64,000 bases of DNA. It comes from Candidatus Brennerbacteria bacterium (GTDB lineage Bacteria; Patescibacteriota; Minisyncoccia; UBA6257; GWB1-50-10). This document shows, in pieces, positions 1 to 64,000 of this stretch; within the stretch, counting starts at the first letter, position 1; each line of letters opens with the position of its first letter. The translations under genes and the position numbers were made by a program. Location: assembly GCA_016183535.1 (NCBI GenBank), contig JACPEK010000002.1, positions 1,382 to 65,381 on the forward strand. The letters are read 5' to 3'. Under the pieces are notes generated by a model. It made no database searches. It was not told where the DNA came from and saw nothing but the letters and a program-made list of their open reading frames with translations.

Positions 1-9
1 TAATGTTTT

Positions 10-84
10 TGCGGGGAAGTGTAACGGTTGCACGTCTGGCTCATAACCAGAAGGCAGTGGGTTCAATTCCCGCCCCCGCAACAA
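10..84 (+). tRNA. tRNA-Met or Ile2 (anticodon CAT)
   Basis: Manual cloverleaf: acceptor TGCGGGG/CCCCGCA, anticodon stem TCTGG/CCAGA with loop CTCATAA, T-arm GTGGG-TTCAATT-CCCGC. No encoded CCA. Position 1 is U1:A72 and there is no U8. Confidence 0.6.
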
Positions 85-85
85 A

Positions 86-1225
86 ATGAGGAAAATAAAT
101 ATAGATTTTCCGGAAGCGCAAGAACTTGGCGCAGAACTTTTAAAACGCACGGATCCCGAAGGACTCCGCCTGGCACGCTTTCTCGCGATGCCGGATCTTT
201 CGCGGAAGGAAGGAAATCCCATTGCGGAGATTGTGAATCGGATATTGGCGAGTCCGTACTTTAAAGATTTAGACCTCATCAAAACGCCCGAGATCGTGCC
301 GGCCTCCGTGAGTTTTGATCTCTTCGATTTTCCCGCCGATCACCCCGCCCGGAGCCCTTCCGACACCTACTACGTGAATCATGAGCGCATCTTGCGCCCT
401 CACACTACCGTGATGTGGTATTACTACCTTCTTGATGAGGAAGTGAAACAACGCATCGCCGCCAACAAACCCGTCGGATGTTTCAGCTTCGGGAAAGTAT
501 ATCGCCGTGACGAGATAGATCGTAATCACATGAACGTGTTCCATCAGATTGACGGGTGGTATTTGGCTCCTCAAGCAGTGAAGACAATAGGCGTGAAAGA
601 GCTCGAAGAGGCACTCGGCGCTATCGCAACGGCGGTGTTCGGGTCGAGTGTGAGATATCGCCTGAACGAGGACACCTTCCCGTACACCCACCCTTCTCGC
701 GAGATGGAGGTGGAGATTAAAGGGAAGTGGGTGGAGGTGGTCGGATGCGGCGTGGTGAAGGGAAGTGTACTCGAAAAACTCGGGGTCGACCCCTCGAACT
801 ACACGGGATGGGCGTTCGGGTTCGGATTGGAGCGGCTCGCGATCGCGAGTATGGAGCTTCCGGATATCCGTCTCTTGTGGTCCGAAGATCCGCGGGTAAC
901 GCGTCAGCTGAAACTGGGGAATGAATACAAGGAAGTGAGTAAATTTCCCCCCATCACGCGCGATATCTCGTTCGTGGTGGGAAAGAATTTCGTGCCGAAC
1001 GATTATTTTGATCTCATCCGCGATATCGGCGGCGATTTAGTCGAAGAGGTGTCGCTTCTTGATAAGTACGAGGATGCCGGTAAGTTCGGCGCCGATAAAG
1101 TAAGCCATACCTATCGGACGGTATATCGCTCGAACGAGCGAACCCTCACCGCGGAGGAAATCAATGCGATACATGAGAACATTACGCGGGAAACGAAAGA
1201 ACGGTTCGGCGCGGAGGTGCGCTGA
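86..1225 (+). CDS. pheS: Phenylalanine--tRNA ligase alpha-type catalytic subunit with a C-terminal FDX-ACB-like anticodon-binding domain (monomeric, mitochondrial-type architecture)
   Basis: Class II motif 3 GWAFGFGLERLAI. C-terminal ~100 aa (FPPITRDISFVV...LLDKYED...KVSHTYRTVYRSNERTLTAEEI) resembles the ferredoxin-fold anticodon-binding domain normally found in PheT or mitochondrial PheRS. Confidence 0.8.
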   Translation: MRKINIDFPEAQELGAELLKRTDPEGLRLARFLAMPDLSRKEGNPIAEIVNRILASPYFKDLDLIKTPEIVPASVSFDLFDFPADHPARSPSDTYYVNHERILRPHTTVMWYYYLLDEEVKQRIAANKPVGCFSFGKVYRRDEIDRNHMNVFHQIDGWYLAPQAVKTIGVKELEEALGAIATAVFGSSVRYRLNEDTFPYTHPSREMEVEIKGKWVEVVGCGVVKGSVLEKLGVDPSNYTGWAFGFGLERLAIASMELPDIRLLWSEDPRVTRQLKLGNEYKEVSKFPPITRDISFVVGKNFVPNDYFDLIRDIGGDLVEEVSLLDKYEDAGKFGADKVSHTYRTVYRSNERTLTAEEINAIHENITRETKERFGAEVR

Positions 1226-1242
1226 AGGGCGAGCGTGAGACG

Positions 1243-1677
1243 ATGAAGTCATTCATGAAATTTTTCGACAGGGCGGAGGACAAAATGCGTGGTTGGTTGA
1301 GCCACTATCCGATCCTCTACGGTATCGTCGGCGGGGTCGGCACGGTGCTCATGTGGCGCGGTATCTGGCATACGGCCGATTTCTTTTCGGCGCGCTACGT
1401 GCACGGTGGTATGGAGGCCGGGCCCGGCACGGTAAGCTATCCGTTTTTGTGGGACGGTTTCCTCTCTCTCGTTGTGGGATTTATCATGTTGCTCGCGACC
1501 GGCCTTTTCGTCGCCAGTTTTATCGGTGATCACATCTTGATTTCCGGACTCCGCCGCGAGAAGAAAATTGCGGAGAAGACCGAGGAAGAAGTGGAGGAGG
1601 AAGCACAGAAGCTTGCGAGCATGAAGAACCAACTCGATCGCATCGAAAAGTCTCTCGAAGAGTTGAAGAAAAAATAA
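1243..1677 (+). CDS. Hypothetical membrane protein with a C-terminal charged coiled coil
   Basis: Two predicted TM helices followed by a K/E-rich helical tail. It is tightly packed between pheS and recG. Confidence 0.45.
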   Translation: MKSFMKFFDRAEDKMRGWLSHYPILYGIVGGVGTVLMWRGIWHTADFFSARYVHGGMEAGPGTVSYPFLWDGFLSLVVGFIMLLATGLFVASFIGDHILISGLRREKKIAEKTEEEVEEEAQKLASMKNQLDRIEKSLEELKKK

Positions 1678-1681
1678 CGTT

Positions 1682-3835
1682 CTATTCGAAATGCACCGTC
1701 CGGGCAAACGCCTCAAGACGGTTTTTGAGCGCGGGATAACGCGAGAGGGCTGGATCTTTTCCGGTGAGCGCTTCGGCGGCCGTGCGCGCTTTCGGTATGA
1801 GCGCGGGATGCTGGAGCGCTTTCATCGCAACATCCGGCATGCCGGTCTGTATGGTGCCGAGGAATTCACCGGGGCCGCGGAGTTTTAGGTCTTCCTCCGC
1901 GAGTTCAAAACCGTTCTTTGCCCGCGTCACCGCTTCGAGGCGTTTTTTCGTCGCCTCGGACGGTGAGCCGGTGAAGAGGAAAAAGAAAGACTGGTGAGTG
2001 CCGCGTCCCACGCGTCCGCGGAACTGGTAGAGTTGGGCGAGACCGAAACGTTCCGCGCTCTCCACCACCATAATGGTCGCGTTCGGCACGTCGACGCCGA
2101 CCTCGATGACGGCGGTCGAAACAAGAATGTCGATGGCGCCCTTCGCAAAGCGATCCATGATCTCGATCTTCTCCTTCGCTTTAAGCTTTCCGTGGAGCAT
2201 GGTAACTCGGAGATCGGGGAACACCTTTTCTGAAAGTTTTTCGTATTCCTCGGTTACATTTTTCATCTCTAATAACGAATATTCACGAATGCGCGCACGA
2301 ATTTCACGAATGTCATTCGTGGTATTAGCGTCCAATTCGTGTTCATTTGTAATCCTAGGGCAGACGACGAATACTTGCCGCCCGCGTTTCACGAATTCCT
2401 TAATGAACGCGTAAGCCTTCAAGCGGTCTGCGGGCGCCACAACCTTCGTTGTTATCTCTTTCCTTCCCTTCGGGAGCTCCGTTATCTGCGAAACGGCAAG
2501 ATTTCCGAAAAGGGTAAGCGCGAAGGTGCGCGGGATAGGCGTCGCGGACATAGAGAGGAAGTGTGGCGTCATGCCCTCCCGCGCGAGCGCCGCACGTTGC
2601 GAAACGCCGAATCGGTGTTGTTCGTCGACGACAACAAGCGCAAGGCGCGGAAATGCAACGTTTTGAGCTATGAGTGCATGGGTTCCTATCACGATTGCTA
2701 TCTCACCGTGTTTCAGCATGCTTCGCATTTCCTCTTTTTTCGCGTTGCGCTCCAGTCCGTCGCCGAGGAAGATGCGCGCGCCGCTCCCTGTGAGGAGTCC
2801 GATGCCGCCCTCGAAGTCGGCAAAGAATCCTTTGAGGGTCGTGTAGTGCTGGCGGGCGAGTATTTCGGTCGGTGCCATGAACGCGGTTTGATATTCCGTT
2901 TCCGCCGCCGCCCGTGCCGCGATTGCGGCGACGACAGTCTTCCCCGATCCGACGTCGCCCTGCAGAAGCCGGTTCATTGGATGCGGGCGGGCGATGTCCG
3001 CGAGAATATCGTCGAGCGCCTTCGTTTGTGTTTCGGTGAGCGTGAAAGGAAGCGCGCCCATTAATTCTTTGCGGCGTTTTTCGGCGAGTGGAATGACAGG
3101 GGCGCGTTCTTTCGCGAGTCGCGCGCGCTCGCGCGCGTTTATAAGTTCGAGGAGAAAAAGATCTTCGAATGCGAACCGCCGCTTCGCGACCTCCGCTTCG
3201 GAAAGTTTGTCGGGGAAGTGAATAGCGTGGAGCGCGGAACCGAGTGAAGGGAACCCTTCTTGCTCCAAAAGCTCCTCCGAAAGGATGTCTTCTGCAGAGG
3301 TATTCTCAAGGATCGGTCGCAGGATGTAGCGGATACCCTTTGAAGTGAGTCCGTGGGTTTCGGGGTAGACCGGAACGATGCGTGCGGTGTGCGTGGGATC
3401 GTGTGGTGAGTAGTGGGTGGTGAGTAGTTCGTAGGCGGGATTCGAGAAATAAATCTCGCCGTTATCGTTTTCCGATACTTTGCCGGAAATATTTATCCGC
3501 ACGCCGGGTCGGAGCGTGTTTTTAAGATATGGCTGGTTCCACCACACCGCGCGAATGGAATTCTCGCCGTCGGTAATAATCGTTTCGGTCAGATAATGGG
3601 TGCGGCCCCACGTTTTCCGGCCGTTCACCTCGTAGATATCGCCTTGAATCGTCGCATCCTGACCGGGTTCGAGCTCTGCGATGCGGTACACACGTGAATA
3701 GTCCTCATAGCGAGAAGGGAAATGATAGAGAAGATCGCGGACGGTCGCAATTTTCAGACGCTTCAAGGCCGCGAGGTACCGCGGCGCGATGCCATGGATC
3801 GACGCGAGTGGGGTCTCGAGCGTGAGTACACCCAT
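1682..3835 (-). CDS. recG: ATP-dependent DNA helicase RecG
   Basis: 717 aa. N-terminal wedge/OB domain, Walker A GDVGSGKT, DEQHRFGV motif, helicase C domain. Confidence 0.92.
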   Translation of the reverse strand: MGVLTLETPLASIHGIAPRYLAALKRLKIATVRDLLYHFPSRYEDYSRVYRIAELEPGQDATIQGDIYEVNGRKTWGRTHYLTETIITDGENSIRAVWWNQPYLKNTLRPGVRINISGKVSENDNGEIYFSNPAYELLTTHYSPHDPTHTARIVPVYPETHGLTSKGIRYILRPILENTSAEDILSEELLEQEGFPSLGSALHAIHFPDKLSEAEVAKRRFAFEDLFLLELINARERARLAKERAPVIPLAEKRRKELMGALPFTLTETQTKALDDILADIARPHPMNRLLQGDVGSGKTVVAAIAARAAAETEYQTAFMAPTEILARQHYTTLKGFFADFEGGIGLLTGSGARIFLGDGLERNAKKEEMRSMLKHGEIAIVIGTHALIAQNVAFPRLALVVVDEQHRFGVSQRAALAREGMTPHFLSMSATPIPRTFALTLFGNLAVSQITELPKGRKEITTKVVAPADRLKAYAFIKEFVKRGRQVFVVCPRITNEHELDANTTNDIREIRARIREYSLLEMKNVTEEYEKLSEKVFPDLRVTMLHGKLKAKEKIEIMDRFAKGAIDILVSTAVIEVGVDVPNATIMVVESAERFGLAQLYQFRGRVGRGTHQSFFFLFTGSPSEATKKRLEAVTRAKNGFELAEEDLKLRGPGEFLGTIQTGMPDVAMKALQHPALIPKARTAAEALTGKDPALSRYPALKNRLEAFARTVHFE

Positions 3836-4037
3836 AAATGGCGGATAGTATAGCTGATTTTCTGTTTCTTTTCCATAAAAAACGGGTAGCGTGAATTTTC
3901 ACGCTACCCACCGAGAACATCCTTCATCGCAGTGTGCAACTGCGCGCAACATCCACTTGCGGGCCCATCTCATTTCAACCACCTCCTCCTTCCCAAGGTT
4001 CTGTGTTTACTCTAGCAAACGCGTCAAGAGCGTCTTT

Positions 4038-4110
4038 GTCCGCCCCCTGGGAGTCGAACCCAGAACCTTATCGTTAAGAGCGATCTGCTCTGCCAGTTGA
4101 GCTAGGGGCG
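4038..4110 (-). tRNA. tRNA-Lys (anticodon CTT)
   Basis: The reverse complement folds as acceptor CCGCCCC/GGGGCGG, D-arm GCTC-AACTGGCA-GAGC, anticodon loop CTCTTAA, T-arm CTGGG-TTCGACT-CCCAG. The tRNA begins with an unusual C1:G72 pair. Confidence 0.7.
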
Positions 4111-4230
4111 GGACGGAAAACAGTATATCCGATATACTGGAATCAGTTCAACTTTTGTGGTGAGCAATATCTGTGAATGTGGCTTTTTATTTTGCCGCCC
4201 GCGATTTTTGGGGATACAATCCATTTATAG

Positions 4231-4305
4231 GCCCCTGTGGTGAAATGGATATCACGACTGCCTTCGAAGCAGTTATTGGGGGTTCGAATCCCTCCGGGGG
4301 CACCA
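4231..4305 (+). tRNA. tRNA-Arg (anticodon TCG), CCA encoded
   Basis: GCCCCTG...CGGGGGC acceptor stem, anticodon loop CTTCGAA, T-loop TTCGAAT, 3-prime CACCA. It ends 5 nt before the cca start codon. Confidence 0.75.
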
Positions 4306-4310
4306 CCCAT

Positions 4311-5822
4311 ATGAAATTCACTATTCCGCACGAGGTGAAAACCATTGCGGAGACGCTCAAAAAGAACGGCCACCAGGCGTACTTGGTGGGCGGGTGTCTT
4401 CGTGATCTTCTCCTGAAGCGCGCGCCCAAAGACTGGGACGTGGCGACCAACGCACTACCCGACGAAATACAGAAAATCTTTTCTCGAACCGAAGACGAGA
4501 CCCCGACCGGCAACGGAGGGGCCGGAACCGTGTATGAAAACACGTTTGGCACGGTGGGCGTGAAGACAGAATCCGACGATCCGACGTTGAAGATTGTGGA
4601 GATTACCACCTTTCGTGTCGAAGGGCGTTATACCGATTTGCGACACCCCGATGAGGTGAGGTTTGCAAGGACGATTGAGGAGGATCTTGCCAGGCGCGAC
4701 TTCACGATAAATTCAGTCGCGCTGGAATTACCAATTACCAATTACCAATTACTAAAAATTGTTGATCCTTTCGGCGGCCAAGAGGATTTGAAAAATAAAA
4801 CTATTCGCGCCGTCGGTGATCCCGCGAAGCGCTTCGAAGAAGATGCACTCCGCCTTATGCGCGCGGTGCGGCTTGCCACGGAGCTCGGGTTTGAGATTGA
4901 GGCGAGGACAAAAGAAGCAATCCGTCGGCGCGCGGCGCTTCTCGAGGCGATTGCGAAAGAGCGTATCCGAGACGAGTTTGTAAAACTTATAATGAGCGAC
5001 CGCGCGGCCGAGGGCGTCATAGCGATGGAAGATCTCGGGCTTTTGAGGTTTGTGGCGCCTGAACTCCGCGAGGGGATAGGATGCGGCCAGAACAAGCATC
5101 ATATCTACACCGTGTTCGATCACAACGTGCGCGCCCTGAACTACGCGGCAGAGAAGAAATATTCATTCGAGGTGCGCCTCGCCTCGCTCCTCCACGATGT
5201 AGGGAAGCCGAAAACGAAGCGTGGCGACGGGCCGGACTCCACGTTCTACAACCACGAGGTCGTAGGCGCAAAGATGGCGGCGGTAATTATGGATCGTTTG
5301 CGGTTCGGGAATGATGTTGCGGAGCGCGTGGTGCACCTCGTGCGACACCATCTTTTCTACTACAACGTGGGTGAAGTGTCGGAGGCGGGCGTGCGGCGAT
5401 TTATCGCGCGGGTGGGGCCGGAGTACATTGAGGATCTTCTGAAAATTCGGGAGGCGGATCGCATCGGTTCCGGCGTGCCGAAGGCGTTTCCCTACAAGCT
5501 CCGCCATCTCCTTTTTATGATGGAGAAAGTGAAAAAAGATCCCATCCACCCGAAGATGCTCGCGGTGAAAGGGGACGACATAATGGCGATTCTCGGTATC
5601 CCGCCGGGGCCGAAAATCGGGAAAATTCTTGGGGTGCTTCTCGAAGAAGTGCTCGACGATCCAAAGCACAACGCGCGCGAATACCTTGAGCCCCGCGTAA
5701 AAGAACTCGCCGCGCTGAAAGATGAGGAATTGGAAACTCTTGCGCGTACCGCCCGCGAGAAAAAGAACGAATTCGAAAGCGGACTTGAGGAAGAGATGAA
5801 AAAAAGATACTACGTGAAATGA
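4311..5822 (+). CDS. cca: CCA-adding tRNA nucleotidyltransferase (class II head domain plus HD domain)
   Basis: GGCLRDLLL and DxD nucleotidyltransferase head; HD motif LLHDVGKP. The six-frame ORF starts at 4173 but overlaps the tRNA-Arg gene, so the start was moved to the ATG at 4311 (MKFTIP). Confidence 0.85.
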   Translation: MKFTIPHEVKTIAETLKKNGHQAYLVGGCLRDLLLKRAPKDWDVATNALPDEIQKIFSRTEDETPTGNGGAGTVYENTFGTVGVKTESDDPTLKIVEITTFRVEGRYTDLRHPDEVRFARTIEEDLARRDFTINSVALELPITNYQLLKIVDPFGGQEDLKNKTIRAVGDPAKRFEEDALRLMRAVRLATELGFEIEARTKEAIRRRAALLEAIAKERIRDEFVKLIMSDRAAEGVIAMEDLGLLRFVAPELREGIGCGQNKHHIYTVFDHNVRALNYAAEKKYSFEVRLASLLHDVGKPKTKRGDGPDSTFYNHEVVGAKMAAVIMDRLRFGNDVAERVVHLVRHHLFYYNVGEVSEAGVRRFIARVGPEYIEDLLKIREADRIGSGVPKAFPYKLRHLLFMMEKVKKDPIHPKMLAVKGDDIMAILGIPPGPKIGKILGVLLEEVLDDPKHNAREYLEPRVKELAALKDEELETLARTAREKKNEFESGLEEEMKKRYYVK

Positions 5823-5870
5823 GATCCGACCCCCGCACTCTTATGAGAAAATCGACAGGTTGGTTTGCTA

Positions 5871-6254
5871 CTAAAACCTGAACCATTCTCTCACTGATCG
5901 GGGCCATCCTACGATGAAAAGCAACGCCAAAGGCGTTCCCCAGTTCGCGGCTCGTTCTACAAAATCCAGCCATCCTACGCCCACGAGCGGTCTCACAAGC
6001 GCGGTCCAGAATGCCCAAAGAGTAGCACCAAGGAGAATTGCGGGGAATGGACGGAGAAGTATCACGAGCGCCGCCGTAACATCGAGAATTCCTATTGCGA
6101 GCAGGAGCTGTTTTGCAAGTATGGGATCAGCGACACCGAATTGCTGGATCCAGGCGATCCAGTCAGCTTTTCCGCCGACCGCGAGAAGTCCGTGGCCGAT
6201 GAATTCTCCCGCAACCGCTATTCGTAAAATCCACTCGACGGTTTTAGTACCCAT
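5871..6254 (-). CDS. DoxX-like small membrane protein
   Basis: 127 aa with 4 predicted TM helices and DoxX-type hydrophobic periodicity. Confidence 0.5.
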   Translation of the reverse strand: MGTKTVEWILRIAVAGEFIGHGLLAVGGKADWIAWIQQFGVADPILAKQLLLAIGILDVTAALVILLRPFPAILLGATLWAFWTALVRPLVGVGWLDFVERAANWGTPLALLFIVGWPRSVREWFRF

Positions 6255-6327
6255 ACATGAATTGTAACAAATCCCCGCATCTCCGATTGTGTTTTTTTAC
6301 GGAAAAAGGTTAAATAAGCATCGGTAG

Positions 6328-6401
6328 CGGGGCATAGTATAATGGCAGTACGCGGGGTTCGGGACTCCGTAGCTTGGGTTCGATTCCCAATGCCCCGACC
6401 A
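6328..6401 (+). tRNA. tRNA-Pro (anticodon CGG), CCA encoded
   Basis: C1:G72 acceptor CGGGGCA/TGCCCCG, which is the bacterial tRNA-Pro identity pair. Anticodon loop TTCGGGA with G37. T-arm TTGGG-TTCGATT-CCCAA. 3-prime ACCA. Confidence 0.75.
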
Positions 6402-6638
6402 TGGGTTTCGTATCGATTTCATCGATATCAACCCTCGTTCGGGAAAAAAAGAAGATAGCAGTATTTTCTTTTATTCTCGTTTTTGACCCTATAGTAAGGT
6501 GGTATTATGCGGTCCCGCCCACACTACTTTGTATAGCGGGATTGCGATTGGTAGATAGAAACCTTACGATTTCTATACCAATCGGAAACATTCGCACCGT
6601 GCCCCGCGCTCAATTTCGCCATAGCTCTTTCCAACGAA

Positions 6639-6712
6639 GGGCCTATGGTTCAGTGGTAGAACACGGCATTCGCATTGCCGGGACGGCGGTTCGATTCCGC
6701 CTAGGTCCACCA
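6639..6712 (+). tRNA. tRNA-Ala (anticodon CGC), CCA encoded
   Basis: Acceptor GGGCCTA/TAGGTCC with the G3:U70 Ala identity pair. Anticodon loop TTCGCAT. T-arm GGCGG-TTCGATT-CCGCC. 3-prime ACCA. Confidence 0.75.
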
Positions 6713-6897
6713 GAAGGCGAAATTTTAGTGCGGGGTTGCCGTCGAGTTCGCGAGGAAGTGGCGGGGCGATTATTGTCCGAGCGTACGATTTTGGTTAGAG
6801 TCACCACGCGCTTCACGCATGGAATGTCAGCCAGGATTCTACTGGAAGTAAATCCGAACTTTTTGGTATAATGACCACCAAAGTTTATTTACGCCAC

Positions 6898-7323
6898 ATG
6901 AATAAAAAAACTCTTCTGTTTGTTCTCGGCGGCGTGGTCGCGCTCGCCGCGCTCTATTTTATTTTCATGTATAGCACGAATGTGCGGACGCTCGCGGACG
7001 GATTGAAAATTGAAGATATTGTGGCGGGAACTGGGGTGGAAGCGGTTGCGGGGAAATTAATTTCCGTGCACTACACCGGCTGGCTTGCCGACGGGAAAAA
7101 ATTCGACAGCTCATACGACCACGGCGCACCGTTCTCGTTTCAGCTTGGGTCCGGGCAGGTCATTAAAGGTTGGGACGAAGGGGTGGCGGGCATGAAGGTC
7201 GGCGGGAAGCGAAAACTGACCATTCCGCCGGAATTGGGGTATGGTGGCGCGAATGTGGGCGGCGGCCTCATCCCGCCGAACTCCACGCTCGTATTCGAAG
7301 TGGAACTTTTGTCTCTAGAGTAG
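6898..7323 (+). CDS. FKBP-type peptidyl-prolyl cis-trans isomerase with an N-terminal membrane anchor
   Basis: FKBP core VHYTGWLADGKKFDSS...GQVIKGWDEG...TIPPELGYG. The ORF track starts at 6871, but that ATG overlaps a TATAAT box at 6860-6865, so the ATG at 6898 (MNKKTLLF) is preferred. Confidence 0.8.
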   Translation: MNKKTLLFVLGGVVALAALYFIFMYSTNVRTLADGLKIEDIVAGTGVEAVAGKLISVHYTGWLADGKKFDSSYDHGAPFSFQLGSGQVIKGWDEGVAGMKVGGKRKLTIPPELGYGGANVGGGLIPPNSTLVFEVELLSLE

Positions 7324-7349
7324 AGCAAGGCAATCTCTTGCTTTTTTTC
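7323..7349 (+). terminator. Rho-independent terminator after the FKBP gene
   Basis: AGCAAG-GCAATCT-CTTGCT hairpin followed by T7. Confidence 0.6.
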
Positions 7350-7482
7350 GTCGGGCATGGTACGATTTTCATGTCTTTCGTAAATATAAGCACTCCATAA
7401 TGGTGCGCGGTCGAACGAGAGAAGTAAGTTAAAAAAGCATTGCTTGAGCGCGTAGGATTCTTCTCAAAGTTTCACAGCGCAC

Positions 7483-7818
7483 TTGCAGCAGAAGGAAATG
7501 GCGAAACGACTTTATGTAGGGAACCTGCCCTACTCGACGAACGAGTCCGAACTCAAGGATATGTTCGCGGAGGCAGGAACCGTGTCGTCTGCCACCGTCA
7601 TCACCGACAAATTCTCCGGCCGTTCAAAAGGCTTCGGGTTTGTCGAGATGTCGTCCGACTCGGAAGCTGATGCCGCCGTTGAGAAACTCAATGGCCGGGA
7701 CATCGGCGGTCGGAAACTTACGGTCAACGAAGCTCGCCCCCGCGAGGAAGGAAGCGCCGGGGGTCGTGGTGGCTTTGGTGGTGGCCGTGGGTTCGGTGGA
7801 GGATACGACCGGGGTTAA
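7483..7818 (+). CDS. RRM-type RNA-binding protein with a glycine-rich tail
   Basis: RNP-2 LYVGNLPY, RNP-1 KGFGFVEM, C-terminal GGRGGFGGGRGFGGG. Confidence 0.85.
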   Translation: MQQKEMAKRLYVGNLPYSTNESELKDMFAEAGTVSSATVITDKFSGRSKGFGFVEMSSDSEADAAVEKLNGRDIGGRKLTVNEARPREEGSAGGRGGFGGGRGFGGGYDRG

Positions 7819-7835
7819 CCTAACCTCTATACTTA

Positions 7836-7876
7836 CCCCGCCTGTCCAATGGACAGGCGGGGTTTGTGTTTTTTAC
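7836..7876 (+). terminator. Rho-independent terminator
   Basis: CCCCGCCTGTCC-AAT-GGACAGGCGGGG hairpin followed by TTTGTGTTTTTT. Confidence 0.7.
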
Positions 7877-7900
7877 GATGCGGGCATTACACTCTAAACA

Positions 7901-9604
7901 ATGACGCGCGATGTGGAACGCCTCAAGGAGAAGCTCGATATTGTCGAGGTGGTGCGCGGTTATCTCCCGCTTCGGCCTGCGGGAAAAAATTTTTTGGCGC
8001 TGTGTCCTTTCCATTCGGAAAAAACCCCCTCGTTCATCGTATCGCCTGATCGGAAGTCATGGCACTGTTTTGGTTGCGGCGCGGGGGGCGACGCGATCTC
8101 CTTCGTGATGCGTTATGAGAATATGGAGTTCCCGGAGGCTCTTAAGTTTCTCGCGGAGAAGGTCGGGCTCACACTTCAGTCGCTCAATCCTGCCCATGAG
8201 CGCGAGTTTGGCGTGCTCTATACACTCCACGACGAGGCGCGTGCGTTCTATGAACGGGAACTCGTGAAATCCGAGGAGGCGAAACAGTATCTGAAATCGC
8301 GTGGATTGACAGGCGAAACCGCGAAGGCGTTCGGACTCGGATTTGCGCCAGGCGGCGAAACTCTTACGCTCCATCTGATCAAAAAAGGGTTCGCGGTAGA
8401 TGATATCGTCCGCGCAGGATTTGCGGTGAAGTCCGGCGGACTCCACCGTGATCGGTTCGAAAACCGCGTAATGTTTCCGCTCATGAACGCGGTGGGACGC
8501 GTGGTGGCGTTTACGGGTCGTATCCTTCCTTCAGGTGATAAGGAAGGGATAGGGAAATATGTGAATAGCCCCGAAACCCCTATTTTCTCCAAATCCAAAA
8601 TTCTCTACGGCCTGCATCTTACCAAGCACGAGATTGCGAAAAAACGCGAGGTGGTGTTTGTGGAGGGGCAAATGGATTTTCTGATGAGCTGGCAGGCGGG
8701 AATAAAGAACGTGGTGGCGGTATCGGGTACGGCCTTGACCGCTCATCACCTTGAGCGTTTACGGCGCATCGCGGACGCGGTAACGCTTTCTTTCGACAGC
8801 GACGAAGCGGGTCTCCGCGCGCTTGAGCGGGCGATGGATATTTTCCACGCATTTGATTTCCACGTGAAAGCTATGGATCTTGCGGGCGCAAAAGACCCCG
8901 CCGAGCTGGCGGTAAAAAATCCCTCGGCGCTTGTCGCCGCCGCGGCGCAGGCAGTGCCCGCTTTTCGCCTTCTCTTTGCTCATTATTTTCCCTCTCGCCC
9001 CTCGGAAAAAGGTGAGGGGCGCGACACGGCTGGTATGAAGCGCGTCATCCGCGCACTTTTGGGAAAGGTAAAGAAACTTCCGAGCGCGGTGGAACAGATG
9101 GCGACGATAAAAGAGCTTGCCGTCGCCTCTGATCTCTCCGAAACGGCGCTCCTCGAGGAATTCGAGTCTGTTCCGGTGGATGCGAAACCGGTGCCGGTTG
9201 CCGACCTGACGCCCGAACGGGAAGCGGAAGGGAGAGTGGAGATGCTTGCAAACCGCCTCGGCACAATCGCCTTTGCGGATCAGAATTTTTTTGCTATAAT
9301 TGCGGCGAACAAAGAATGGCTTCCGGACTATGTGCGCCGGGCCGTTGAAGAGCCGGCTTCCCAGTCGGCACACGCGTTCGAGATGCAGGCGTCGTATCTC
9401 GCCGCGAAGCTTCCGAAAGAAGCGCTTGATCGCGAATGTAATGAATTAGTGAAGCAACTCAAGATCGCCGTTTTGAAGCGGCGGCAGGAAAGCGCGCGGC
9501 GAGACGTGCGTCTCGCCGAAACCCGCGGCGATGAGAAAACGCTCGAGGAAGCGATGAAACATTTCCAGTCGCTCGCCGCGGAATTGCACGCGCTTGTTCT
9601 CTAG
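7901..9604 (+). CDS. dnaG: DNA primase
   Basis: Zn-finger [11 protein letters not shown]...[22 protein letters not shown]. It sits immediately upstream of rpoD in the conserved dnaG-rpoD arrangement. Confidence 0.92.
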
Positions 9605-9612
9605 TTTTTACC

Positions 9613-10872
9613 ATGAAGAAAAAAACCGCTGATAAAAAGAAAAAACTTGTAGCGAGACGCTCACCTTCCGGCACGCGGGTTCGCGCATTGCGCGGAGCAA
9701 AACCCGCGGCGCACCGTCCGGCGCGGAAAGATCCGCGGAATGCCGGCACAAAAAAAAACAAAAAGCAATCGTCGAAAAAGATTTCTCCCGAGGTTCTCAA
9801 AGAGTATGAAGCGCATCTCGACGAACTGGTGCGGCGCGGGAGGGGACGCGGGTTTGTCACGGACGCCGAGGTGTTGAACTATTTTCCCCATATCGAACAA
9901 CATCTCGGTTTTCTCGAGCGTGTTTACGAGCGGCTCGAGAAGGAGGGAATTAAGGTGCAGGAACCCGCGGGGCTTGTCACGAAGAAAGATCGTGAGGAAA
10001 TAAGCCTCGAGGAGCTTCGCAAGGCGACGGATATGGATGATATTCTACCCGATGCCGTACAGATGTATCTCAAGGAAATCGGGAAGACCGCACTCCTTAC
10101 GTCGAAGGAAGAAAAGGAACTCGCGAAGCGCATTGAGGCGGGCGACGAAACCGCGCGTCAAAAGCTTATCCAGGCCAACCTCCGGTTGGTGGTGAGTATC
10201 GCGAAGCGCTATGTGAACCGCTCGCCGCACCTTTCGATCCTCGACTTGGTGCAGGAGGGGAATATCGGGCTCTCGCGCGCGGTCGATAAGTTCGACTACC
10301 GCCGAGGATTCAAGTTTTCCACCTACGCCACCTGGTGGATCCGACAGGCGGTTACCCGCGCCTTAGCCGACTACTCCCGCACCATCCGCATTCCGGTTCA
10401 TATGGTGGAGACGATTACGAAGTATGCCCAGACAAAGCGGCGTCTGATGCAGGAGCTTGGCCGCGATCCGCTTCCCGAAGAAATTGCGACGGAGCTTGGC
10501 ATTGATGTGGAGAAGGTGCACTACATTCAGAAAATTTCCCAGGAAGTCATCTCGCTTGAAACTCCGATCGGTGATGACGATGACGACTCCATACTCTCGG
10601 ACTTTATTCCCGACGAGCGCGGCATGACCCCGGATCAACTTGCCTCGCACGCGCTCCTGCGCGACCAGATCAGGGAAATTCTCGCGGATTTGACCGAGCG
10701 GGAACAGAAAATTCTCTCGATGCGTTTTGGGCTTGAGGACAATATCCCGCACACCTTGGAGGAAGTGGGAAAAATCTTCGGCGTGACGCGCGAGCGCATA
10801 CGGCAGATTGAGGCGAAGGCGCTCGAAAAAATCAGAAGCCATGAAAAGGTGAAGAAACTCGAGGGATATTAA
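9613..10872 (+). CDS. rpoD: RNA polymerase primary sigma factor (sigma-70) with a K/R-rich N-terminal extension
   Basis: Region 2 [16 protein letters not shown] and [14 protein letters not shown], region 4 [22 protein letters not shown]. Confidence 0.93.
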
Positions 10873-12617
10873 TGAACGGCAACGACATTCGCGCCGAGTT
10901 TCTGAAGTTTTTTGCCGCGCGAGGGCATGCGGTGGTGCCCTCCTCTTCGCTCGTGCCGGATGATCCGTCGGTGTTGTTCACCACCGCCGGAATGCAGCAG
11001 TTCAAGAGGTACTACACCGGCGAGCTCGACGCGAAGAAGGATTTCAAGAGTCTCAATGCCGCGTCCGTACAGAAATGTTTTCGTACCTCCGATATCGACG
11101 AGGTGGGGGACGAGTCGCACCTCACGTTTTTCGAGATGCTCGGGAACTTTTCGTTCGGAGAGTATTTTAAAGAAGGAGCCATCCAATACGGGTACGAATT
11201 CATCACAAAGGTCATGAAGCTTCCCATCGACTACGTGACGGTATTTGATCCGGATAAGGTGCCGGAAGGCGATTGGCGAAAAGGGGTGCCGCGCGACGAC
11301 GAATCGCGCGTCATCTGGGAAAAACTCGGCGTGAAAGATGTGCGAGGCGACGGAATAGATGTGTTTTGGGGCCCTACCGGCGCCGAAGGTCCGTGCGGTC
11401 CGACGACCGAAATTTATGTGAAAAGCGCTGCGGGAAAAAGTCTGGAGGTGTGGAATATTGTATTCAACGAGTTCTACCGCGATACAGAGAAAAAGTTAAC
11501 AAAACTCCAGACGCGCGGCGTGGATACCGGCATGGGCTTGGAGCGGCTTGCGATGGTGTCGCAGGGCGTGCCGACGATTTTTGAGACCGACCTCTTCACA
11601 CCGCTCATGAAGCTTTTACCTTCCAACCTATCCGAAAGGACCCGGCGCATTCTCGCGGACCACGTGCGCGGTATCGCGTTCCTATTATCCGATGGCGTGC
11701 GGCCGTCAAACAAGGAAGCGGGCTACGTGCTTCGGCGGCTTATGCGACGCCTCATCACACACCTCCACATTGCTGGTAATCCTATTGATCCAGCGCATCT
11801 TTATTGGGAGGTTCGTGAGCATTATGAAAAATTTTATCCTAAGCTTAACACTCAAATCGTTCTCGAAGAGTTTACCGTTGAATGGGCGCGATTTGAAAAA
11901 ACGCTTGCGGTGGGTTTGAAAGAGCTTGCAAAAGTTGATTCGCTCGATGCAAAGCGCGCATTCACCCTCTACGAGAGCTACGGATTGCCGTACGAAATCT
12001 TAAAGGAGCTTGGCGGTGAGAAGGCGAAGAGACTAAACCGTGAGGAGTTCGACGAGGAATTTGCGAAGCACCAAGAGATATCCCGCGCGGGATCGGTGAA
12101 GAAGTTCGGTGGCCACGGGCTCATTTTGAACACCGGAGAGCTGAAGGCGGGGGATGAAGAGGAGTTGAAAAAAATGACGCGTCTCCACACCGCGACCCAC
12201 TTGCTTCAGAAGGCGCTCCGCGAAGTGCTGGGGTCCGAGGTCGCCCAGCGCGGGTCGGACATCACGCCCGAGCGTACCCGTTTCGATTTCTCGTTCCCGC
12301 GGAAGGTGGAGAAGGAGGAGCTGGAGGAGGCGGAGGAGCTGGTGAATAAAAAGATAAAAGAGGACTTGCCGGTGAACTTCAAGGAAATGTCCAAGGAAGA
12401 AGCGGAAAAGACCGGCGCGCTGTATTTCTTCAAGGAGAAATACCCCAACCGCGTAAAGGTGTATTACGTGGGCCACTCGCTTGAAGATGCATGGAGTAAG
12501 GAATTCTGTGGCGGCCCGCACGTCATGCATACAGGAGAAATCGGTCGTATAAAGATTACAAAAGAAAAGGCGGTCGGGGTGGGAGTGCGGAGAATTCGAG
12601 CGATACTCGTGGAATGA
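10872..12617 (+). CDS. alaS: Alanine--tRNA ligase, short form (catalytic, tRNA-recognition and editing domains; no C-Ala domain)
   Basis: N-terminal FFAARGH...SSLVP...FTTAGMQQFK; editing-domain HTATHLL and CGGPHV motifs. At 581 aa it is shorter than canonical ~870-aa AlaRS. Confidence 0.85.
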   Translation: MNGNDIRAEFLKFFAARGHAVVPSSSLVPDDPSVLFTTAGMQQFKRYYTGELDAKKDFKSLNAASVQKCFRTSDIDEVGDESHLTFFEMLGNFSFGEYFKEGAIQYGYEFITKVMKLPIDYVTVFDPDKVPEGDWRKGVPRDDESRVIWEKLGVKDVRGDGIDVFWGPTGAEGPCGPTTEIYVKSAAGKSLEVWNIVFNEFYRDTEKKLTKLQTRGVDTGMGLERLAMVSQGVPTIFETDLFTPLMKLLPSNLSERTRRILADHVRGIAFLLSDGVRPSNKEAGYVLRRLMRRLITHLHIAGNPIDPAHLYWEVREHYEKFYPKLNTQIVLEEFTVEWARFEKTLAVGLKELAKVDSLDAKRAFTLYESYGLPYEILKELGGEKAKRLNREEFDEEFAKHQEISRAGSVKKFGGHGLILNTGELKAGDEEELKKMTRLHTATHLLQKALREVLGSEVAQRGSDITPERTRFDFSFPRKVEKEELEEAEELVNKKIKEDLPVNFKEMSKEEAEKTGALYFFKEKYPNRVKVYYVGHSLEDAWSKEFCGGPHVMHTGEIGRIKITKEKAVGVGVRRIRAILVE

Positions 12618-12624
12618 GCAAATT

Positions 12625-12664
12625 CACAACATTCCAACATTCTATAGAATGTTGGAATGTTGTG
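12625..12664. repeat. Perfect 40-bp palindrome, repeat family copy A (CACAACATTCCAACATTCTA|TAGAATGTTGGAATGTTGTG)
   Basis: Read directly from the sequence. It starts 8 nt after the alaS stop codon. Related copies are at 16797, 61291, 61617 and 63393. Confidence 0.9.
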
Positions 12665-12777
12665 CTGGTGCCACTTTACGATTCTCGAGGATTGTTAAGT
12701 GGCAAGTATAGTAAGTTGAGAAAAATCATTTCCATGCTTGAGCGCGGTAAGATAGAGGAGGGTATATAATAAATCAC

Positions 12778-14769
12778 ATGGAAGACGCACCGGAGAAAAA
12801 CGTGGCCTATTTCGGCCGTGTGGACTTTCGAAATCAAAATAGGCTTTTTGGCATCAAGCGCATCGACCGGCGCCAGCATATGTATGTGATCGGGAAAACC
12901 GGCACCGGGAAAAGCGCGATGCTTCACAACCTTATCGTCCAGGATATCGCGAACGGTGAGGGGGTGTGTGTGGTGGATCCACACGGCGAGCTTGTGGAAT
13001 CGATCCTCACGAAGATTCCGAAGGAGCGGGTCGCCGACGTGGTGTATTTCAACCCTGCGGACAGCGAATATCCAATGGGATTCAACGTGCTCGAACTCCC
13101 CGACCCGAAATACAAACATCTTGTGGCGTCCGGTCTCATGGGGATTTTCACGAAGATTTGGGCGGGTACGTGGTCCGCGCGGATGGAGTACATTTTGAAC
13201 AACGCGGTCCTGGCGCTCCTTGATACGCCGAGCTCGACGCTTCTCGGCGTGAGCCGCATTCTCGTCGACAAGGAATACCGCCAACAAATTCTCGCGAACG
13301 TGAAGGATCCGGTGGTGCGGTCGTTCTGGCTCAACGAATACGAGGAGTGGCGTGACCAGTTCAGAAACGAGGCCATCGCCCCGATCCAAAACAAAGTGGG
13401 GCAATTTCTCTCGACCGCGATGATTCGGAACGTGGTGGGTCAGCCGCGGAGCACCATCGACATTTTCAAGATCATGAACGAGGGGAAAATTTTTCTCGTG
13501 AACGTGTCAAAGGGCCGCATCGGGGAGGACAACTCGGCGCTCTTGGGCGCCATGCTCATCACAAAAATCCAACTCGCCGCGATGGAGCGCGTGCGCATTT
13601 CCGAGGATGAGCGCGTGGATTTCTACCTCTACGTGGACGAGTTCCAGAATTTTGCGACCGATTCGTTCGCGGGCATCCTTTCCGAGGCGCGGAAATACCG
13701 CCTGAATCTTGTACTTGCGCACCAGTATATCGGTCAGCTGGTTACGGATATTTCCACAAAGGTGCGCGACGCGGTGTTCGGGAATGTGGGGACGATGATC
13801 GTGTTTCGCGTGGGAGCCGCCGATGCGGAATTTTTGGAGCAGGAATTCACGCCGGAACTCACGCAGGAAGATATTGTAAACCTTCCGAACTACACGATTT
13901 ATCTCAAGCTTATGGTGGACGGCATTACCTCGCGGCCGTTTTCCGCGCGCACCCTCCCGCCATTCAAAGTGGAAACTTCGGAAAGCGCCGCGGAGATGGT
14001 AATGATCGAATCGCGCCGGCGTTATGCGAAACCGCGGTATGCGGTGGAGGGAGAAATTACGCGGTGGGCGGGTGGCATGGTGGAAAATAATGGCGCGGCG
14101 GATGGATCCGACGAAAATCACTTTGGGGGCGCGGGGGGAGGTGAGGCGGGAAAATTCGAGGCGGTATGTTCCTCGTGCGGGAAAATCACCACCGTGCCGT
14201 TCAAGCCGCTCCCAGGGCGTCCCGTCTATTGCCAGGATTGTCTGAAAAAAATAAAAACCGGCGAGCTCCCGCCGGTGCGAGTGCCACGCCTGCCCGACCA
14301 GCAAGCGGGTGCGCTTTCGGAACGGGAAGAAACCGGCTCCATGAGCCATCTCGCAAAACTGGGAATAGAGTTCGGGGCTAATGTCCGTGGCGCCGAGAAT
14401 GCTCGTCATAAGCGTGAGGGGGAACATGCGCCGACACCGCGTCGGTTCACAGAAATAAGACCGCGTCCCGCGCCAGTCAACAAAAAGAATTTTGAAAAAC
14501 GCGAAACGCCTCCGCCTCTGCCGGTCGTAGCGGGCCTTAATGAAAAAAATCGCCAAGAGCACCAAGAAAGGCCGCGTCATCGCCCTTCCATCCTCCGCGA
14601 TGATCCTGCCATCCCCGTCTCTTCGGAGGAGGAGCAGGAACATAAACTTCGCTTGAGCGAGCTCCAACCGACGGAACTGAAGGAAACAAAAAAGCCGTCG
14701 TGGGACGACGGCGAGCCGGACATCAAGGGGTTGCAGGATGCGCTCCGCGACGCGCTCAAAAATATTTAA
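12778..14769 (+). CDS. TraG/VirD4/TrwB-like (T4SS coupling-protein-like) P-loop ATPase with a C-terminal CxxC-x17-CxxC zinc ribbon and a long disordered K/E/P-rich tail
   Basis: Walker A IGKTGTGKS, VVDPHGE, Walker B YLYVDEFQNF, AHQYIGQL. CSSCGK...YCQDC ribbon near aa 460. The last ~200 aa are low complexity. TATAAT lies 7 nt upstream of the ATG. Confidence 0.6.
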   Translation: MEDAPEKNVAYFGRVDFRNQNRLFGIKRIDRRQHMYVIGKTGTGKSAMLHNLIVQDIANGEGVCVVDPHGELVESILTKIPKERVADVVYFNPADSEYPMGFNVLELPDPKYKHLVASGLMGIFTKIWAGTWSARMEYILNNAVLALLDTPSSTLLGVSRILVDKEYRQQILANVKDPVVRSFWLNEYEEWRDQFRNEAIAPIQNKVGQFLSTAMIRNVVGQPRSTIDIFKIMNEGKIFLVNVSKGRIGEDNSALLGAMLITKIQLAAMERVRISEDERVDFYLYVDEFQNFATDSFAGILSEARKYRLNLVLAHQYIGQLVTDISTKVRDAVFGNVGTMIVFRVGAADAEFLEQEFTPELTQEDIVNLPNYTIYLKLMVDGITSRPFSARTLPPFKVETSESAAEMVMIESRRRYAKPRYAVEGEITRWAGGMVENNGAADGSDENHFGGAGGGEAGKFEAVCSSCGKITTVPFKPLPGRPVYCQDCLKKIKTGELPPVRVPRLPDQQAGALSEREETGSMSHLAKLGIEFGANVRGAENARHKREGEHAPTPRRFTEIRPRPAPVNKKNFEKRETPPPLPVVAGLNEKNRQEHQERPRHRPSILRDDPAIPVSSEEEQEHKLRLSELQPTELKETKKPSWDDGEPDIKGLQDALRDALKNI

Positions 14770-15341
14770 GCCTTTTCGACGCGCTCGGCATAAGCGCCGG
14801 TCGCGGTGTTGATGCGGACGATGTCGCCCTCGCCGATGAAGAGGGGAACATTCACCTTGCCGCCGGTTTCGAGCGTGACCGACTTCGTGCCGCCGGTCGC
14901 GGTGTCGCCTTTCACGGCGGGCGGCGCCTCGATAACCTTGAGATCTATTTTCACGGGGAGTTCGATCGAGATGATAGCGTCCTTGAATTTAAAGGCTTTC
15001 ACCTCCGTGTTTGTTTTCAAGAATTGGCCCGCATCTCCGATGAGTTCGTCGGTGAGGCTGAAACGTGCCGCAGGTTTTCCTTTCTCGTGAAACCAATACT
15101 CGCCCTTGGCGTGGTAGATAAAATTAACCAGCGCGGTCTCGATCTCCACCTCGTAAAAACTCTCGTTCTGGTGTGCGGCATAGTCGAGCACCTTCCCGGT
15201 GAGGAGGTTTTTGATCTTGAGCTGGGTTACCGGTTTCCGCTGTTGCATGCGGATGAACGCGTACTCCATCACCTTGTAGGGGTTTGGGTCCTCGTTCTTG
15301 GTGAAGATGGTGCCAACTTTCAATTCGTTATAGGAAAGCAT
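14766..15341 (-). CDS. efp: Elongation factor P
   Basis: 191 aa with KOW-like N-domain plus two OB domains; LLTGKV...GDIVRINTATGAYAERV. Confidence 0.88.
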   Translation of the reverse strand: MLSYNELKVGTIFTKNEDPNPYKVMEYAFIRMQQRKPVTQLKIKNLLTGKVLDYAAHQNESFYEVEIETALVNFIYHAKGEYWFHEKGKPAARFSLTDELIGDAGQFLKTNTEVKAFKFKDAIISIELPVKIDLKVIEAPPAVKGDTATGGTKSVTLETGGKVNVPLFIGEGDIVRINTATGAYAERVEKA

Positions 15342-15356
15342 TGCTCGTAGATTCTA

Positions 15357-16610
15357 TTGAAGGATGTGCGTTTTTGCAAGTATGATGGGGGTGCTATGGC
15401 GACTAAGCGAAAAGTATTCGTTGCAATGTCCGGGGGTGTTGATTCGTCGGTCGCGGCATTGTTGCTCAAACAGGCTACACCAAATAATTTCTCGAAATTA
15501 TTTAGTCGCCCGACCCCGAAGGGGTTTAGAGGCTACGACGTGACCGGCGTTTTCATGCGTTGCTACAACATCGACGGGTGCGCGGAGCGCGACGCCGAGG
15601 ATGCCCGCCGCGTCGCGGAGCATATCGGCATTCCTTTTTATGTTTTTGATTTTGAGGAGGAATACAAGAAGCGCGTGGTGGTGTACATGGTGGAAGGGTA
15701 TCGTGCGGGACTCACGCCGAACCCGGATGTGATGTGCAACCGCGAGATAAAGTTCGGCCTGTTTTTCAAAAAAGTGATGGCGCTCGGAGCGGATTACGTG
15801 GCGACGGGGCATTATGCGAGATTGAAGAATTACAAAATTGAAGGATTGAAAAATTCCATTTCTGGAGATAATAAAAAATCTTTCAATTATTCAATCTTTC
15901 AATCCAAGGATTTGAACAAGGACCAGTCGTATTTCCTGTGGACGCTCACACAAAATGAATTGTCGCGCACGTTTTTCCCGGTCGGCGATCTTCTGAAGCC
16001 CGAGGTGCGCGCGATCGCGAAGAAAGCGGAACTCCCGACCGCGGAGAAAAAGGATTCACAGGGCATTTGTTTCTTGGGTGATGTGTCGCTTATGGATTTT
16101 CTCTCGCAATATCTTCCGCGCGAGCGTGGCGCGGTCTTCAACATTGAGGGGAAAAAAATAGGGGAGCATGAAGGCGCGCACTTCTACACCATCGGCCAGC
16201 GGCATATCGGCGTTGCCTCGCTTAAGAAAGGAGGCGGCGCCAAGCCGCACTATGTAGTGGAGAAGGATATCGAGACGAACGCGGTTGTGGTGGCGGAAGG
16301 TTCCGATCACCCCGCGCTTTATAGGAATGAAATTGTGCTCACAGACGTGAATTTTGTAAATCCTCCCATGTCTTCTTTGATGCGTAGGAATAAGCGAATA
16401 GAGGTGATGGCACGGGTAAGATATCGCCAGCCGCTCGCGCCCGCGGTTTTTAAAATTGCCCCGACCTCGTCGCGGATTCGCAATGAAATTGGAAAAAACG
16501 GGAAATGGAAAATTGAATTTGACCAGCCGGTCAAATTCGTCGCTCCCGGCCAATCCGCGGTCTTTTATTCGAAGAGGGGAGAATTACTGGGCGGAGGAAT
16601 CATCGTTTGA
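15357..16610 (+). CDS. mnmA: tRNA-specific 2-thiouridylase MnmA (with an insertion)
   Basis: PP-loop SGGVDSS; catalytic Cys motifs (CNREIKFG, GICFLG). An alternative start exists at 15396 (MATKRK). Confidence 0.85.
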   Translation: MKDVRFCKYDGGAMATKRKVFVAMSGGVDSSVAALLLKQATPNNFSKLFSRPTPKGFRGYDVTGVFMRCYNIDGCAERDAEDARRVAEHIGIPFYVFDFEEEYKKRVVVYMVEGYRAGLTPNPDVMCNREIKFGLFFKKVMALGADYVATGHYARLKNYKIEGLKNSISGDNKKSFNYSIFQSKDLNKDQSYFLWTLTQNELSRTFFPVGDLLKPEVRAIAKKAELPTAEKKDSQGICFLGDVSLMDFLSQYLPRERGAVFNIEGKKIGEHEGAHFYTIGQRHIGVASLKKGGGAKPHYVVEKDIETNAVVVAEGSDHPALYRNEIVLTDVNFVNPPMSSLMRRNKRIEVMARVRYRQPLAPAVFKIAPTSSRIRNEIGKNGKWKIEFDQPVKFVAPGQSAVFYSKRGELLGGGIIV

Positions 16611-16650
16611 AACGACGTCGGGGAGAGACCAGTTGGCTATACTGGACCTA

Positions 16651-18138
16651 ATGCGAGCGTACGACGCGTTTTTCTTCGGGGCGCTTTTCTTTCTCCTCGG
16701 AGTGCTGGTTGCCAGTATGGGATGGCATGAAGCGGTGTGGTGGATCGTCGGAGGCGGGATTGCGCTCTCGATCGCGTTCCAGCTTTGCCACCGTAAAAAA
16801 CATTCTAACATTCTATCGAATGTTAGAATGTGGTGGTGGGGGGAGGGGTGGCTCGTCGTGGCCGTTCTTCTTTTTTTCATTCCCGCAGGCGCGTTTTACT
16901 ATAGAACGGATGATGCGCATTTTAGTCGCGCGCCGCTCCCGGAAGACGAACGGACGTTTCGTGTCGCGGTGGTGTCGCATCCGACGGTGAAAGAAGGGAC
17001 GCAGGAGGCCGTGTTCGCGCTTGAAGGGTACAATATCCGCGTTCTCGCAAAACTCCCGGCCTATCCTGCGTTCTCGTACGGCGATCGCGCGATGTTCGAG
17101 GGGCGTATCGAGAAACCGTTTTCCGATTCGTATCGCACCTACCTCGCGAAAGAACGGATACGCGGGGTGATGGCGTTTCCTAAAATTTTCGCGCACGAAT
17201 CCGGAAACTTATCGTTCCGCGCCGCACTCTATATGTTCCGTGATAAAATCGTTGATGCTTTCCGCCGGACGCTTCCCGCGAAAGAAGCCGCGCTCATGGC
17301 GGGCGTTACGGTCGGGGCGCGCGAGGATTTCTCGGAAGAATTCCGCGCCGCGATGGCGAAGAGCGGCACCACGCATATCACCGCGCTTTCGGGTTACAAC
17401 ATTTCGGTGGTCATTCAATACGTGATGTGGTTTTTGCTTTTCGTATTCCCGCGCCGCAGCGCGTTTATCGCTACGCTCGGGGTGGTGCTTGCGTTCGTGC
17501 TTATGACGGGCGCCGAGGCTTCGGTGGTGCGCGCGGCGGTAATGGGGGCGATCGCGCTTCTCGCGTCTCATGTGGGACGTCGCGCAAGCACGAGAAATAT
17601 AATCATACTCGCGGCGCTCGCGATGGTGCTCGTAAATCCGAAGGTGCTCGCATTTGACCTCGGATTCCAACTTTCATTCCTCGCGCTTCTCGGGATTGTA
17701 TATCTCAAGCCCGCGCTCGACCGGTTTTTTGGATGGGGAAGGGATCATGGGCGGGGTGTTTTCTCGTGGCGTGAAAACCTCACGACGACCGCGTCGGCGC
17801 AATTTGCGGTCGCGCCACTCCTCATCCATACCTTCGGGAGTGTGAGCGTTACCTCGCTCGCCGCGAACCTTCTGGTTCTTGAAGTGGTGCCGCTCACGAT
17901 GGGGCTTGGTTTTATCCTCGCGGGAGTTTCGCTTGTTTCGCTATTTCTTTCAAAACTCATTGCGCTTGTGGCGCTCCTCTTCCTCAAATTTCAGACGTTC
18001 GTAATCGAATTATTTGCAACCCTCGCCATACCGGTGGGGCCGACGTTTTCTCTCGGCACAGTCTTGCTTTACTACGGGGCGATCGTCGTATTTGTGTATT
18101 ATGTTCGCCGAAATCGCTTCATTCCTCGAAAAATCTAG
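16651..18138 (+). CDS. comEC: ComEC/Rec2 competence channel protein, N-terminal part (TM helices, DUF4131-like OB domain, competence domain)
   Basis: Multi-TM; SGTTHITALSGYNISVV competence motif. The start was moved to the first ATG after the mnmA stop. The MBL domain is in a separate overlapping ORF (next feature). Confidence 0.75.
   Translation: MRAYDAFFFGALFFLLGVLVASMGWHEAVWWIVGGGIALSIAFQLCHRKKHSNILSNVRMWWWGEGWLVVAVLLFFIPAGAFYYRTDDAHFSRAPLPEDERTFRVAVVSHPTVKEGTQEAVFALEGYNIRVLAKLPAYPAFSYGDRAMFEGRIEKPFSDSYRTYLAKERIRGVMAFPKIFAHESGNLSFRAALYMFRDKIVDAFRRTLPAKEAALMAGVTVGAREDFSEEFRAAMAKSGTTHITALSGYNISVVIQYVMWFLLFVFPRRSAFIATLGVVLAFVLMTGAEASVVRAAVMGAIALLASHVGRRASTRNIIILAALAMVLVNPKVLAFDLGFQLSFLALLGIVYLKPALDRFFGWGRDHGRGVFSWRENLTTTASAQFAVAPLLIHTFGSVSVTSLAANLLVLEVVPLTMGLGFILAGVSLVSLFLSKLIALVALLFLKFQTFVIELFATLAIPVGPTFSLGTVLLYYGAIVVFVYYVRRNRFIPRKI
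16797..16830. repeat. Palindrome repeat family copy B (ACATTCTAACATTC-TATC-GAATGTTAGAATGT), in frame inside comEC
   Basis: 14-bp stem with a 4-nt loop, one substitution relative to the copy A core. It encodes KKHSNILSNVRMW between TM2 and the OB domain. Confidence 0.85.
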
Positions 18139-18997
18139 ACGACGCACGTTCCTCGTGCTTGTGGCGCTCATTATCCTCGACGCCTTCCTTTTCGGTGTGC
18201 TTGGCGCGGAAGGCGGGGAAAATGGCGGTGCTTCGGTTTCATTCCTCGACGTGGGACAGGGCGACGCATCACTCATCGAGCTGGAGCGCGGCGTGCAGAT
18301 TCTGATTGATGGTGGGCCGCCGAACGGGCGGCTCCTCGCGGCGCTCGGGGAAATCATGCCACCGATTGATCGCACGATTGAACTCGTGGTGCTTACCCAT
18401 CCCGAACTTGACCACTATGGTGGGTTTATTGATCTCCTCACGCGCTACGACGTTGGCGCGTTTCTTGAAACCGGCGTAACGAAAGAAGTTGATGCCTACT
18501 CGACGTTGGCGCGAATTCTCGAGGAACGCGGCGTGCGCCGCATCACACTCCGCGCCGGCGACCGTGTTCGATATGCGGAAAATATTGTTACCGTGCTCTC
18601 GCCCGACGAAGCGCTCGCGCACGCGAAGGAGAAGAATGACACGGGGTTTGTGCTTGCATTCGAGTCGGATCCGTCCGCCGGCGGCGCGCGCTTTCTTTTC
18701 ACCGCGGACATCGGGGCGGAGGTGGAACGGGCGGTCGCAAAAATTATCGACGTTCCCTTCGATGTGCTCAAAGTTTCACACCACGGATCGAAATTTTCTT
18801 CCGATGCGCAATTCCTCGCCACGGTGCGGCCGGCGCTTGCCGCAATTGAGGTCGGGAAGAATTCCTACGGCCACCCAACCAAAGAGGCACTCGCGCGCCT
18901 TGAAGCGGTGGGGACAAAAATCTACCGCACGGACCGCGATGGGACAATCACGGTACGGGTAGAAAATGGCCGCCTACGCGTTTTTGATGAAAGGTAA
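18101..18997 (+). CDS. Metallo-beta-lactamase fold domain protein (ComEC C-terminal domain encoded as a separate ORF)
   Basis: LDVGQGDASLIEL...ILIDGG, HPELDHYGG, KVSHHGS motifs. It overlaps the end of the comEC N-terminal ORF by 38 nt in a different frame. Confidence 0.75.
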   Translation: MFAEIASFLEKSRRRTFLVLVALIILDAFLFGVLGAEGGENGGASVSFLDVGQGDASLIELERGVQILIDGGPPNGRLLAALGEIMPPIDRTIELVVLTHPELDHYGGFIDLLTRYDVGAFLETGVTKEVDAYSTLARILEERGVRRITLRAGDRVRYAENIVTVLSPDEALAHAKEKNDTGFVLAFESDPSAGGARFLFTADIGAEVERAVAKIIDVPFDVLKVSHHGSKFSSDAQFLATVRPALAAIEVGKNSYGHPTKEALARLEAVGTKIYRTDRDGTITVRVENGRLRVFDER

Positions 18998-19031
18998 CGG
19001 GCGGGGTACAATAGTGATAACGTAATCAACC

Positions 19032-20441
19032 ATGGAACGGACGCTCGCGCGGGATATTCCAGAAAGAGAGGGCAAAGAAGTAACGCTCAAAGGATGGGCG
19101 GACACGCGTCGCGACCACGGTAAACTTGTATTTATTGATCTCCGCGACCGGAGCGGGATCGTGCAGGTGGTGCTCAAAGAGGAAATCACGAACGCGGGAG
19201 AGATACGAGGAGAAGACGTGATCGAGGTACGCGGGATCGTAAAAGCGCGTCCCGCGGGGATGGTGAACGAAAAGTTGCCGCACCGGCTTGGCTACTACGA
19301 GGTGCAGGTCACGTCGTTCACATTCTTGAATCAAATAAGAGGGGAGGGAATCCCCATTCCCATTCAAGGCGACGGGTACGAGGTCAACGAAGAGACGCGA
19401 ATGTTGCTTCGCTATCTCGACCTTCGGCGCGCGCGGCTCCAGAAAAACCTCCGGCACCGAGCAAACATAACGCAATTTATAAGGAATTTTCTTGCGGAGC
19501 GGGATTTTACGGAGATAGAAACGCCGATTCTCACAAAGTCCACGCCCGAGGGCGCGCGTGATTATCTTGTGCCCTCCCGTATTGAAAAAGGGTGGTTTTA
19601 TGCGCTCCCGCAATCACCCCAGCAGTACAAACAGCTTTTGATGGTGGCGGGATTCGAGCGATATTTCCAGATCGCGCGGTGTTTCCGCGACGAGGACACG
19701 CGCGGCGACCGTCAGCCGGAATTTACCCAGCTCGATCTCGAGATGAGTTTTGTGGAGCGCGAGGACGTAATGGCGCTCAACGAAGAAGTTTTGATCGCGA
19801 TCGTGGAGAAGCTTTATCCGGAAAAGAAAATACAAGAAAAGCCGTTCCCGCGTCTCACGTATGCGGAGGCGATGGAAAAATATAGCACCGACCGGCCCGA
19901 CCTCCGGAATGATAAAAACGATCCGAATCTTCTCGCGTTCGCGTGGATCGTGGATTTCCCGTTCTTTGAAAAGACCGACAAAGGCGGGTGGACTTTCACC
20001 CATAATCCATTCTCCGCGCCGAAGGAGGAGTTCATGGAAGATCTTCTCGCGAGGAAAAATATCGGCGACATTCTCACGTCGCAGTACGACGTGATACTGA
20101 ACGGATGGGAGATCGGCGGCGGGAGTATTCGCAATCACACGGCGGAGGGGCTTATCGCGGTTCTCAACATTATCGGCCACAAAGATCCGCAGGGCTTCAA
20201 ACATATGTTTGACGCTCTTGCGCGCGGCGCGCCGCCGCACGGCGGTATCGCGTGGGGCCTCGATCGGTTGGTGATGATCCTTGAGAACGAGCCGAACATC
20301 CGCGAGGTGATCGCGTTTCCAAAAACCGGCGATGGGCGCGATCTTATGATGCGTGCACCTTCGGAGGTTGTGAAGGAACAATTAGATGAGTTAGGGTTGG
20401 AAATAAAAAAAGAGTCCGCAAAAAAGAAAAATGGCAAATAA
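19032..20441 (+). CDS. aspS: Aspartate--tRNA ligase, short (archaeal-like) type without the GAD insertion
   Basis: N-terminal OB fold; class II motifs FRDEDTRGDRQPEFTQLDLEMSF and GGGSIR...GLDRLVM. 469 aa. Confidence 0.88.
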   Translation: MERTLARDIPEREGKEVTLKGWADTRRDHGKLVFIDLRDRSGIVQVVLKEEITNAGEIRGEDVIEVRGIVKARPAGMVNEKLPHRLGYYEVQVTSFTFLNQIRGEGIPIPIQGDGYEVNEETRMLLRYLDLRRARLQKNLRHRANITQFIRNFLAERDFTEIETPILTKSTPEGARDYLVPSRIEKGWFYALPQSPQQYKQLLMVAGFERYFQIARCFRDEDTRGDRQPEFTQLDLEMSFVEREDVMALNEEVLIAIVEKLYPEKKIQEKPFPRLTYAEAMEKYSTDRPDLRNDKNDPNLLAFAWIVDFPFFEKTDKGGWTFTHNPFSAPKEEFMEDLLARKNIGDILTSQYDVILNGWEIGGGSIRNHTAEGLIAVLNIIGHKDPQGFKHMFDALARGAPPHGGIAWGLDRLVMILENEPNIREVIAFPKTGDGRDLMMRAPSEVVKEQLDELGLEIKKESAKKKNGK

Positions 20442-21006
20442 AAAAGAACGCACGCTTGTGATCGTAAAACCGGACGGCGTCCAGCGCGGATTAATCGGTG
20501 AAGTCGTGGGGCGTTATGAACGCACCGGCTTAAAACTTGTGGGGCTCAAAATGATGACCGCGGATGAATCGCTCGCGGAGCGACATTATCTTCTGGACCC
20601 AGATTGGAAACGGAAGTCAGGACAGAAAACCATTGATTCCTACCAAAAGAAGGGGCTCACGCCTCCTTCTAAAAATCCTTTGGAAGTGGGAGAGATTACA
20701 CTCGCGAAATTAAGAAAATTTATGACGTCGGGACCCGTTGTTGCCATGGTGTGGCAAGGGATGCACGCGGTAGGGGTGGTCCGGAAGATCACCGGAGGGA
20801 CGGAACCTCTCACTTCGGACGTGGGGACCATCCGCGGAGACTTCACCATTGATTCCTATGAGGTTTCGGATGAGGATAACCGCGCCACGCGGAACATCGT
20901 GCATGCCTCGGGGTCTGCGGAAGAGGCGGAAGCCGAGATTGTGCTGTGGTTCAGACCTGAAGAGATCTTGAATTACCGGCTCGTAGGCGACGCTATTCTC
21001 TATTAG
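20431..21006 (+). CDS. ndk: Nucleoside diphosphate kinase (with an insertion)
   Basis: ERTLVIVKPDGVQRGLIGEV, active-site NIVHASGS. Confidence 0.85.
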   Translation: MANKKERTLVIVKPDGVQRGLIGEVVGRYERTGLKLVGLKMMTADESLAERHYLLDPDWKRKSGQKTIDSYQKKGLTPPSKNPLEVGEITLAKLRKFMTSGPVVAMVWQGMHAVGVVRKITGGTEPLTSDVGTIRGDFTIDSYEVSDEDNRATRNIVHASGSAEEAEAEIVLWFRPEEILNYRLVGDAILY

Positions 21007-21063
21007 AGGCGAGGTCAAATACTTATCCACTTTCACGGGTTGTGGTGGGGGTATAATAGGGAT

Positions 21064-21228
21064 AGGAAGTCCTGCTTTTAGATTCCGGATCAAATTAATT
21101 TGAAAAGGGATTCTTAATCGTTCCGGTTCGTGAATCGGAATTGCGGAAACCCACGTAGGTCAGACGCCGGGAATCATGAGGCAGAACTTCCGATCAAAAA
21201 CCACCTCGCGCGAGGTGGTTTTTGATTT
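21064..21228 (+). ncRNA. Putative ~165-nt structured ncRNA of unknown class
   Basis: TATAAT at 21052-21057. 5-prime GGAAGTCCTGC (21068-78) pairs with 3-prime GCAGAACTTCC (21187-97), closing a multi-hairpin body (TCAAATT/AATTTGA, TTCCG...CGGAA). It ends in the CCACCTCGCGCGAGGTGG + T-tract terminator. No CDS is present. Confidence 0.35.
21195..21228. terminator. Bidirectional intrinsic terminator
   Basis: An A5 run, an 18-nt perfect hairpin CCACCTCGCGCGAGGTGG (21200-21217), then TTTTTGATTTT. It can serve the + strand ncRNA and the - strand tRNA-Pro. Confidence 0.7.
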
Positions 21229-21280
21229 TCTGTCGGCACCTTCACACTCTCGTGTTCAACGCCTCCTTCACTTCGTTCAG

Positions 21281-21351
21281 TCGGGGAGCCGGGAATCGGA
21301 CCCGGGCTACAAGACCCCCAGCCTTGCGTACTGCCACTATACGACTCCCCG
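21281..21351 (-). tRNA. tRNA-Pro (anticodon GGG)
   Basis: The reverse complement folds with a C1:G72 acceptor CGGGGAG/CTCCCCG, anticodon loop CTGGGGG and T-arm CCGGG-TCCGATT-CCCGG. Confidence 0.7.
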
Positions 21352-21584
21352 TCTATCCAAGAGTGGATTTGCAACTCTATTTATTTCTTTGCTCCCGCTC
21401 CCTTCCGGGTGAGCGTTTTGATGCAATTTGTGCAGAGTAGTTTCCGCGTGCCGCCCATCACGCGACTCCACTGGAGGTTCGCTTTCTCCCCCCCATGATG
21501 AAAGATTTTTTACAGCGCGCGCAGGCTCTCATGACCTAGTAATTAGTAATTGGTAATTTTGAATCGGTCAAGTATGATGATGGC

Positions 21585-22202
21585 ATGGAAGTTGTTTTTT
21601 CCGTCATCGTGCTCATCTTCTCGGTGGTGATCCACGAGGTGTCGCACGGAGCAATCGCGGAACGTTTAGGTGATCCGACCGCGCGACTCGCGGGGCGGCT
21701 TACCTTGAATCCGCTCAAGCATCTTGATCTTTTCGGTTCGGTGATACTCCCCTTGATGCTCTCGCTTCTGCCGGGCGGGGTTGTCTTTGGATGGGCGAAG
21801 CCGGTGCCGTACGATCCGCGGAACCTCAAGCGTCCGGTGCGCGATGGCGCGCTGGTTGCCGCGGCGGGGCCGGTCTCGAATCTTCTCCTCGCACTCGTGT
21901 TCGGACTTCTCTTCCGATTTTTCTCTTCCGGTGAAGGGATGAATGCGGTGGGTGAACTTTTCCCGTCACTCATCGCGCAGGTGGTGGTGGTGAACGTATG
22001 GCTCGCGATTTTCAATCTTATGCCCATTCCACCCCTCGACGGCTCAAAGGTGCTTTTTTGGCTTTTGCCGCAGAGTGCGTACGAACTGCGCGCGTTCCTT
22101 GAACGCTATGGGTTCTTTGTCTTGCTCTTTTTTATATTTTTCGGCATCGAGATCATCATCCCGATTATTCGAGCCGTCGCGGGGTTCTTTCTCGGCGTTT
22201 GA
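21585..22202 (+). CDS. Site-2 protease family (M50) zinc metallopeptidase
   Basis: HEVSHG zinc motif inside TM1, multi-TM, LDGSKV motif. 205 aa. Confidence 0.8.
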   Translation: MEVVFSVIVLIFSVVIHEVSHGAIAERLGDPTARLAGRLTLNPLKHLDLFGSVILPLMLSLLPGGVVFGWAKPVPYDPRNLKRPVRDGALVAAAGPVSNLLLALVFGLLFRFFSSGEGMNAVGELFPSLIAQVVVVNVWLAIFNLMPIPPLDGSKVLFWLLPQSAYELRAFLERYGFFVLLFFIFFGIEIIIPIIRAVAGFFLGV

Positions 22203-22259
22203 TTGACTCTCCCGCGCTTCCTTGGTACACTCTTGTCGCGTGCAGGCACGCATTTTTTA

Positions 22260-22679
22260 ATGCCTACCGTAAACCAACTTATCAAGCGAGGTCGCGCGAG
22301 AACTGCGGGGAAGGACAAAACCCCCGGGCTCGGTTTTTATTTCAATTATCTGAAGAATCGGCCGGTGAATTCGCCGTCGCCCTTCAAGCGGGGCGTGTGT
22401 GTGAAGGTATTCACCACGACGCCGAAGAAACCGAACTCGGCCTTGCGGAAAGTCGCGCGCGTCCGCCTTACGAATGGTATGGAGGTAACTGCCTATATTC
22501 CAGGGGAGGGACATAACCTACAGGAGCATTCGGTGGTCGTAATTCGCGGAGGCCGCGTGAAGGATTTGCCCGGTGTGCGGGATCATATTGTCCGCGGTGT
22601 TCTCGACACGGGCGGTGTCCAGAATCGGAAACAGCAGAGGTCGAAGTACGGCGCAAAAACGCCCAAGGAGGTCAAGTAG
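22260..22679 (+). CDS. rpsL: 30S ribosomal protein S12 (with a ~20-aa internal insertion)
   Basis: [12 protein letters not shown]...[39 protein letters not shown]...[12 protein letters not shown]. Confidence 0.93.
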
Positions 22680-22682
22680 GGT

Positions 22683-23153
22683 ATGAGACGAAAAAATTTC
22701 AAGCGTCCCGCGCGCACCGCCGATCCTGAATACAACAGGCTCGACATCGGCCGTTTTGTAAACTACCTCATGAAAGACGGGGAAAAATCTGTTGCGGAGA
22801 AACTGATGCGCGGAACGTTCGCGAAGGTGCAAGAAACAGCGAAGGAGGATCCCGTAAAAGTCTTTGAACGCGCGCTCGAGAACGCCACCCCCCTCGTTGA
22901 GGTGGTGTCGCGGCGCGTGGGAGGCGCGAATTATCAAATTCCGCAGGAGGTGCGTCCCGAGCGGAAGTTTTATCTCGCAACCCGATGGATCATCGCGGCG
23001 GCGCGCGGGAAGAAAGGGAAGCCGATGGCGGAGCGACTCGCCGAAGAACTTATCCTTGCCGCGAAGAACGAAGGGAGCGCGATTAAAAAGAAACAGGACA
23101 TGCATCGTATGGCGGAAGCGAACAGAGCGTTCGCTTCGCTCCTGCGAAGATAG
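22683..23153 (+). CDS. rpsG: 30S ribosomal protein S7
   Basis: 156 aa, S7 signature; position in the str operon. Confidence 0.92.
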   Translation: MRRKNFKRPARTADPEYNRLDIGRFVNYLMKDGEKSVAEKLMRGTFAKVQETAKEDPVKVFERALENATPLVEVVSRRVGGANYQIPQEVRPERKFYLATRWIIAAARGKKGKPMAERLAEELILAAKNEGSAIKKKQDMHRMAEANRAFASLLRR

Positions 23154-23252
23154 CGGTATGCATAGCAATTGTTTCGCAGGAAAATTTTACAGGTCGTGCG
23201 TTCGCCTCTCGGCGGGCGGATTTGATTCGTTTTGGCGACGGTAATCCGTTAT

Positions 23253-25391
23253 ATGCCACGACTATATCCAATCGAAAGAGTCCGCGATATAGGAATTATC
23301 GCTCACATTGACGCGGGGAAAACCACCGTGTCCGAGCGGGTGCTTTTTTATACCGGCGTCTCGCACAAGATCGGCGAGGTGCACGAAGGCGACACCGTGA
23401 TGGACTGGATGGAGCAGGAGCGTGAGCGCGGGATTACCATCACCTCTGCGGCCACCACTTGTTTCTGGACCCCGACTTATGTAGTGGGCGATCCCTCGAC
23501 GAGCTCGGTACAAGTAAATCATAAGGAACGGGAGCACCGCATCAACCTTATCGACACGCCGGGCCACATCGACTTCACGGTCGAGGTGAAGCGGTCGCTT
23601 CGCGTGCTGGACGGCGCGGTGGTGGTATTCGACGGCGTGGCGGGCGTGGAACCGCAGTCCGAAACCAACTGGCGCTATGCGGATGAGTACCATGTGCCAC
23701 GCGTCTGTTTTATTAATAAACTCGATCGGATGGGCGCAAATTTCGAGCATGACATCCAATCTATCCGCGAGCGGCTCACCACAAATCTTGCGATCCTTCA
23801 GCTTCCCATTGGCATCGAAGGAACGTTCGAGGGGGTGGTGGATTTGCTTACGCGCACCGCATACCGTTTCGAAGGAGAGCGGGGCGAGCGGATCGTAAAA
23901 GGAGAAATTCCCGCAGATATGAAAGAATCGGTGGAGCGGTATCGCCACGAGCTCATCGAAAAAATAGCGGAGACCGACGACGCGCTTCTCCACGAATATT
24001 TGGAAGGAAAGGAACCCTCTCTCGAAGCGCTCAAGAAAGCGCTTCGAGCCGCAACCTTGAAGGTACGCTTGGTGCCGATTCTTTGCGGCTCGGCGCTCAA
24101 GAACAAGGGCGTCCAGCTTGTCTTGGACGCTGTGGTGGATTACCTCCCGTCTCCCGTTGATCTTCCGCCGGTCAAAGGAACACATCCTGATACGCATGCT
24201 GAAGAAACGCGCATGCCGTCCGACGATGAACCGTTCGCGGCCTTAGCGTTCAAGATCGCCGCGGATCCGTTCGTGGGGTCCTTGACCTATTTCCGCGTTT
24301 ATTCGGGCATCATGAAACGGGGAAGCTACATTTTGAACGCGACGAAGGGATCGCAGGAACGGGTGGGGCGCATCATGCGGATGCACGCGAACCATCGCGA
24401 AGAGGTGGAAGAGATTTATGCGGGAGATATTGGCGCCATTGTGGGGCTCAAGAACACCACGACGGGGGACAGTTTGGTGGATCCCGCGAAACCCATCGCG
24501 CTCGAGCGCATCACGTTCCCCGAGCCGGTTATCACTATTCGTATCGAGCCGAAAACGAAAGCCGACCAGGAGAAGATGGGTGTTGCGCTCCGGCGTCTCG
24601 CCGAGGAGGATCCCACGTTCCGCGTGTCGGGCGACGCGGAAACGGGCGAGACTCTCATTGCGGGCATGGGTGAACTGCATCTCGAGATCATCGTGGATCG
24701 CATGAAGCGCGAGTTCAATGTGGAAGCGAATGTAGGGCGTCCGCAGGTGGCGTACAAGGAAACCATCAAGGGGAAAGCCGATGCGGAAGGCAAATATATT
24801 CGCCAGTCGGGTGGTCGCGGTCAGTACGGTCATGTGAAGATCAGAGTGGAACCTATGGAACGCGGGAAGGGGTATGAGTTTGTGGACGAGATCAAGGGCG
24901 GCGCGATTCCGCATGAATTCATCGCGCCCGTAGAGAAAGGTTTGGAGGAGGCTACCGGGAAGGGTGTGCTTGCGGGGTACCCGATGACGGACTTGAAAGT
25001 GACGCTCTACGACGGGTCGTACCATGACGTTGATTCTTCGGAATTTGCTTTCAAAATCGCGGCTTCGATGGCGCTCCAAGAAGCCACTAAAAAGGCAAAG
25101 CTCGTGCTGCTTGAGCCGGTGATGAAGGTGCAGGTTATCGCGCCCGACCAGTTTTTGGGAGACGTGACAGGTGATCTCTCCTCGCGGCGCGCGAAGATTA
25201 CCGCAATGGGAGAGCGTGGCATGGCGCGTGTAGTGGACGCGGACGTGCCATTAGCCGAGATGTTCGGCTATGTGACAAATTTGCGTTCAATGACGCAGGG
25301 ACGCGGATCGTTCACGATGGAATTTAGTCATTATGACGAAGTTCCCGGAAACGTTGCCCAGCAGGTAATCGAAGGAAGAATCAAGAAGTAG
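23253..25391 (+). CDS. fusA: Elongation factor G
   Basis: G1 [10 protein letters not shown]3 DTPGH, domains II-V (GELHLEI, EPVMKV). Start set at MPRLYP (23253); the ORF track begins at 23232. Confidence 0.93.
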
Positions 25392-25513
25392 GGAATAAAC
25401 TCCATCGCGTATCATGTTCAGGGAATGCCGGCGCAGGAAGCGCGCCGGCGCTTTGTTATTGACGGGCGGCGCAGAGATGTTATTTTTCTTCTTAGTAATT
25501 TTGGGAGGTTTTC

Positions 25514-25900
25514 ATGGAAGATCAACTTGCGCGCATGCATTATCTGCGCGCCTTGCACCGCGCGAAGACCGCGGCGCGTATTTTGGAACTTCTCGCGCAA
25601 GGGAACGCGCTCAAGCGTTTCGAGGCGTGGGATTGCGGCGGAAAGAACGGAGCCGCAATAAAAAACCGCGTGGCGACGGTATTCGAAACGTCCCGCACGC
25701 GCGTGTTCATTAGGCTGGCTCATGCGACCTCGTTACGGCGAATTTCCATCACGCTCCGTTGCGTGGGAACGGGTACGCGCCGCATCCGCTGGAGGAAAAT
25801 CCACAAACTCTCCTCTCGTAACGTATTTTTTTGGAACGCTTCCGTGGACTTTTTCACGAAGGTGTATGCGGAGGCGGTCCGGAGCCATTTCAGTTGTTGA
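25514..25900 (+). CDS. Hypothetical small protein encoded in the fusA-tuf spacer
   Basis: GGGAGG Shine-Dalgarno 7 nt upstream of the ATG. 128 aa, basic, no recognisable domain. An intrinsic terminator follows immediately. Confidence 0.3.
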   Translation: MEDQLARMHYLRALHRAKTAARILELLAQGNALKRFEAWDCGGKNGAAIKNRVATVFETSRTRVFIRLAHATSLRRISITLRCVGTGTRRIRWRKIHKLSSRNVFFWNASVDFFTKVYAEAVRSHFSC

Positions 25901-25903
25901 GTT

Positions 25904-25934
25904 GCGCCATCCCGAAAAAGGGATGGCGTTTTTT
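25904..25934 (+). terminator. Rho-independent terminator
   Basis: GCGCCATCCC-GAAAAA-GGGATGGCG followed by TTTTTTG. Confidence 0.7.
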
Positions 25935-26089
25935 GAATGGGGTTGACAGTTTTTCGCGGATACGCGAGTATGGAGTGGCCAACGCAAACGTTCCCCTTTA
26001 CAGTCGAAAAGGGAGTGAATATGAATCAGTTGTTAGCGATTAGTTTGAGGGGTTGAAAACTAAAAGCTAAAAACGAGAAACTAATTTTT

Positions 26090-27289
26090 ATGGCAGAGAA
26101 AGCGAAGTTTGAACGGACGAAGCCTCACGTGAATGTGGGGACCATCGGGCACGTCGACCACGGCAAGACCACCTTGACGGCGGCGATGACGCACGTGCTC
26201 TTTATGAAAGGTCTGACGAAGAAGGAGGAGAAGGTAGACATGATCGACAACGCGCCCGAAGAAAAGGCGCGCGGCATCACGATCGCCCTCCACCACTCCG
26301 AGTATGAATCCGAGAAGCGTCACTATGCGCACGTGGATGCGCCCGGTCACGCGGACTACATCAAGAACATGATCACGGGCGCCGCGCAGATGGACGGCGC
26401 GATTCTCGTGGTTTCGGCCGCGGACGGCCCTATGCCGCAGACGCGCGAACACATTCTTTTGGCGCGTCAGGTTGGCGTGCCGGCCATCGTGGTGTTTCTC
26501 AATAAAGTTGACATGGTGGACGACAAGGAGCTTGTTGACCTCGTGGAATCCGAGGTGCGGGAACTCTTGAAAAAATATCAGTTTCCGGGCGACACGACCC
26601 CGGTGATCCGGGGATCAGCCTTAAAGGCGCTCGAATCAAATTCGGCGGACTCGGAAGAGGCAAAGCCGATCTTGGAACTCGTGAAAGCAATCGATGAGTT
26701 CATTCCCGAGCCGGTTCGCGACAAAGATAAGCCGTTCCTCATGCCGATCGAAGATATTTTCTCCATCGAGGGCCGCGGTACCGTCTGCACGGGCCGCGTC
26801 GAGCGGGGGATTTTGAAGGTGAACGACGAGATGGAAATTATCGGTCTCAAGCCGACCCAGAAAACAGTAGTGACGGGCGTCGAGATGTTCCAAAAGACTT
26901 TGGATGAAGCGCAGGCGGGCGACAACGTGGGTATTCTCCTCCGTGGATTGAAGAAGGAAGATGTGGAGCGCGGGCAGGTTATCGCAAAACCGGGATCGGT
27001 CACGCCCCACACGGAGTTCGAAGCGGAGGTATATGTACTCTCGAAGGAAGAGGGCGGCCGACACACACCGTTCTTCAAGGGTTACAAGCCGCAGTTCTAC
27101 ATTCGCACGACTGACGTGACAGGCGAGGTGATTCTTCCCGCGGGTGTCGAGATGGTGATGCCGGGCGATACCGTGTCAATCACCGTGAAACTTATCGCGC
27201 CCGTCGCGCTCGAGGAAAAGCAGCGTTTTGCGATCCGCGAGGGAGGCAAGACGGTGGGTGCGGGTGCGGTGACGAAGATTCTTAAATAA
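26090..27289 (+). CDS. tuf: Elongation factor Tu
   Basis: [28 protein letters not shown]. 399 aa. Confidence 0.97.
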
Positions 27290-27348
27290 ACACTAACGTC
27301 GCGAACCGTTCGTGATATTCGTGGGGTTGTTCGTGAACATTCACGGTA

Positions 27349-27681
27349 ATGAAAAAGAAAGAAGCTGAAGTTCATAAGGAACGCATCCGCCTTCGGGTGA
27401 AATCTTACGACGCGAAGCTCATCGACAATTCGGTGCGCCAAATCATCGAGGCTATTCGGCGGCAGGGAGGCGAAGTGATTGGGCCCACGCCGCTCCCCAC
27501 CGAATTTAAGAAGTACACCGTGAACCGCTCGACTTTCGTGCACAAGAAATCGCGCGAAGCTTTCGAACTGCGGGTCCATAAGCGTATTCTTGACATTCTG
27601 AATCCCGATCCAAAAACGGTTGAATCACTCTCCGATCTTAATTTACCTGCCGGGGTGGATGTTGAGATTAAAATGAGTTGA
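27349..27681 (+). CDS. rpsJ: 30S ribosomal protein S10
   Basis: IRLRVKSYDAKLID...GPTPLPT...VHKKSREAFELRVHKRILDI. Confidence 0.93.
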   Translation: MKKKEAEVHKERIRLRVKSYDAKLIDNSVRQIIEAIRRQGGEVIGPTPLPTEFKKYTVNRSTFVHKKSREAFELRVHKRILDILNPDPKTVESLSDLNLPAGVDVEIKMS

Positions 27682-27879
27682 TCGTTTTGCGACATTGTTC
27701 TGAACAACTCCGACCTTAGGTTGGAGTCGTTCTTTTTTGAGAAGTAGGGCTTGACGGTATCACCTCTTTCGGATAGGATAATGAGGCTTTAGGAGGCACT
27801 CGTGAAACATCGAAACCACCCGCCTGAAGCGCGGGTATTTTTATTCGGTTCGGGAAATTTCGCGAGCCGGGGTGGAAGT

Positions 27880-28317
27880 ATGGTAAAAATAGCGGCTACC
27901 AAAGTGAACATGACGACGATTTGGAAAAGCGACGAGGCAATACCCGTCACGGCTCTTATGATTTCCGCGACGGTCGCACCGGAGACCTGGGATGATCTTC
28001 AAGAAGGGAAGCGGATCGCGGTCGCGGGTACGAGCAAGGGTAAGGGATTTCAGGGCGTCGTGAAGCGTCACGGGTTCCACGGCGGGCCGAAGAGCCACGG
28101 TCAAAAAGACCGACTTCGCGCGCCCGGTTCTTTGGGCCCCACCGCGCCACAGCGCGTTCTTCCCGGGCGTAAAATGGCCGGGCACATGGGAAACGCGCGA
28201 GTGACGACGAAGAATCTCTCCATTGTTGAGAGTAAGAAAGACGCTCGTCTTCTTTTTGTGCGGGGCGCGGTGCCGGGTCCGCGGGGAGGAAAGGTGGAAA
28301 TCAAGATAGTGCAATAG
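27880..28317 (+). CDS. rplC: 50S ribosomal protein L3
   Basis: [12 protein letters not shown]...[17 protein letters not shown]. An alternative GTG start at 27802 with an AGGAGG RBS would add a 26-aa extension. Confidence 0.9.
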
Positions 28318-28324
28318 TCACGGT

Positions 28325-28954
28325 ATGACGACAACGGCGGACATATTCAATCAAGCGCATGAGAAAGTGGGAACGGTGGAACTCCCCGCCGGCCTCTTTG
28401 GCGCACGGTGGGCCCCACGTACGGTGCACCAGGTGGTGACGGCGTTTATGGCAAACCAGCGCAACGTAGTCGCGCACGCGAAGGGGCGGAGCGAAGTCGC
28501 GGGCGGAGGAAAGAAACCGTGGAAACAGAAGCACACCGGTCGCGCGCGGCACGGATCCCGCCGGTCTCCATTGTGGCGGGGTGGGGGCGTCACCCATGGG
28601 CCTCTTACGTCGCGCGATTTTTCAAAAAAAGTGAACGGTGGCATGAAGCGCGCGGCGCTTCGTGCCGTACTTTCGAAAAAAATGAAGGACGGGGAGATAA
28701 TGATACTCGATACGCTCGCCTTGCCGGCGGCGAAGACTAAAACAGTCGCAGGGCTCATAAGGAATTTCGGTGCAAACTCCACGCTTTTCGTTTCCGCAAA
28801 ACCCGCCCCGGCGCTCGCGCGCGCCAGCCGGAACATCGGGAAAGTTGATGCGATAAGTGCCGCCGATCTGCACGCCTATGTGTGTGTGGCGCACCGTACG
28901 CTTCTTGTCGAAAAACATGCATTGGAAGTCTTAAAAAAGCGTTTGGGAAAATAA
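28325..28954 (+). CDS. rplD: 50S ribosomal protein L4
   Basis: GGGKKPWKQKHTGRARHGSRRSPLWRGGGVTHGP. Confidence 0.93.
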   Translation: MTTTADIFNQAHEKVGTVELPAGLFGARWAPRTVHQVVTAFMANQRNVVAHAKGRSEVAGGGKKPWKQKHTGRARHGSRRSPLWRGGGVTHGPLTSRDFSKKVNGGMKRAALRAVLSKKMKDGEIMILDTLALPAAKTKTVAGLIRNFGANSTLFVSAKPAPALARASRNIGKVDAISAADLHAYVCVAHRTLLVEKHALEVLKKRLGK

Positions 28955-28969
28955 AAATTTTAGAAAAGT

Positions 28970-29383
28970 ATGGGAATTTTTTCCAAGAAAACAAAAAAAG
29001 ATGAAGCTCGTCCCGTTCAGGGTCGCGCGCGCGATTCCGTTGCACACGCCTCCGGGACCGCTTCCGCGCCCGCCCGCCGAAACGTCGGCACGGGCGGCGC
29101 TCCTTTGAGCGAAATGCGTCGTGTGTTGGTTCGCCCGCGCGCGAGTGAAAAAAGCACGCGGCTTGAAGGAAAGAATGTCTACGTGTTCGTGGTGCGTGAC
29201 GAGGCGAACAAGCGGTCGGTAAGAGAAGAAGTGGAGCGCCGGTATGGCGTGAGAGTGACGCGTGTGAACATTGTGCGGCGCCGCGCGGCGCGCCGATTTT
29301 TCCACGGGCGGACTCACGAAGGAATTATTACGAAGAAAGCGTTGGTGACCCTCGTGAAGGGTGCCGTCATTAATCTTAAATAA
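28970..29383 (+). CDS. rplW: 50S ribosomal protein L23 with a ~45-aa N-terminal extension
   Basis: L23 core VLVRPRASEKSTRLEGKNVYVFVVRDEANKRSV. Confidence 0.85.
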   Translation: MGIFSKKTKKDEARPVQGRARDSVAHASGTASAPARRNVGTGGAPLSEMRRVLVRPRASEKSTRLEGKNVYVFVVRDEANKRSVREEVERRYGVRVTRVNIVRRRAARRFFHGRTHEGIITKKALVTLVKGAVINLK

Positions 29384-29384
29384 T

Positions 29385-30209
29385 ATGAAGACCTACCATC
29401 CCACCACGCCTTCGCGCCGCCACATGCAGGGGATCGACTACCGGATCCTCACCGTGACAGAGCCGTGGAAACCGCTTACCAAGCGCCTTGTTGCTCGCGC
29501 AGGTCGCAACCATCATGGCCGCATCACCATGCGTCACCAAGGAGGTGGCAACAAGAAACTCTACCGCGTGGTGGATTTTAAAATGGAAAAGCGGAACATT
29601 CCCGCGCGCGTTGAAACCATCGAATACGATCCGTACCGCACCGCGTTTATCGCGCGGATTATCTACCGCGATGGGGCGCGTCGCTATATTCTCGCGCCAC
29701 AAGGACTCGCGGTGAGGGATACGATCGTCGCGGCTCCCGAAGCTCCTTTGAAACCGGGGAATCGGTTGGAGCTTCGGCGCATTCCGGTCGGCACTTTCAT
29801 CCATAACGTGGAAATATTTCCCGGCCGCGGAGGCGCGCTCGCCCGCTCTGCGGGCGCCTCATTGCAGGTACTCGCGAATGAAGATCGATATACCCACCTC
29901 AAGATGCCTTCGGGCGAGGTTCGAAAAGTGCTCGCGCGCGGATATGCCTCCGTGGGGGCGGTCTCAAATCCCGAGCATTCGTTCGTCGCGATAGGCAAGG
30001 CGGGGCGTTCCCGATGGCTTGGCGTGCGTCCTACCACCCGCGCAAAAGCCATGAACCCGCGCGATCACAAATATGGCGGCGGTGAAGGAAGCACTCAACG
30101 CGGCACCAAGCGTCCAAAGGATAAATGGGGTAATATTACGGGCGGGCGGAAAACCCGCAACAAGAAAAAGTGGTCGCGCGCGCTCATTGTTTCCCGCCGC
30201 CGGCGATAA
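29385..30209 (+). CDS. rplB: 50S ribosomal protein L2
   Basis: MKTYHPTTPSRRH..., GRNHHGRIT, K/R-rich C-terminus. Confidence 0.95.
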   Translation: MKTYHPTTPSRRHMQGIDYRILTVTEPWKPLTKRLVARAGRNHHGRITMRHQGGGNKKLYRVVDFKMEKRNIPARVETIEYDPYRTAFIARIIYRDGARRYILAPQGLAVRDTIVAAPEAPLKPGNRLELRRIPVGTFIHNVEIFPGRGGALARSAGASLQVLANEDRYTHLKMPSGEVRKVLARGYASVGAVSNPEHSFVAIGKAGRSRWLGVRPTTRAKAMNPRDHKYGGGEGSTQRGTKRPKDKWGNITGGRKTRNKKKWSRALIVSRRRR

Positions 30210-30218
30210 TTTTCAGCC

Positions 30219-30533
30219 ATGACTCGTCCTCAACGAAAAGGTCCGTGGGTGGACCCAAAACTCGTAAAAAAGATTGCCGGGAAAAACCCGGGAGAAGCCG
30301 CGCCGATTAAGACTTGGTCGCGGGATTCGGAAATCGCTCCGGAGATGGTGGGCTTTACTTTTCTCGTCCACAACGGGAAAGAGTTCCTCCCCGTCCCCGT
30401 TTCCGAAGATATGGTCGGTCATCGCTTGGGCGAATTCTCGCCAACGCGCAAATTCGTGAAGCACGGCGGAAAAATGCAACGCGAGCTTGAAACCTCCGCG
30501 GCGCAGAAAGCTGCCCCGGCCGCGAAAAAATAA
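30219..30533 (+). CDS. rpsS: 30S ribosomal protein S19
   Basis: [14 protein letters not shown]...[30 protein letters not shown]. Confidence 0.93.
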
Positions 30534-30548
30534 AATCATATCATTATC

Positions 30549-31058
30549 ATGACTTCTTCCGCACACGCCTATCTTCGCTATCTTCGCGCCGCGCCGCGCA
30601 AAACGCGCGCGGTAGCTGATGTCATTCGCGGTCTCTCGGTTTCAGAAGCCGAAGCCCAGCTTTTACTCATGTCCCGCAGCGCCGCGATGCCAATTCTAAA
30701 ACTCCTCCGTTCCGCGGCGGCGAACGCACGAGTGGTTTTAAAACGGGAACCGCACGCGCTTTTCGTGAAGGAGATAAGAGTGGATCAAGGGCCAAAATCG
30801 AAGCGGTGGATGCCCCGCGCGCGCGGCGCCATGAGCCCCATTGAACGAAAAACAAGTCATGTATCTATCGTGCTCGGCATGCTCGCCGCGCCAAAACCCG
30901 CGCGATTCACAATCAAGGAAGCGGTGAAACCGCAGGAAAAAACGGGCGGGAAAAAGACGGGTACGCGGGAGCATGACCATGTCCATGAGGAGCGCGAGGG
31001 ACAAGAGAGCGAAAAAAGAGGTTTTGCGAAGCGCGTATTTCGCCGGAAAGCTGTATGA
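30549..31058 (+). CDS. rplV: 50S ribosomal protein L22 with a C-terminal extension
   Basis: L22 fold AHAYLRYLRAAPRKTRAVADVIRG; lysine-rich tail. Confidence 0.88.
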   Translation: MTSSAHAYLRYLRAAPRKTRAVADVIRGLSVSEAEAQLLLMSRSAAMPILKLLRSAAANARVVLKREPHALFVKEIRVDQGPKSKRWMPRARGAMSPIERKTSHVSIVLGMLAAPKPARFTIKEAVKPQEKTGGKKTGTREHDHVHEEREGQESEKRGFAKRVFRRKAV

Positions 31059-31166
31059 CGAATATTCACGAATTATGAACACGAATATCACAAATAATTA
31101 TCGCCCATCGCCCATGCCCGTTCGCGGCATTCGTGGAAGCCATTCGTGTACATTAGTGTTTTAAAC

Positions 31167-31895
31167 ATGGGACAAAAAGTAAAACCGAACGCTTATCGTA
31201 TTGGCATCAGTCTCCCGTGGCAGAACCGCTGGTTCTACCACAAAAACCTCCGCTACTTTTTGGAGGAGGATTTTCATATTCGCCGCTACCTTCGCGAGAA
31301 AGTGCTCCAGGCGGGTATTGCATCGATCGAGATAGAGCGGACGAGTGGCGCGATCCGGGTTATAGTCCGTGCCGCGCGTCCCGGACTCATCATCGGCCGC
31401 GGCGGAAAGGGCATTGAGGAATTGCGGGCGGGACTTTTGGAAACCATTAAGAAATGCCGGCGCGGCGCGAAAATCGGCGTAGTGCCCGCCCGCGCATCAG
31501 GATCGGGCGGCACGGCGGTTTTGAATCTCAACCTTAACATCGAAGAGTTGAAACGATCCGATGTTTCCGCGGCGGTAGTCGCCCAGCAGGTGGCGTTCGA
31601 CATCGAAAAGCGACTCCCATTCCGGCGGGTTATGAGACGAACTCTTGAGACGACTATGCAGAACCGCGAAGCGCAGGGAGCGAAAATCCGTCTCTCGGGC
31701 CGCCTGAATGGCGCGGAAATATCGCGTAACGAATGGCTCGCGAAAGGGCGCATGCCGCTCCAGACGCTCCGTGCAAACGTTGATTATGGGGAGGCCACCG
31801 CCTTCAACACCTACGGCACGATTGGGGTGAAGATATGGATTTATAAAGGCGATGTATTTGAAAAGAAAAATGATCGCGAATCGGCGCGAATGTGA
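31167..31895 (+). CDS. rpsC: 30S ribosomal protein S3
   Basis: MGQKVKPNAYRIGISLPWQNRWF, KH domain. Confidence 0.95.
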   Translation: MGQKVKPNAYRIGISLPWQNRWFYHKNLRYFLEEDFHIRRYLREKVLQAGIASIEIERTSGAIRVIVRAARPGLIIGRGGKGIEELRAGLLETIKKCRRGAKIGVVPARASGSGGTAVLNLNLNIEELKRSDVSAAVVAQQVAFDIEKRLPFRRVMRRTLETTMQNREAQGAKIRLSGRLNGAEISRNEWLAKGRMPLQTLRANVDYGEATAFNTYGTIGVKIWIYKGDVFEKKNDRESARM

Positions 31896-31916
31896 CCATT
31901 GTGAATATTGGTAAAC

Positions 31917-32330
31917 ATGTTACAGCCAAAGAAACAAAAATTTCGCAAACAGCAAAAAGGACGCTCGCGCCGCCGCCTTGTCGAGACGCGCGGCACCACG
32001 CTTGGTTATGGGCGTTTCGGGCTTCAGGCCACTTCCGCCGCGTGGGTAACCGGCAATCAGATTGAAGCGGCGCGCAAAGCGGTGAGCCACACGCTCGCGA
32101 AGGAAGGTAAGATGTGGATCCGTATTTTTCCCGACAAACCCATTACCAAGCTCCCGCCCGAGGTTACCTTAGGAGGAGGCAAGGGTGAGGTGGATCACTA
32201 TGTGTTTCCGGTGAAGCCGGGTCGCATCCTTTTCGAAATTGACGGCGTGAAAGAAGAAACTGCGCGCGCGGCGTTGAGACGCGCAGGGTTTAAACTTCCG
32301 GTCGGTACCCGGGTGGTGGTCAAATCTTGA
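31917..32330 (+). CDS. rplP: 50S ribosomal protein L16
   Basis: MLQPKKQKFRKQQKGR...; an alternative TTG start exists at 31908. Confidence 0.93.
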   Translation: MLQPKKQKFRKQQKGRSRRRLVETRGTTLGYGRFGLQATSAAWVTGNQIEAARKAVSHTLAKEGKMWIRIFPDKPITKLPPEVTLGGGKGEVDHYVFPVKPGRILFEIDGVKEETARAALRRAGFKLPVGTRVVVKS

Positions 32331-32333
32331 GCT

Positions 32334-32546
32334 ATGAAAACGAAGGAACTCATCGCTCGCCGCGGGAAGAATGCGGAGGATCTCATGAAAGAGATTCGCG
32401 AGCTTGCGGCGCGGAAAGAAACGCTCCAATTTGACTTAGCGGCGGGCAAAGTGAAGAATATACGCGAAATTCGGCAAGTGAAGAAAAGCATCGCTCAACT
32501 CAAAACACTCCTCAAGGAGGGGCGAGTGATAAAAATTAAAACATGA
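32334..32546 (+). CDS. rpmC: 50S ribosomal protein L29
   Basis: 70 aa helical hairpin, ELRELAARKETLQFDLAAGK. Confidence 0.9.
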   Translation: MKTKELIARRGKNAEDLMKEIRELAARKETLQFDLAAGKVKNIREIRQVKKSIAQLKTLLKEGRVIKIKT

Positions 32547-32791
32547 GAACGCTCATCGGCATCGTTGTTTCCGATAAAATGAAAAAAACCCGCGTGGTGG
32601 AAGTGACGCGGATCAAACAACACCCTCGTTACGAAAAACGGTATGAAGCAACGGCGAGCTTCAAGGCGCACGACGAACGCGAAGAATACCATGCGGGGGA
32701 CAAGGTGGTTATTAAAGAAATCCGGCCGATGAGCAAGGACAAACGTTGGGTAATTATAGGAAAATCCGAAGCACAAAACCCTAAATCTTAA
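32543..32791 (+). CDS. rpsQ: 30S ribosomal protein S17
   Basis: GIVVSDKMKKTRVVEVTRIKQHPRYEKRY...GDKVVIKEIRP. Confidence 0.92.
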   Translation: MRTLIGIVVSDKMKKTRVVEVTRIKQHPRYEKRYEATASFKAHDEREEYHAGDKVVIKEIRPMSKDKRWVIIGKSEAQNPKS

Positions 32792-32929
32792 ACAAACCAT
32801 AATGACCAAAGCCCGAAATCCCAAACCGTTTGGAACATTCGAATTTCGAATTTGTCCCGACTGCGTCGAGGATACTCGATAAAATCGGTATTTAGGGTTT
32901 AGATATTAGAATTTAGGATTTACCTCAAT

Positions 32930-33295
32930 ATGATTCAAGAAAGAGCGATATTGAAAGTAGCGGACAACAGCGGAGCGAAAACCGTGCGTTGTTTTCGTGT
33001 GCTCGGCGGTTCGCGCAAGCGCTACGCGCGTATCGGCGAGGTATTCGTGGCGTCAGTTCAGACCGCGGAACCGCGGAAGCAGGTGAAGAAAAAAGATGTG
33101 GTGCGGTGCGTGTTGGTGCGGAGCCGTGCGCCGATTCGGCGCCGAGACGGCACCGTGGTTCGTTTCGACGACAATGCCGCGGTCATTATTGAAAAGCAGG
33201 AACCGAAAGGCACCCGCATTTTTGGACCTATCCCGCGCGAGATAAAAGAAAAAGGATACCACACGATCGCGTCGCTTGCCGAGGAACTTGTATAA
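32930..33295 (+). CDS. rplN: 50S ribosomal protein L14
   Basis: MIQERAILKVADNSGAK...; 121 aa. Confidence 0.95.
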   Translation: MIQERAILKVADNSGAKTVRCFRVLGGSRKRYARIGEVFVASVQTAEPRKQVKKKDVVRCVLVRSRAPIRRRDGTVVRFDDNAAVIIEKQEPKGTRIFGPIPREIKEKGYHTIASLAEELV

Positions 33296-33385
33296 CGAAT
33301 GACCACGAAGAGCCGCACGGATATCACGAATTATTCAATCATTAGCAAAATTAGTGGATTTATTCGTGTAAATTAGTAAATTTTT

Positions 33386-33697
33386 ATGAAACTAAAAATA
33401 AAAAAAGGCGATACCGTCGTCGTGCTTCGGGGCAAGGATCGCGGGAAGTCGGGTAAAGTGCTCCAGACGGCGCCCTCTCTTGGTCGCATTGTGGTGGAGG
33501 GTTTGAATCTTGCGAAAAAGCACGTGCGGCCGCGGCGGCAGGGAGAAAAAGGAGAAATGGTTTCCGTTCCCCGCGCCGTGCCGGTCGGCGCGGTGGCCCT
33601 CTTCTGCGGAACGTGCAACCGTGGCGTGCGGTTTGGAGTGAAAAAAGAAGAGAAAGATCGCGTCCGCGTGTGTAAGCGTTGCGGGAATTCCATATAA
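33386..33697 (+). CDS. rplX: 50S ribosomal protein L24, variant with a four-Cys (CxxC...CxxC) C-terminal hairpin
   Basis: KOW motif KIKKGDTVVVLRGKDRGKSGKV. The C-terminal FCGTCNRGVRFGVKKEEKDRVRVCKRCGNSI aligns to the usual L24 C-terminal beta-hairpin but carries 4 Cys. Confidence 0.9.
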   Translation: MKLKIKKGDTVVVLRGKDRGKSGKVLQTAPSLGRIVVEGLNLAKKHVRPRRQGEKGEMVSVPRAVPVGAVALFCGTCNRGVRFGVKKEEKDRVRVCKRCGNSI

Positions 33698-33725
33698 GAC
33701 TCATAAGTCCTCTACGTCCCATACA

Positions 33726-34232
33726 ATGACAAAACAATTTCGCAAAGACAATGATTTGGAAAAAATCGTCGTAAATATCGGCGTGGGTCGCGCGCGCACA
33801 CTCCCGCAGTTCGATGAGAAGGTGTTGCCGGAAGTTGCCGCATCGCTTGCGGCCGTTACCGGACAGAAAGCGGCATCGCGCGCCGCCCGGAAAGCGGTGG
33901 CAAGTTTTAAGACGCGGGCGGGTGACGTAGTGGGACTTCAGGTGACGCTTCGGGGCGTTCGTATGCGCGAGTTTCTCACAAAACTTATCCGCATCGTGCT
34001 CCCGCGCGTGAAGGATTTTCGAGGTCTCGACCGCTCGAACGTGGATGCGCGCGGTAATCTCAATGTCGGCATCCGCGAGCAGTATGTGTTTCCCGAGATC
34101 AATCCCGAGAAGTCGAAGGTGTCGTTTGGGTTGCAGATCACAGTTGTGCCGCGGATGCAGAATCGCGCGCGCGCGATCGCATTCTATGAATCTATCGGTA
34201 TGCCATTGAAAAAGGAGGGGGTAAAAGGTTAA
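33726..34232 (+). CDS. rplE: 50S ribosomal protein L5
   Basis: 168 aa L5 signature; position in the spc operon. Confidence 0.93.
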
Positions 34233-34243
34233 TATCAATCGCC

Positions 34244-34429
34244 ATGGCAAAAACATCCGTTGTTGCACGTTCCAAGAAAACACCGAAATATTCCACGCGC
34301 ATAGTGCGCCGCTGTTTTCGGTGCGGGCGCGGGCGCGGCTATCTGCGGGATTTTAACATGTGTCGCATCTGTTTTCGTGAGCTCGCGAGTCGCGGCGAGA
34401 TTCCGGGGGTGAAGAAAGCGTCATGGTAA
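34244..34429 (+). CDS. rpsZ: 30S ribosomal protein S14 type Z (zinc-binding)
   Basis: 61 aa with [20 protein letters not shown]. Confidence 0.93.
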
Positions 34430-34529
34430 GTTACAAATGAGCACGAAATGGACACAAATATCACGAATAGTATTGCGATAGAAACAGTCATTCGTGCCAT
34501 TTGTGGGATTATTCGCGAAGATTAGTACG

Positions 34530-34901
34530 ATGTATATAAATTTTCTCATCCAACTCAAAAACGCGGTGCGCGCGGGCAAAAAATCCGCGAAGTTGCCGTA
34601 CACGGTCACGGATCTTGAAATCGCTAAGACGCTCGCGCGCTATGGATTTCTGCAAAACATTGAAGTGAAGGGCCGCGCGATGAAAAAAATTATCGAGGTT
34701 GAGTTTAACGCCTCTCGCCCCATTCGCGACGTGAAGTTCAAAAGTACGCCTTCTGTGGCGCGTTATGTCGGATATCGCGACGTGAAATCGGTAAAGCAGG
34801 GTCATGGACTGCTTGTAATGACGACCCCGAAGGGAATTCTTGCGGGGCACGAAGCACGGAAGGAACGAGTCGGCGGAAAACTTTTATTTGAAATTTGGTA
34901 A
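34530..34901 (+). CDS. rpsH: 30S ribosomal protein S8
   Basis: MYINFLIQLKNA...LVMTTPKGILAGHEAR. Start moved to the ATG at 34530. Confidence 0.9.
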   Translation: MYINFLIQLKNAVRAGKKSAKLPYTVTDLEIAKTLARYGFLQNIEVKGRAMKKIIEVEFNASRPIRDVKFKSTPSVARYVGYRDVKSVKQGHGLLVMTTPKGILAGHEARKERVGGKLLFEIW

Positions 34902-34927
34902 GGACTCGATTCAAAATCACGACTCAT

Positions 34928-35479
34928 ATGTCAAAAATAGGCAAACAACCAATCATTATTCCCGAGAATGTTACCGCGATGGTCGCGGATGGCGCAGTTC
35001 TGATAAAAGGAAAAAGTGAATCCGTCGCCATCCGGACACTTCCGGGAACCGAGGTAAAAATCAAGGAGGATGCGATTGTGGTTTCCTCCGTCGGGGCCGG
35101 CAAGCAGGCGCGGGCGAACTGGGGTACGCTTCGCGCACTTATCGCGAACGCCATCAAGGGGCAAGTGGAAGGGTTTTCGAAGACGCTCATCCTTGAAGGT
35201 GTGGGGTTCCGCGCCGCGAAAGAAGGAGAAGGACTGGTTTTGAGTCTCGGGTTTTCGCATCCGGTCAATTTTCCCGCGCGCACAGGCATCTCGTTCGAAG
35301 TGGGAAAAAACAACGCCATCACGGTGAAGGGAACCGATAAAGCGCTGGTGGGTCAGGTGGCGGCGGAGATTCGCGCACTTAAGAAGCCGGAACCGTACAA
35401 AGGGAAGGGGTTTCACTACTCGGATGAGGTCGTTCCGAGGAAGGCGGGAAAGAAGGCCGCCGCGTCCGCGGGAAAATAG
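34928..35479 (+). CDS. rplF: 50S ribosomal protein L6
   Basis: MSKIGKQPIIIPENVT...; two L6 alpha/beta repeats. Confidence 0.93.
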   Translation: MSKIGKQPIIIPENVTAMVADGAVLIKGKSESVAIRTLPGTEVKIKEDAIVVSSVGAGKQARANWGTLRALIANAIKGQVEGFSKTLILEGVGFRAAKEGEGLVLSLGFSHPVNFPARTGISFEVGKNNAITVKGTDKALVGQVAAEIRALKKPEPYKGKGFHYSDEVVPRKAGKKAAASAGK

Positions 35480-35482
35480 ACT

Positions 35483-35851
35483 ATGCGCAGAAAGAAACAC
35501 ACGCTCCAAACCGTCCGCGCGCGCCGCGCCTCCCGCGTGCGGAACAAAATAAGGGAAATTAGCGGTCGGGCGCGCCTCTCCATATTCCGGAGCAATCGTT
35601 TTACCGTTGCCCAGCTTATTGACGACGCGACGGGACGCACGTTGGTGTCGGTTTCTTCGCGTGAATTCTCTGCGGGAAACAAAACTTCAGGGACAAAAAC
35701 TGCGATGGCTACCATGGTCGGAAAAACCCTCGCCGATCGCGCGAAAGCGGCCGGTATCGCACAGGCGGCGGTGGATCGGGGAGGATATCGGTACCATGGA
35801 CGAATAAAAGCGCTTGTGGAAGCGGTGCGGGCGGGTGGGCTTTCGGTGTAG
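35483..35851 (+). CDS. rplR: 50S ribosomal protein L18
   Basis: RLSIFRSNRFTVAQLIDD...GGYRYHGRIKALVEAVRAGGL. Confidence 0.92.
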   Translation: MRRKKHTLQTVRARRASRVRNKIREISGRARLSIFRSNRFTVAQLIDDATGRTLVSVSSREFSAGNKTSGTKTAMATMVGKTLADRAKAAGIAQAAVDRGGYRYHGRIKALVEAVRAGGLSV

Positions 35852-35879
35852 AGCATCTCTCTTCGTGTAAATTAATGTT

Positions 35880-36386
35880 ATGCAGAGAACAATGATGAAA
35901 AAAAAGAGCGAGTACGACGAACGCCTCCTTGAAGTGCGGCGGGTGGCGCGCGTGATGGCGGGAGGCAAGCGATTTAGCTTTCGGGCTTCGGTTGTGGTGG
36001 GAGATCGACGCGGAAAAGTGGGATTCGGGATCGGTAAGGGTCTTGATGTGATGAGCGCGGTCGAGAAGGCGAAGCGGCAGGGGGAGAAACGCCTCATTGT
36101 GGTGCCTTTGGTGGAACATCGCACCATTCCGCATGAAATCGACGCAAAGTATGGCGCGGCGCGTGTGCGTCTCAAACCGGCGAAGAAAGGTCACGGACTC
36201 ATCGCGGGTTCGGCGGCCCGCGCGGTGCTAGAACTTGCCGGCGTTCGTGATGTGTCAGCGAAGACCACCGGGCGCACCAAAAATAAAATCGCGAACGCGC
36301 TCGCGGCGCTCGCGGCGCTCGCGGCGCTCCATCCACGAAAGATTCGGAAGGAAGAGACGGCAAATCCGAAATTTGAAACGGTCTGA
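35880..36386 (+). CDS. rpsE: 30S ribosomal protein S5 (in-frame ALAALAALAAL repeat near the C-terminus)
   Basis: VVVGDRRGKVGFGIGKG, GSAARAVLELAGV. The C-terminus contains a 9-nt tandem repeat GCGCTCGCG x3 (36295-36330). Confidence 0.92.
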   Translation: MQRTMMKKKSEYDERLLEVRRVARVMAGGKRFSFRASVVVGDRRGKVGFGIGKGLDVMSAVEKAKRQGEKRLIVVPLVEHRTIPHEIDAKYGAARVRLKPAKKGHGLIAGSAARAVLELAGVRDVSAKTTGRTKNKIANALAALAALAALHPRKIRKEETANPKFETV

Positions 36387-36415
36387 AGAATAGAATTTAA
36401 ATTTTTTACGAACAT

Positions 36416-36832
36416 ATGCAACTTCATCAATTATCTCCTCAATTGAGGAGAAAAAAAGAAAAGCGGGTGGGTCGCGGCGGCAAGCGCGGAAAAACCGCCG
36501 GCCGCGGCGAGAAAGGGCAGGGTGCTCGTGCGGGACATCGCATTCGGCCCGCCGAGCGGGATCTCATCCAGCGGATTCCGAAACTGCGCGGCATGAAAAA
36601 TCGCCGCATTTCAAACCCGCCGTCGGTGGTAAAAACAGGCGACTTGACCCGTTTTGAGGGGAATGAAGTGACGCGCGCGGCGCTCGCGGCGCAAGGGTTC
36701 ATTCCGCGGGCGGGTGAGAGGGTGAAAATCGTGCGTGGCGGCAGGCTTGTACGAGCGCTTATCATAAAAGACATTCCGGTTTCGGCGGGCGCGAAGGAGG
36801 CGATCGAAACGGCGGGCGGAAAAGCGGCATGA
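36416..36832 (+). CDS. rplO: 50S ribosomal protein L15
   Basis: RRKKEKRVGRGGKRGKTAGRGEKGQ. It directly follows rpsE, so no rpmD (L30) gene is present. Confidence 0.92.
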   Translation: MQLHQLSPQLRRKKEKRVGRGGKRGKTAGRGEKGQGARAGHRIRPAERDLIQRIPKLRGMKNRRISNPPSVVKTGDLTRFEGNEVTRAALAAQGFIPRAGERVKIVRGGRLVRALIIKDIPVSAGAKEAIETAGGKAA

Positions 36833-38100
36833 ATAGGATTCTACAAATATTCAAAATACCGGACCTTCGCAAGAAAGTACTTGCGGTACTGGGGCTTCTC
36901 GTGGTGTTTCGCGCGCTCGCCGCGATTCCGATTCCCGGCATCGACGCGACGCGGCTCGAGGAATTTTTTTCTTCGAACCAACTCTTTGGATTTCTGAATA
37001 TCTTCTCGGGCGGAGGACTTGACAATCTTTCCATTATGATGCTTGGTGTTACTCCCTATATCACGGCGACCATCATTATGCAACTTCTCACCATCATCTT
37101 TCCGAATCTCAAAAAGTATTACTACGAGGAGGGTCCCGAGGGTCGCGCCAAATTCAATCGCATCTCACGCTGGCTCACGGTGCCCTTGGCGGTGCTCCAA
37201 GGATATGGATTTTTGAACCTTTTGAAATCGCAGGGTGTGTTGGGCGAGCTTTCCTTGTTCGAGCTTATAACGAACGTGGTGGTGATCAGCGCGGGGAGCG
37301 TGGTGTTGATGTGGCTCGGCGAGCTCATCACGGAATATAAGATCGGCAACGGCATTTCTTTCCTTATCTTTGCCGGCATCGTGTCGGGTCTCCCGCAGGC
37401 GGTGATTTCCGCGGCGGTGAACTACCAATCTTCGATGATCCCGACTTATCTTGCGTACGTTATCCTCGCGGTGATTGTCGTGGCGGGCGTGGTGTTTGTG
37501 AACGAAGCGGAACGGAAGATTCCGGTCGCGTACGCAAAGCAGGTGCGCGGGAACCGCATGTACGGCGGCGCCCAGACCTACCTGCCGCTCAAGGTGAACC
37601 AGGCGGGTGTAATTCCTATCATCTTCGCGGTTTCCCTACTCCTCTTCCCGCAATTTTTGGCGCAGGCGGCGGCGATTTTCTCGCCCGATCTCTCGATTCG
37701 TTTGAACGAGCTTGTGGGCAGATTCCTCGGGAGCGTAACGGTGTATAGCGCTTTATATTTTGTGCTCGTGGTGCTCTTCACATATTTCTACACCGCGGTA
37801 ACGTTCGATCCGGAGGAAATTGCGAAGAATCTTCAGAAGAGCGGGGGATTCATTCCGGGCATCCGTCCGGGTGAACAGACTTCTGCCGCGATCGGGAAGG
37901 TGGTCCATCGCACGACGCTCTTCGGCGCGCTTTTCTTGGGTGTGGTTGCCATCCTTCCGAATCTCACCCAGATTGTAACGGGGATCCAGGCCCTGACGAT
38001 CGGTGGCACCGCGCTCCTCATTGTGGTGGCGGTGGCGCTCGAGGTGTTGAAGCAGGTGGAAAGTCAGCTTACGGTGCGCGAGTACGAGGGGATTTTTTAG
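36829..38100 (+). CDS. secY: Protein translocase subunit SecY
   Basis: 423 aa, 10 TM helices, GITPYITA and GNGISFLIFAGIV motifs. Confidence 0.95.
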   Translation: MNRILQIFKIPDLRKKVLAVLGLLVVFRALAAIPIPGIDATRLEEFFSSNQLFGFLNIFSGGGLDNLSIMMLGVTPYITATIIMQLLTIIFPNLKKYYYEEGPEGRAKFNRISRWLTVPLAVLQGYGFLNLLKSQGVLGELSLFELITNVVVISAGSVVLMWLGELITEYKIGNGISFLIFAGIVSGLPQAVISAAVNYQSSMIPTYLAYVILAVIVVAGVVFVNEAERKIPVAYAKQVRGNRMYGGAQTYLPLKVNQAGVIPIIFAVSLLLFPQFLAQAAAIFSPDLSIRLNELVGRFLGSVTVYSALYFVLVVLFTYFYTAVTFDPEEIAKNLQKSGGFIPGIRPGEQTSAAIGKVVHRTTLFGALFLGVVAILPNLTQIVTGIQALTIGGTALLIVVAVALEVLKQVESQLTVREYEGIF

Positions 38101-38212
38101 CTCGCTCGGCACCCCTCCTCATCAGGCGGCCTTCTCCGGGGCGACGCCCAAATCTCAGCCTTCTTCGTAGGGACTTTGATGGGATACTGAAGTTATATAG
38201 AATATATCCACC

Positions 38213-38914
38213 ATGCATAAACAAGCGGTGATTCTCTACGGGCCTCCCGGGGCGGGAAAGGGGACGCAGGCGGAGCTTCTCGCGCGCCGGTATGGATTCG
38301 TCCATTTCGACGGCGGGCGTGTTATTGAGGCCATCGTCCATGCGCCGGGAGCGGAAAAGAGCTCGGTGCTTCGGCGGCAGCGCGCGCTTTTCGACTCCGG
38401 CAAAATGTGCGACCCCGAATGGTTTTTGGGCACGGTGAAAGAAATGTCCGCACGCATCGCAGGGTCCGGCTCAAGCGTGGTTTTCAGCGGTGCGTTCCGT
38501 ACCGACTTTGAGGTATTCGGCGGGAATGGCCGAAAGGGTCTTCTCGAGACACTCATCAAGCTTTATGGAAAAAAGAACGTGCATGTGGTGATGCTCTCCA
38601 TTCCGCCCAAAGATTCCATCCACCGGAACTCGCTCCGCAAGGTATGCACGGTGTGCGGCCTCCAGCAACTTCCGGGAAGCAAGCATCCGCGCTGCCTTTT
38701 CTGCGACGGGCCTATGCGGGTGCGAAGTTTGGATAGTCCCTCGGTCATCAAAGAGCGTTTGAAGGTGTATCACGCGAAGGCGGTGCCGATTCTTACGAAG
38801 CTCAAGCGCCATGGTGTGCGCGTCGTAACGGTGCGCGGCACGTCCGCGCCGTACAAGGTTTTCCAGGGTGTACTGAAAGCGTTGAAACTTCCGCCACTCC
38901 AACTTAAAAAATAA
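38213..38914 (+). CDS. adk: Adenylate kinase (long-lid form with a Cys4 zinc knuckle)
   Basis: P-loop GPPGAGKGTQ; lid CTVCG...CLFCDG. Confidence 0.9.
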   Translation: MHKQAVILYGPPGAGKGTQAELLARRYGFVHFDGGRVIEAIVHAPGAEKSSVLRRQRALFDSGKMCDPEWFLGTVKEMSARIAGSGSSVVFSGAFRTDFEVFGGNGRKGLLETLIKLYGKKNVHVVMLSIPPKDSIHRNSLRKVCTVCGLQQLPGSKHPRCLFCDGPMRVRSLDSPSVIKERLKVYHAKAVPILTKLKRHGVRVVTVRGTSAPYKVFQGVLKALKLPPLQLKK

Positions 38915-39672
38915 TGCGGTTGAAGACGAAAAAAGATATCGCGGCGCTCCGTGTCTCGGGGCGTATTCTTGCGGAGACGCTCCATTCGCTAGCGAAAGAA
39001 TGCAAACGGGGAGTTTCGCTCGAATATTTGGATGATCTCGCGCGGGAGCGTATCAGAGTACAAGGAGCAAAGCCGGCATTCTTGGGATATCAACCGGCAT
39101 GGGCGGACGAGCCATACCCGGCGGCAATCTGCGCTTCCCTGAACGAACAGATCGTCCATGGTCTTCCTTCGGCCTATGTGATGCGGGATGGCGATGTGGT
39201 GAAGCTTGACTTAGGTGTGGACTATCGGGGTTATTTTACCGATGCGGCGATCACGGTTGCGGTAGGGAAGATTCCGGCGCGGAGCGCGCGTCTCATTGTG
39301 GCGACAAAAAAAGCGCTTATGGCGGGTATTCGCGCGGCGCGGCCGGGAAACCGTCTGGGCGATGTGGGGTACGCGATAGCGCGCGCGATAGAGGGCGCAG
39401 GGTTTCGTATCGTGAATGGTCTCACGGGTCATGGTGTGGGGTTCGCGCCGCACGAGGATCCGGAGGTTTTGAATTATGGCGAGAGGGGAACAGGTTTGGA
39501 GATCAAGCCGGGACTCGTGATCGCGATAGAGCCGATGGCGAGCGCGGGGACGCCCGAGGCGAGAGAAAATCCCGACGGGAGTTTCTCGACGGCGGACGGT
39601 TCGGTTGCGGCGCATTTCGAGCATACGGTATACGTGGGCGAGAAAGGGCCCGAGATATTGACTTCTGCGTAG
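38914..39672 (+). CDS. map: Type I methionine aminopeptidase
   Basis: Pita-bread fold; metal ligands D...D...H...E...E (GHGVGFAPHE, VIAIEPM). Confidence 0.92.
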   Translation: MRLKTKKDIAALRVSGRILAETLHSLAKECKRGVSLEYLDDLARERIRVQGAKPAFLGYQPAWADEPYPAAICASLNEQIVHGLPSAYVMRDGDVVKLDLGVDYRGYFTDAAITVAVGKIPARSARLIVATKKALMAGIRAARPGNRLGDVGYAIARAIEGAGFRIVNGLTGHGVGFAPHEDPEVLNYGERGTGLEIKPGLVIAIEPMASAGTPEARENPDGSFSTADGSVAAHFEHTVYVGEKGPEILTSA

Positions 39673-39733
39673 CGGCTGGGGTATAGTGGCCCGCGGATCT
39701 TTTTATTTTATTTTTCCAACGAAAGGAGTCTTC

Positions 39734-39991
39734 ATGGAAGAAAAAGAACTGGCGCTCGGACTTGTCGCGTTCGTAATTTCGGCGCCCATCAGTCGCTTTC
39801 TTATAGGACGTACGTTTCTTGCGGATAGCGCGGAGAAGCGAAAAAAAAGCGCGTTCGCGCTTTTCATTTTTGTTCTTGCCGCATCGGTGGCCGCTCTTTC
39901 GGGCGACATTCTGCCGAGTATCGGTTTCGGTTCCCTTGCGGGGATCGTAATCGGGGCGCTCATTGCGCCACTCGACCGAACGCGAAAATAA
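39734..39991 (+). CDS. Hypothetical small membrane protein
   Basis: AAAGGAG Shine-Dalgarno 6 nt upstream of the ATG. 85 aa with 2-3 TM helices. Confidence 0.4.
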   Translation: MEEKELALGLVAFVISAPISRFLIGRTFLADSAEKRKKSAFALFIFVLAASVAALSGDILPSIGFGSLAGIVIGALIAPLDRTRK

Positions 39992-40028
39992 AAAAACTCG
40001 CCTCCCCTTCATAGTGGGGGCGTTTTTA

Positions 40029-42296
40029 TTATTTCCGAAGTGCGTCCTCGCTTTTCAATTTATGGGGGTTGTGCGCGGGACAGGATTTATTCGAACATCG
40101 TTCGGGGATGGTCTTTGTGCCCTCCATCATCAAAGCCCCGCAGATATCGCACGTATTTCCCGTGGGGCGGGATTTCATGATGAATTTGCACTTCGGGTAG
40201 TTTTTACAGCTGTAGAACGGGCCGAAGCGGCCGCGTCGCGCGACGATCTCTCCGCTATCTTCAGGGCATTTCACGCCGGTGCCGTTCGAGTTGTTTTCGC
40301 TCTCCTTCACATATTTGCATTTCGGATAATTCGAGCATGCGATGAAGAAACCAAATCGTCCCTCGCGCTCAACAAGTTTTCCTCCGCCCGCCGGCGGATT
40401 TGCGCCCCCGCATCGCGGGCACACCTCCCCGATTTCTTTTGGCGGCTCCATTACACTCCCGTCGGCTTTACGGGCGCCGAGACATTCGGGAAACCGCTTG
40501 CAACTCAAAAATTTTCCCGTGCGGCCGAGTTTCACCACCATAGGACCTCCACAGAGCGGGCATACGTGCGCGGCATCCGCTTCGCCGAGCGTTGTGGCTT
40601 TTTCTATTTTTTCTTTTGCTTTGACGTCTTTCGCGAAGGGGCTGTAGAAATCTTTGAGCGTTTTCACATAGTTACGTTTTCCATCTGCAATCTCGTCCAG
40701 ATCATTTTCCATTTCCGCAGTGAAGGAGTCGCTGATGTAATGACCGAAGTGTTGCTCGAGGAACCCGGAAACCACCTCGCCGGTGTCGGTGGGTTTCAAA
40801 GACCGGCCGAGCTTTTCGACGTAGCCGCGCTTTTGAAGGGTGGTGATGATGGAGGCGTAGGTCGAGGGGCGGCCGATCTCCCGCTTCTCGAGCTCCTTCA
40901 CGAGTCCCGCTTCGGTGTAGCGCGGCGGCGGCTCGGTTTGCTTCTCCTCCTCCGTGATATTTTTGAGGGTGAGCGGTTCGCTCTCTCTTACCTCCGGGAG
41001 TTCCGTATCTTCGCCTCGGGCGCGCGGGTCGCCGGCAAGCCAGCCGGGAAACTGCACAATACTTCCCGTTGCAGAAAAATCGGGGCTAGAAATCGCGGAG
41101 CGATTTCGCCCGACCGCGCCTTCGGTGCGATTTAGGGAATGGCTACCGCTTATGACATTTGCCGTCACGGTGGTACGCAGGAGCCGCGCCTCCGCCATTT
41201 GCGATGCGAGCGTGCGTTCGCGGATCAAAGTGTAGAGTTTTTTTTGTTCCTCGTTCGCACCTGCGGATTTTTTTCGCGCATCCGTCGGGCGTATTGCCTC
41301 GTGCGCCTCCTGCGCGGTCTTGGATCGCGTTGCGTACGTGCGCGGCGCGAGATATTCTTTTCCGAACGTCTGTTCGATCACGCCGTAGATTACAGGAAGC
41401 ACTTCCTTGCTTAAATTCAAACTATCAGTGCGCATGTAGGTGATGAACCCCTGCTCGTAGAGTTTTTGCGCGACGGCCATCGTGCGGGAAGGCGCGAAGC
41501 CGAGGCGGGAACTTGCGGTTTGCTGGAGCGTCGAGGTGATAAAGGGCGGGCGTGGCGACCGTTTCACCTCGGTCTGTTTCACACCCGTCACGCGCCACGG
41601 ATGTTTTTTTGCGGTGGCAAGGATGGCGTCCGCTTCGGCGCGATCGCGCGGTTCTTTGGTGCAGGTGAGAATAATCGATTTCTTCCCTTCGGTAAGAAAT
41701 TCGCCGGTGATCACCCAGAACGTCTCTGGCGCGAATTTTTGTATCTCGCGCTCGCGCTCGACAAGGATCCGGAGCGCGGGGGACTGTACGCGGCCCGCCG
41801 AGAGACCGTACCGCACTTTTTTCCAGATGAGGCCCGAGAGGTCATATCCGAAGAGGCGATCAAGAACTCTTCGCGCCTCCTGCGCTTTCACGAGATGTGG
41901 ATCTACGTCGCGCGGATGCGCGATCGCCTCGCGCACGGCGGGTTCCGTGATCTCATGGAAAACCACTCGTTTCGCTTTCTCGCCCGGTTTCAGAAGTTCC
42001 GCAATGTGCCAGGCGATTGCCTCGCCCTCGCGGTCGGGGTCGGTGGCGAGGTAGACGGTCTCGGCTTTTTTCGCGAGTTTTGCGAGCTCGGCGACGATTG
42101 CGTCCTTGCCCTTCACCACCTCGTAGCGGGGGACGAAGCCGCCCGGAACATCAATCGCCTCCCGGTTGCTTTTCGGAAGGTCGCGCACATGCCCCACGCT
42201 CGCCTTGATGGTGAACGATTTGTCGAGATATTTCGAAATAGTCCGCGCTTTTGTTGGAGATTCAACTATTACCAAGTTCATATTTCGACTACTCAC
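40029..42296 (-). CDS. topA: DNA topoisomerase I with multiple C-terminal zinc ribbons
   Basis: TOPRIM LVIVESPTKA, active-site region YTEAGLVKELE...; 4 C-terminal CxxC...CxxC modules. Confidence 0.93.
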   Translation of the reverse strand: MSSRNMNLVIVESPTKARTISKYLDKSFTIKASVGHVRDLPKSNREAIDVPGGFVPRYEVVKGKDAIVAELAKLAKKAETVYLATDPDREGEAIAWHIAELLKPGEKAKRVVFHEITEPAVREAIAHPRDVDPHLVKAQEARRVLDRLFGYDLSGLIWKKVRYGLSAGRVQSPALRILVEREREIQKFAPETFWVITGEFLTEGKKSIILTCTKEPRDRAEADAILATAKKHPWRVTGVKQTEVKRSPRPPFITSTLQQTASSRLGFAPSRTMAVAQKLYEQGFITYMRTDSLNLSKEVLPVIYGVIEQTFGKEYLAPRTYATRSKTAQEAHEAIRPTDARKKSAGANEEQKKLYTLIRERTLASQMAEARLLRTTVTANVISGSHSLNRTEGAVGRNRSAISSPDFSATGSIVQFPGWLAGDPRARGEDTELPEVRESEPLTLKNITEEEKQTEPPPRYTEAGLVKELEKREIGRPSTYASIITTLQKRGYVEKLGRSLKPTDTGEVVSGFLEQHFGHYISDSFTAEMENDLDEIADGKRNYVKTLKDFYSPFAKDVKAKEKIEKATTLGEADAAHVCPLCGGPMVVKLGRTGKFLSCKRFPECLGARKADGSVMEPPKEIGEVCPRCGGANPPAGGGKLVEREGRFGFFIACSNYPKCKYVKESENNSNGTGVKCPEDSGEIVARRGRFGPFYSCKNYPKCKFIMKSRPTGNTCDICGALMMEGTKTIPERCSNKSCPAHNPHKLKSEDALRK

Positions 42297-42311
42297 TGCT
42301 TTTTTTGCCGC

Positions 42312-43193
42312 TCAATGAATTCTGAATTTTCCATTTTCTTCCGTGATCGTGCCTTCGAGTGTAAGCATCGTAAGATGGGTGAGCACGATATTGGGCTCCA
42401 GTGTAGTGAGTGCCGCTATTTTGTCAACGGAAAGAGGTTCGCGTGCCGTGATGAGCGCCGCGAAAACGGGGTTCGAAACGGCGCGGGGTTCGGTGAGACG
42501 TTCGGCGCGCGCGGACTTGCTCGCCAAAGCTTCCGCGACGGCGGGGAGGTCTTCTAAGAGATCTTTCGCGTTTCGTATGAGCCGCGCTCCTTCGCGAATG
42601 AGCATATGCGATCCTTCGTAGTGCGGGTGATCGGCGGGACCCGGCATGACGAACACTTCGCGTCCTTGGTTTGCGGCATGGCGCGCGGTCGCCAAAGCGC
42701 CCGAGGCGATCGGAGCTTCGACGATTATGACGGCGTCCGCGAGTCCGCTGATAATACGGTTCCGTGCGAGAAACTGGTTCGGGTAGGCGGGAGTTCCCGC
42801 GGGATATTCGGAAATAATCGCGCCGCGCACTTCAATGCGCCGCCCCAACGATTCGTGGGAAGAGGGATAGATCGTATCGGCGCCACACCCGAGGACCGCC
42901 ACCGTGATTCCTTCGGCGTCCAACGCTCCTTCGTGCGCGGCGGCGTCGACACCGAGCGCGAGGCCAGAGACGATCACCGCGCCGCGATTTCCGAGCTCGC
43001 GGGCGAGCGTACGTGCGCGCGCCCGCCCCTCATGGGTGGCTTTTCGCGTGCCGACTATCGCGATCACAGGGACGTCGTCTTGCGGAAGCGTGCCGCGCAC
43101 ATAAAGCGTGGTTGGTGGATCGGCGATTTCCTTGAGTCGAGTGGGATAAACGCTGTCATAGCGTGAAACAGCGTATATGTTTTTTACCTCCAT
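42312..43193 (-). CDS. dprA: DNA processing protein DprA (Smf)
   Basis: Rossmann-like DprA domain GLALGVDAAAHEGAL...; C-terminal winged-helix-like tail. Confidence 0.88.
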   Translation of the reverse strand: MEVKNIYAVSRYDSVYPTRLKEIADPPTTLYVRGTLPQDDVPVIAIVGTRKATHEGRARARTLARELGNRGAVIVSGLALGVDAAAHEGALDAEGITVAVLGCGADTIYPSSHESLGRRIEVRGAIISEYPAGTPAYPNQFLARNRIISGLADAVIIVEAPIASGALATARHAANQGREVFVMPGPADHPHYEGSHMLIREGARLIRNAKDLLEDLPAVAEALASKSARAERLTEPRAVSNPVFAALITAREPLSVDKIAALTTLEPNIVLTHLTMLTLEGTITEENGKFRIH

Positions 43194-43268
43194 ACGGATT
43201 AAACCGGTTATCTTAGTCGCCTTCCATACTATATAATGATAGCATTGCGGGGGATACCTTGTATTTTT

Positions 43269-43799
43269 ATGACATCATTCAAGAACAAACTCTTCGTGGA
43301 AATTGGCATTGGGGGAGGTATAGTGATTGCGCTTGGCATCGCGCTTGCCATGCTCGGCGGATCTATGAAAACCGCGAGCGGGCGCGTCGTAACGACTCGG
43401 ACGGAACTTCTCGAACGCTCTGCCTCGGTAGGATCTCTTGCGGCGCTCCGCGAGACATGGAAAACCAGAGCAGAGACGAGTTTGAACGTACTACGGAACG
43501 TGGTGCCGGAGAAAGATACGCTCATTAATGTTTCGCGTGATTTCCAGTCGCTCGCGTCGCAAACCCGCACCGAGTATTCATTCGGGTTCGTCGGGGAGAC
43601 GCCGGCGGGTGCGGCGGGCGATATCGGCGCGCTAAACTTTCGGCTTACGCTCCGCGGAGATCTCCCGAACATCTACTCGTTTATCGAGAAGTTTAGAGAA
43701 TTTCCGTATTTCTCCATGATTGACAGTTTTGTCATCGAGCGAAAAGGATCCGAAGCGCGAAGCGAACTCGTTGCGAATGGGAGGATATTCTACCGCTGA
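43269..43799 (+). CDS. PilO-like type IV pilus / competence pilus assembly protein
   Basis: N-terminal TM, a coiled coil, then a C-terminal ferredoxin-like region LRGDLPNIYSFIEKFREFPYFSMIDSFVIERKG...VANGRIFYR resembling PilO C-domains. It is divergent from dprA. Confidence 0.5.
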   Translation: MTSFKNKLFVEIGIGGGIVIALGIALAMLGGSMKTASGRVVTTRTELLERSASVGSLAALRETWKTRAETSLNVLRNVVPEKDTLINVSRDFQSLASQTRTEYSFGFVGETPAGAAGDIGALNFRLTLRGDLPNIYSFIEKFREFPYFSMIDSFVIERKGSEARSELVANGRIFYR

Positions 43800-43821
43800 C
43801 CATCAACTATTTTCATCTGCC

Positions 43822-44052
43822 ATGGATCGTCTCAAACGCGCCTTGGACGGCATTCAAAAAATAAAGCTGACGCGACGCACCCTCTTTTCCGCTTTGGGGA
43901 TGGTGATGGCGGTAGTAGTAGTGGGCGTTATCGTATGGCTCTCTACGTTTCTCGCAAACCAAATCAACGAGGCTTTGACCGCTGACCCGCATGCCGCTCC
44001 CTCGGTGCGGTTTGACATCGAAGGTTTTGAGAAGTTACAACTAACGAAGTAG
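43822..44052 (+). CDS. Hypothetical small membrane protein (possible pilus-assembly partner)
   Basis: 76 aa with a single TM helix VMAVVVVGVIVWL; it follows the pilO-like gene. Confidence 0.35.
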   Translation: MDRLKRALDGIQKIKLTRRTLFSALGMVMAVVVVGVIVWLSTFLANQINEALTADPHAAPSVRFDIEGFEKLQLTK

Positions 44053-44055
44053 CGG

Positions 44056-44130
44056 TGGTGGGTGTGGAAGGAATCGAACCTTCGACCTCTGTCTTATCAG
44101 GACAGCGTTCTACCACTGAACTACACACCC
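44056..44130 (-). tRNA. tRNA-Ile (anticodon GAT), CCA encoded
   Basis: The reverse complement folds as GGGTGTG...CACACCC-A-CCA with anticodon loop CTGATAA and T-loop TTCGATT. Confidence 0.75.
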
Positions 44131-44184
44131 GAACGGATTCTATCGTGCCATTGTCGTCGTATTTTTTCAAGCGAAATAGTTATC

Positions 44185-44414
44185 GGGCCGTTAGCTCAGC
44201 GGTAGAGCACTTCATTGGTCCCGATATTGTTCAAATTTTCAATTTGATTACAATATCGAGGATCCCGTATGACTTTGGTGGGCCTATAGCTTAATGGTAG
44301 AGCACCCGGTTTGCATCCGGGAGACGCGGGTTCGATTCCCACTAGGTCCACAGGTCCACCAAAGTTATCGGGACAATGAAAGGGTCGCCGGTTCAAATCC
44401 GGCACGGTCCACCA
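44185..44414 (+). tRNA. Interrupted tRNA-Thr (anticodon GGT): 5-prime exon 44185-44219, a 155-nt intervening sequence, and a 3-prime exon 44375-44414 with CCA
   Basis: Exon 1 GGGCCGT-TA-GCTC-AGCGGTA-GAGC-A-CTTCA-TTGGT joined to exon 2 AA-TGAAA-GGGTC-GCCGG-TTCAAAT-CCGGC-ACGGTCC-A-CCA gives a canonical 75-nt cloverleaf with G3:U70 and loop TTGGTAA. The exact junction is ambiguous by 1-2 nt. Confidence 0.5.
44280..44350 (+). tRNA. tRNA-Ala (anticodon TGC)-like sequence embedded in the intervening sequence (possibly a pseudo-tRNA)
   Basis: GGGCCTA/TAGGTCC acceptor with G3:U70; anticodon loop TTTGCAT. The T-stem GCGGG/CCCAC has one C-A mismatch. There is no CCA after the discriminator; it is followed by a duplicated GGTCCACCA. 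Confidence 0.45.
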
Positions 44415-44462
44415 AAGTTATACACAAACTCCTGCGGGAGCGGGCGATATAATTAAAGAGAA

Positions 44463-44723
44463 ATGAATCGGTCTACCATCATCGCGATTGTAATAGCCCT
44501 TATTGCCGTTGCGGTAGGCGTCTATTACTTTACGGCCGATCTCGATACGACGCCGGAGGAGCGCGCGCTTACCGAAGCGGCGGATCTCCTCGCGGGAGAC
44601 GAGTCGAGCAACTTGTCGTCCGTGGTGGATACGAGCGTGAATCCGGTGGGGGAAACGCCCGACGTGAATCCGGTGGAGCGCGCGAATCCCTTTAGCGGCG
44701 TGAAGACTAATCCGTTCGAATAA
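44463..44723 (+). CDS. Hypothetical small secreted or membrane-anchored protein
   Basis: 86 aa with an N-terminal TM/signal anchor and an acidic, Pro-rich C-terminus. Confidence 0.4.
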   Translation: MNRSTIIAIVIALIAVAVGVYYFTADLDTTPEERALTEAADLLAGDESSNLSSVVDTSVNPVGETPDVNPVERANPFSGVKTNPFE

Positions 44724-44725
44724 AT

Positions 44726-46582
44726 ATGAAACGAGAACTTATCGCGAGCGCGTTGATACTCTTTGTCGGCATCGTGGTCGCGGGAGCGGTGGCGGTCGTG
44801 CCGGCACTCGCGCAAGAAGGGAATGTGGCGAAGATCGAGTTTCCCGTCGCGGAGCTTGGCAATTGCGGGAGCGAGCAGGCGTGCAAAACCTATTGCGACG
44901 ATCCTGCGCACATCAAAGCGTGTGTGAATTTCGCGGAGCAGAACGGTCTCATGTCGCGCGCGGAAGCCGCGACCGCGCGGAAGTTCGCGGAAGGCGCATT
45001 CAAAGGCCCCGGCGGATGCACGTCGCGAGAATCGTGCGAATCGTACTGCGACGACGTGAGTCGCATTAATGAATGTGTGGCGTTCGCTGAATCGCAGGGG
45101 TTTCTCCCTCCCGAAGAATTAGCGGAGGTAAAACAGGTGCAATCCGCCATTGCGCGGGGCGTGGTGCCGCCCGCGTGCGGGAACAAGCGCGCGTGTGAAA
45201 GTTACTGCCGCGCGCCCGCGCACATGCAGGAATGTATCGCGTTCGGCGAAGCGGCTGGCTTCATCAAGGGGCAGGAATTGGAAGATGCGAAGAAAGTTTT
45301 GGGCGCGATAGAGAAAGGCGTAACCCCGCCCCCGTGCGGCGGGAAAAAAGAGTGCGATACCTACTGCGGAGAGGAAGCGAATTTCCCGCAGTGTATCGCG
45401 TTCGCGGAGGCCGCGGGGTTCATGTCGAAGGAAGAAGTTGCAATAGCAAAGAAGACGGGCGGGAAAGGCCCTGGCGGGTGCCGCGGCGAAGAATGTAAAA
45501 CCTATTGCGACAATCCCGCGAATCAGGGAATATGCTTCGCCTTCGCGAAGGAACATGGCCTCTTGAAACAGGAGGATCTTCAAAGGATGGAGGAGGGGAA
45601 GGCAAAGTTTGCGGAAGGGCTCCGGCAGGCGCCGCCCGAGGTGGCGGAGTGCTTGAAATCAACGGTAGGCGAAGAAGTATTGAACAAGCTTGCCACGGAG
45701 GGCGGTATGCCCCCGCGGGACCTGGGCGAGAAAATGCGCGCGTGTTTCGAGAATTTCAGACCTCGCCCGTCCGAAGAGTTCCGCGAAGGTGGGCCCTCGC
45801 AGGGGAATTTTCAAGGGCCGCCCTCGTTCGGAGAAGGTTTTGGTGAATCGCAGGGCGCATTCAGCGGCCCGGGCGGATGCACGAGTCCGGAAGAGTGCCG
45901 TTCCTACTGCGAATCGAATCCGGAGGCGTGCGCTAACTTTGGCGGCGGGATGATAAGGGAAGGAAGAGAAATTCCGCGTCCCGGCGAAGTTCCTCATTTC
46001 GAAGACGGGTTTCAAAGGGGTCAGTTCCCTGCATGTTCATCGCCCGAAGAGTGCAAACAGCAGTTCGAGGGTCGGGGCGGTTTCCCGGGCGGAACATCGG
46101 AGGGAGCGTTTCCGGTTCCTCCCAACAACATGATGCCGCAGGAGTTTCAAAAACAGTTTGGTGATCAATACCGCGCGGAATTTGAAAAACAATATCAACA
46201 AGGAAATATGCTGCCTGCGGGTCTTTCTCCGCAATATCCGCAAGGAGCGATGCCGTCTGGTGTGATGATGCCGCAGTCGCCGATGCGGGAGTTTCAGGGC
46301 GCGCCGTATCCCGCGCCGGGCGCGTATCCGCAACCGACCGGCGGAACCTATCCCTCACCGAGCGCTTATCCTTCAGGTGCAGAAAGTTTCCAGCAGTATC
46401 AGCAGTATCAAGGAACGACCGGCGGCTATCCGCCTGCCCCGACCGGAGCGTCGGGACCGCCACCTTCTGGTGAATTTAACGCGCCGCCGCCCGAGTTTCA
46501 AAGCGCGCCGCCGCCGCCTCCTTCAAGCTTGGGTCCGCAGACGCTCCTCGGTCTCTTCCTCAACATCTTCCGCGGCGAGTAG
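44726..46582 (+). CDS. Secreted cysteine-rich repeat protein (at least 6 repeats of ~50 aa, C-x4-C-x3-C-x8-9-C) with a C-terminal Q/P/Y/G low-complexity tail
   Basis: Signal peptide ending ALAQEG. Repeat units include GxCxSxExCxxYCDxPxHxxxCxxFAExxGF. The last ~200 aa are proline/glutamine rich. Confidence 0.7.
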   Translation: MKRELIASALILFVGIVVAGAVAVVPALAQEGNVAKIEFPVAELGNCGSEQACKTYCDDPAHIKACVNFAEQNGLMSRAEAATARKFAEGAFKGPGGCTSRESCESYCDDVSRINECVAFAESQGFLPPEELAEVKQVQSAIARGVVPPACGNKRACESYCRAPAHMQECIAFGEAAGFIKGQELEDAKKVLGAIEKGVTPPPCGGKKECDTYCGEEANFPQCIAFAEAAGFMSKEEVAIAKKTGGKGPGGCRGEECKTYCDNPANQGICFAFAKEHGLLKQEDLQRMEEGKAKFAEGLRQAPPEVAECLKSTVGEEVLNKLATEGGMPPRDLGEKMRACFENFRPRPSEEFREGGPSQGNFQGPPSFGEGFGESQGAFSGPGGCTSPEECRSYCESNPEACANFGGGMIREGREIPRPGEVPHFEDGFQRGQFPACSSPEECKQQFEGRGGFPGGTSEGAFPVPPNNMMPQEFQKQFGDQYRAEFEKQYQQGNMLPAGLSPQYPQGAMPSGVMMPQSPMREFQGAPYPAPGAYPQPTGGTYPSPSAYPSGAESFQQYQQYQGTTGGYPPAPTGASGPPPSGEFNAPPPEFQSAPPPPPSSLGPQTLLGLFLNIFRGE

Positions 46583-46675
46583 AAAATTCCCGAAGAATAT
46601 CGTCGGGAATTTTCTATTATCATGATCCCGTCGAGGCTTGTCTCGAGCGAAGCCGAGGGATAGGATGGTTCCGCC

Positions 46676-47170
46676 ATGACAAGGAAAGGGGTAAAACTAT
46701 TGAACGTAAAACCGTTCCGGGAGACCTCGGGGTTCTGCGGACCCGCGTCGCTCAAAATGGTACTCGCGTATTACGGTGTGCGGAAGTCCGAGCGCGCGCT
46801 CGCACGCCTTGCGGGTGCCACGCGAAGTCAGGGCGTGGAAGCGCCGGGTCTCGTGAAAGCGGCGCGACGGCTGGGGTTTATCGCGCGCATCAAGGACCGC
46901 GCGACGCTCGCGGACATCAAAAAGTACATAAGGAAGTGCATCCCCGTTATCGTGGACTGGTTTTCTAATGACGACGGCCATTATTCGGTGGTGGTCGGCA
47001 TCACAAAGAGCACTATCTATCTCCAGGATCCGGAAATCGGGCGGGTGCGGGCAATGGACACGAAGACATTCAAGCGGGTGTGGTTTGATTTTCCCGGCGA
47101 CATCCTCCGCTCCAAAAACGCGGTGGTTCTTCAGCGTATGCTCGTGGTCCGCCGTTCGGGCAAAAATTAA
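46676..47170 (+). CDS. Standalone peptidase C39-like (papain-fold) domain protein
   Basis: Catalytic Cys context SGFCGPASLKMVLAYYG and His context DGHYSVVVG. 164 aa with no ABC-transporter domain. Confidence 0.65.
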   Translation: MTRKGVKLLNVKPFRETSGFCGPASLKMVLAYYGVRKSERALARLAGATRSQGVEAPGLVKAARRLGFIARIKDRATLADIKKYIRKCIPVIVDWFSNDDGHYSVVVGITKSTIYLQDPEIGRVRAMDTKTFKRVWFDFPGDILRSKNAVVLQRMLVVRRSGKN

Positions 47171-47195
47171 AATGATCCCGCCAAGGGGAAGATTT

Positions 47196-47909
47196 TTAAT
47201 GAAGCGCTTCCTTGATTTGTTCGCGGACTTCTTTGCTGGCACGCAGGACGGGATTTTTCGAGGCGACCGCTATGACTCTTCCTTTTGCGTCGAAAACGTA
47301 ATCGTCCAGATACACGCCATTGCACACCTGACATTGCGGTATCGTGTTCGAGAGGGCGAGAGGTTTATGCGGATCCATATGCCCCTGTTGGAGCGCTGTT
47401 GTTTTGCCGGGCTCAAGAAAATTTGGCTTGTGTTCTTGTGAGCCGCACGTGGCGCAACGGAACCCGTACACTACTTTAAGTTGTGCAAAATCTTTTGCGG
47501 CAATACGCCCCGCGCGTTTCAGCGATTTGAAGAGAAACGTAGGCTTCGGACTTTCGGTAGTGATGAGAATATGGTAGCCGCTCGGCACCACTTCTTTTTT
47601 GTTCTGATATTTGTCGCCTTTATTAAGCACATACCATCCGTCGCTCGCCAGATGACGAACTTGCTGGTCTTTGCCCGCTTTCGGATTTACGCTCGCTACA
47701 AATGACGAAATGGTGTCTTTGTGGACGAGCGCGCCCTTGTTCTTCCGCAGGAAAATGAGCCACAAGGCTTTTATACTGTTCCTCGCCGGGAACTTCACGC
47801 TGTACGGCGAGAGGTGGGTTTTGTGTTCTGCTTCGAGTTTTCGGTACCAACTTTCTATTTCATCGGGGGACATATACACATGCCCTCCTTGCTTATCCAG
47901 TTTTTTCAT
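47196..47909 (-). CDS. HNH (His-Me finger) endonuclease, putative Type II restriction enzyme
   Basis: CATCGS...QQGHMDPHKP...NTIPQCQVCN (CxxC - H-x-DPH - N - CxxC). It overlaps the upstream methyltransferase gene by 17 nt in an AT-rich island. Confidence 0.6.
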   Translation of the reverse strand: MKKLDKQGGHVYMSPDEIESWYRKLEAEHKTHLSPYSVKFPARNSIKALWLIFLRKNKGALVHKDTISSFVASVNPKAGKDQQVRHLASDGWYVLNKGDKYQNKKEVVPSGYHILITTESPKPTFLFKSLKRAGRIAAKDFAQLKVVYGFRCATCGSQEHKPNFLEPGKTTALQQGHMDPHKPLALSNTIPQCQVCNGVYLDDYVFDAKGRVIAVASKNPVLRASKEVREQIKEALH

Positions 47910-49431
47910 AGTTTTTTAAACGCTTCTCCGCAATGGCGAAGTATTTTTTCTCTATTTCAAAACCGATGAATTTCCTATTTTTTCTCAAGGCGGCGACTCC
48001 TGTAGTGCCGCTTCCCATGAAGGGGTCGAAAACCGTTTGTTTCGGGGAGGTGAATATCTCAATCAGCCGCTCCATAAGGTCTATCGGTTTTATAGTCATG
48101 TGGTCAATGAGTTTTCTTGAGTTCGGTTTTTTATAGTTCAGCACGGTCGTTTGTTGCGATTCGGGAAAATCCGTTTGGATAAGTCCCGTGCGCCATGTGA
48201 GCCAGTTTTCGACGAATGTCCCTTCTTTCGGCTTGTGCGCGAGCAGAATCGCCTCGAATTTCGGTCGTAGTTGAGGGGTTTTTCTGTTTTCAAGGCTCTT
48301 GATAATCTGCTCTTTTTCGTGCGCGGGGATCTTCATCTTTTTCACGAAGTGGTTTTGAGTGAACGCTTTTCCTTGCCCGCCGTTATGCTCCCATATCAGC
48401 ATATCCCGTATTTCAAAACCGGCGTTTTCGGCCGCGAGCGCGAGACGGTGGAAGAGTCTTCCCTGCGAAAATGAGATCATAAATCCTCCGGGCTTGAGCA
48501 CTCGTAACGCTTCGTGGAAAACTTTGGTGAAAAATTTTTCGAGCTTTTTTCCTTGTTCAGGATCGAATTTCATGCCTACCGGGAGGCCTTGTATCGCTCC
48601 GGCCCTTGCCGATTTTTGTTTCAGTTTGGCATCCGACCACTCGTTGTCCATCCCATCAAGAAAATAAGGGGGATCGGTGGCGATAAAATCTACGCTGTTC
48701 GTGTCAATACTTTTGAATGCGTCCAAGCAGTCAGCGAGATAAATTGAGACGTTACGCCAAGTTTTTTTATCAACGATCTTTTTCCCGCTCGTTTTCTCGG
48801 CGACGCGTTCCGGTGTTATTGCGGGCGCGGATTTTTTGTTTCGGATAACGTCGACAAAAACACCTTGGATTGCAAAGTCCTTTTTTCCCCACTTGACGAT
48901 GATCGGCTCGAAGTTTTTGTTCGCGGGCTGAAGGCGAATTTGGTTCCTCTCCTTGTAGTAAGTTTTCAAAGTAGTGTCATAGTTATCGATGAGCGCGACC
49001 ACCTTCTGCCCGTTCTCCGCGACCGATTGATGGCGAACCAATATGATGTCGCTGTCATTGATATTTTCTTCGACCATACTCTCGCCTTGCACGCGCAACG
49101 CGTACACGTTGCCCGCATTCGGAATCCGGTTCGCGGGGACGGCGATCGTTTCGGTGGGTGTATCGAAGAGCGTGAGCGGTTGTCCGGCAACGATGGTGCC
49201 GAGTAGGGGAATTTGAACCATGGAGGTTGCTTCAAATATCTGCACCCCTCTTCGTTGGTTTTTGTTCAGCTGAAGGTATCCCGCGTCCTCCAAATTTTGG
49301 AGATGTTCATGCACAGTGCCGACCGCTCGCTTGAGGCCGGCGGCTATCTCGGGGATGGAAGGGGAGTATCCGCGCCTCCGCGCGTATTTAGTAACAAAGT
49401 CGAGCACCTCTTTTTTCTTATCGGTGAGCAT
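47893..49431 (-). CDS. Fusion protein: full-length LexA-like repressor (wHTH plus S24 autopeptidase) joined to a beta-class N6A/N4C DNA methyltransferase
   Basis: aa 1-205 form a LexA domain (MLTDKKKEVLDFV...PSIPEIAAGL; IPLLGTIVAGQP; GESM Ser and KTYY Lys). From aa ~225 onward it is an MTase (SVDFIATDPPYF motif IV, FDPFMGSGTT motif I). It is a single 512-codon ORF with no internal stop. Confidence 0.65.
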   Translation of the reverse strand: MLTDKKKEVLDFVTKYARRRGYSPSIPEIAAGLKRAVGTVHEHLQNLEDAGYLQLNKNQRRGVQIFEATSMVQIPLLGTIVAGQPLTLFDTPTETIAVPANRIPNAGNVYALRVQGESMVEENINDSDIILVRHQSVAENGQKVVALIDNYDTTLKTYYKERNQIRLQPANKNFEPIIVKWGKKDFAIQGVFVDVIRNKKSAPAITPERVAEKTSGKKIVDKKTWRNVSIYLADCLDAFKSIDTNSVDFIATDPPYFLDGMDNEWSDAKLKQKSARAGAIQGLPVGMKFDPEQGKKLEKFFTKVFHEALRVLKPGGFMISFSQGRLFHRLALAAENAGFEIRDMLIWEHNGGQGKAFTQNHFVKKMKIPAHEKEQIIKSLENRKTPQLRPKFEAILLAHKPKEGTFVENWLTWRTGLIQTDFPESQQTTVLNYKKPNSRKLIDHMTIKPIDLMERLIEIFTSPKQTVFDPFMGSGTTGVAALRKNRKFIGFEIEKKYFAIAEKRLKNYEKTG

Positions 49432-49537
49432 AACTTTCGTCTTCTTTCAGTATGTTATAATTCTACTAAACCGACCCGAAAGAAAACCGAAAGTCTGTGG
49501 ATAACTAAAAGGTCGTTTAGATTAAAGCATTATTAAC

Positions 49538-49660
49538 ATGGTTGAAGAAAATGATACCATTGGTGAACTTCGTCAGCAGTTCAATGAACTCGAAAAGCGA
49601 GTAGTAACTATTGAGGAAAAGTTGGCTGAATTAGAGAAGGAGGGACAATCTCAAAACTGA
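49538..49660 (+). CDS. Hypothetical 40-aa coiled-coil peptide (not in the ORF track, below 60 aa)
   Basis: MVEENDTIGELRQQFNELEKRVVTIEEKLAELEKEGQSQN. AT-rich, just beyond the R-M operon on the opposite strand. Confidence 0.25.
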   Translation: MVEENDTIGELRQQFNELEKRVVTIEEKLAELEKEGQSQN

Positions 49661-49769
49661 TCACCTACGTTAAAACCTCGCCCCACGGCGAGGTTTCGGT
49701 TGAAATTTTTCCGAAAACGAGGTATAATCAGAAAAAAGTAGGGGATTCGCGTCCCAACCTGAAAGCCGT

Positions 49770-50078
49770 TTGACTTCCAAGCCGGGGCAGCCCGGAATTT
49801 GTTCTATGTCACAAGGAATCGACCTGAAAACAGCTGCATATAGATACGCTAAGAATTCTATAAGAACGTTTGTGGAGGGAGGGAAATACGCCCGTGACAA
49901 AAAACCAAGGAGTATAGCTTGGTTGTTAGGAGTTGTTGGAGAATCTGGAGTCAGTAGGGATGATTTGGTGAGAATTTTTTCGGAGTTAAGCACTTACCCT
50001 ATGGACGCAGAAGGGAGAATTAGGTTTGAAGAGGGCAAACGAAAGATCGAAGAAATGATCGAAAGGCGAACTCGATGA
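49770..50078 (+). CDS. Hypothetical protein
   Basis: 102 aa ORF (alternative start 49806, MSQGIDLKT) with no recognisable domain, inside the AT-rich island. Confidence 0.35.
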   Translation: MTSKPGQPGICSMSQGIDLKTAAYRYAKNSIRTFVEGGKYARDKKPRSIAWLLGVVGESGVSRDDLVRIFSELSTYPMDAEGRIRFEEGKRKIEEMIERRTR

Positions 50079-50398
50079 ATTCGACAATCACAGTTTGTGA
50101 GAATTGCAAAAAGGAAACCGACCAGGTTATCCTCACCGCTTTTGTGGGTGACAAGAAGTTAATCGAACCTCTTGAAAGTGCGCCGTTTAGGTGTGGTCGT
50201 TGCAAGCGGTCTCTGGCACCGAATGAGAAGTTCTTTAGAGTTACTGCGACTATTTTATATGTTTGCAAAAATGGCCACACCGGTGATCATCCAGACGTTG
50301 AGGCTAAAATGGATGAGGATTCAAGAGAGTGGGAAGGGCATTTTGTGTGTGAAGAATGTGGAGAGGAAATGAAAATCGATGGAGAAAGAGTAGGGTAA
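50075..50398 (+). CDS. Zinc-ribbon protein with four CxxC pairs
   Basis: CENC...CGRC...C-x8-H...CEEC; 107 aa. Its start overlaps the previous stop (ATGA). Confidence 0.45.
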   Translation: MNSTITVCENCKKETDQVILTAFVGDKKLIEPLESAPFRCGRCKRSLAPNEKFFRVTATILYVCKNGHTGDHPDVEAKMDEDSREWEGHFVCEECGEEMKIDGERVG

Positions 50399-50515
50399 GA
50401 AAAATTCATGCCCTCCCACGGCGCGATCATCGAAGAAAGCCCGTAGCCCTCATTCGCCAATTCGCGCGAATAAGCGAATAGTTCCCGCCGTCCAGTTTTG
50501 AGGTAGAATGTGGTC

Positions 50516-51100
50516 ATGCTGAAAGCCGTCATCTTTGATCTTAATGGAGTTTTCGTAAAAAGCCGTAAGTTGAGCGAACGCTTTCATGAGCGATTCGGCG
50601 TTGCACCCGAAGAATTCTTTTCCGCACTGAACGTCATTATGGCAAAAGTGCGCATGCCGAATGCCGGCGACTCCTTTGCATACTGGGAGCCGTATTTTGA
50701 GAAGTGGGGCGTGGGACTCACGAAGGAGGCATTCCTCGATTTTTGGTTTTCGGGCGAGGAGGAAGTGCCCGAGATGGTATCGCTCGCCCGCGAGCTAAAA
50801 GCAAAAGGAGTAAAGCTATTCATTCTTTCCAACAATTTTTCCGAGCGCACCGTGTTTTATCAGGAGCATTTTCCGTTCCTTCGGGAACTTTTTGATAAGG
50901 TGTATTACTCTTGGCAAACGGGCTTTCGGAAGGATAGCGAGAAGGCGTATCAGAATCTTCTCACGGAGAACAGCCTCGCGCCGGGGGACTGCGCGTTTTT
51001 TGATGATTCACCGGAGAATATTGAAATAGCCCGCCGCCTCGGCATCCAGGCGTACCCATTTGAAAACCCCGAGCGCACCCGCAGTATTTTAGTGAAATAA
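50516..51100 (+). CDS. HAD-superfamily hydrolase
   Basis: Motif I FDLNGV(F), motif II SNN, motif IV FFDDS. Start set at the ATG 7 nt after a TAGAAT box; the ORF track's GTG at 50510 overlaps the -10 box. Confidence 0.75.
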   Translation: MLKAVIFDLNGVFVKSRKLSERFHERFGVAPEEFFSALNVIMAKVRMPNAGDSFAYWEPYFEKWGVGLTKEAFLDFWFSGEEEVPEMVSLARELKAKGVKLFILSNNFSERTVFYQEHFPFLRELFDKVYYSWQTGFRKDSEKAYQNLLTENSLAPGDCAFFDDSPENIEIARRLGIQAYPFENPERTRSILVK

Positions 51101-51221
51101 CCCATGTTCCACGGCGCCATCATTGAAGAAAGCTTGTGATTGGGATTGACAAATAGCACGGAAACGTGCTACTTTGTTTTCAGTTCTAATTCACTGTTTT
51201 CTCACTTCAACGGAGGTTGTG

Positions 51222-51557
51222 ATGACAACCAAAATAGTGACGGCATTAACACTTGGGTTCGTGGTCGGTGTCCTGGTCGGTGTTTTTCTCATCCAGAAAG
51301 ATCCGTCCGCTCAGGTGGGCACTCAAGAGGACGTGGCGATGCTCCGCTTCCTCGTGAACATGGAGAAGGGACAGGCAAAACCGTTCGATGATCTTGAACT
51401 GGGGACATACCGAATCGGTGCCCTCGTCGACGACTACACAATGGTGCTAATCCAGCCGGTCCCGAAAGGACACATCCCGATTCTGGTCCGGAACGTTCCT
51501 TTGCATGCCATTCGGAACGGTTTCGTTTACAAATATTATCCTTTTGAGCCCTCTTGA
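51222..51557 (+). CDS. Hypothetical small membrane protein
   Basis: GGAGG RBS; a single N-terminal TM helix; 111 aa. Confidence 0.5.
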   Translation: MTTKIVTALTLGFVVGVLVGVFLIQKDPSAQVGTQEDVAMLRFLVNMEKGQAKPFDDLELGTYRIGALVDDYTMVLIQPVPKGHIPILVRNVPLHAIRNGFVYKYYPFEPS

Positions 51558-51570
51558 ATGGTTTATCGCG

Positions 51571-51606
51571 CGGGTGCTTCGATTAATCGAAGCACCCGTT
51601 TTTTGT
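51571..51606 (+). terminator. Rho-independent terminator (duplicated element, copy 1)
   Basis: CGGGTGCTTCGA-TTAA-TCGAAGCACCCG perfect hairpin followed by TTTTTTGTTG. A near-identical copy lies at 52945-52977. Confidence 0.75.
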
Positions 51607-51627
51607 TGTCCGGAGTATAATAGGTGT

Positions 51628-51819
51628 ATGTCACACCGAAGCTTTGCGCGCGCGGCGGGAGTGGTGTTTGCGTTCGTGTTCATCGTCCACCTTCTGCGGC
51701 TCGTGCTCGGTTGGGAGGCGGTGATCGGGGGGGTCGTGATACCCATGTGGGTGAGCGGGCTCGGGCTTATCATCGCCGGCATCCTTGGCTACTACGGTTT
51801 CCGTCATCAGCGGCAATAG
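51628..51819 (+). CDS. Hypothetical small membrane protein (63 aa, two TM helices)
   Basis: TATAAT at 51616-51621 sits 6 nt upstream of the ATG, so the mRNA is probably leaderless. Confidence 0.45.
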   Translation: MSHRSFARAAGVVFAFVFIVHLLRLVLGWEAVIGGVVIPMWVSGLGLIIAGILGYYGFRHQRQ

Positions 51820-51821
51820 GC

Positions 51822-52937
51822 ATGAACTATCAATTGACGGTGGAACGGCTCCTCGCGCGTGCGGGGATAACGATAAACGGCGATGAGCCATGGGACATTC
51901 GGGTTGCGAACGAAGGTTTCTACCGGCGGGTAATCCGTAAAGGATCGCTTGGTCTTGGCGAATCGTACATGGACGGTTGGTGGGATGCGCCGAAGCTCGA
52001 CGAATTTTTCTTTCGGGCGCTCCGCACAAATCTTAGGAAAGAAGTCGGTATTTCTTTCGCGCAATTCGTGCTGTTCCTGCGGAGCGTTATCCTGAACCCC
52101 CAGCGTCATTCGCGGGCGTTCATCATCGGCAAACGGCACTATGACCTCGGGAACGATTTCTATACCGCGATGCTTGACCAACGTATGGCATACAGCTGTG
52201 GATACTGGAACGGCGCGAAAAACTTAGACGAGGCACAGGAGGCGAAGTTGGACCTCATCTGTAGAAAGCTTGGGCTTCAGCCGGGGATGAACGTGTTAGA
52301 TATCGGATGCGGATGGGGAAGTTTCGTGAAATATGCGGCGGAGCATTATAACGTGAAAGTTCTCGGCATTACGGTTTCCAAGGAGCAAGCGGTGTACGGC
52401 GCGAATCTTTGCGAGGGACTTGCGGGTTCTACTGTCCGTTATGCAGACTACCGCACATTAAACCGCCAATTCGACCGCATTGTGTCGGTCGGGATGTTCG
52501 AGCATGTGGGGCGCAAGAACTACCACACCTTTATGGAAGTGGTGCACCGAAATCTTGCACCGGACGGGCTTGCACTTCTCCACACGATTGGCGGGAACGC
52601 CTCGGTCTGGTGCAACGATATATGGATCGACAGATATATTTTCCCGAACTCCATGCTACCATCAGTCGCACAGATCAGTCGCGCCATCGAGGGGCTCTTC
52701 GTGATGGAGGACTGGCATAGCTTCGGCGCCGATTACGACCGAACACTCATGGCGTGGTTTCAAAACTTCGACGCGCACTGGGGCCGACTCCAAACGAAAT
52801 ACGGCGATCGCTTCTACCGCATGTGGAAATACTACTTGCTTTCATGCGCCGGCTCGTTTCGGGCGCGGCGCAACCAGCTCTGGCAGGTGGTGCTTTCAAA
52901 GAAGGGCGTGCCGGGCGGATATCGCTCGGTACGATGA
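51822..52937 (+). CDS. cfa: Cyclopropane-fatty-acyl-phospholipid synthase family SAM-dependent methyltransferase
   Basis: VLDIGCGWGSF SAM motif; LHTIG, YRMWKYYL C-terminal motifs. Start at MNYQLTV directly after the previous stop. Confidence 0.8.
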   Translation: MNYQLTVERLLARAGITINGDEPWDIRVANEGFYRRVIRKGSLGLGESYMDGWWDAPKLDEFFFRALRTNLRKEVGISFAQFVLFLRSVILNPQRHSRAFIIGKRHYDLGNDFYTAMLDQRMAYSCGYWNGAKNLDEAQEAKLDLICRKLGLQPGMNVLDIGCGWGSFVKYAAEHYNVKVLGITVSKEQAVYGANLCEGLAGSTVRYADYRTLNRQFDRIVSVGMFEHVGRKNYHTFMEVVHRNLAPDGLALLHTIGGNASVWCNDIWIDRYIFPNSMLPSVAQISRAIEGLFVMEDWHSFGADYDRTLMAWFQNFDAHWGRLQTKYGDRFYRMWKYYLLSCAGSFRARRNQLWQVVLSKKGVPGGYRSVR

Positions 52938-52944
52938 TATGAAC

Positions 52945-52977
52945 GGGCGCTTTGATTCATCGAAGCACCCGTTTTTT
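52945..52977 (+). terminator. Rho-independent terminator (duplicated element, copy 2)
   Basis: CGGGCGCTTTGATTCATCGAAGCACCCG imperfect hairpin followed by TTTTTTGTTG. Confidence 0.6.
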
Positions 52978-53001
52978 GTTGGGTTAGGGTAGAATGAAAG
53001 T

Positions 53002-53478
53002 ATGAATATTCGAAAGGGGATTGCGCTTGTGGTGGCGGTGGGGGCGTCGCTTCTCGCGGGCGCTATCGGTTCCATATTCACCGCATCCTCAGTCTCCTTG
53101 TGGTACCCGACACTCATGAAACCGGCGCTCAACCCTCCCTCGTGGGTTTTTGGCCCCGTGTGGACCGTGCTCTACGTGCTTATGGGTATTGCGGCGTTCC
53201 TCGTGTGGAGGCAAGGGTGGGAGCGGCGCGACGTAAAAGACGCGCTCAAGATATTTGCGCTCCAGCTCGTGCTGAATGCGCTTTGGTCCGTACTCTTCTT
53301 CGGGCTCCAAAGCCCGCTTCTCGCGCTCGTGGGCATCGTGCTCTTGTGGGGCGCAATACTCTGGGTTATATCTGCGTTCGCACGCATTTCACGCCCTGCG
53401 GCGTGGCTTTTGGTGCTCTACCTCGCGTGGGTTACCTTCGCGACATATCTCAATGCCGCCATCTGGCTCTTGAACTAG
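53002..53478 (+). CDS. tspO: TspO/MBR family tryptophan-rich sensory protein
   Basis: 158 aa, 5 TM helices, W-rich (PSWVFGPVWTVLY, LNALWSVLFF). GGGTAGAAT box 8 nt upstream of the ATG. Confidence 0.85.
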   Translation: MNIRKGIALVVAVGASLLAGAIGSIFTASSVSLWYPTLMKPALNPPSWVFGPVWTVLYVLMGIAAFLVWRQGWERRDVKDALKIFALQLVLNALWSVLFFGLQSPLLALVGIVLLWGAILWVISAFARISRPAAWLLVLYLAWVTFATYLNAAIWLLN

Positions 53479-53559
53479 GTGCTCGGAGTTTTTGCCGGTT
53501 AATTGACGATGTCTTGCGTTCGGGCGTAGGGTTTCGTTGTGTTGGGGTAGAATGAAGAT

Positions 53560-53652
53560 ATGAACACGAGCCTCGCAACGACAAAGGCTTATGACAAGAT
53601 CGCGCCGCGCTACAATCCGGCCGGTCGCCGGAAAAGCGCGGCAACGGTCTGA
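53560..53652 (+). pseudogene. Truncated N-terminal fragment of a UbiE/MenG-like class I methyltransferase (copy 1)
   Basis: MNTSLATTKAYDKIAPRYN then an early stop. It is preceded by the GGGTAGAATGaAGAT promoter cassette and is ~85% identical to copy 2. Confidence 0.5.
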
Positions 53653-53814
53653 AATTGGTTCGGGAAGTGGTACTTGCTAATCCGATAGATTTATTTTTCG
53701 AGAGCGGTGACGCGGAAGTGCACCTCAAAGGCGACGATAAATATTTTCGGGTTACGCGCGGTCCCAATGTAGTTCGGGGTTGTATGGCAAAAATTAATTT
53801 TTAGCTAATACAAT

Positions 53815-54108
53815 ATGAAAATACCATTAGAAAAATTCGGCACCACTCTTATCTCACGCGAACTGGGTAGCGAGGCGTTCAAGGCGTTTCAGCCCACCTT
53901 GTTGGAACTGCCGCCCCATGAAGAGTTGGAAATCGATTTTTCCGGAATATTAACGTTGTCACCTTCGTGGGCGGATGAATTTTTAAGCCCTCTCCTTGAG
54001 CGATTCGGTGAACGGCTGGTGTTGTTGCCTTCCGACAATCTCTCGGTGCACGCAACTTTGAAAATTCTGCAAGAGGCGAATAAACGCCCGTTCAAATTTA
54101 GGCAGTGA
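53815..54108 (+). CDS. DUF4325-like (STAS-like) small protein
   Basis: 97 aa; the ELEIDFSGILTLSPSWADEFLSPL pattern matches STAS-like DUF4325. An AT-rich promoter lies upstream. Confidence 0.5.
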   Translation: MKIPLEKFGTTLISRELGSEAFKAFQPTLLELPPHEELEIDFSGILTLSPSWADEFLSPLLERFGERLVLLPSDNLSVHATLKILQEANKRPFKFRQ

Positions 54109-54244
54109 GCCTCTCGGTCACTTCGCACCCTCGCCTTGCTTGCTTCGGAGCAACGGGGGAGTGTAGCACCGTTAATCCCTCATTCGCCAATTCGCGCGAA
54201 TTGGTGAATGATTCCCGCTGTGCGTTTTAGGGTAGAATGGAGAT

Positions 54245-54316
54245 ATGAACACGAACCTTGCGACGACAAAGGCGTACGATAAGATGGCACCGCACTACAG
54301 TAAGATTCATTTTGAT
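54245..54316 (+). pseudogene. Truncated N-terminal fragment of a UbiE/MenG-like methyltransferase (copy 2)
   Basis: MNTNLATTKAYDKMAPHYSKIHF then a stop. The upstream 70 nt duplicate the cassette found before the HAD gene (ATTCGCGCGAAT palindrome plus GGGTAGAATG). Confidence 0.5.
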
Positions 54317-54478
54317 CCGAATGAGCAGAGGATGATTCGCCGATCAGTTGAAGCATCGGGCGTTCTATAAGGCGTCTTACCGAGCTTTTTGTGAGACAAA
54401 TTGCGGCCTTTTGTGGTTGTCCACAGGCAGAGACGACAGTGGGGAGTAAGATAAAAGAGAAGTAATAAAGAACAGCTC

Positions 54479-54546
54479 GGCGTTTCGAGAGTACACATAG
54501 TGTGAGACCACGCGGTCTTGTGTGTTCTCGAAACGCCGTTTTTGTT
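54479..54546 (+). terminator. Long compound hairpin terminator
   Basis: GGCGTTTCGAGAGTACACA...TGTGTTCTCGAAACGCC with an inner AGACC/GGTCT stem, followed by TTTTTGTTTG. Confidence 0.6.
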
Positions 54547-54586
54547 TGCGCGCGAAGCGCAAAAAGGTCAGTTAATCTCAAAAATT

Positions 54587-55180
54587 ATGGATGAACAAAA
54601 TCAAAATCAATTTGGCGCAGGTCCGGCGAATGTTCCGCCTGTGGTGAGCCAGCCCGCAGTGAACCGATCGAATCTGCCGAACCCACCCGTGACAGAACCC
54701 TCAAATCCACGGAAATCGAAGTTCTGGAAATTCGTGGCGTGGTTTGTTGCGATTGTGATCGTGGCGGCTGCAGGACTGTGGGCGATTGGGGATTATCAGT
54801 ATTCGGAGGGTATTAAAGCTTTTGAGAAATGGGCGGAGGATACAAAGCGCGCGACGGAAGAGTTTGAGGCGAGAAAGGCGGCGGACACCTTCGGCGGCGC
54901 GACGCCGCAGGAAACGCTCCGTGTGTACATTGAAGCGGTTGAGAAAGGTGATTACGAATTGGCGAGTAAGTATTTTGTATTTGATCGCCAGGAGAAGGAA
55001 TTAAGAAGTCTCACTAATTCGCCACCAGATAATGTCGTAAACGTAACGCGACTTCTAAGGGAGGCACTGAATAATGAGGGAAGTTATTCGGCTGACAGAA
55101 AAGAATTCGCAATTAGAAGACCAATCCTCGTGGACTTTATTCTCTATCCTAGCGGCCTTTGGAAAATTGTAGAGATCTAA
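54587..55180 (+). CDS. Hypothetical membrane-anchored protein (Q/N/P-rich N-terminus, one TM helix, alpha/beta periplasmic domain)
   Basis: 197 aa; TM WKFVAWFVAIVIVAAAGLWAI. It lies immediately upstream of the giant surface protein. Confidence 0.5.
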   Translation: MDEQNQNQFGAGPANVPPVVSQPAVNRSNLPNPPVTEPSNPRKSKFWKFVAWFVAIVIVAAAGLWAIGDYQYSEGIKAFEKWAEDTKRATEEFEARKAADTFGGATPQETLRVYIEAVEKGDYELASKYFVFDRQEKELRSLTNSPPDNVVNVTRLLREALNNEGSYSADRKEFAIRRPILVDFILYPSGLWKIVEI

Positions 55181-55190
55181 AAAATTCGCG

Positions 55191-58100
55191 ATGCGTAGGG
55201 CCACCGTATCACTCATTGTACTTGCGGTTACGATAGGAATTGTTTTTCCTGCTCGGGCACTCGCGTACGATCAAGAAACTACTCACGCCGCACTCACGGA
55301 TGAGGCGGTGGATTTCTACAACCTTCTCTATCCGGACGAACCACTCACCGCCGAGCAAAAAGAATGGATTGTAGAGGGAAGCATCAACGAGGATGAATTT
55401 CCGCGGTGGCTGAACCACTTCTATGACCCGATAAGGAAAATTGGATGGAATGGTGAACATCAAGGGATCGCGAGCGCCGGGGCAACGCGCGCGGTAGCGT
55501 ATGCAACATTAGTGCCGATCGGCGGCGCAGTTCTCCCCACGACAGCGTGGGTGCACGATCACGCCATGCAAGCCGGCCCCTACGCGAATATGGGAGGCGA
55601 CCGCACGTGGGAGCAGGCGCTTAAATACTACGTGGATGGAAACAAGGAAGAAGCATACCGGACGCTCGGCCACGCCCTCCATCTTCTTCAAGACATGACG
55701 GTACCCGACCACAGCCGGAATGATTCGCATGCGCCGCTTGCCGGTGACGACGGATCGCCTCTTGAGGATTATCTGGAAAAATGGAATCGCGGGAATATCG
55801 GGGAGTTGGATTTGGTCGGTAATCTTACTGCACAAAATACGCGGCCGCCCTCGTTCAATAAAATCGAGGACTATTTTACAAACACGGCAGAGTACAGCAA
55901 TAAACATTTCTTCTCAAAGGACACTATAATTAGTGATGTATACACTTTTCCAGAAATAGTCAAGGATAATGGAAATTTTGGATATGGAATTGATGAGAAC
56001 GGAAATGAATTTCCACTTGCGGGTGTTGATTTTATAACCGATGAAAGTAAAAAAGTTTCGAAAATATTTTTAATTGGGAACAAAAAAGAGTACTACCCCA
56101 TCCTCAACGCATATTTCTCCCGCCTCGCGCCAAAAGCAGTGCTTTATGGCGCAGGTGTCATCGAACTGTTTGAAAAGCAGGCGCGCGACGCGCTTGAGTT
56201 CAAGGATATCGCTCCCCATGCTACGCGTTTGGATTTATCGCGCGTAACTTCACTCTTCTCATTTTCGCTTGGCGCATTGGGAAAAAATATTGTAACCGGT
56301 GTTGCTTCTTTACCCTCTTTGATTGGTCGAGTATTTTCTACCGCGGTGGGTGGCGTAAAAAACGCCGCGAGCGATGTGGCGGCGTTCACGCAGAATATTA
56401 TCTCGAAGATTCAGAATAATCCTAAGCGTGCCGCGGAGATCGCGACGGAAAGCGCGGAGCAAATAGAAAATCTCCTCGCGGGGGATCCGACGGACGGCGT
56501 CGTGATCGACACCGAGGAAGAACGGGCACAACTCAAGGAGCTCCAGAATCAACTCGACGATATCGCGGATCAAGTAGACGACTTCACGTATCAAGTGGAT
56601 AAGGCGGCGGGGAACGAGGGAAGGGGAGGAGCGCAGGAAACCGCTGGTGGCGCTGACGAAACGGAGGACGCGCAGAAGAAGACTGGTAGTGTGGACAAAA
56701 GCGTTGATACGAAAGAGAAAACGAATAACACGGGAAGTAAGAAAAATATTTCAAGTGGGGGAGGCGGTGGTGTGGCGGCGAGTGCACCGAATCTCGCGAT
56801 TACCGAGATTATGTATAACGCGTCCGGCACCGACGACGGGCGCGAATGGATTGAAGTGAGGAATGATGGGGCCTCCTCCGCAAGTTTTGATGACGTGCGG
56901 TTTCTTGAGGGTGGCACAAATCATCGGCTCGTGTTTGCGCGTGGCGCCGCGGCGCTCGCGGCGGGCGCCTATGCGATTATCACCGATGATGCTGATCGGT
57001 TTATCATTGATTATCCATCATTCGCGGGGAGTCTCTTCGATAGTTCGTTCTCCCTCTCGAACGACGGCGAGACGCTCGCGCTCACGTTCAATGGCAGTAC
57101 CTTTCATTCGGTTTCATACAGCTCGAGCACGGGCGCGCATGGCGACGGGAACTCTCTCCAATTGATCGGGGCGGCATGGCAAGCGGCGACACCGACGCCG
57201 GGTGTGGTGAATGTCGCGGGGTCATCCGGCGGCGGATCTTCAGGTGAGGGTTCTTTAAGCGCCACTTCGACCGCAACCTCCTCGCCGCCCACGTCAGGGT
57301 TCGGCGCCTCCCACGTGGTGATAAGTGAGGTACAGGTGGCGGGCGCGGATGCGGGCGACGAGTTTATCGAACTTTACAATCCGACGGATCAGGCGGTGGA
57401 TATGTCAGGCTGGTCGCTCCAGTACGCGGGCGGCAACACCGTCGTTACGTCTTCCACAGTAAGCAAGAAGAATTTTCTCGCGACGAGTTCCATTGTGGCG
57501 AAAAGCTTTTACCTTGTGGGGCGCGGACTCGACGAAGCAGGCGGAGACGGCTATCGCGGGAGCGTCGTATCTGATATGGCCCACCGCACGTTTTCGCTTT
57601 CGGGCGCCTCGGCGGGTGCCAAGCTTTTCCTTGTGCCAAGCTCTACATTAATAGAAAGCGAAACCGATCCGATTATTCTCGACACGCTCGATTACACCTC
57701 GACCACCGTGGTGGACGCGGGTCAAAGTTTCGAGCGGCGCGCGTGGAGCAATAATCTTTGCCACTCGGCGATCGCGGGCGGCACGGGAGAATTTCTAGGG
57801 AACGGGTGCGATACTGGTACCTTTGCGGAAGACTTTGAGATACGGGCGGCGGCGAATCCACAAAACAGCGGGAGCTTCAAAGAACCACGCACGGCGCCCT
57901 CGGTGCTCCAGGCCCCGACGGGGACTACGGCACTCGCCGTCTATAACCGCAATGCGATCGCCATCAACTTTGCATGGCAAGCCTCAAGTGATTTCGAGGG
58001 TGCAACCTCCACCGTTACCTACCGCGTTACGAATGCGTCAACCTCCGCGATTATTTTCAATACGACCTCAACATCGTTTTCGAAACAAATAACCGAGGTG

Positions 58101-59615
58101 GGACGCTCATATTCATATATCTTCCAAGCATTTGATCGCGACGGCATGGGATCCGCGACAAGCTCCGTTACGGTGGAAGCGCCGAGTTTTTTGAGCGCGC
58201 TCTATCTCTATCCCGATCCGTTTGCTACGAGCAGTCGTTATGTGATTGACCTCTACTATGATTCATATCCATTCATCCCGCATCGCTGGAGTTCGGGCGG
58301 CGCGTGGCGCCTGCCGCTGTTCTACTTGAACCGCGTTGCGCCGGGGAGTACGAGCACACACGTCTATGATCCTGAACCGATTTCCGCGGCGCTTGCCAAC
58401 GGCATCGTCGCGATGAAATTTCGCGACTGCGGTGGTCAACCGGACGAGGTGAATGTACGGGTGCGCCTGCCCGACACCGCCGCGCAGTGTGTATCCTCCG
58501 GCGCGGGCGTGGACGACATAGCCTTCTCACTATTGGAGGATCCCCACCTGCGGCTCACGCTCGCCTCGTCAAGCGACGCGCTTCCGCTTTCAACATCTGA
58601 TTATCTCACCGTCGCCTTCTATGATTATTCGACGCCCACCTTGGTATACGGTGGCGGCCGCGCGTTCTCGCTCGTCGCGACCGACACGAATCAATACCAT
58701 TTCAGTGTTTCCGCCCCCGCCTTCATCGCTCCGCACATTCCCGATTCGTTCACCGTAGAATTTGACGCCACAAGCTCGCGCCTCATCGCGCGATGGGCGA
58801 CCTCGACCGACGTAGACACTTTGGATAACCTTCTCACCTACGAAGTTGCATTTTCGACGAGTACCTCTCCCGCGGAGTCTGACTGGCAGTCTGCAGGGTC
58901 CCAGCCGCACGCGGATGTGGATGACCAGACGTTTATCTCCCATCGCTACCTGCGGCACGTGGCGCCGGGCGACGCATTCACCATAGGCGTGCGCGCGAAG
59001 GACGAATTTGGCGTAACCTCGACGCCGCGCACCGCGGCGTGGCAATATCAGGCCGCCACGGAGGTGTTTTTACAGGCAACGAGCACCGGGTGGAGTAACG
59101 TGTGGGGTCAAAAGGATTCGGGGCACCCGCAATATCCTGCTCGGGCATCCCTCCAAAGCATTGTTCCTGCGAGCGCGCTTATATTCGATGTTGCGACGAT
59201 ACGGGCGTGGGAAGAGGTAATAGGAAGAAGCGTGCTGACCACGCTCCGGCTCGGTGTGTTCGTGGATGACGGCGCGAACCGACCGCTCCTCACAAACAAA
59301 CTTGGCGAGGCCACGGTCGATCAACTTGGAAATTTCGCAACCTCCACCGATCTCGCGTTTGTGTTTACCTCTCCTATAACGCTTGCCACAAGTACAAAAT
59401 ATTGGTTTGCACTCGACGTGGGGAGCGTGAGCGACAACGCGGCATATTTTGAAAATCAGTGGCGGAACGCGATCGCGACCGGCGACCCCTATTCCGCGGG
59501 GCAGGCAGGGAGAGGCGCGGTGGAGGAATGCGCCAACAACGACTATTGCGGCACGAGTATTCCCTCGCCCTCGGCCGACGCGGATTGGTATCTGAAACTG
59601 TATTTGCGGCAGTAG
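55191..59615 (+). CDS. Giant secreted surface protein: zinc-dependent phospholipase C / P1-nuclease-like N-domain, two lamin-tail domains (LTD), and a ~900-aa beta-rich C-terminal region
   Basis: Signal peptide ARALA|YDQ. PLC/S1-P1 fold motifs NHFYDP and GHALHLLQDMTVPDH. LTD1 LAITEIMYNASGTDDGREWIEVRN, LTD2 VVISEVQVAGADAGDEFIELYNPTDQAVDMSGWSL. 1474 aa. Confidence 0.7.
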   Translation: MRRATVSLIVLAVTIGIVFPARALAYDQETTHAALTDEAVDFYNLLYPDEPLTAEQKEWIVEGSINEDEFPRWLNHFYDPIRKIGWNGEHQGIASAGATRAVAYATLVPIGGAVLPTTAWVHDHAMQAGPYANMGGDRTWEQALKYYVDGNKEEAYRTLGHALHLLQDMTVPDHSRNDSHAPLAGDDGSPLEDYLEKWNRGNIGELDLVGNLTAQNTRPPSFNKIEDYFTNTAEYSNKHFFSKDTIISDVYTFPEIVKDNGNFGYGIDENGNEFPLAGVDFITDESKKVSKIFLIGNKKEYYPILNAYFSRLAPKAVLYGAGVIELFEKQARDALEFKDIAPHATRLDLSRVTSLFSFSLGALGKNIVTGVASLPSLIGRVFSTAVGGVKNAASDVAAFTQNIISKIQNNPKRAAEIATESAEQIENLLAGDPTDGVVIDTEEERAQLKELQNQLDDIADQVDDFTYQVDKAAGNEGRGGAQETAGGADETEDAQKKTGSVDKSVDTKEKTNNTGSKKNISSGGGGGVAASAPNLAITEIMYNASGTDDGREWIEVRNDGASSASFDDVRFLEGGTNHRLVFARGAAALAAGAYAIITDDADRFIIDYPSFAGSLFDSSFSLSNDGETLALTFNGSTFHSVSYSSSTGAHGDGNSLQLIGAAWQAATPTPGVVNVAGSSGGGSSGEGSLSATSTATSSPPTSGFGASHVVISEVQVAGADAGDEFIELYNPTDQAVDMSGWSLQYAGGNTVVTSSTVSKKNFLATSSIVAKSFYLVGRGLDEAGGDGYRGSVVSDMAHRTFSLSGASAGAKLFLVPSSTLIESETDPIILDTLDYTSTTVVDAGQSFERRAWSNNLCHSAIAGGTGEFLGNGCDTGTFAEDFEIRAAANPQNSGSFKEPRTAPSVLQAPTGTTALAVYNRNAIAINFAWQASSDFEGATSTVTYRVTNASTSAIIFNTTSTSFSKQITEVGRSYSYIFQAFDRDGMGSATSSVTVEAPSFLSALYLYPDPFATSSRYVIDLYYDSYPFIPHRWSSGGAWRLPLFYLNRVAPGSTSTHVYDPEPISAALANGIVAMKFRDCGGQPDEVNVRVRLPDTAAQCVSSGAGVDDIAFSLLEDPHLRLTLASSSDALPLSTSDYLTVAFYDYSTPTLVYGGGRAFSLVATDTNQYHFSVSAPAFIAPHIPDSFTVEFDATSSRLIARWATSTDVDTLDNLLTYEVAFSTSTSPAESDWQSAGSQPHADVDDQTFISHRYLRHVAPGDAFTIGVRAKDEFGVTSTPRTAAWQYQAATEVFLQATSTGWSNVWGQKDSGHPQYPARASLQSIVPASALIFDVATIRAWEEVIGRSVLTTLRLGVFVDDGANRPLLTNKLGEATVDQLGNFATSTDLAFVFTSPITLATSTKYWFALDVGSVSDNAAYFENQWRNAIATGDPYSAGQAGRGAVEECANNDYCGTSIPSPSADADWYLKLYLRQ

Positions 59616-59616
59616 A

Positions 59617-61020
59617 ATGCGCTATGATTTGCCCATGACGCAAGAACAAGCGCTTTTGGTTTTAAAAAGCGGTGCCAATGTCTTTCTCACCGGCGAGCCG
59701 GGATCGGGAAAAACACACACCGTGACCCGCTACGTGGCCTATCTGCGGGAGTACGGTATCGAGCCCGCGATCACCGCCTCGACCGGCATCGCGGCGACGC
59801 ATGTAGGAGGCATGACCATTCACGCGTGGAGCGGCATCGGCGTGCGGAAATCGCTCTCGCGCGACGAGGCGGAATCTCTGGCGGACAACGATCGACTCGC
59901 CGCGCGGGTCGCGCGCGCCACGGTACTCATTATTGACGAAATCTCGATGCTCGACGCCGCGACGCTCTCTGCGGTGGACCTTGCGTGCCGCGCGCTCCGC
60001 CGACGCGAGTCGCCGTTCGGCGGTTTGCAGATCGTGCTCGTGGGGGATTTTTTCCAACTGCCGCCCGTCGCGCGCGAGGACGAGCCGCCGGCGCAATTTG
60101 CGTTCCATTCCTCCTCGTGGGAGGATGCAAACCTCTCCGTATGCTACCTCTCGGAGCAATACCGGCAAGACGACCCGGCCTTCCTTTCGTTCCTTGCAAC
60201 CCTGCGGCGTGGCGCGGCAAACCATGAAACGTCCGCGGCGCTCCGCGCGGGCGTAAAGGAGGGCGTCCGCGACGCGCACGACACACACCTTTACGCGCAC
60301 AACGTTGATGTCGATCGTATGAACGAGAATCATTTAACGGCGCTCCCCGGGGAATCCCATGCGTTTGTGATGGAATCGCACGGCGCAAAGGCGCTCGTCG
60401 AGCAATTGAAACGCGGGTGTCTTTCGCCCGAACGGCTCTCGCTTAAAACCAGTGCGCGCGTGCTCTTCACAAAAAATAATTTTGAAAATGGATTTGTGAA
60501 CGGCACGCTCGGCGAGGTGGAAGATTTTGCCGAGGATGGCTATCCGTTGGTGCGTACGCGCACGGGGCGCCTCATCCACGCGCTTCCCATGGAATGGTCC
60601 ATCATGGACGGTGCACGTGCGCTCGCCCGCATCCGGCAGGTGCCCTTGAAGCTCGCATGGGCGATTACCATGCATAAAAGTCAGGGGATGACGCTCGATG
60701 TCGCCACGGTGGACCTCTCTCGCGCGTTCGAGTACGGGCAGGGATACGTAGCGCTCTCCCGCGTGCGCTCTTTTGCGGGTCTCTCCCTCCTCGGCTGGAA
60801 TGAACGCGCGCTCGAAGTGCATCCCGACATTCTCGCGCGCGACGAAGATTTTCGGGCGCACGCGGCGCGTACCGCGGCCGCGCTTGCAGGGCGCGCACCC
60901 GCCGCACAAAATGGGCTCGAAAAAAAATTCATTACCGCGTGCGGCGGGAAAATGAAGAAATCAAACGCGGCGCGGAGGGGTAGGTGGCGTACGCGGAGAA
61001 AATTTTCTACCCGCGGCTAA
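59617..61020 (+). CDS. Pif1/RecD2-family ATP-dependent DNA helicase with a basic C-terminal tail
   Basis: Walker A GEPGSGKT, Walker B LIIDEISM, VLVGDFFQLPPV, MHKSQGMT..VALSRV motifs. It starts 2 nt after the giant protein's stop. Confidence 0.8.
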   Translation: MRYDLPMTQEQALLVLKSGANVFLTGEPGSGKTHTVTRYVAYLREYGIEPAITASTGIAATHVGGMTIHAWSGIGVRKSLSRDEAESLADNDRLAARVARATVLIIDEISMLDAATLSAVDLACRALRRRESPFGGLQIVLVGDFFQLPPVAREDEPPAQFAFHSSSWEDANLSVCYLSEQYRQDDPAFLSFLATLRRGAANHETSAALRAGVKEGVRDAHDTHLYAHNVDVDRMNENHLTALPGESHAFVMESHGAKALVEQLKRGCLSPERLSLKTSARVLFTKNNFENGFVNGTLGEVEDFAEDGYPLVRTRTGRLIHALPMEWSIMDGARALARIRQVPLKLAWAITMHKSQGMTLDVATVDLSRAFEYGQGYVALSRVRSFAGLSLLGWNERALEVHPDILARDEDFRAHAARTAAALAGRAPAAQNGLEKKFITACGGKMKKSNAARRGRWRTRRKFSTRG

Positions 61021-61053
61021 TCCCTACCTACGGCAAGGCACGTTTTTGTTTTT

Positions 61054-61290
61054 TTGGAGTACAATGAACGTATGAGATTCTTCGTGCGCGTGAAGCCGAA
61101 CGCGAAGGAGGAGAAAGTGACGGGCGAGGGGACGAATTTTACGGTAGCGGTGAAAGCGCCGCCGCGCGAGGGCAAGGCAAACACGGCGGTCATCGCGGCG
61201 CTCGCCGCGCATTTCAACGTGCCAAAATCGCAGGTCAACATTGTTGCCGGCCACGTTGCACGCCACAAAGTCATTGAAATTTCTCCCTAG
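61054..61290 (+). CDS. DUF167 (YggU-like) small protein
   Basis: RFFVRVKPNAKEEKV...VAVKAPPREGKANTAVIAALAAHFNVPKSQVNIVAGHVARHKVIEI. Confidence 0.75.
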   Translation: MEYNERMRFFVRVKPNAKEEKVTGEGTNFTVAVKAPPREGKANTAVIAALAAHFNVPKSQVNIVAGHVARHKVIEISP

Positions 61291-61330
61291 CACAACATTC
61301 CAACATTCTGCAGAATGTTGGAATGTTGTG
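61291..61330. repeat. Perfect 40-bp palindrome, family copy C (CACAACATTCCAACATTCTG|CAGAATGTTGGAATGTTGTG)
   Basis: It starts immediately after the DUF167 stop and overlaps the -35 position of the TATAAT (61347-61352) promoter of the ArsR-like gene. Confidence 0.9.
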
Positions 61331-61358
61331 GAAAAAGTCGGTGCGGTATAATGAAACT

Positions 61359-61625
61359 ATGAAAACGCCACAGCAACTGGAGCGATATTTCAAGGGGGCG
61401 GCGAACCATTGGCGTATCTCAATTTTGACCGCCGTCGGGAAACACAACGGCATTACGCTCGATGGAGTCGCGCGAGCGCTCGGCGGCAATTTCAAGACCG
61501 TTTCACAACATACCCGTCAGCTGGTGCGCGCGGGGCTTCTTAATAAGCGATATCAAGGACGCTGGGTCACTCATTCGCTTTCGCCCTACGGCCGCCGATT
61601 TCTCACCTTTATGAGAACATTCTAA
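61359..61625 (+). CDS. ArsR/SmtB-family winged-helix transcriptional regulator
   Basis: 88 aa; HTH GITLDGVARALGGNFKTVSQHTRQLVRAGLL. Start set at MKTPQQ, 6 nt after the TATAAT box (leaderless). The ORF track's 61323 start lies inside the palindrome. Confidence 0.65.
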   Translation: MKTPQQLERYFKGAANHWRISILTAVGKHNGITLDGVARALGGNFKTVSQHTRQLVRAGLLNKRYQGRWVTHSLSPYGRRFLTFMRTF

Positions 61626-61652
61626 TATTCTGCAGAATGTTAGAATGTTGTA
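61617..61652. repeat. Palindrome family copy D (ACATTCTAATATTCTG|CAGAATGTTAGAATGT, one mismatch)
   Basis: It overlaps the ArsR-like stop codon. Confidence 0.85.
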
Positions 61653-61692
61653 AGAAGGAAAAGAAAGCTTAACGATACGACGGTGCGGGGCG

Positions 61693-62439
61693 GTGTGTAT
61701 ACTTTCCATGCTTCGCAAAGGAAAGAAAAAGAGCGAGCGCGACGTCGTGCTCGTGGCGGTTCTCAAAGATCCGCGCGATCTCCGCATCCTGCGGCGAAAG
61801 CGCTGGTATCGGATCCCGCTCGCGTTTCTGCCGAAGCGGAAGTTCCACTACCTCGCGTTTTATCAACCCGCGATCTTCGGAAAGAACGGAACGCGCATCG
61901 CATACTACGGGCGGGTGGCACGGCAGAGAGTCGCGGAACGCGTGAAACTCCTGCCGTGCGAAGTGAGCCACCCGCGGGCGCATCATTTATACGCACAGAT
62001 ATTTTTGAAGCGGATCGAAACGCTCCCGCGTCCGATACGGAATGTCGCGCCGCGCCGAGTCTCCTTTGGCTTCACCACGCTCGCGAAGCTCCGCACGGCC
62101 AAAAATCTCCTTGCGCTCTATGGGGTGCCGCCGACCGAAGACATTATGGCGCGCGCACTTCGGCGCGAAAATCTCCGCGCGCTCCGTGAATTCCCCGTTT
62201 CACTCGCGGGGAAACGTTTTCGGTTGGACTTCGCGGTGCTCGCGGGTGGGCGGCGGATCGCGATCGAGTGTGACAACGAAAAGGCGCATGCAAATAAAAT
62301 CCAACGACGCCGGGATCGGGCCAAAAACATTGTCCTCCGCCGCGCGGGTTGGCGCGTGATTCGTCTCGGGGAGCACGATATTACGGAGCACCTCGACGTG
62401 TGTATGGAAAGAATCCGCATCAACATAGAAAAGATATGA
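61693..62439 (+). CDS. DUF559 (Vsr-like endonuclease fold) domain protein with an unknown N-terminal domain
   Basis: C-terminal RLDFAVLAGGRRIAIECDNEKAHANKIQRRRDRAKNIVLRRAGWRVIRLGEHDI matches the DUF559 pattern. Confidence 0.6.
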   Translation: MCILSMLRKGKKKSERDVVLVAVLKDPRDLRILRRKRWYRIPLAFLPKRKFHYLAFYQPAIFGKNGTRIAYYGRVARQRVAERVKLLPCEVSHPRAHHLYAQIFLKRIETLPRPIRNVAPRRVSFGFTTLAKLRTAKNLLALYGVPPTEDIMARALRRENLRALREFPVSLAGKRFRLDFAVLAGGRRIAIECDNEKAHANKIQRRRDRAKNIVLRRAGWRVIRLGEHDITEHLDVCMERIRINIEKI

Positions 62440-62654
62440 AATATGGAACGGACAACCCGCATCCGCCCCTGCGGAGCGAGATCAAGGTGGGCGACGCGGT
62501 GTGGGTCATAGAAAAAGCCAACTACGGCACGACGAACTACACGCAGGGCATCGTGGCGGCTATCCTCTCGCCCGGCGGTGTCCATCCGAGGGGCATCAAA
62601 GTGCGCCTCACCGACGGTATCATCGGCAGGGTGCAGTGGAAGATAGAGGGTTAG
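62436..62654 (+). CDS. YwbE-like (DUF2196) small protein
   Basis: GDAVWVIEKANYGTTNYTQGIVAAILSPGGVHPRGIKVRLTDGIIGRV. Its start overlaps the upstream stop (ATGA). Confidence 0.7.
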   Translation: MKYGTDNPHPPLRSEIKVGDAVWVIEKANYGTTNYTQGIVAAILSPGGVHPRGIKVRLTDGIIGRVQWKIEG

Positions 62655-62674
62655 TTGTTTATAATAAAAGGAAG

Positions 62675-63394
62675 ATGAAGGCAATAGGGATAGATGTAGG
62701 CGGTTCGAAGATACGCGCGGTGCGGGTTCGGCTGGCTCACCGCGAGCGGTGGAACGGCACGAGGGTAGAGAAGCTCGTCGTCGCGAAAACTCCGCGGAGC
62801 GCCGCGGCGCTCACCAAGATTCTCCGGCGGATAATCGTGTCGCTTGAAGAACATGAAGCGTTTTCTGTGGGAATAGGATTTGCAGGCGTCGTTCAGGACC
62901 GGAAGATCGTTATGAGCCCCAATAACCGATTTTTAAAACACTATGATCCTTCGCGCGCGCTTGGTCGTGCGGTGACAATAGACAACGACGCGCGTGTGTT
63001 TGCCAGAGCTGAATATGCCATGGGTGCGGCGAAGGGAGCTCAACGCGCGCTCTTTCTTACATTCGGCACGGGTGTGGGTCGCGCGTACGGTATTGGAAGT
63101 GAGGTAAAGCGCGTGAAGCGATTCGAGTACCCGGAGCAATGGGAGAAACATTATCAACACGTGAAGGGTGTTGCGGCGCTCGCGCCGTTCCTTGCGGAAA
63201 AACTTCAGCCGCTCATCCGTGCATACCAGCCGGCAGTTATCGTCGCGGGCGGCGCAGTTGCCGAGAAAAAAGGATTTATTGCCGCGTTCCGTGCGGAATT
63301 AAAGAAGCGGGGGTTTAAAGACGTTGTTGCGGGCGCCAAGCTTGGCACGCTTGCGGGCGCGATCGGCGCGGCGATGACTGCACGTGCAAAATAA
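62675..63394 (+). CDS. ROK-family sugar kinase (glucokinase-like)
   Basis: N-terminal IGIDVGGSKIRAV ATP-binding motif; sugar-kinase fold. AAAAGGAAG RBS. Confidence 0.7.
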   Translation: MKAIGIDVGGSKIRAVRVRLAHRERWNGTRVEKLVVAKTPRSAAALTKILRRIIVSLEEHEAFSVGIGFAGVVQDRKIVMSPNNRFLKHYDPSRALGRAVTIDNDARVFARAEYAMGAAKGAQRALFLTFGTGVGRAYGIGSEVKRVKRFEYPEQWEKHYQHVKGVAALAPFLAEKLQPLIRAYQPAVIVAGGAVAEKKGFIAAFRAELKKRGFKDVVAGAKLGTLAGAIGAAMTARAK

Positions 63395-63429
63395 CATTCC
63401 AACATTCTGCAGAATGTTGGAATGTTGTG
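63393..63429. repeat. Palindrome family copy E (AACATTCCAACATTCTG|CAGAATGTTGGAATGTTGTG)
   Basis: It overlaps the ROK stop codon and ends 1 nt before the GH1 start codon. Confidence 0.9.
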
Positions 63430-63430
63430 A

Positions 63431-64000
63431 ATGATGAATAATAATAAAGTGGAAAAATTCTATTTTGGAGCTTCGTCGAGCGCTCACCAAGCGGAGGGAG
63501 GGCAGAGGAATGATTGGTCGGAATGGGAAATAAGAACCGCAACAGGCAAAGCGCACAACGCAAGGAACCGTCCGCCGACCGGCGGATGGCCGGCATACAT
63601 CCTCGAACGCCATCCCAATCCGCTCGAAGAGACAAATTACGTTGCGGGGCGTGCGGCGGATCACTGGCATCGCTATGAAGAGGATTTCGACCTCGCAAAA
63701 GAACTCGGCCACACCGCGCACCGCTTTTCGATCGAGTGGTCGCGCGTGGAGCCGGAAGAAGGCAGGTTCGACGAGCGCGCCCTCGCGCATTACCGCGACG
63801 TCGTCCGTGCCCTCCGCGCGCGTGGCATGGAGCCTTTCGTCACGCTGTGGCATTGGCCTTTACCGCTCTGGCTTGCGCGAAAGGGTGGATGGGAATCCTC
63901 CGCGGCTATCGGCGCTTTTGCAAAGTATGCGGGGCGCGTTGCGGCGTATCTTAAAGACGACGTGAAGTTCTGGATTCCACTCAACGAGCCGGAAATCTAT
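63431..64000 (+). CDS. Glycoside hydrolase family 1 (beta-glucosidase), N-terminal part; continues past the window end
   Basis: Manual translation from the ATG at 63431: ...KFYFGASSSAHQAEGG...FSIEWSRVEP...TLWHWPLPLWL...IPLNEPEIY. These GH1 signatures include the catalytic NEP glutamate. Confidence 0.8.
   Translation, partial: MMNNNKVEKFYFGASSSAHQAEGGQRNDWSEWEIRTATGKAHNARNRPPTGGWPAYILERHPNPLEETNYVAGRAADHWHRYEEDFDLAKELGHTAHRFSIEWSRVEPEEGRFDERALAHYRDVVRALRARGMEPFVTLWHWPLPLWLARKGGWESSAAIGAFAKYAGRVAAYLKDDVKFWIPLNEPEIY

What the first reader, a model, noticed from the sequence alone, without database searches (positions are those of the whole stretch)
50400..54600. Rearrangement hotspot: duplicated promoter/operator cassettes, twin terminators, twin 11-12-aa micro-ORFs and two methyltransferase pseudogene fragments
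Several sequence modules recur here. (a) A ~70-nt cassette containing the perfect palindrome ATTCGCGCGAAT plus GTTTTAGGGTAGAATG occurs upstream of the HAD gene (50452-50510) and again at 54176-54245. Related GGGTAGAATG boxes sit before tspO and before both pseudogene fragments. (b) The terminator GGGTGCTTCGA-TTAA-TCGAAGCACCC + T6 occurs at 51571 and, imperfectly, at 52945. (c) Two tiny ORFs, MPSHGAIIEESP at 50408-50446 and MFHGAIIEESL at 51104-51139, flank the HAD gene. They differ mainly by synonymous changes in the HGAIIEES core, which suggests either conservation at the peptide level or duplicated gene 3-prime ends. (d) Two truncated copies of the same UbiE/MenG-like N-terminus (MNT(S/N)LATTKAYDK(I/M)AP(R/H)Y) are each driven by the cassette promoter. 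This is a mosaic built by repeated duplication and recombination of regulatory modules. The conserved palindrome may be an operator for an unidentified regulator.
Basis: seen in the sequence. Interest (0 to 1): 0.5.

Follow-up and report, generated by a model that had tools for sequence, protein, structure and literature searches.

The report
Conserved CPR operator beside gene stubs
A patchwork stretch of a tiny groundwater bacterium's genome has broken gene starts and duplicated promoters, and its 32-base palindrome recurs almost unchanged across the Candidate Phyla Radiation, next to a small ArsR-type regulator gene, so it is most likely that regulator's binding site.

Summary
All four repeat classes are present at the stated coordinates. 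They also appear in independent assemblies that are 100% identical to the window.

- **Source.** The window comes from a Candidatus Brennerbacteria MAG (CPR/Patescibacteria).
- **Micro-ORFs.** They are neither micropeptides nor gene 3' ends. They are 5' stubs (11-12 codons) of a conserved ~129-aa CPR family whose N-terminus is M-x-Y-x-GVIIEESL.
- **"Methyltransferase" fragments.** They are two copies of one 18-codon gene start, but no homologue was found, so the methyltransferase label is unsupported. Stub 1 is joined abruptly to the last 62 codons of a MerR-HTH gene.
- **GGGTAGAATG boxes.** They are -10 hexamers placed 6 nt before ATG, the layout of leaderless promoters.
- **Palindrome.** This is the main result. 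YY-ATTCGC-NN-ATTCGCGCGAAT-NN-GCGAAT-RR gave at least 119 exact-match loci in 93 CPR genomes. In 25 loci an 86-99-aa ArsR-family gene lies beside it, usually bracketed by two copies. The regulator's recognition helix co-varies with the palindrome subtype.

Binding has not been shown, and no cognate regulator gene lies in the window. How the region was rearranged remains inferred.

The parts
50408..50446 (+). 5' stub 1 (MPSHGAIIEESP*) of a ~129-aa 'GVIIEESL' family gene
   Evidence: It matches the conserved N-terminus M-x-Y-x-GVIIEESLENKDVL of a family with 2558 hits. The motif G[AVTIS]IIEES occurs only 4 times in 1.76 Mb of CPR DNA: at two full-length gene starts and at the two stubs.
50450..50481 (.). 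Family-1 operator-like element, copy 1 (TC ATTCGC CA ATTCGCGCGAAT AA GCGAAT AG)
   Evidence: Found. It is an exact match to the pattern that recurs in at least 119 CPR loci. It ends 34 nt before the HAD start codon.
50504..50509 (+). -10 hexamer TAGAAT of the HAD promoter, 6 nt before ATG 50516
   Evidence: All five promoters of the region align as TA(G/T)AAT-N6-ATG. About 18 of 67 genes in the window show this leaderless-type layout.
50516..51100 (+). HAD-family phosphatase gene (194 aa)
   Evidence: Pfam Hydrolase and HAD_2. It is identical to an NCBI protein of a Candidatus Brennerbacteria MAG.
51104..51139 (+). 5' stub 2 (MFHGAIIEESL*) of the same 'GVIIEESL' family
   Evidence: (repeat D9). 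No other remnant of the gene was found in the window by tblastn.
51148..51180 (+). Terminator-like hairpin directly after stub 2
   Evidence: -14.7 kcal/mol, z-score -6.8, followed by CTTTGTTTT.
51222..51557 (+). 111-aa predicted membrane protein with no family assignment
   Evidence: No Pfam or NCBIfam match.
51570..51608 (+). Intrinsic terminator, copy 1
   Evidence: 13-bp stem, -24 kcal/mol, T6 tail.
51616..51621 (+). -10 hexamer TATAAT, 6 nt before ATG 51628 of the 63-aa gene
   Evidence: Read from the sequence and from the promoter alignment.
51628..52937 (+). Two-gene module: 63-aa membrane protein (51628-51819) and cyclopropane-fatty-acyl-phospholipid synthase (51822-52937)
   Evidence: Pfam CMAS, E = 7e-89. 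The two terminator copies flank the module.
52944..52981 (+). Intrinsic terminator, copy 2 (92% identical to copy 1)
   Evidence: -19.8 kcal/mol.
52990..53478 (+). -10 hexamer TAGAAT (52990-52995) and the TspO/MBR gene (53002-53478)
   Evidence: Pfam TspO_MBR, E = 1e-50; promoter alignment.
53539..53614 (+). Promoter (-10 at 53548-53553) plus the first 18 codons of an unidentified gene (stub 1, MNTSLATTKAYDKIAPRY)
   Evidence: Repeat D1, 84% identical to 54224-54299. No homologue was found.
53616..53804 (+). 3' remnant (last 62 codons plus stop) of a MerR-HTH ~244-aa gene that normally precedes DUF4325
   Evidence: tblastn with L135:2454-3188 gives 34% identity over 62 aa, E = 3e-8, starting at 53616 in a different reading frame from stub 1.
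53815..54108 (+). DUF4325 (STAS-like) gene, 97 aa
   Evidence: Pfam DUF4325. The orthologous gene pair is seen in L135.
54180..54211 (.). Family-1 operator-like element, copy 2 (TC ATTCGC CA ATTCGCGCGAAT TG GTGAAT GA)
   Evidence: (repeat I10). It ends 33 nt before ATG 54245.
54233..54370 (+). -10 hexamer TAGAAT (54233-54238) and stub 2 of the unidentified gene (ORF 54245-54370, 41 codons)
   Evidence: No homologue was found.
54478..54545 (+). Long terminator hairpin closing the region
   Evidence: 20-bp arms, -41.5 kcal/mol, T-run (repeat I5, 64).

Best explanation
Window 50.4-54.6 kb is an accessory-gene patch in a Candidatus Brennerbacteria (CPR) genome. It is built from one- or two-gene modules. 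Each module has its own leaderless-type promoter (TA(G/T)AAT, 6 nt, ATG), and several have their own terminator.

Two of the promoters (HAD, and gene stub 2) carry a 32-bp element about 33 nt upstream of the start codon: YY-ATTCGC-NN-ATTCGC|GCGAAT-NN-GCGAAT-RR. This is four 8-bp units, equivalently ATTC-N4-ATTC-N4-GAAT-N4-GAAT. I take it to be the operator of a small (86-99 aa) ArsR/SmtB-family winged-helix regulator that is conserved across the CPR. In the window the element spans about -65 to -34 relative to the predicted transcription start, so it abuts or overlaps the -35 region. The most likely action is repression by occlusion. Where two copies lie a few hundred bp apart in other genomes, looping between them is possible.

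The remaining repeats are scars of module shuffling:
- two 11-12-codon 5' stubs of a 'GVIIEESL' family gene flank the operator-promoter-HAD module;
- two 18-codon 5' stubs of an unidentified gene flank a captured fragment made of the 3' end of a MerR-HTH gene plus DUF4325;
- two copies of one terminator flank the CFA-synthase module.

Shown: the repeats; the identity of the GVIIEESL stubs; the junction at 53614/53616; the CPR-wide recurrence of the element; its adjacency to ArsR-type genes; the co-variation of regulator and element.

Inferred: DNA binding; repression and looping; the recombination route. For the route I suggest exchange anchored on the shared promoter or gene-start sequences, possibly with DNA taken up from relatives. 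The two stub copies differ mostly at synonymous sites, so they appear to have diverged as working genes before they were truncated.
For: Locus GC content ranged from 0.31 to 0.58.

**Adjacency to a regulator.** Clustering of neighbouring ORFs put an ArsR-type protein (Pfam HTH_5/HTH_20) first, in 25 loci. Its closest solved relatives are HlyU, CzrA, NolR and SmtB. In most of the 25 loci the element lies either 8-43 nt upstream of the regulator's start codon or at or just after its stop codon. Once degenerate copies are counted, most regulator genes are bracketed by two copies in the same orientation.

**Co-variation.** LSFKATSKHL helices go with ATTCTC-TA-...-AG-GCGAAT elements in 13 genomes. 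LSFKSTSKHL goes with TT/AA spacers, LSLKSTSKHL with AC/GT, and IS[LP]K..SKHL and IAQKSVSKHL with CA/TG. The NN spacers are nearly uniform among the copies within one genome.

**A parallel case in the window.** An ArsR-like paralogue at 61359-61625, with helix NFKTVSQHT, is bracketed by a different palindrome of the same architecture (ATTC-CAAC-ATTC-TGCA-GAAT-GTTG-GAAT) at 61291-61330 and 61616-61649. Other paralogues carry their own flanking palindromes.

**Against a hairpin as the selected property.** The commonest variant, the asymmetric form B, folds weakly (-7 to -8 kcal/mol, z-score -1.5 to -2.3), whereas the perfect palindrome reaches -22 kcal/mol. Palindromy falls to background beyond 17 nt from the centre.

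**Geometry.** The window elements end 33-34 nt before the ATG. The distances at autoregulated ArsR genes are close to this, mostly 23-33 nt.

**Stubs and junction.**

**Promoters.**
Against: - No family-1 ArsR gene lies in the 64-kb window. The rest of the source genome could not be searched, so the cognate regulator may be absent.
- Both window copies deviate from perfect symmetry in the right half (AA instead of TG; GTGAAT instead of GCGAAT), so they could be decaying sites.
- About 20 copies elsewhere lie in frame inside housekeeping genes: MnmA, Dus, MiaA, TGT, QueA, UvrC, SecA, Mur ligases, DinB. Relatives that lack the element are about 7 residues shorter at the same spot. That looks like insertion, which is unusual for a binding site.
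- Genes downstream of the element have no common function.
- By a crude ORF classification, 22 copies lie between convergent genes.
- Binding, repression and looping are untested.
- No close syntenic relative was found, so the order of the rearrangements cannot be reconstructed.
Confidence: 0.65

Rival explanations
1. The palindrome is a small mobile or self-propagating repeat, comparable to a mini-MITE, a REP element or a Rickettsia palindromic element. It inserts into intergenic DNA and, in frame, into genes, and it seeds the local rearrangements. On this view the ArsR-like gene travels with it or has been recruited to it.
For: In-frame copies occur in many housekeeping genes. They sit at different sites in MnmA and at different fractional positions in MiaA, and they show presence/absence length differences of about 7 residues. 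Copies within one genome are nearly identical. The regulator gene is flanked by same-orientation copies, like a cassette. In the window, copy 1 starts 4 nt after a rearrangement junction.
Against: Copy number is low: 2 copies with at most 4 mismatches in 856 kb of CPR DNA not selected for the element, and no more than 7 exact copies seen in any one genome. No transposase, RAYT or recombinase family recurs among the neighbours. There were no matches in IMG/VR viral contigs. The sequence is nearly invariant across very distant lineages, unlike REP or MITE families, which turn over quickly (my own knowledge). Co-variation with a DNA-binding helix is what a regulator-operator pair predicts.
Confidence: 0.15
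2. The palindrome acts as a nucleic-acid hairpin rather than as a double-stranded protein site. It could be an RNA stem-loop (terminator, attenuator, RNase III site, or a structure that occludes the start codon) or a DNA cruciform.
For: The perfect form folds at -22 kcal/mol and window copy 2 at -19.7 kcal/mol. The two NN spacers are complementary in 92-94% of perfect copies. Many copies lie 0-19 nt before a start codon or directly after a stop codon.
Against: Form B makes up most of the 63 asymmetric copies (45 of the 129 copies analysed carry one of its two commonest sequences). It has three fixed mismatches and folds no better than many shuffles. Window copy 1 folds at only -9.2 kcal/mol. 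There is no T-run after either window copy. Spacer complementarity is explained by genome-specific spacer identity. No Rfam family matches. A sequence conserved this exactly is not needed for a stem.
Confidence: 0.12
3. The region holds nothing more than a local segmental duplication and decay. The palindrome, the boxes and the stubs are copies of one another with no function.
For: Within the window, each repeat class has only 2-4 copies, all inside 4 kb.
Against: The palindrome core recurs exactly in at least 93 other genomes. The stub copies differ mainly at synonymous sites, so they diverged under coding constraint rather than after a local copy event. The -10-N6-ATG layout is found across the window.
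Confidence: 0.05

Closest known systems
ArsR/SmtB-family repressors and their inverted-repeat operators (for example the SmtB and CzrA 12-2-12 sites, HlyU, NolR)
   Same: The regulator is a small winged-helix protein with Pfam HTH_5/HTH_20 domains, and its closest solved relatives are HlyU, CzrA, NolR and SmtB. The site has dyad symmetry, is about 30 bp long, and lies in the regulator's own promoter region, which suggests autoregulation.
   Different: The CPR proteins are minimal (86-99 aa), and I saw no obvious metal-ligand motif by eye; this was not tested. The site is made of four 8-bp units, ATTC-N4-ATTC-N4-GAAT-N4-GAAT. It is nearly invariant across a whole superphylum. It brackets the regulator gene on both sides and also occurs in frame inside housekeeping genes. 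Binding has not been shown.
Auxiliary intragenic operators used for repressor looping (lac O2 inside lacZ, gal OI inside galE)
   Same: Some genes carry one copy upstream and a second copy inside the coding sequence a few hundred bp away. Examples are QueA in L052 (3080 and 2161) and DinB in L086 (2258 and 1755). The regulator gene itself sits between two copies about 330 bp apart.
   Different: This is only an analogy drawn from my own knowledge. Neither oligomerisation of the regulator nor looping was tested. The two window copies are 3.7 kb apart.
Rickettsia palindromic elements (RPE) and REP/ERIC-type repeats
   Same: The sequence is palindromic, it occurs both between genes and in frame within genes, and it keeps the host reading frames open.
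   Different: It is 32 bp long, versus roughly 100-150 bp for RPE (my own knowledge). It is low in copy number, has no associated transposase, and is conserved across very distant lineages.
CIRCE/HrcA and LexA boxes, as examples of operators conserved across phyla
   Same: A dyad-symmetric operator keeps its sequence over very large phylogenetic distances together with its regulator.
   Different: The regulator family and the sequence differ. The genes next to the element here have no single theme, although several are DNA-repair and tRNA-modification genes. A LexA regulon of the Patescibacteria has been published (Sanchez-Osuna et al. 2017, cited in PMC8565304), but I could not read that paper.

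Membership tests
ArsR/SmtB-type operator | Dyad-symmetric site of about 26-32 bp | tested here: met
   The element is 32 bp with palindromic arms. Symmetry falls to background beyond 17 nt from the centre.
ArsR/SmtB-type operator | A cognate ArsR-family winged-helix gene lies next to the site (autoregulation) | tested here: inconclusive
   Met in 25 of about 119 related loci. Not met in the window itself: no family-1 regulator lies within the 64 kb, and the rest of the genome could not be searched.
ArsR/SmtB-type operator | The regulator's recognition helix and the site sequence change together | tested here: met
   Helix variants sort with element subtypes in 23 regulator-element pairs. A paralogue with a different helix has a different palindrome of the same architecture.
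ArsR/SmtB-type operator | The site overlaps promoter elements of the regulated gene | tested here: inconclusive
   The window copies end 21-22 nt before the predicted -10 hexamer, about -65 to -34 relative to the predicted start. The promoters are predicted from sequence only.
ArsR/SmtB-type operator | Specific binding of the protein to the DNA | not testable with these tools
   This needs EMSA, footprinting or ChIP.
REP/RAYT or MITE-type mobile repeat | Tens to hundreds of copies per genome | tested here: not met
   2 copies (at most 4 mismatches) in 856 kb of unselected CPR DNA. No more than 7 exact copies were seen in any one genome, though the scan was truncated.
REP/RAYT or MITE-type mobile repeat | An associated transposase or RAYT gene, or terminal repeats with target-site duplications | tested here: not met
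   No such family appears among the recurrent neighbours. Target-site duplications were not examined.
Rickettsia-palindromic-element-like in-frame insert | In-frame copies inside protein-coding genes | tested here: met
   MnmA x4, Dus x3, MiaA x2, TGT, QueA, UvrC, SecA, Mur ligases, DinB and others. None of these intragenic copies is in the window.
Intrinsic (Rho-independent) terminator (51570-51608, 52944-52981, 54478-54545) | GC-rich stem-loop followed by a T-run, downstream of a gene | tested here: met
   (-24.0, -19.8 and -41.5 kcal/mol).
Leaderless sigma-70-type promoter | A -10 hexamer TANNNT about 6-7 nt upstream of the start codon, with no Shine-Dalgarno sequence | tested here: met
   Five promoters in the region show TA(G/T)AAT-N6-ATG, and about 18 of 67 genes in the window have the same layout. 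Transcription starts were not mapped.
Class I SAM-dependent methyltransferase (the two 'pseudogene fragments') | Detectable homology to a methyltransferase family, or a SAM-binding motif | tested here: not met
   No Pfam or NCBIfam match. No word-sharing protein among 5.8 billion. One spurious hit among 1.84 billion representatives. The fragments end before any SAM-binding motif would occur.
'GVIIEESL' ~129-aa CPR protein family (no Pfam entry) | N-terminal motif M-x-Y-x-G-[VAT]-I-I-E-E-S-L immediately after the start codon | tested here: met
   Both micro-ORFs carry it. The motif is otherwise seen only at the starts of full-length genes. Full length is not met: the window holds 11-12 codons only, and tblastn finds no other remnant.

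The most novel reading that the evidence does not exclude
The ATTC-N4-ATTC-N4-GAAT-N4-GAAT element and its minimal ArsR-type regulator form an ancient regulatory system shared by the whole Candidate Phyla Radiation. Its targets would include tRNA-modification genes (MnmA, QueA, TGT, MiaA, Dus) and DNA-repair genes (DinB, UvrC, Fpg, PIF1). Its auxiliary operators would be written in frame into coding sequences. The portable operator-promoter cassettes would also serve as anchors for swapping accessory genes between strains.
Probability: 0.3. Interest if true: 0.75.

Novelty: new member of a known kind. Interest (0 to 1): 0.55.

Why it matters
I know of almost nothing about gene regulation in CPR bacteria, which are mostly uncultured, and the paper library turned up nothing on this element. 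A 32-bp site that stays nearly invariant across the superphylum, paired with an 86-99-aa regulator that should be easy to express, gives a concrete and cheap experiment: gel shifts with wild-type and mutated half-sites. It also gives a handle for reconstructing a first CPR regulon by comparative genomics. For annotation, the work shows that tiny 'conserved' ORFs in such regions can be stubs of gene starts, and that TAGAAT-N6-ATG marks leaderless promoters in this lineage.

Tried and rejected
- **Rfam.** A scan of 49400-55300 at E up to 1 gave no match.
- **Homologues of the 'methyltransferase' stub.** Pfam and NCBIfam, the word-indexed search and the full HMMER scan found nothing usable. The single hit, P0241, is a repetitive protein and is spurious.
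- **Synteny through HAD orthologues.** The neighbourhoods differ, apart from a full-length GVIIEESL gene 1.3 kb upstream of the HAD gene in Jorgensenbacteria.
- **Synteny through PIF1 relatives.** 80 metagenome loci (856 kb) contained no close syntenic relative of the island. They served instead as a control set for element density.
- **DUF4325 protein.** An exact look-up found no record.
- **Viral contigs.** The element is absent from IMG/VR.
- **Integron attC or cassette-array reading.** I considered this because single genes lie between repeats. I dropped it because the sequence does not fit the attC core as I remember it, and no recombinase recurs near the element. This was not a formal test.
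- **Protelomerase telO resemblance.** The central CGCGCG resembles telO, but I dropped the idea because there are several copies per genome.
- **DNA-uptake sequence.** Dropped because the copy number is low.
- **Literature.** There was no hit for ATTCGCGCGAAT and none for a CPR ArsR regulon. The 2017 paper on the Patescibacteria SOS network is not held in the library.

Full report
**Source and setting**

The HAD protein encoded at 50516-51100 is identical to an NCBI protein from a Candidatus Brennerbacteria MAG, on a 69.9-kb contig. The window is therefore CPR/Patescibacteria DNA. Logan assemblies of two sequencing runs reproduce window 44386-53898 and 53872-61319 at 100% identity. The repeats are real sequence, not artefacts of the MAG assembly.

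The genes of the region, from Pfam, are:
- a zinc-ribbon protein (50075-50398);
- a HAD phosphatase (50516-51100);
- a 111-aa membrane protein (51222-51557);
- a 63-aa membrane protein followed by a CFA synthase (51628-52937);
- TspO (53002-53478);
- a DUF4325 protein (53815-54108).

Downstream lie a 197-aa protein, a 1474-aa LTD-domain protein (Pfam domains) and a PIF1 helicase.

**The observation**

- The cassette at 50447-50498 matches 54177-54228 at 83%.
- The promoter plus gene start at 53539-53614 matches 54224-54299 at 84%.
- The terminator at 51571-51608 matches 52944-52981 at 92%.
- The micro-ORF core at 50416-50440 matches 51109-51133 at 92%.
- GGTAGAATG occurs four times in 64 kb, all in this region, against 0.21 expected.

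The 12-mer ATTCGCGCGAAT on its own is not significant. Its longer shared context and its recurrence in other genomes are what matter.

**Promoters**

Five genes or stubs of the region align as TA(G/T)AAT, six bases, ATG. A crude survey finds a -10-like hexamer 4-9 nt before the start codon of about 18 of 67 genes in the window. The 'GGGTAGAATG box' is therefore the -10 element of a leaderless-type promoter. This layout is general in the genome, although the exact GGTAGAATG string is confined to this region.

**Micro-ORFs**

A search of all six reading frames for HGAIIEES-like peptides hit the start of a 129-aa gene in Jorgensenbacteria. That gene lies 1.3 kb upstream of an HAD orthologue with 70% identity. 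It belongs to a family with 2558 hits at E up to 1e-3. Members are about 129 aa long, the best 120 are 70-100% identical to the query, and none has a Pfam domain. One record is labelled Woesearchaeota. Their N-termini read M-x-Y-x-GVIIEESLENKDVL.

In 1.76 Mb of CPR DNA, the motif G[AVTIS]IIEES occurs four times. Two are at the starts of full-length genes (L005, L085) and two are the window stubs, each three or four codons after an ATG. tblastn finds no other remnant of the gene in the window.

The micro-ORFs are thus 5' stubs, not peptides and not 3' ends. The two stubs flank the operator-promoter-HAD module, and stub 2 is followed by a terminator-like hairpin.

**'Methyltransferase' fragments**

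The two copies share a promoter and 18 codons. Nine of the 54 coding nucleotides differ, and six of those changes are synonymous (read). This suggests that the copies diverged as working genes before they were truncated.

No homologue was found by Pfam or NCBIfam, by the word-indexed search or by a full HMMER scan of 1.84 billion representatives. The methyltransferase label rests on resemblance only.

The similarity between the stubs ends at 53614. From 53616, in a different reading frame, the sequence encodes the last 62 residues of a MerR-HTH 244-aa protein that precedes DUF4325 in locus L135 (34% identity, E = 3e-8). Stub 1 is therefore joined abruptly to a truncated two-gene module.

**The palindrome is not local**

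I scanned one genome per species with ATTCGC-NN-ATTCGCGCGAAT-NN-GNGAAT. The labels include many Parcubacteria lineages, Saccharibacteria, Gracilibacteria and Peribacteria, Berkelbacteria, Doudnabacteria, Uhrbacteria and Veblenbacteria. A few records carry labels from outside the CPR.

The sequence outside roughly 34 bp is not conserved between genomes. The 52-nt cassette similarity within the window is therefore a local duplication laid over a CPR-wide 32-bp element.

Two forms of the element exist:
- Form A is a perfect palindrome whose NN spacers are complementary.
- Form B is asymmetric: CTATTCGC[CT]TATTCGCGCGAATTAGAGAATAG.

The spacers are nearly uniform among the copies within one genome. 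The element is absent from IMG/VR. It is rare in unselected CPR DNA: 2 copies with at most 4 mismatches in 856 kb.

**Link to a regulator**

Clustering of the ORFs near the element put an 86-99-aa ArsR-type winged-helix protein first, in 25 loci. Its closest solved relatives are HlyU, CzrA, NolR and SmtB.

Once degenerate copies are counted, most of these regulator genes are bracketed by two copies in the same orientation. One lies 8-43 nt upstream of the start codon and the other at or just after the stop codon.

The recognition helix co-varies with the element subtype. A paralogue in the window (61359-61625), with a different helix, is bracketed by a different palindrome of the same ATTC-N4-ATTC-N4-GAAT-N4-GAAT architecture. 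Other paralogues carry their own flanking palindromes.

Form B folds poorly. The conserved property is therefore the sequence, not a stem.

I conclude that the element is most probably the operator of this regulator family. The two window copies are of the CA/TG subtype. They end 33-34 nt before their start codons, close to the spacing at autoregulated regulator genes, which is mostly 23-33 nt.

**What does not fit neatly**

- About 20 copies lie in frame inside housekeeping genes: MnmA x4, Dus x3, MiaA x2, TGT, QueA, UvrC, SecA, MurC/D, DinB, an HhH-GPD enzyme and HsdS.
- Three MnmA copies share one site and a fourth lies elsewhere in the protein. The three Dus copies share one site.
- Relatives that lack the element are about 7 residues shorter at that point.
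- Some genes have one copy upstream and another inside the coding sequence (QueA, DinB). This recalls auxiliary operators used for looping, but a mobile origin cannot be excluded.
- Genes directly downstream of the element are heterogeneous.
- No family-1 regulator lies in the window.

**How the mosaic arose**

Three pairs of direct repeats each flank a single module:
- the GVIIEESL stubs around the HAD module;
- the unidentified gene starts around the truncated MerR-HTH fragment plus DUF4325;
- the terminator copies around the CFA-synthase module.

The promoters form a chain of partial similarities. I infer repeated recombination anchored on shared promoter or gene-start sequences. No close syntenic relative was found, so the order of events could not be tested.

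Locus L085 carries TspO, a full-length GVIIEESL gene, the element, the regulator, a second copy of the element and an MTES_1575/DUF559 gene in a row. The window carries TspO, the GVIIEESL stubs, the elements and an MTES_1575/DUF559 gene. The same accessory genes therefore tend to travel with this regulatory system.

**Verdict**

The regulator-operator pair appears undescribed in the literature I could search. It is a new member of a known kind of system.

Noticed in passing
window 61291-61330, 61616-61649, 12625-12664, about 16797-16833; gene 61359-61625 (+): A second palindrome family, CAACATTC-CAACATTC-TGCA-GAATGTTG-GAATGTTG, has the same ATTC-N4 architecture as the main element. It brackets an 88-aa ArsR-like gene (Pfam HTH_20) and precedes an MTES_1575/DUF559 gene (61693-62439). 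Two further copies lie at 12.6 and 16.8 kb. It is probably the operator of this paralogue.
   Followed up: partly
window 47893-49431 (-), 47196-47909 (-): A single 512-aa ORF combines a LexA DNA-binding domain, a Peptidase_S24 domain and an N6_N4 DNA methylase domain. Next to it lies a 237-aa ORF with no family, possibly a restriction enzyme. GC content drops to 0.47-0.49 over 47-51 kb, against 0.53-0.59 in most of the rest of the window.
   Followed up: no
L005:4339-4728, L085:5507-5902, proteins P0121-P0240: The 'GVIIEESL' protein family is about 129 aa long, has 2558 hits, and shows 70-100% identity to the query among the best 120 hits. It has no Pfam domain and no known function. One record is labelled as a Woesearchaeota archaeon.
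   Followed up: partly
L015:3646, L021:7011, L079:6679, L068:2668 (MnmA); L042:772, L127:833, L081:7017 (Dus); L109:474, L122:1286 (MiaA); L052:2161 (QueA); L062:618 (TGT): In-frame copies of the 32-bp element lie inside tRNA-modification genes. Three MnmA copies and all three Dus copies sit at the same protein position in different lineages. Eleven of the 20 intragenic hosts examined are tRNA-modification enzymes.
   Followed up: partly
L087:1121-4946: At least 10 copies of the element lie within 4 kb, several of them about 26-70 nt upstream of a small gene of unknown function. The cluster lies next to a 911-aa ORF that I read as a type III restriction subunit; that ORF was not scanned against Pfam.
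   Followed up: partly
window 53872-53898: Logan contigs from two different sequencing runs both end at 53898, and a contig from one of those runs starts at 53872, inside the DUF4325 gene. This may reflect a strain variant or a drop in coverage.
   Followed up: no
window 54371-54477: About 100 nt between stub 2 and the long terminator hairpin (54478-54545, -41.5 kcal/mol) have no ORF, no Rfam match and no assigned origin.
   Followed up: no
L023:1078-3056; L183:4658: In L023 the order is element, TspO, element, PIF1 helicase. In L183 an element variant lies 39 nt upstream of PIF1. The window also carries TspO and PIF1 near its elements.
   Followed up: partly

What the first reader, a model, noticed from the sequence alone, without database searches (positions are those of the whole stretch)
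61054..63429. ArsR-like regulator islet with a leaderless promoter, bracketed by palindromes and mixed with DUF167, DUF559, YwbE-like, ROK kinase and GH1 genes
The TATAAT box at 61347-61352 lies 6 nt upstream of the ArsR-like ATG, so the mRNA is leaderless, and the 40-bp palindrome overlaps where the -35 element would be. This is a classic autorepression geometry for ArsR/SmtB dimers. Downstream genes are tightly packed with overlapping starts and stops, and there is a second palindrome at the ArsR stop and a third at the ROK/GH1 junction. A sugar kinase and a beta-glucosidase under palindrome control could form a host-derived glycan scavenging module.
Basis: partly seen in the sequence, partly recalled or inferred. 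Interest (0 to 1): 0.5.

Follow-up and report, generated by a model that had tools for sequence, protein, structure and literature searches.

The report
Tiny regulator with dispersed cognate palindrome
The "ArsR-like islet" is real, but its 34-40 bp palindrome is a near-invariant DNA element found in over 100 uncultured bacterial species, paired with a dedicated 88-residue DNA-binding protein whose gene it brackets, so it is not a local switch for sugar genes.

Summary
The palindrome is not local. The window holds five copies. An exact-pattern scan found it in 118 genome stretches from about 100 species, mostly Patescibacteria/CPR and also genuine PVC-group contigs.

The only recurrent neighbour is an 88-aa ArsR/SmtB-fold protein with no Cys and no metal site. 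In 26 of 28 homologous loci its gene is bracketed by two copies. One copy lies just upstream of a -10 box placed 6-9 nt before the ATG. The other starts at nt +258 (18 loci) or a few to ~50 nt later, usually overlapping the stop codon. Divergent family members carry correspondingly divergent palindromes, which argues for direct protein-site recognition and autoregulation.

Solitary copies sit right after stop codons, including between convergent genes. Three lie in frame inside conserved genes (ComEC, TspO, MurC). They show mirrored substitutions and centre flips, no target-site duplications and no conserved regulon. ROK and GH1 are not recurrent partners. A DUF559-like nuclease gene is.

Best reading: an effector-less autoregulated repressor together with a copy-pasted cognate palindrome. 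The function of the solitary copies is unresolved. This is a new variant of a known kind.

The parts
61291..61330 (.). P1: the upstream copy of the palindrome. It is 40 bp and perfect, with a conserved 34-bp core at 61294-61327. It abuts the DUF167 stop codon and ends 16 nt before the -10 box of the wHTH gene.
   Evidence: The DNA hairpin folds at -19.5 kcal/mol, z -7. An equivalent upstream copy is present in 26 of 28 homolog loci.
61347..61352 (+). TATAAT -10 box, 6 nt upstream of the ATG. This predicts a leaderless mRNA.
   Evidence: A -10-like hexamer sits 6-9 nt before the start codon in most homolog loci, often preceded by TGn. The TATAAT-N5-8-ATG pattern occurs 4 times in the window against 0.64 expected.
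61359..61625 (+). Gene for the 88-aa effector-less ArsR/SmtB-fold winged-helix protein. The family length is almost always 88 aa.
   Evidence: AF2 mean pLDDT is 91. Foldseek gives TM 0.85-0.90 to CadC, CzrA, ArsR and HlyU.
61616..61649 (.). P2: the downstream copy (34 bp, one mismatch). It encodes the last two residues (T, F) and the TAA stop codon of the wHTH gene. It lies 47 nt upstream of the TATACT box of the DUF559-like gene.
   Evidence: In 18 of 28 homolog loci the downstream copy starts exactly at nt +258 of the gene.
61708..62439 (+). DUF559/MTES_1575-like predicted nuclease gene (243 aa). A TATACT box lies at 61697-61702.
63393..63426 (.). P3: a solitary perfect 34-bp copy. It overlaps the ROK stop codon (63392-63394) and ends 4 nt before the GH1 ATG.
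12625..12664 (.). Solitary perfect 40-bp copy with centre TA. It lies 7 nt after the AlaRS stop codon and 100 nt upstream of the TATAAT box of a TrwB-like ATPase gene.
16799..16832 (.). Degenerate copy lying in frame inside the ComEC gene. It encodes the peptide ..HSNILSNVRMW.. within the DUF4131 membrane domain.

Best explanation
The 88-aa protein is an effector-less member of the ArsR/SmtB fold. Its cognate DNA site is the 34-40 bp palindrome A-N-AACATTC[C/T]AACATTCT-NN-AGAATGTT[G/A]GAATGTT-N-T, which consists of four 8-bp units, two per arm. This suggests two dimers bind each site (inferred).

The gene is bracketed by two copies of its site. The upstream copy ends just before an (often extended) -10 box placed 6-9 nt from the ATG. 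Binding there should therefore occlude RNA polymerase and autorepress a leaderless transcript (inferred from geometry).

The downstream copy overlaps the gene's own stop codon. It probably acts as a second operator, a roadblock or a loop partner. In this window it also sits in front of the DUF559-like nuclease gene (inferred).

The palindrome is also a dispersed element that has been copied and pasted. About 5-20 copies per genome are estimated. They are near-identical in over 100 species of Patescibacteria and in PVC bacteria. They cluster near the wHTH gene, sit on stop codons, and occasionally lie in frame inside genes.

Palindromy is actively maintained, as shown by mirrored substitutions, centre flips and site-specific stem extensions. 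This points to DNA hairpin or cruciform formation, or to templated correction in vivo.

Shown: the anatomy, the distribution, the protein-site co-variation and the fold. Inferred: binding, autorepression, and any role of the solitary copies. ROK and GH1 are bystanders.
For: Association: an ArsR-like homolog (50-72% identity) lies next to the palindrome in about 27 of 118 loci. It is the only recurrent neighbour family, with 30 members among 936 clusters.

Architecture: 26 of 28 loci have both flanking copies. The 3' copy starts at nt +258 in 18 of them. Similarity between cassettes from different phyla ends exactly at the outer palindrome edges.

Co-variation: distant family members carry different palindromes of the same design, both upstream and at the 3' end.
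- L129: TCATTTCCAACTTTCT-TA-...
- L130: ATCATTC in place of AACATTC, seen in all four units of its downstream copy and in the inner units of its upstream copy.
- L131, L133, L135 and L087 also differ.
- A paralogous subfamily has 42-46 bp palindromes centred on ATTCG-NN-CGAAT.

Promoter geometry is conserved.

Fold and ligands: the protein has an ArsR/SmtB fold and no ligand residues.

Dispersal:
- 118 stretches in about 100 species.
- The cassette sits in a genuine PVC context.
- An orthologous solitary copy is retained between two species, with a mirrored change and a centre flip.
- There are 65 mirrored changes against 74 single-arm changes.
- Inverted 5-mers flanking the core number 19 against 1.7 expected. 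There is no excess of direct repeats.
- Three copies lie in frame inside ComEC, TspO and MurC.
- Extra copies occur about once per 10 kb near the gene, against once per 79 kb elsewhere.
Against: - No binding experiment exists, and the stoichiometry is guessed.
- Most solitary copies are not at promoters. In tandem intergenic regions they sit a median of about 27 nt from the upstream stop codon. 15 lie between convergent genes. A plain repressor-operator model does not explain them.
- Dimer binding alone does not predict mirrored substitutions.
- A 34-bp invariant site carries far more information than a transcription factor needs. Some copying mechanism must exist, and none was identified.
- No transposase or recombinase recurs nearby.
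- One species population shows the cassette in a fixed context, so there is no sign of recent mobility.
- In the window's own cassette the palindrome ends 16 nt before the -10 box. It therefore covers the -35 region but not the -10 box.
Confidence: 0.7

Rival explanations
1. Selfish mobile palindrome, like a REP, MITE or Rickettsia palindromic element. Under this reading the 34-40 bp element spreads by an unidentified trans-acting mechanism. The wHTH is a hitch-hiking or domesticated binder, for example one that suppresses cruciform toxicity. Solitary copies would have no host function.
For: - Near-identical copies sit in unrelated contexts and in different phyla.
- Three copies are inserted in frame inside conserved genes, all in the same benign reading frame.
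- The element lies in extragenic positions next to stop codons and between convergent genes.
- The protein gene is flanked by two copies, as RAYT genes are flanked by REPs.
- HlyU, the best PDB sequence match, is reported to attenuate a DNA cruciform (PMC10325908).
Against: - No transposase, HUH enzyme or recombinase recurs nearby.
- There are no target-site duplications.
- Copy number is low.
- The sequence is invariant across genomes of 25-60% GC, rather than species-specific.
- A solitary copy is conserved at an orthologous site while its flanks diverged to about 80% identity.
- The cassette context is stable within a species.
- It is absent from viral contigs, phages and plasmids.
Confidence: 0.25
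2. Protein-assisted bidirectional boundary element. Solitary copies, and the copy at the wHTH stop codon, would act as roadblocks or terminators at gene 3' ends. The wHTH bound to a symmetric site would stop RNA polymerase from either direction and insulate neighbouring units.
For: - A stop codon lies at -4..-2 of the core on 62 of 330 flank sides.
- In tandem intergenic regions the site sits close to the upstream stop codon rather than the downstream start codon.
- The element fills short convergent intergenic regions, with a median length of 87 nt.
- A distant homolog (L133) has a canonical GC-stem plus T-run terminator exactly where the downstream palindrome sits in other loci.
- All four intergenic copies in the window follow a + strand stop codon.
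Against: - Only about 35% of copies have a T-run, and none of the window copies has one.
- The enrichment in convergent intergenic regions is modest and not significant: 15 of 78 against 13% background.
- The genome has ordinary intrinsic terminators, for example at 54478-54545.
- Copy number is too low for a general termination system.
- The in-frame copies inside genes would then be harmful.
Confidence: 0.2
3. RNA-level element. Under this reading the palindrome is transcribed and works as a 3'-UTR hairpin, acting as a stabiliser, an RNase III site or an intrinsic terminator. The protein would be unrelated to it.
For: - Predicted stems are strong: DNA parameters give -10 to -19.5 kcal/mol, z -5.6 to -8.9.
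- The element sits just after stop codons.
- Mirrored (compensatory) changes and variable stem extensions are present.
Against: - There is no G.U bias on the sense strand: 11 G.U against 13 A.C.
- The arms are conserved in sequence, not merely in pairing, across about 100 species.
- There is no Rfam family match.
- The element is tightly coupled to the wHTH gene, and protein and palindrome co-vary.
- Copies also lie upstream of promoters.
Confidence: 0.08
4. A local metal- or metalloid-sensing ArsR autorepressor would use three operators to control a ROK kinase and GH1 glucosidase glycan-scavenging module.
For: - Three copies lie within 2.1 kb, at gene junctions.
- The promoter geometry fits autorepression.
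- Copies cluster near the wHTH gene in other genomes too.
Against: - There are no Cys or alpha3/alpha5 ligand residues.
- ROK and GH1 were found next to the element in none of the other 118 loci.
- P3 overlaps the ROK stop codon, as solitary copies do elsewhere.
- The same palindrome lies next to about 900 unrelated protein clusters.
Confidence: 0.04

Closest known systems
ArsR/SmtB-family autorepressors with 12-2-12 inverted-repeat operators (SmtB, CzrA, CadC, ArsR)
   Same: The fold matches at TM 0.85-0.90. The protein is small and has a terminal helix of the kind that mediates dimerisation in this family. The operator is palindromic with a free 2-bp centre and lies next to the protein's own promoter. 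The 12-2-12 operator form is from established knowledge of the family.
   Different: There is no metal or thiol sensing site. The site is 16-2-16 to 19-2-19 and perfect. The gene is bracketed by two copies, with the second overlapping the stop codon. The site is dispersed in near-identical copies across genomes and phyla. Curated family scores are below cut-off.
HlyU (Vibrio), a non-metal ArsR-family regulator that binds a palindrome and attenuates a DNA cruciform (PMC10325908)
   Same: HlyU is the best PDB sequence match to the family profile, at E 2.4e-5. It is effector-less and acts on a palindromic, cruciform-prone target. Mirrored substitutions and centre flips in the present element suggest that its DNA also extrudes.
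   Different: HlyU is described as acting at a virulence locus, as an anti-silencer. In PMC10325908 no bracketing of its own gene and no dispersed family of identical sites is described.
REP elements and their RAYT transposases (REPINs)
   Same: Both are short extragenic palindromes after stop codons and between convergent genes. In both, one protein gene is flanked by two copies, and protein and palindrome co-vary between lineages.
   Different: The protein here is a winged helix without any catalytic motif. Copy number is about 10 per genome rather than hundreds. The sequence is nearly invariant across phyla. No GTAG-type 5' motif is present.
Rickettsia palindromic elements (RPEs)
   Same: Both are palindromic elements found in frame inside conserved protein-coding genes without destroying them.
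   Different: RPEs are about 100-150 bp, restricted to one genus, and have no dedicated binding protein (from memory). The present element is 34-40 bp and spans several phyla.
Site-plus-binder systems whose gene lies beside a cluster of its own dispersed sites (ParB/parS, RTP/Ter, Tus/Ter)
   Same: Each has a handful of conserved sites per genome, concentrated near the gene for the binding protein. RTP is also a small winged-helix dimer, with two dimers binding per site (from memory).
   Different: No partner ATPase is present, and no link to the origin or terminus was found. Perfect symmetry is incompatible with polar fork arrest.

Membership tests
ArsR/SmtB family (fold level) | A winged helix with the order a1-a2-a3-aR-b1-b2-a5 and a C-terminal dimerisation helix | tested here: met
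   The AF2 model has pLDDT 91 with elements H4-14, H17-28, H34-41, H45-58, E61-66, E69-74 and H76-87. Foldseek top hits are CadC, ArsR, SmtB, CzrA, HlyU and PagR, with TM 0.8-0.9 and probability 1.0.
ArsR/SmtB family (sequence models) | A score above the curated cut-off of the family HMMs | tested here: inconclusive
   NF033788 scores 39.5 bits against a cut-off of 55. Pfam HTH_20 scores 21.4 against 27. Many homologs carry precomputed PF01022 (HTH_5) hits. The family profile matches HlyU, CadC and ArsR chains at E 2e-5 to 5e-3.
ArsR/SmtB metalloregulators | A metal or metalloid sensing site: alpha3/alpha3N Cys, or alpha5 Asp/His/Glu ligands | tested here: not met
   The window protein has no Cys. 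Helix a5 (PYGRRFLTFMRTF) has no His, Asp or Glu. The family-invariant His residues (H17, H51, H72) lie in helix 2 (H17-28), the recognition helix and the wing.
ArsR/SmtB autorepressors | The protein binds an inverted repeat overlapping its own promoter | not testable with these tools
   The geometry fits and is conserved. Protein and palindrome co-vary. No binding data exist.
REP/RAYT | The flanked gene encodes an HUH Y1 transposase | tested here: not met
   The flanked gene encodes an 88-aa winged helix. No Y1 or other transposase family is found among 98 cassette neighbours.
REP/RAYT | Many extragenic palindromic copies, preferentially at 3' ends and in convergent intergenic regions | tested here: inconclusive
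   The position rule is met. Only about 1 extra copy per 79 kb is found away from the cassette, and 5 in this 64-kb window. Whole-genome counts could not be made.
MITE | Terminal inverted repeats flanked by a target-site duplication | tested here: not met
   Direct repeats flanking the element are at the chance level for all offsets and lengths tested. Only inverted complementarity is in excess.
Intrinsic (Rho-independent) terminator | A G+C-rich stem followed by a T-run | tested here: not met
   The stem is 35% G+C. The terminator scan does not call any of the three local copies. No window copy has a T-run. Only about 35% of oriented copies elsewhere have at least 4 T in the next 6 nt.
Structured RNA family (Rfam) | A match to a curated covariance model | tested here: not met
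   Only sub-threshold chance matches to miRNA hairpin models were found.
CRISPR array / integron attC | Regularly spaced repeats with spacers, or imperfect attC hairpins with an adjacent integrase | tested here: not met
   Spacings in the window are 4.2 kb, 44 kb, 322 bp and 1.8 kb. The palindromes are perfect. No cas or integrase genes are found among the neighbours.

The most novel reading that the evidence does not exclude
This may be a transposase-free protein-palindrome partnership of a new kind. A family of 88-aa effector-less winged-helix proteins would each own a long perfect palindrome. That palindrome would be copied around reduced genomes, including in frame into genes, and exchanged between CPR and PVC bacteria. 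It would serve as a protein-bound cruciform or roadblock boundary element at gene ends. This would resemble REP/RAYT without a nuclease, or a bacterial counterpart of protein-dependent terminators and insulators.
Probability: 0.2. Interest if true: 0.85.

Novelty: new variant of a known kind. Interest (0 to 1): 0.62.

Why it matters
Patescibacteria have tiny genomes, few regulators and almost no experimentally characterised DNA-binding proteins. This finding provides an unusually clean, testable pair. One partner is an 88-residue protein. The other is a roughly 36-bp site that is essentially invariant across more than 100 species, with natural specificity variants in which protein and site change together.

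If binding is confirmed, this would be one of the few regulator-operator pairs defined for this radiation. It would also offer a compact model for how ArsR-fold proteins read DNA.

The solitary copies raise a second question: how does a 34-bp palindrome get copied to new sites, even into genes, without a recognisable transposase? It is also unclear whether the copies act as boundaries, roadblocks or cruciforms. The recurrent neighbours are a DUF559-like nuclease, PIF1-like helicase, RmuC and TrwB-like ATPase. These hint at a link to DNA processing.

Tried and rejected
- **Rfam.** A search of the region at relaxed threshold gave only chance matches to miRNA hairpin models.
- **Literature.** Searches by exact sequence and by topic found no prior description.
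- **Mobile-element carriers.** Viral contigs gave 0 matches to the pattern. Phages gave no protein match. Plasmids gave only generic ArsR proteins at about 30% identity.
- **Conserved regulon.** All-against-all clustering of flanking proteins, and Pfam scans of 81 genes starting and 89 genes ending next to sites, showed none. TspO (4), NUDIX (3) and a few DNA-repair families recur weakly on the start side.
- **Transposase or recombinase next to the cassette.** None was found among 98 neighbours.
- **Target-site duplications.** None.
- **RNA-level selection.** There is no G.U bias.
- **General terminator role.** T-runs are present in only about a third of copies.
- **Recent mobility.** One identical protein read on 24 contigs showed a single context across all 10 places displayed.
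- **Replication-origin link.** The two copies near the end of a complete genome (L092) are not next to dnaA or dnaN. The window shows no skew switch.
- **Defence-system or phage-family membership.** Only generic winged-helix hits were found.
- **CRISPR, integron attC, dif/Xer, serine-recombinase and protelomerase sites.** These were considered from memory. They were set aside because of copy number, perfect symmetry, or the absence of the enzyme.
- **Short homolog-bearing contigs as a sign of assembly breaks at repeats.** Not informative, because the collection's median contig is about 1 kb.
Full report
**Observation.**
- P1 is a perfect 40-bp palindrome at 61291-61330. It begins one base after the DUF167 stop codon.
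- TATAAT lies at 61347-61352, 6 nt before the ATG at 61359.
- P2 (61616-649; 34 bp, one mismatch) contains the TAA stop codon of the ArsR-like gene.
- P3 (63393-63426, perfect) overlaps the ROK stop codon and ends 4 nt before the GH1 ATG.

Pfam and NCBIfam confirm DUF167, an ArsR-like winged helix, DUF559/MTES_1575, YwbE/DUF2196, ROK and GH1, with a PIF1-like helicase upstream. The ArsR-like protein scores below the curated cut-offs.

The repeat is far beyond chance. Shuffles give 0.00 and 0.42 expected matches, against 5 and 10 observed.

The same searches show two more copies in the window.
- One is a perfect 40-mer at 12625-12664, 7 nt after the AlaRS stop codon.
- The other is a degenerate copy at 16799-16832. 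It lies in frame inside ComEC, within its DUF4131 membrane domain.

**The palindrome is not local.**
They come from about 100 species.
- Most are Patescibacteria (Saccharibacteria, Paceibacterota/Parcubacteria lineages, Doudna-, Uhr- and Sungbacteria, and others).
- Some are MAGs labelled Kiritimatiellia, Verrucomicrobia, Lentisphaerae, Planctomycetia, Bdellovibrionales and Gammaproteobacteria.

Host G+C ranges from 25% to 60%, while the element stays at 35%.

The gene next to the Kiritimatiellia copy has PVC-group best hits. Its 91%-identical relative sits on a contig of the same length (154,391 bp) as the Verrucomicrobiota contig that also carries the cassette. The non-CPR occurrences are therefore genuine.

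The window itself is from a Candidatus Brennerbacteria MAG.

Across 166 copies the motif is A-N-AACATTC[C/T]AACATTCT-NN-AGAATGTT[G/A]GAATGTT-N-T. The central dinucleotide is free, and conservation stops sharply at the edges.

No Rfam family matches. It was found in no viral contig, and the protein has no close relative in phages or plasmids. No paper in the searchable library describes it.

**The one constant partner is the 88-aa protein.**
tblastn finds a homolog (50-72% identity) directly beside the palindrome in about 27 of 118 loci. All-against-all clustering of 1177 flanking proteins gives 936 clusters. Only this family is recurrent, with 30 members.

In 26 of 28 complete homolog loci the gene has two flanking copies.
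- The upstream copy starts 46-143 nt before the ATG, in most loci 57-66 nt.
- The downstream copy starts exactly at nt +258 of the 267-nt gene in 18 loci. The last codons (Thr-Phe-stop) therefore lie inside the palindrome.

The T8 variant creates the TAA stop codon, and its mirror position changes with it.

Nucleotide similarity between cassettes from different phyla ends exactly at the outer edges of the two palindromes. For example, Kiritimatiellia L024 against the window is 73.6% identical over 363 bp. The flanks are unrelated.

The family numbers at least 373 clusters at 90% identity. Almost all members are exactly 88 aa, and mean column identity is 81%. At 50% clustering there are 170 representatives with E below 1e-10.

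**What the protein is.**
The AlphaFold model is confident (pLDDT 91) and shows the ArsR/SmtB topology. Foldseek gives CadC, ArsR, SmtB, CzrA, HlyU and PagR at TM 0.8-0.9. The family profile's best PDB hit is HlyU, at E 2.4e-5.

The protein has no Cys and no His, Asp or Glu in helix a5. The family conserves none of the known metal ligands.

**Evidence that protein and palindrome recognise each other.**
More distant family members carry different palindromes of the same design in the same places.
- L129 has TCATTTCCAACTTTCT-TA-AGAAAGTTGGAAATGA upstream, and a related copy inside its last codons.
- L130 has ATCATTC in place of AACATTC, seen in all four units of its downstream copy and in the inner units of its upstream copy.
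- L131, L133 and L135 have further variants.
- L087 has an AT-rich pair.

A paralogous 88-aa subfamily (27-33% identity) is associated with 42-46 bp perfect palindromes centred on ATTCG-NN-CGAAT.

Coordinated change of all repeat units together with the recognition helix is what a cognate pair predicts. The four-unit structure suggests two dimers per site; this is an inference.

**Promoter geometry.**
In most cassettes a -10-like hexamer lies 6-9 nt before the start codon, often preceded by TGn. It lies 1-19 nt after the right edge of the palindrome.

It is not peculiar to this gene. TATAAT-N5-8-ATG occurs four times in the window.

**Solitary copies do not behave like promoter operators.**
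119 copies lie away from the gene.
- 56 lie between tandem genes. There they sit close to the upstream stop codon (median about 27 nt) rather than the downstream start codon (about 87 nt).
- 15 lie between convergent genes.
- 7 lie between divergent genes.

Two convergent examples were checked by hand.

A stop codon occupies positions -4..-2 of the core on 62 of 330 flank sides.

One solitary copy between convergent genes is retained at the orthologous position in two species whose flanks are about 80% identical. It differs only by a mirrored C/T-G/A change and a TG-to-CA flip of the centre.

Genes starting next to copies fall into 76 Pfam families among 81 proteins. Genes ending there fall into 142 families among 89 proteins. 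Neither ROK nor GH1 recurs. TspO (4), NUDIX (3), HhH-GPD (2), PIF1 (2), DUF559 (2) and RmuC (1) recur weakly on the start side only.

**Evidence for DNA-level palindromy and copy-paste spread.**
- Deviations from the consensus are mirrored in the other arm 65 times, against 74 single-arm changes. Excluding positions left free in the search, the counts are 18 against 47. Both are far above independence.
- Complementarity extends beyond the conserved core with site-specific sequence. Inverted 5-mers number 19 against 1.7 expected. Direct repeats, which would indicate target-site duplications, are at chance level.
- Non-Watson-Crick pairs show no G.U preference on the sense strand (11 against 13). 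Only about 35% of copies are followed by a T-run. An RNA hairpin or classical terminator is therefore not the main explanation.
- Predicted DNA hairpins are strong, at -10 to -19.5 kcal/mol.
- Three copies lie in frame inside conserved genes where homologs lack them: ComEC in the window, TspO in L116 and MurC in L077. All use the same reading frame (HSNIL-x-NVGM).

A 34-bp near-invariant sequence cannot arise repeatedly by point mutation, so the element must be copied. How is unknown.
- No transposase or recombinase recurs near the cassette.
- Within one Sungbacteria population the cassette always has the same neighbours.
- Extra copies are about eight times denser near the wHTH gene than elsewhere. 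A rough estimate is 5-20 copies per genome.

- P1 is both the element sitting on the DUF167 stop codon and the likely operator of the wHTH promoter.
- P2 carries the wHTH stop codon and lies 47 nt upstream of the TATACT box of the DUF559-like gene.
- P3 sits on the ROK stop codon, as solitary copies do elsewhere.

The DUF559/MTES_1575-like protein belongs to a large CPR family. It lies directly downstream of a small ArsR-like gene plus long palindrome in four loci.
- Window and L059: downstream of this family.
- L137 and L141: downstream of the paralogous family, in the order RmuC-wHTH-palindrome-DUF559.

It does not do so in L139 or L143. It is the only gene in the interval with comparative support as a regulated partner.

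PIF1-like helicase genes are also near the cassette in 5 of 30 loci, and TrwB-like ATPase genes are near copies in 9 of 118.

**Verdict.**
The autoregulation geometry is supported by comparative data. The local sugar-module and metal-sensor reading is not supported.

The best-supported explanation is an effector-less ArsR-fold repressor and its cognate long palindrome. The palindrome brackets the gene and has also been dispersed through many genomes. The role of the solitary copies is open; they could be boundary or roadblock elements, cruciforms, decoys, or selfish remnants.

By kind this is a new variant of a known system, the ArsR-type autoregulator. A minority possibility is that the protein-palindrome partnership is a new class of dispersed element.

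Noticed in passing
window 50448-50490 and 54178-54219: A second palindrome family, CCCTCATTCGCCAATTCG-CG-CGAATTGGTGAATGA followed by TTCCCGC. Each copy lies about 12-20 nt upstream of a TAGAAT -10 box and a start codon. It has the same ATTCG-NN-CGAAT-centred design as the 42-46 bp palindromes beside a paralogous 88-aa ArsR-like protein in L020, L137 and L141. That paralog's gene is not in the window.
   Followed up: partly
window 16651-18138 (ComEC), copy at 16799-16832; L116 848-1486 (TspO); L077 2095-3651 (MurC): Palindrome copies sit in frame inside conserved genes. All use the reading frame that gives HSNIL(Q/E/S)NVGM. Homologs lack the insert.
   Followed up: yes
window 61708-62439; L059 168-895; L137 4001-4717; L141 4001-4792: The DUF559/MTES_1575-like predicted nuclease has an uncharacterised 140-aa N-terminal domain. 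It recurs directly downstream of small ArsR-like genes with long palindromes. In L137 and L141 the order is ComEC, MBL, RmuC, wHTH, palindrome, DUF559.
   Followed up: partly
window 59617-61020 and 12778-14769: A PIF1-like helicase and a TrwB/VirD4-like ATPase with a treble-clef zinc finger both recur near the palindrome or cassette in other genomes: PIF1 in 5 of 30 cassette loci, TrwB-like in 9 of 118 loci. The TrwB-like gene also has TATAAT 7 nt before its ATG.
   Followed up: partly
L003, L037, L075, L102, L116, L051 (TspO genes); window TspO at 53002-53478: Most TspO/MBR genes in the fetched loci lie close to a palindrome copy, often with the copy upstream of the gene. This is the strongest, though still weak, hint of a regulated target. 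The window's own TspO has no copy nearby.
   Followed up: partly
L133 1775-1806: A distant family member has a canonical GC-stem terminator with an A-tract and a T-tract. It sits exactly where the downstream palindrome lies in other cassettes.
   Followed up: no
window 54478-54545: An ordinary intrinsic terminator: 20-nt G+C-rich arms, a 21-nt loop and a T-run. It shows that the genome uses classical terminators elsewhere.
   Followed up: no
window 21193-21226 and 46580-46616: Two other near-perfect palindromes unrelated to the main family: ATCAAAAACCACCTCGC/GCGAGGTGGTTTTTGAT and TAGAAAATTCCCGAAGA/TCGTCGGGAATTTTCTA.
   Followed up: no
L044 6249-6672; L060 3708-3894; L092 5173 and 7397: Local duplications involve the element.
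- L044: a roughly 337-bp unit (palindrome plus flank) is repeated in tandem.
- L060: a truncated second wHTH paralog ends in a degenerate copy just upstream of the intact cassette.
- L092: two copies in a complete Parcubacteria genome share longer identical flanks.
   Followed up: no
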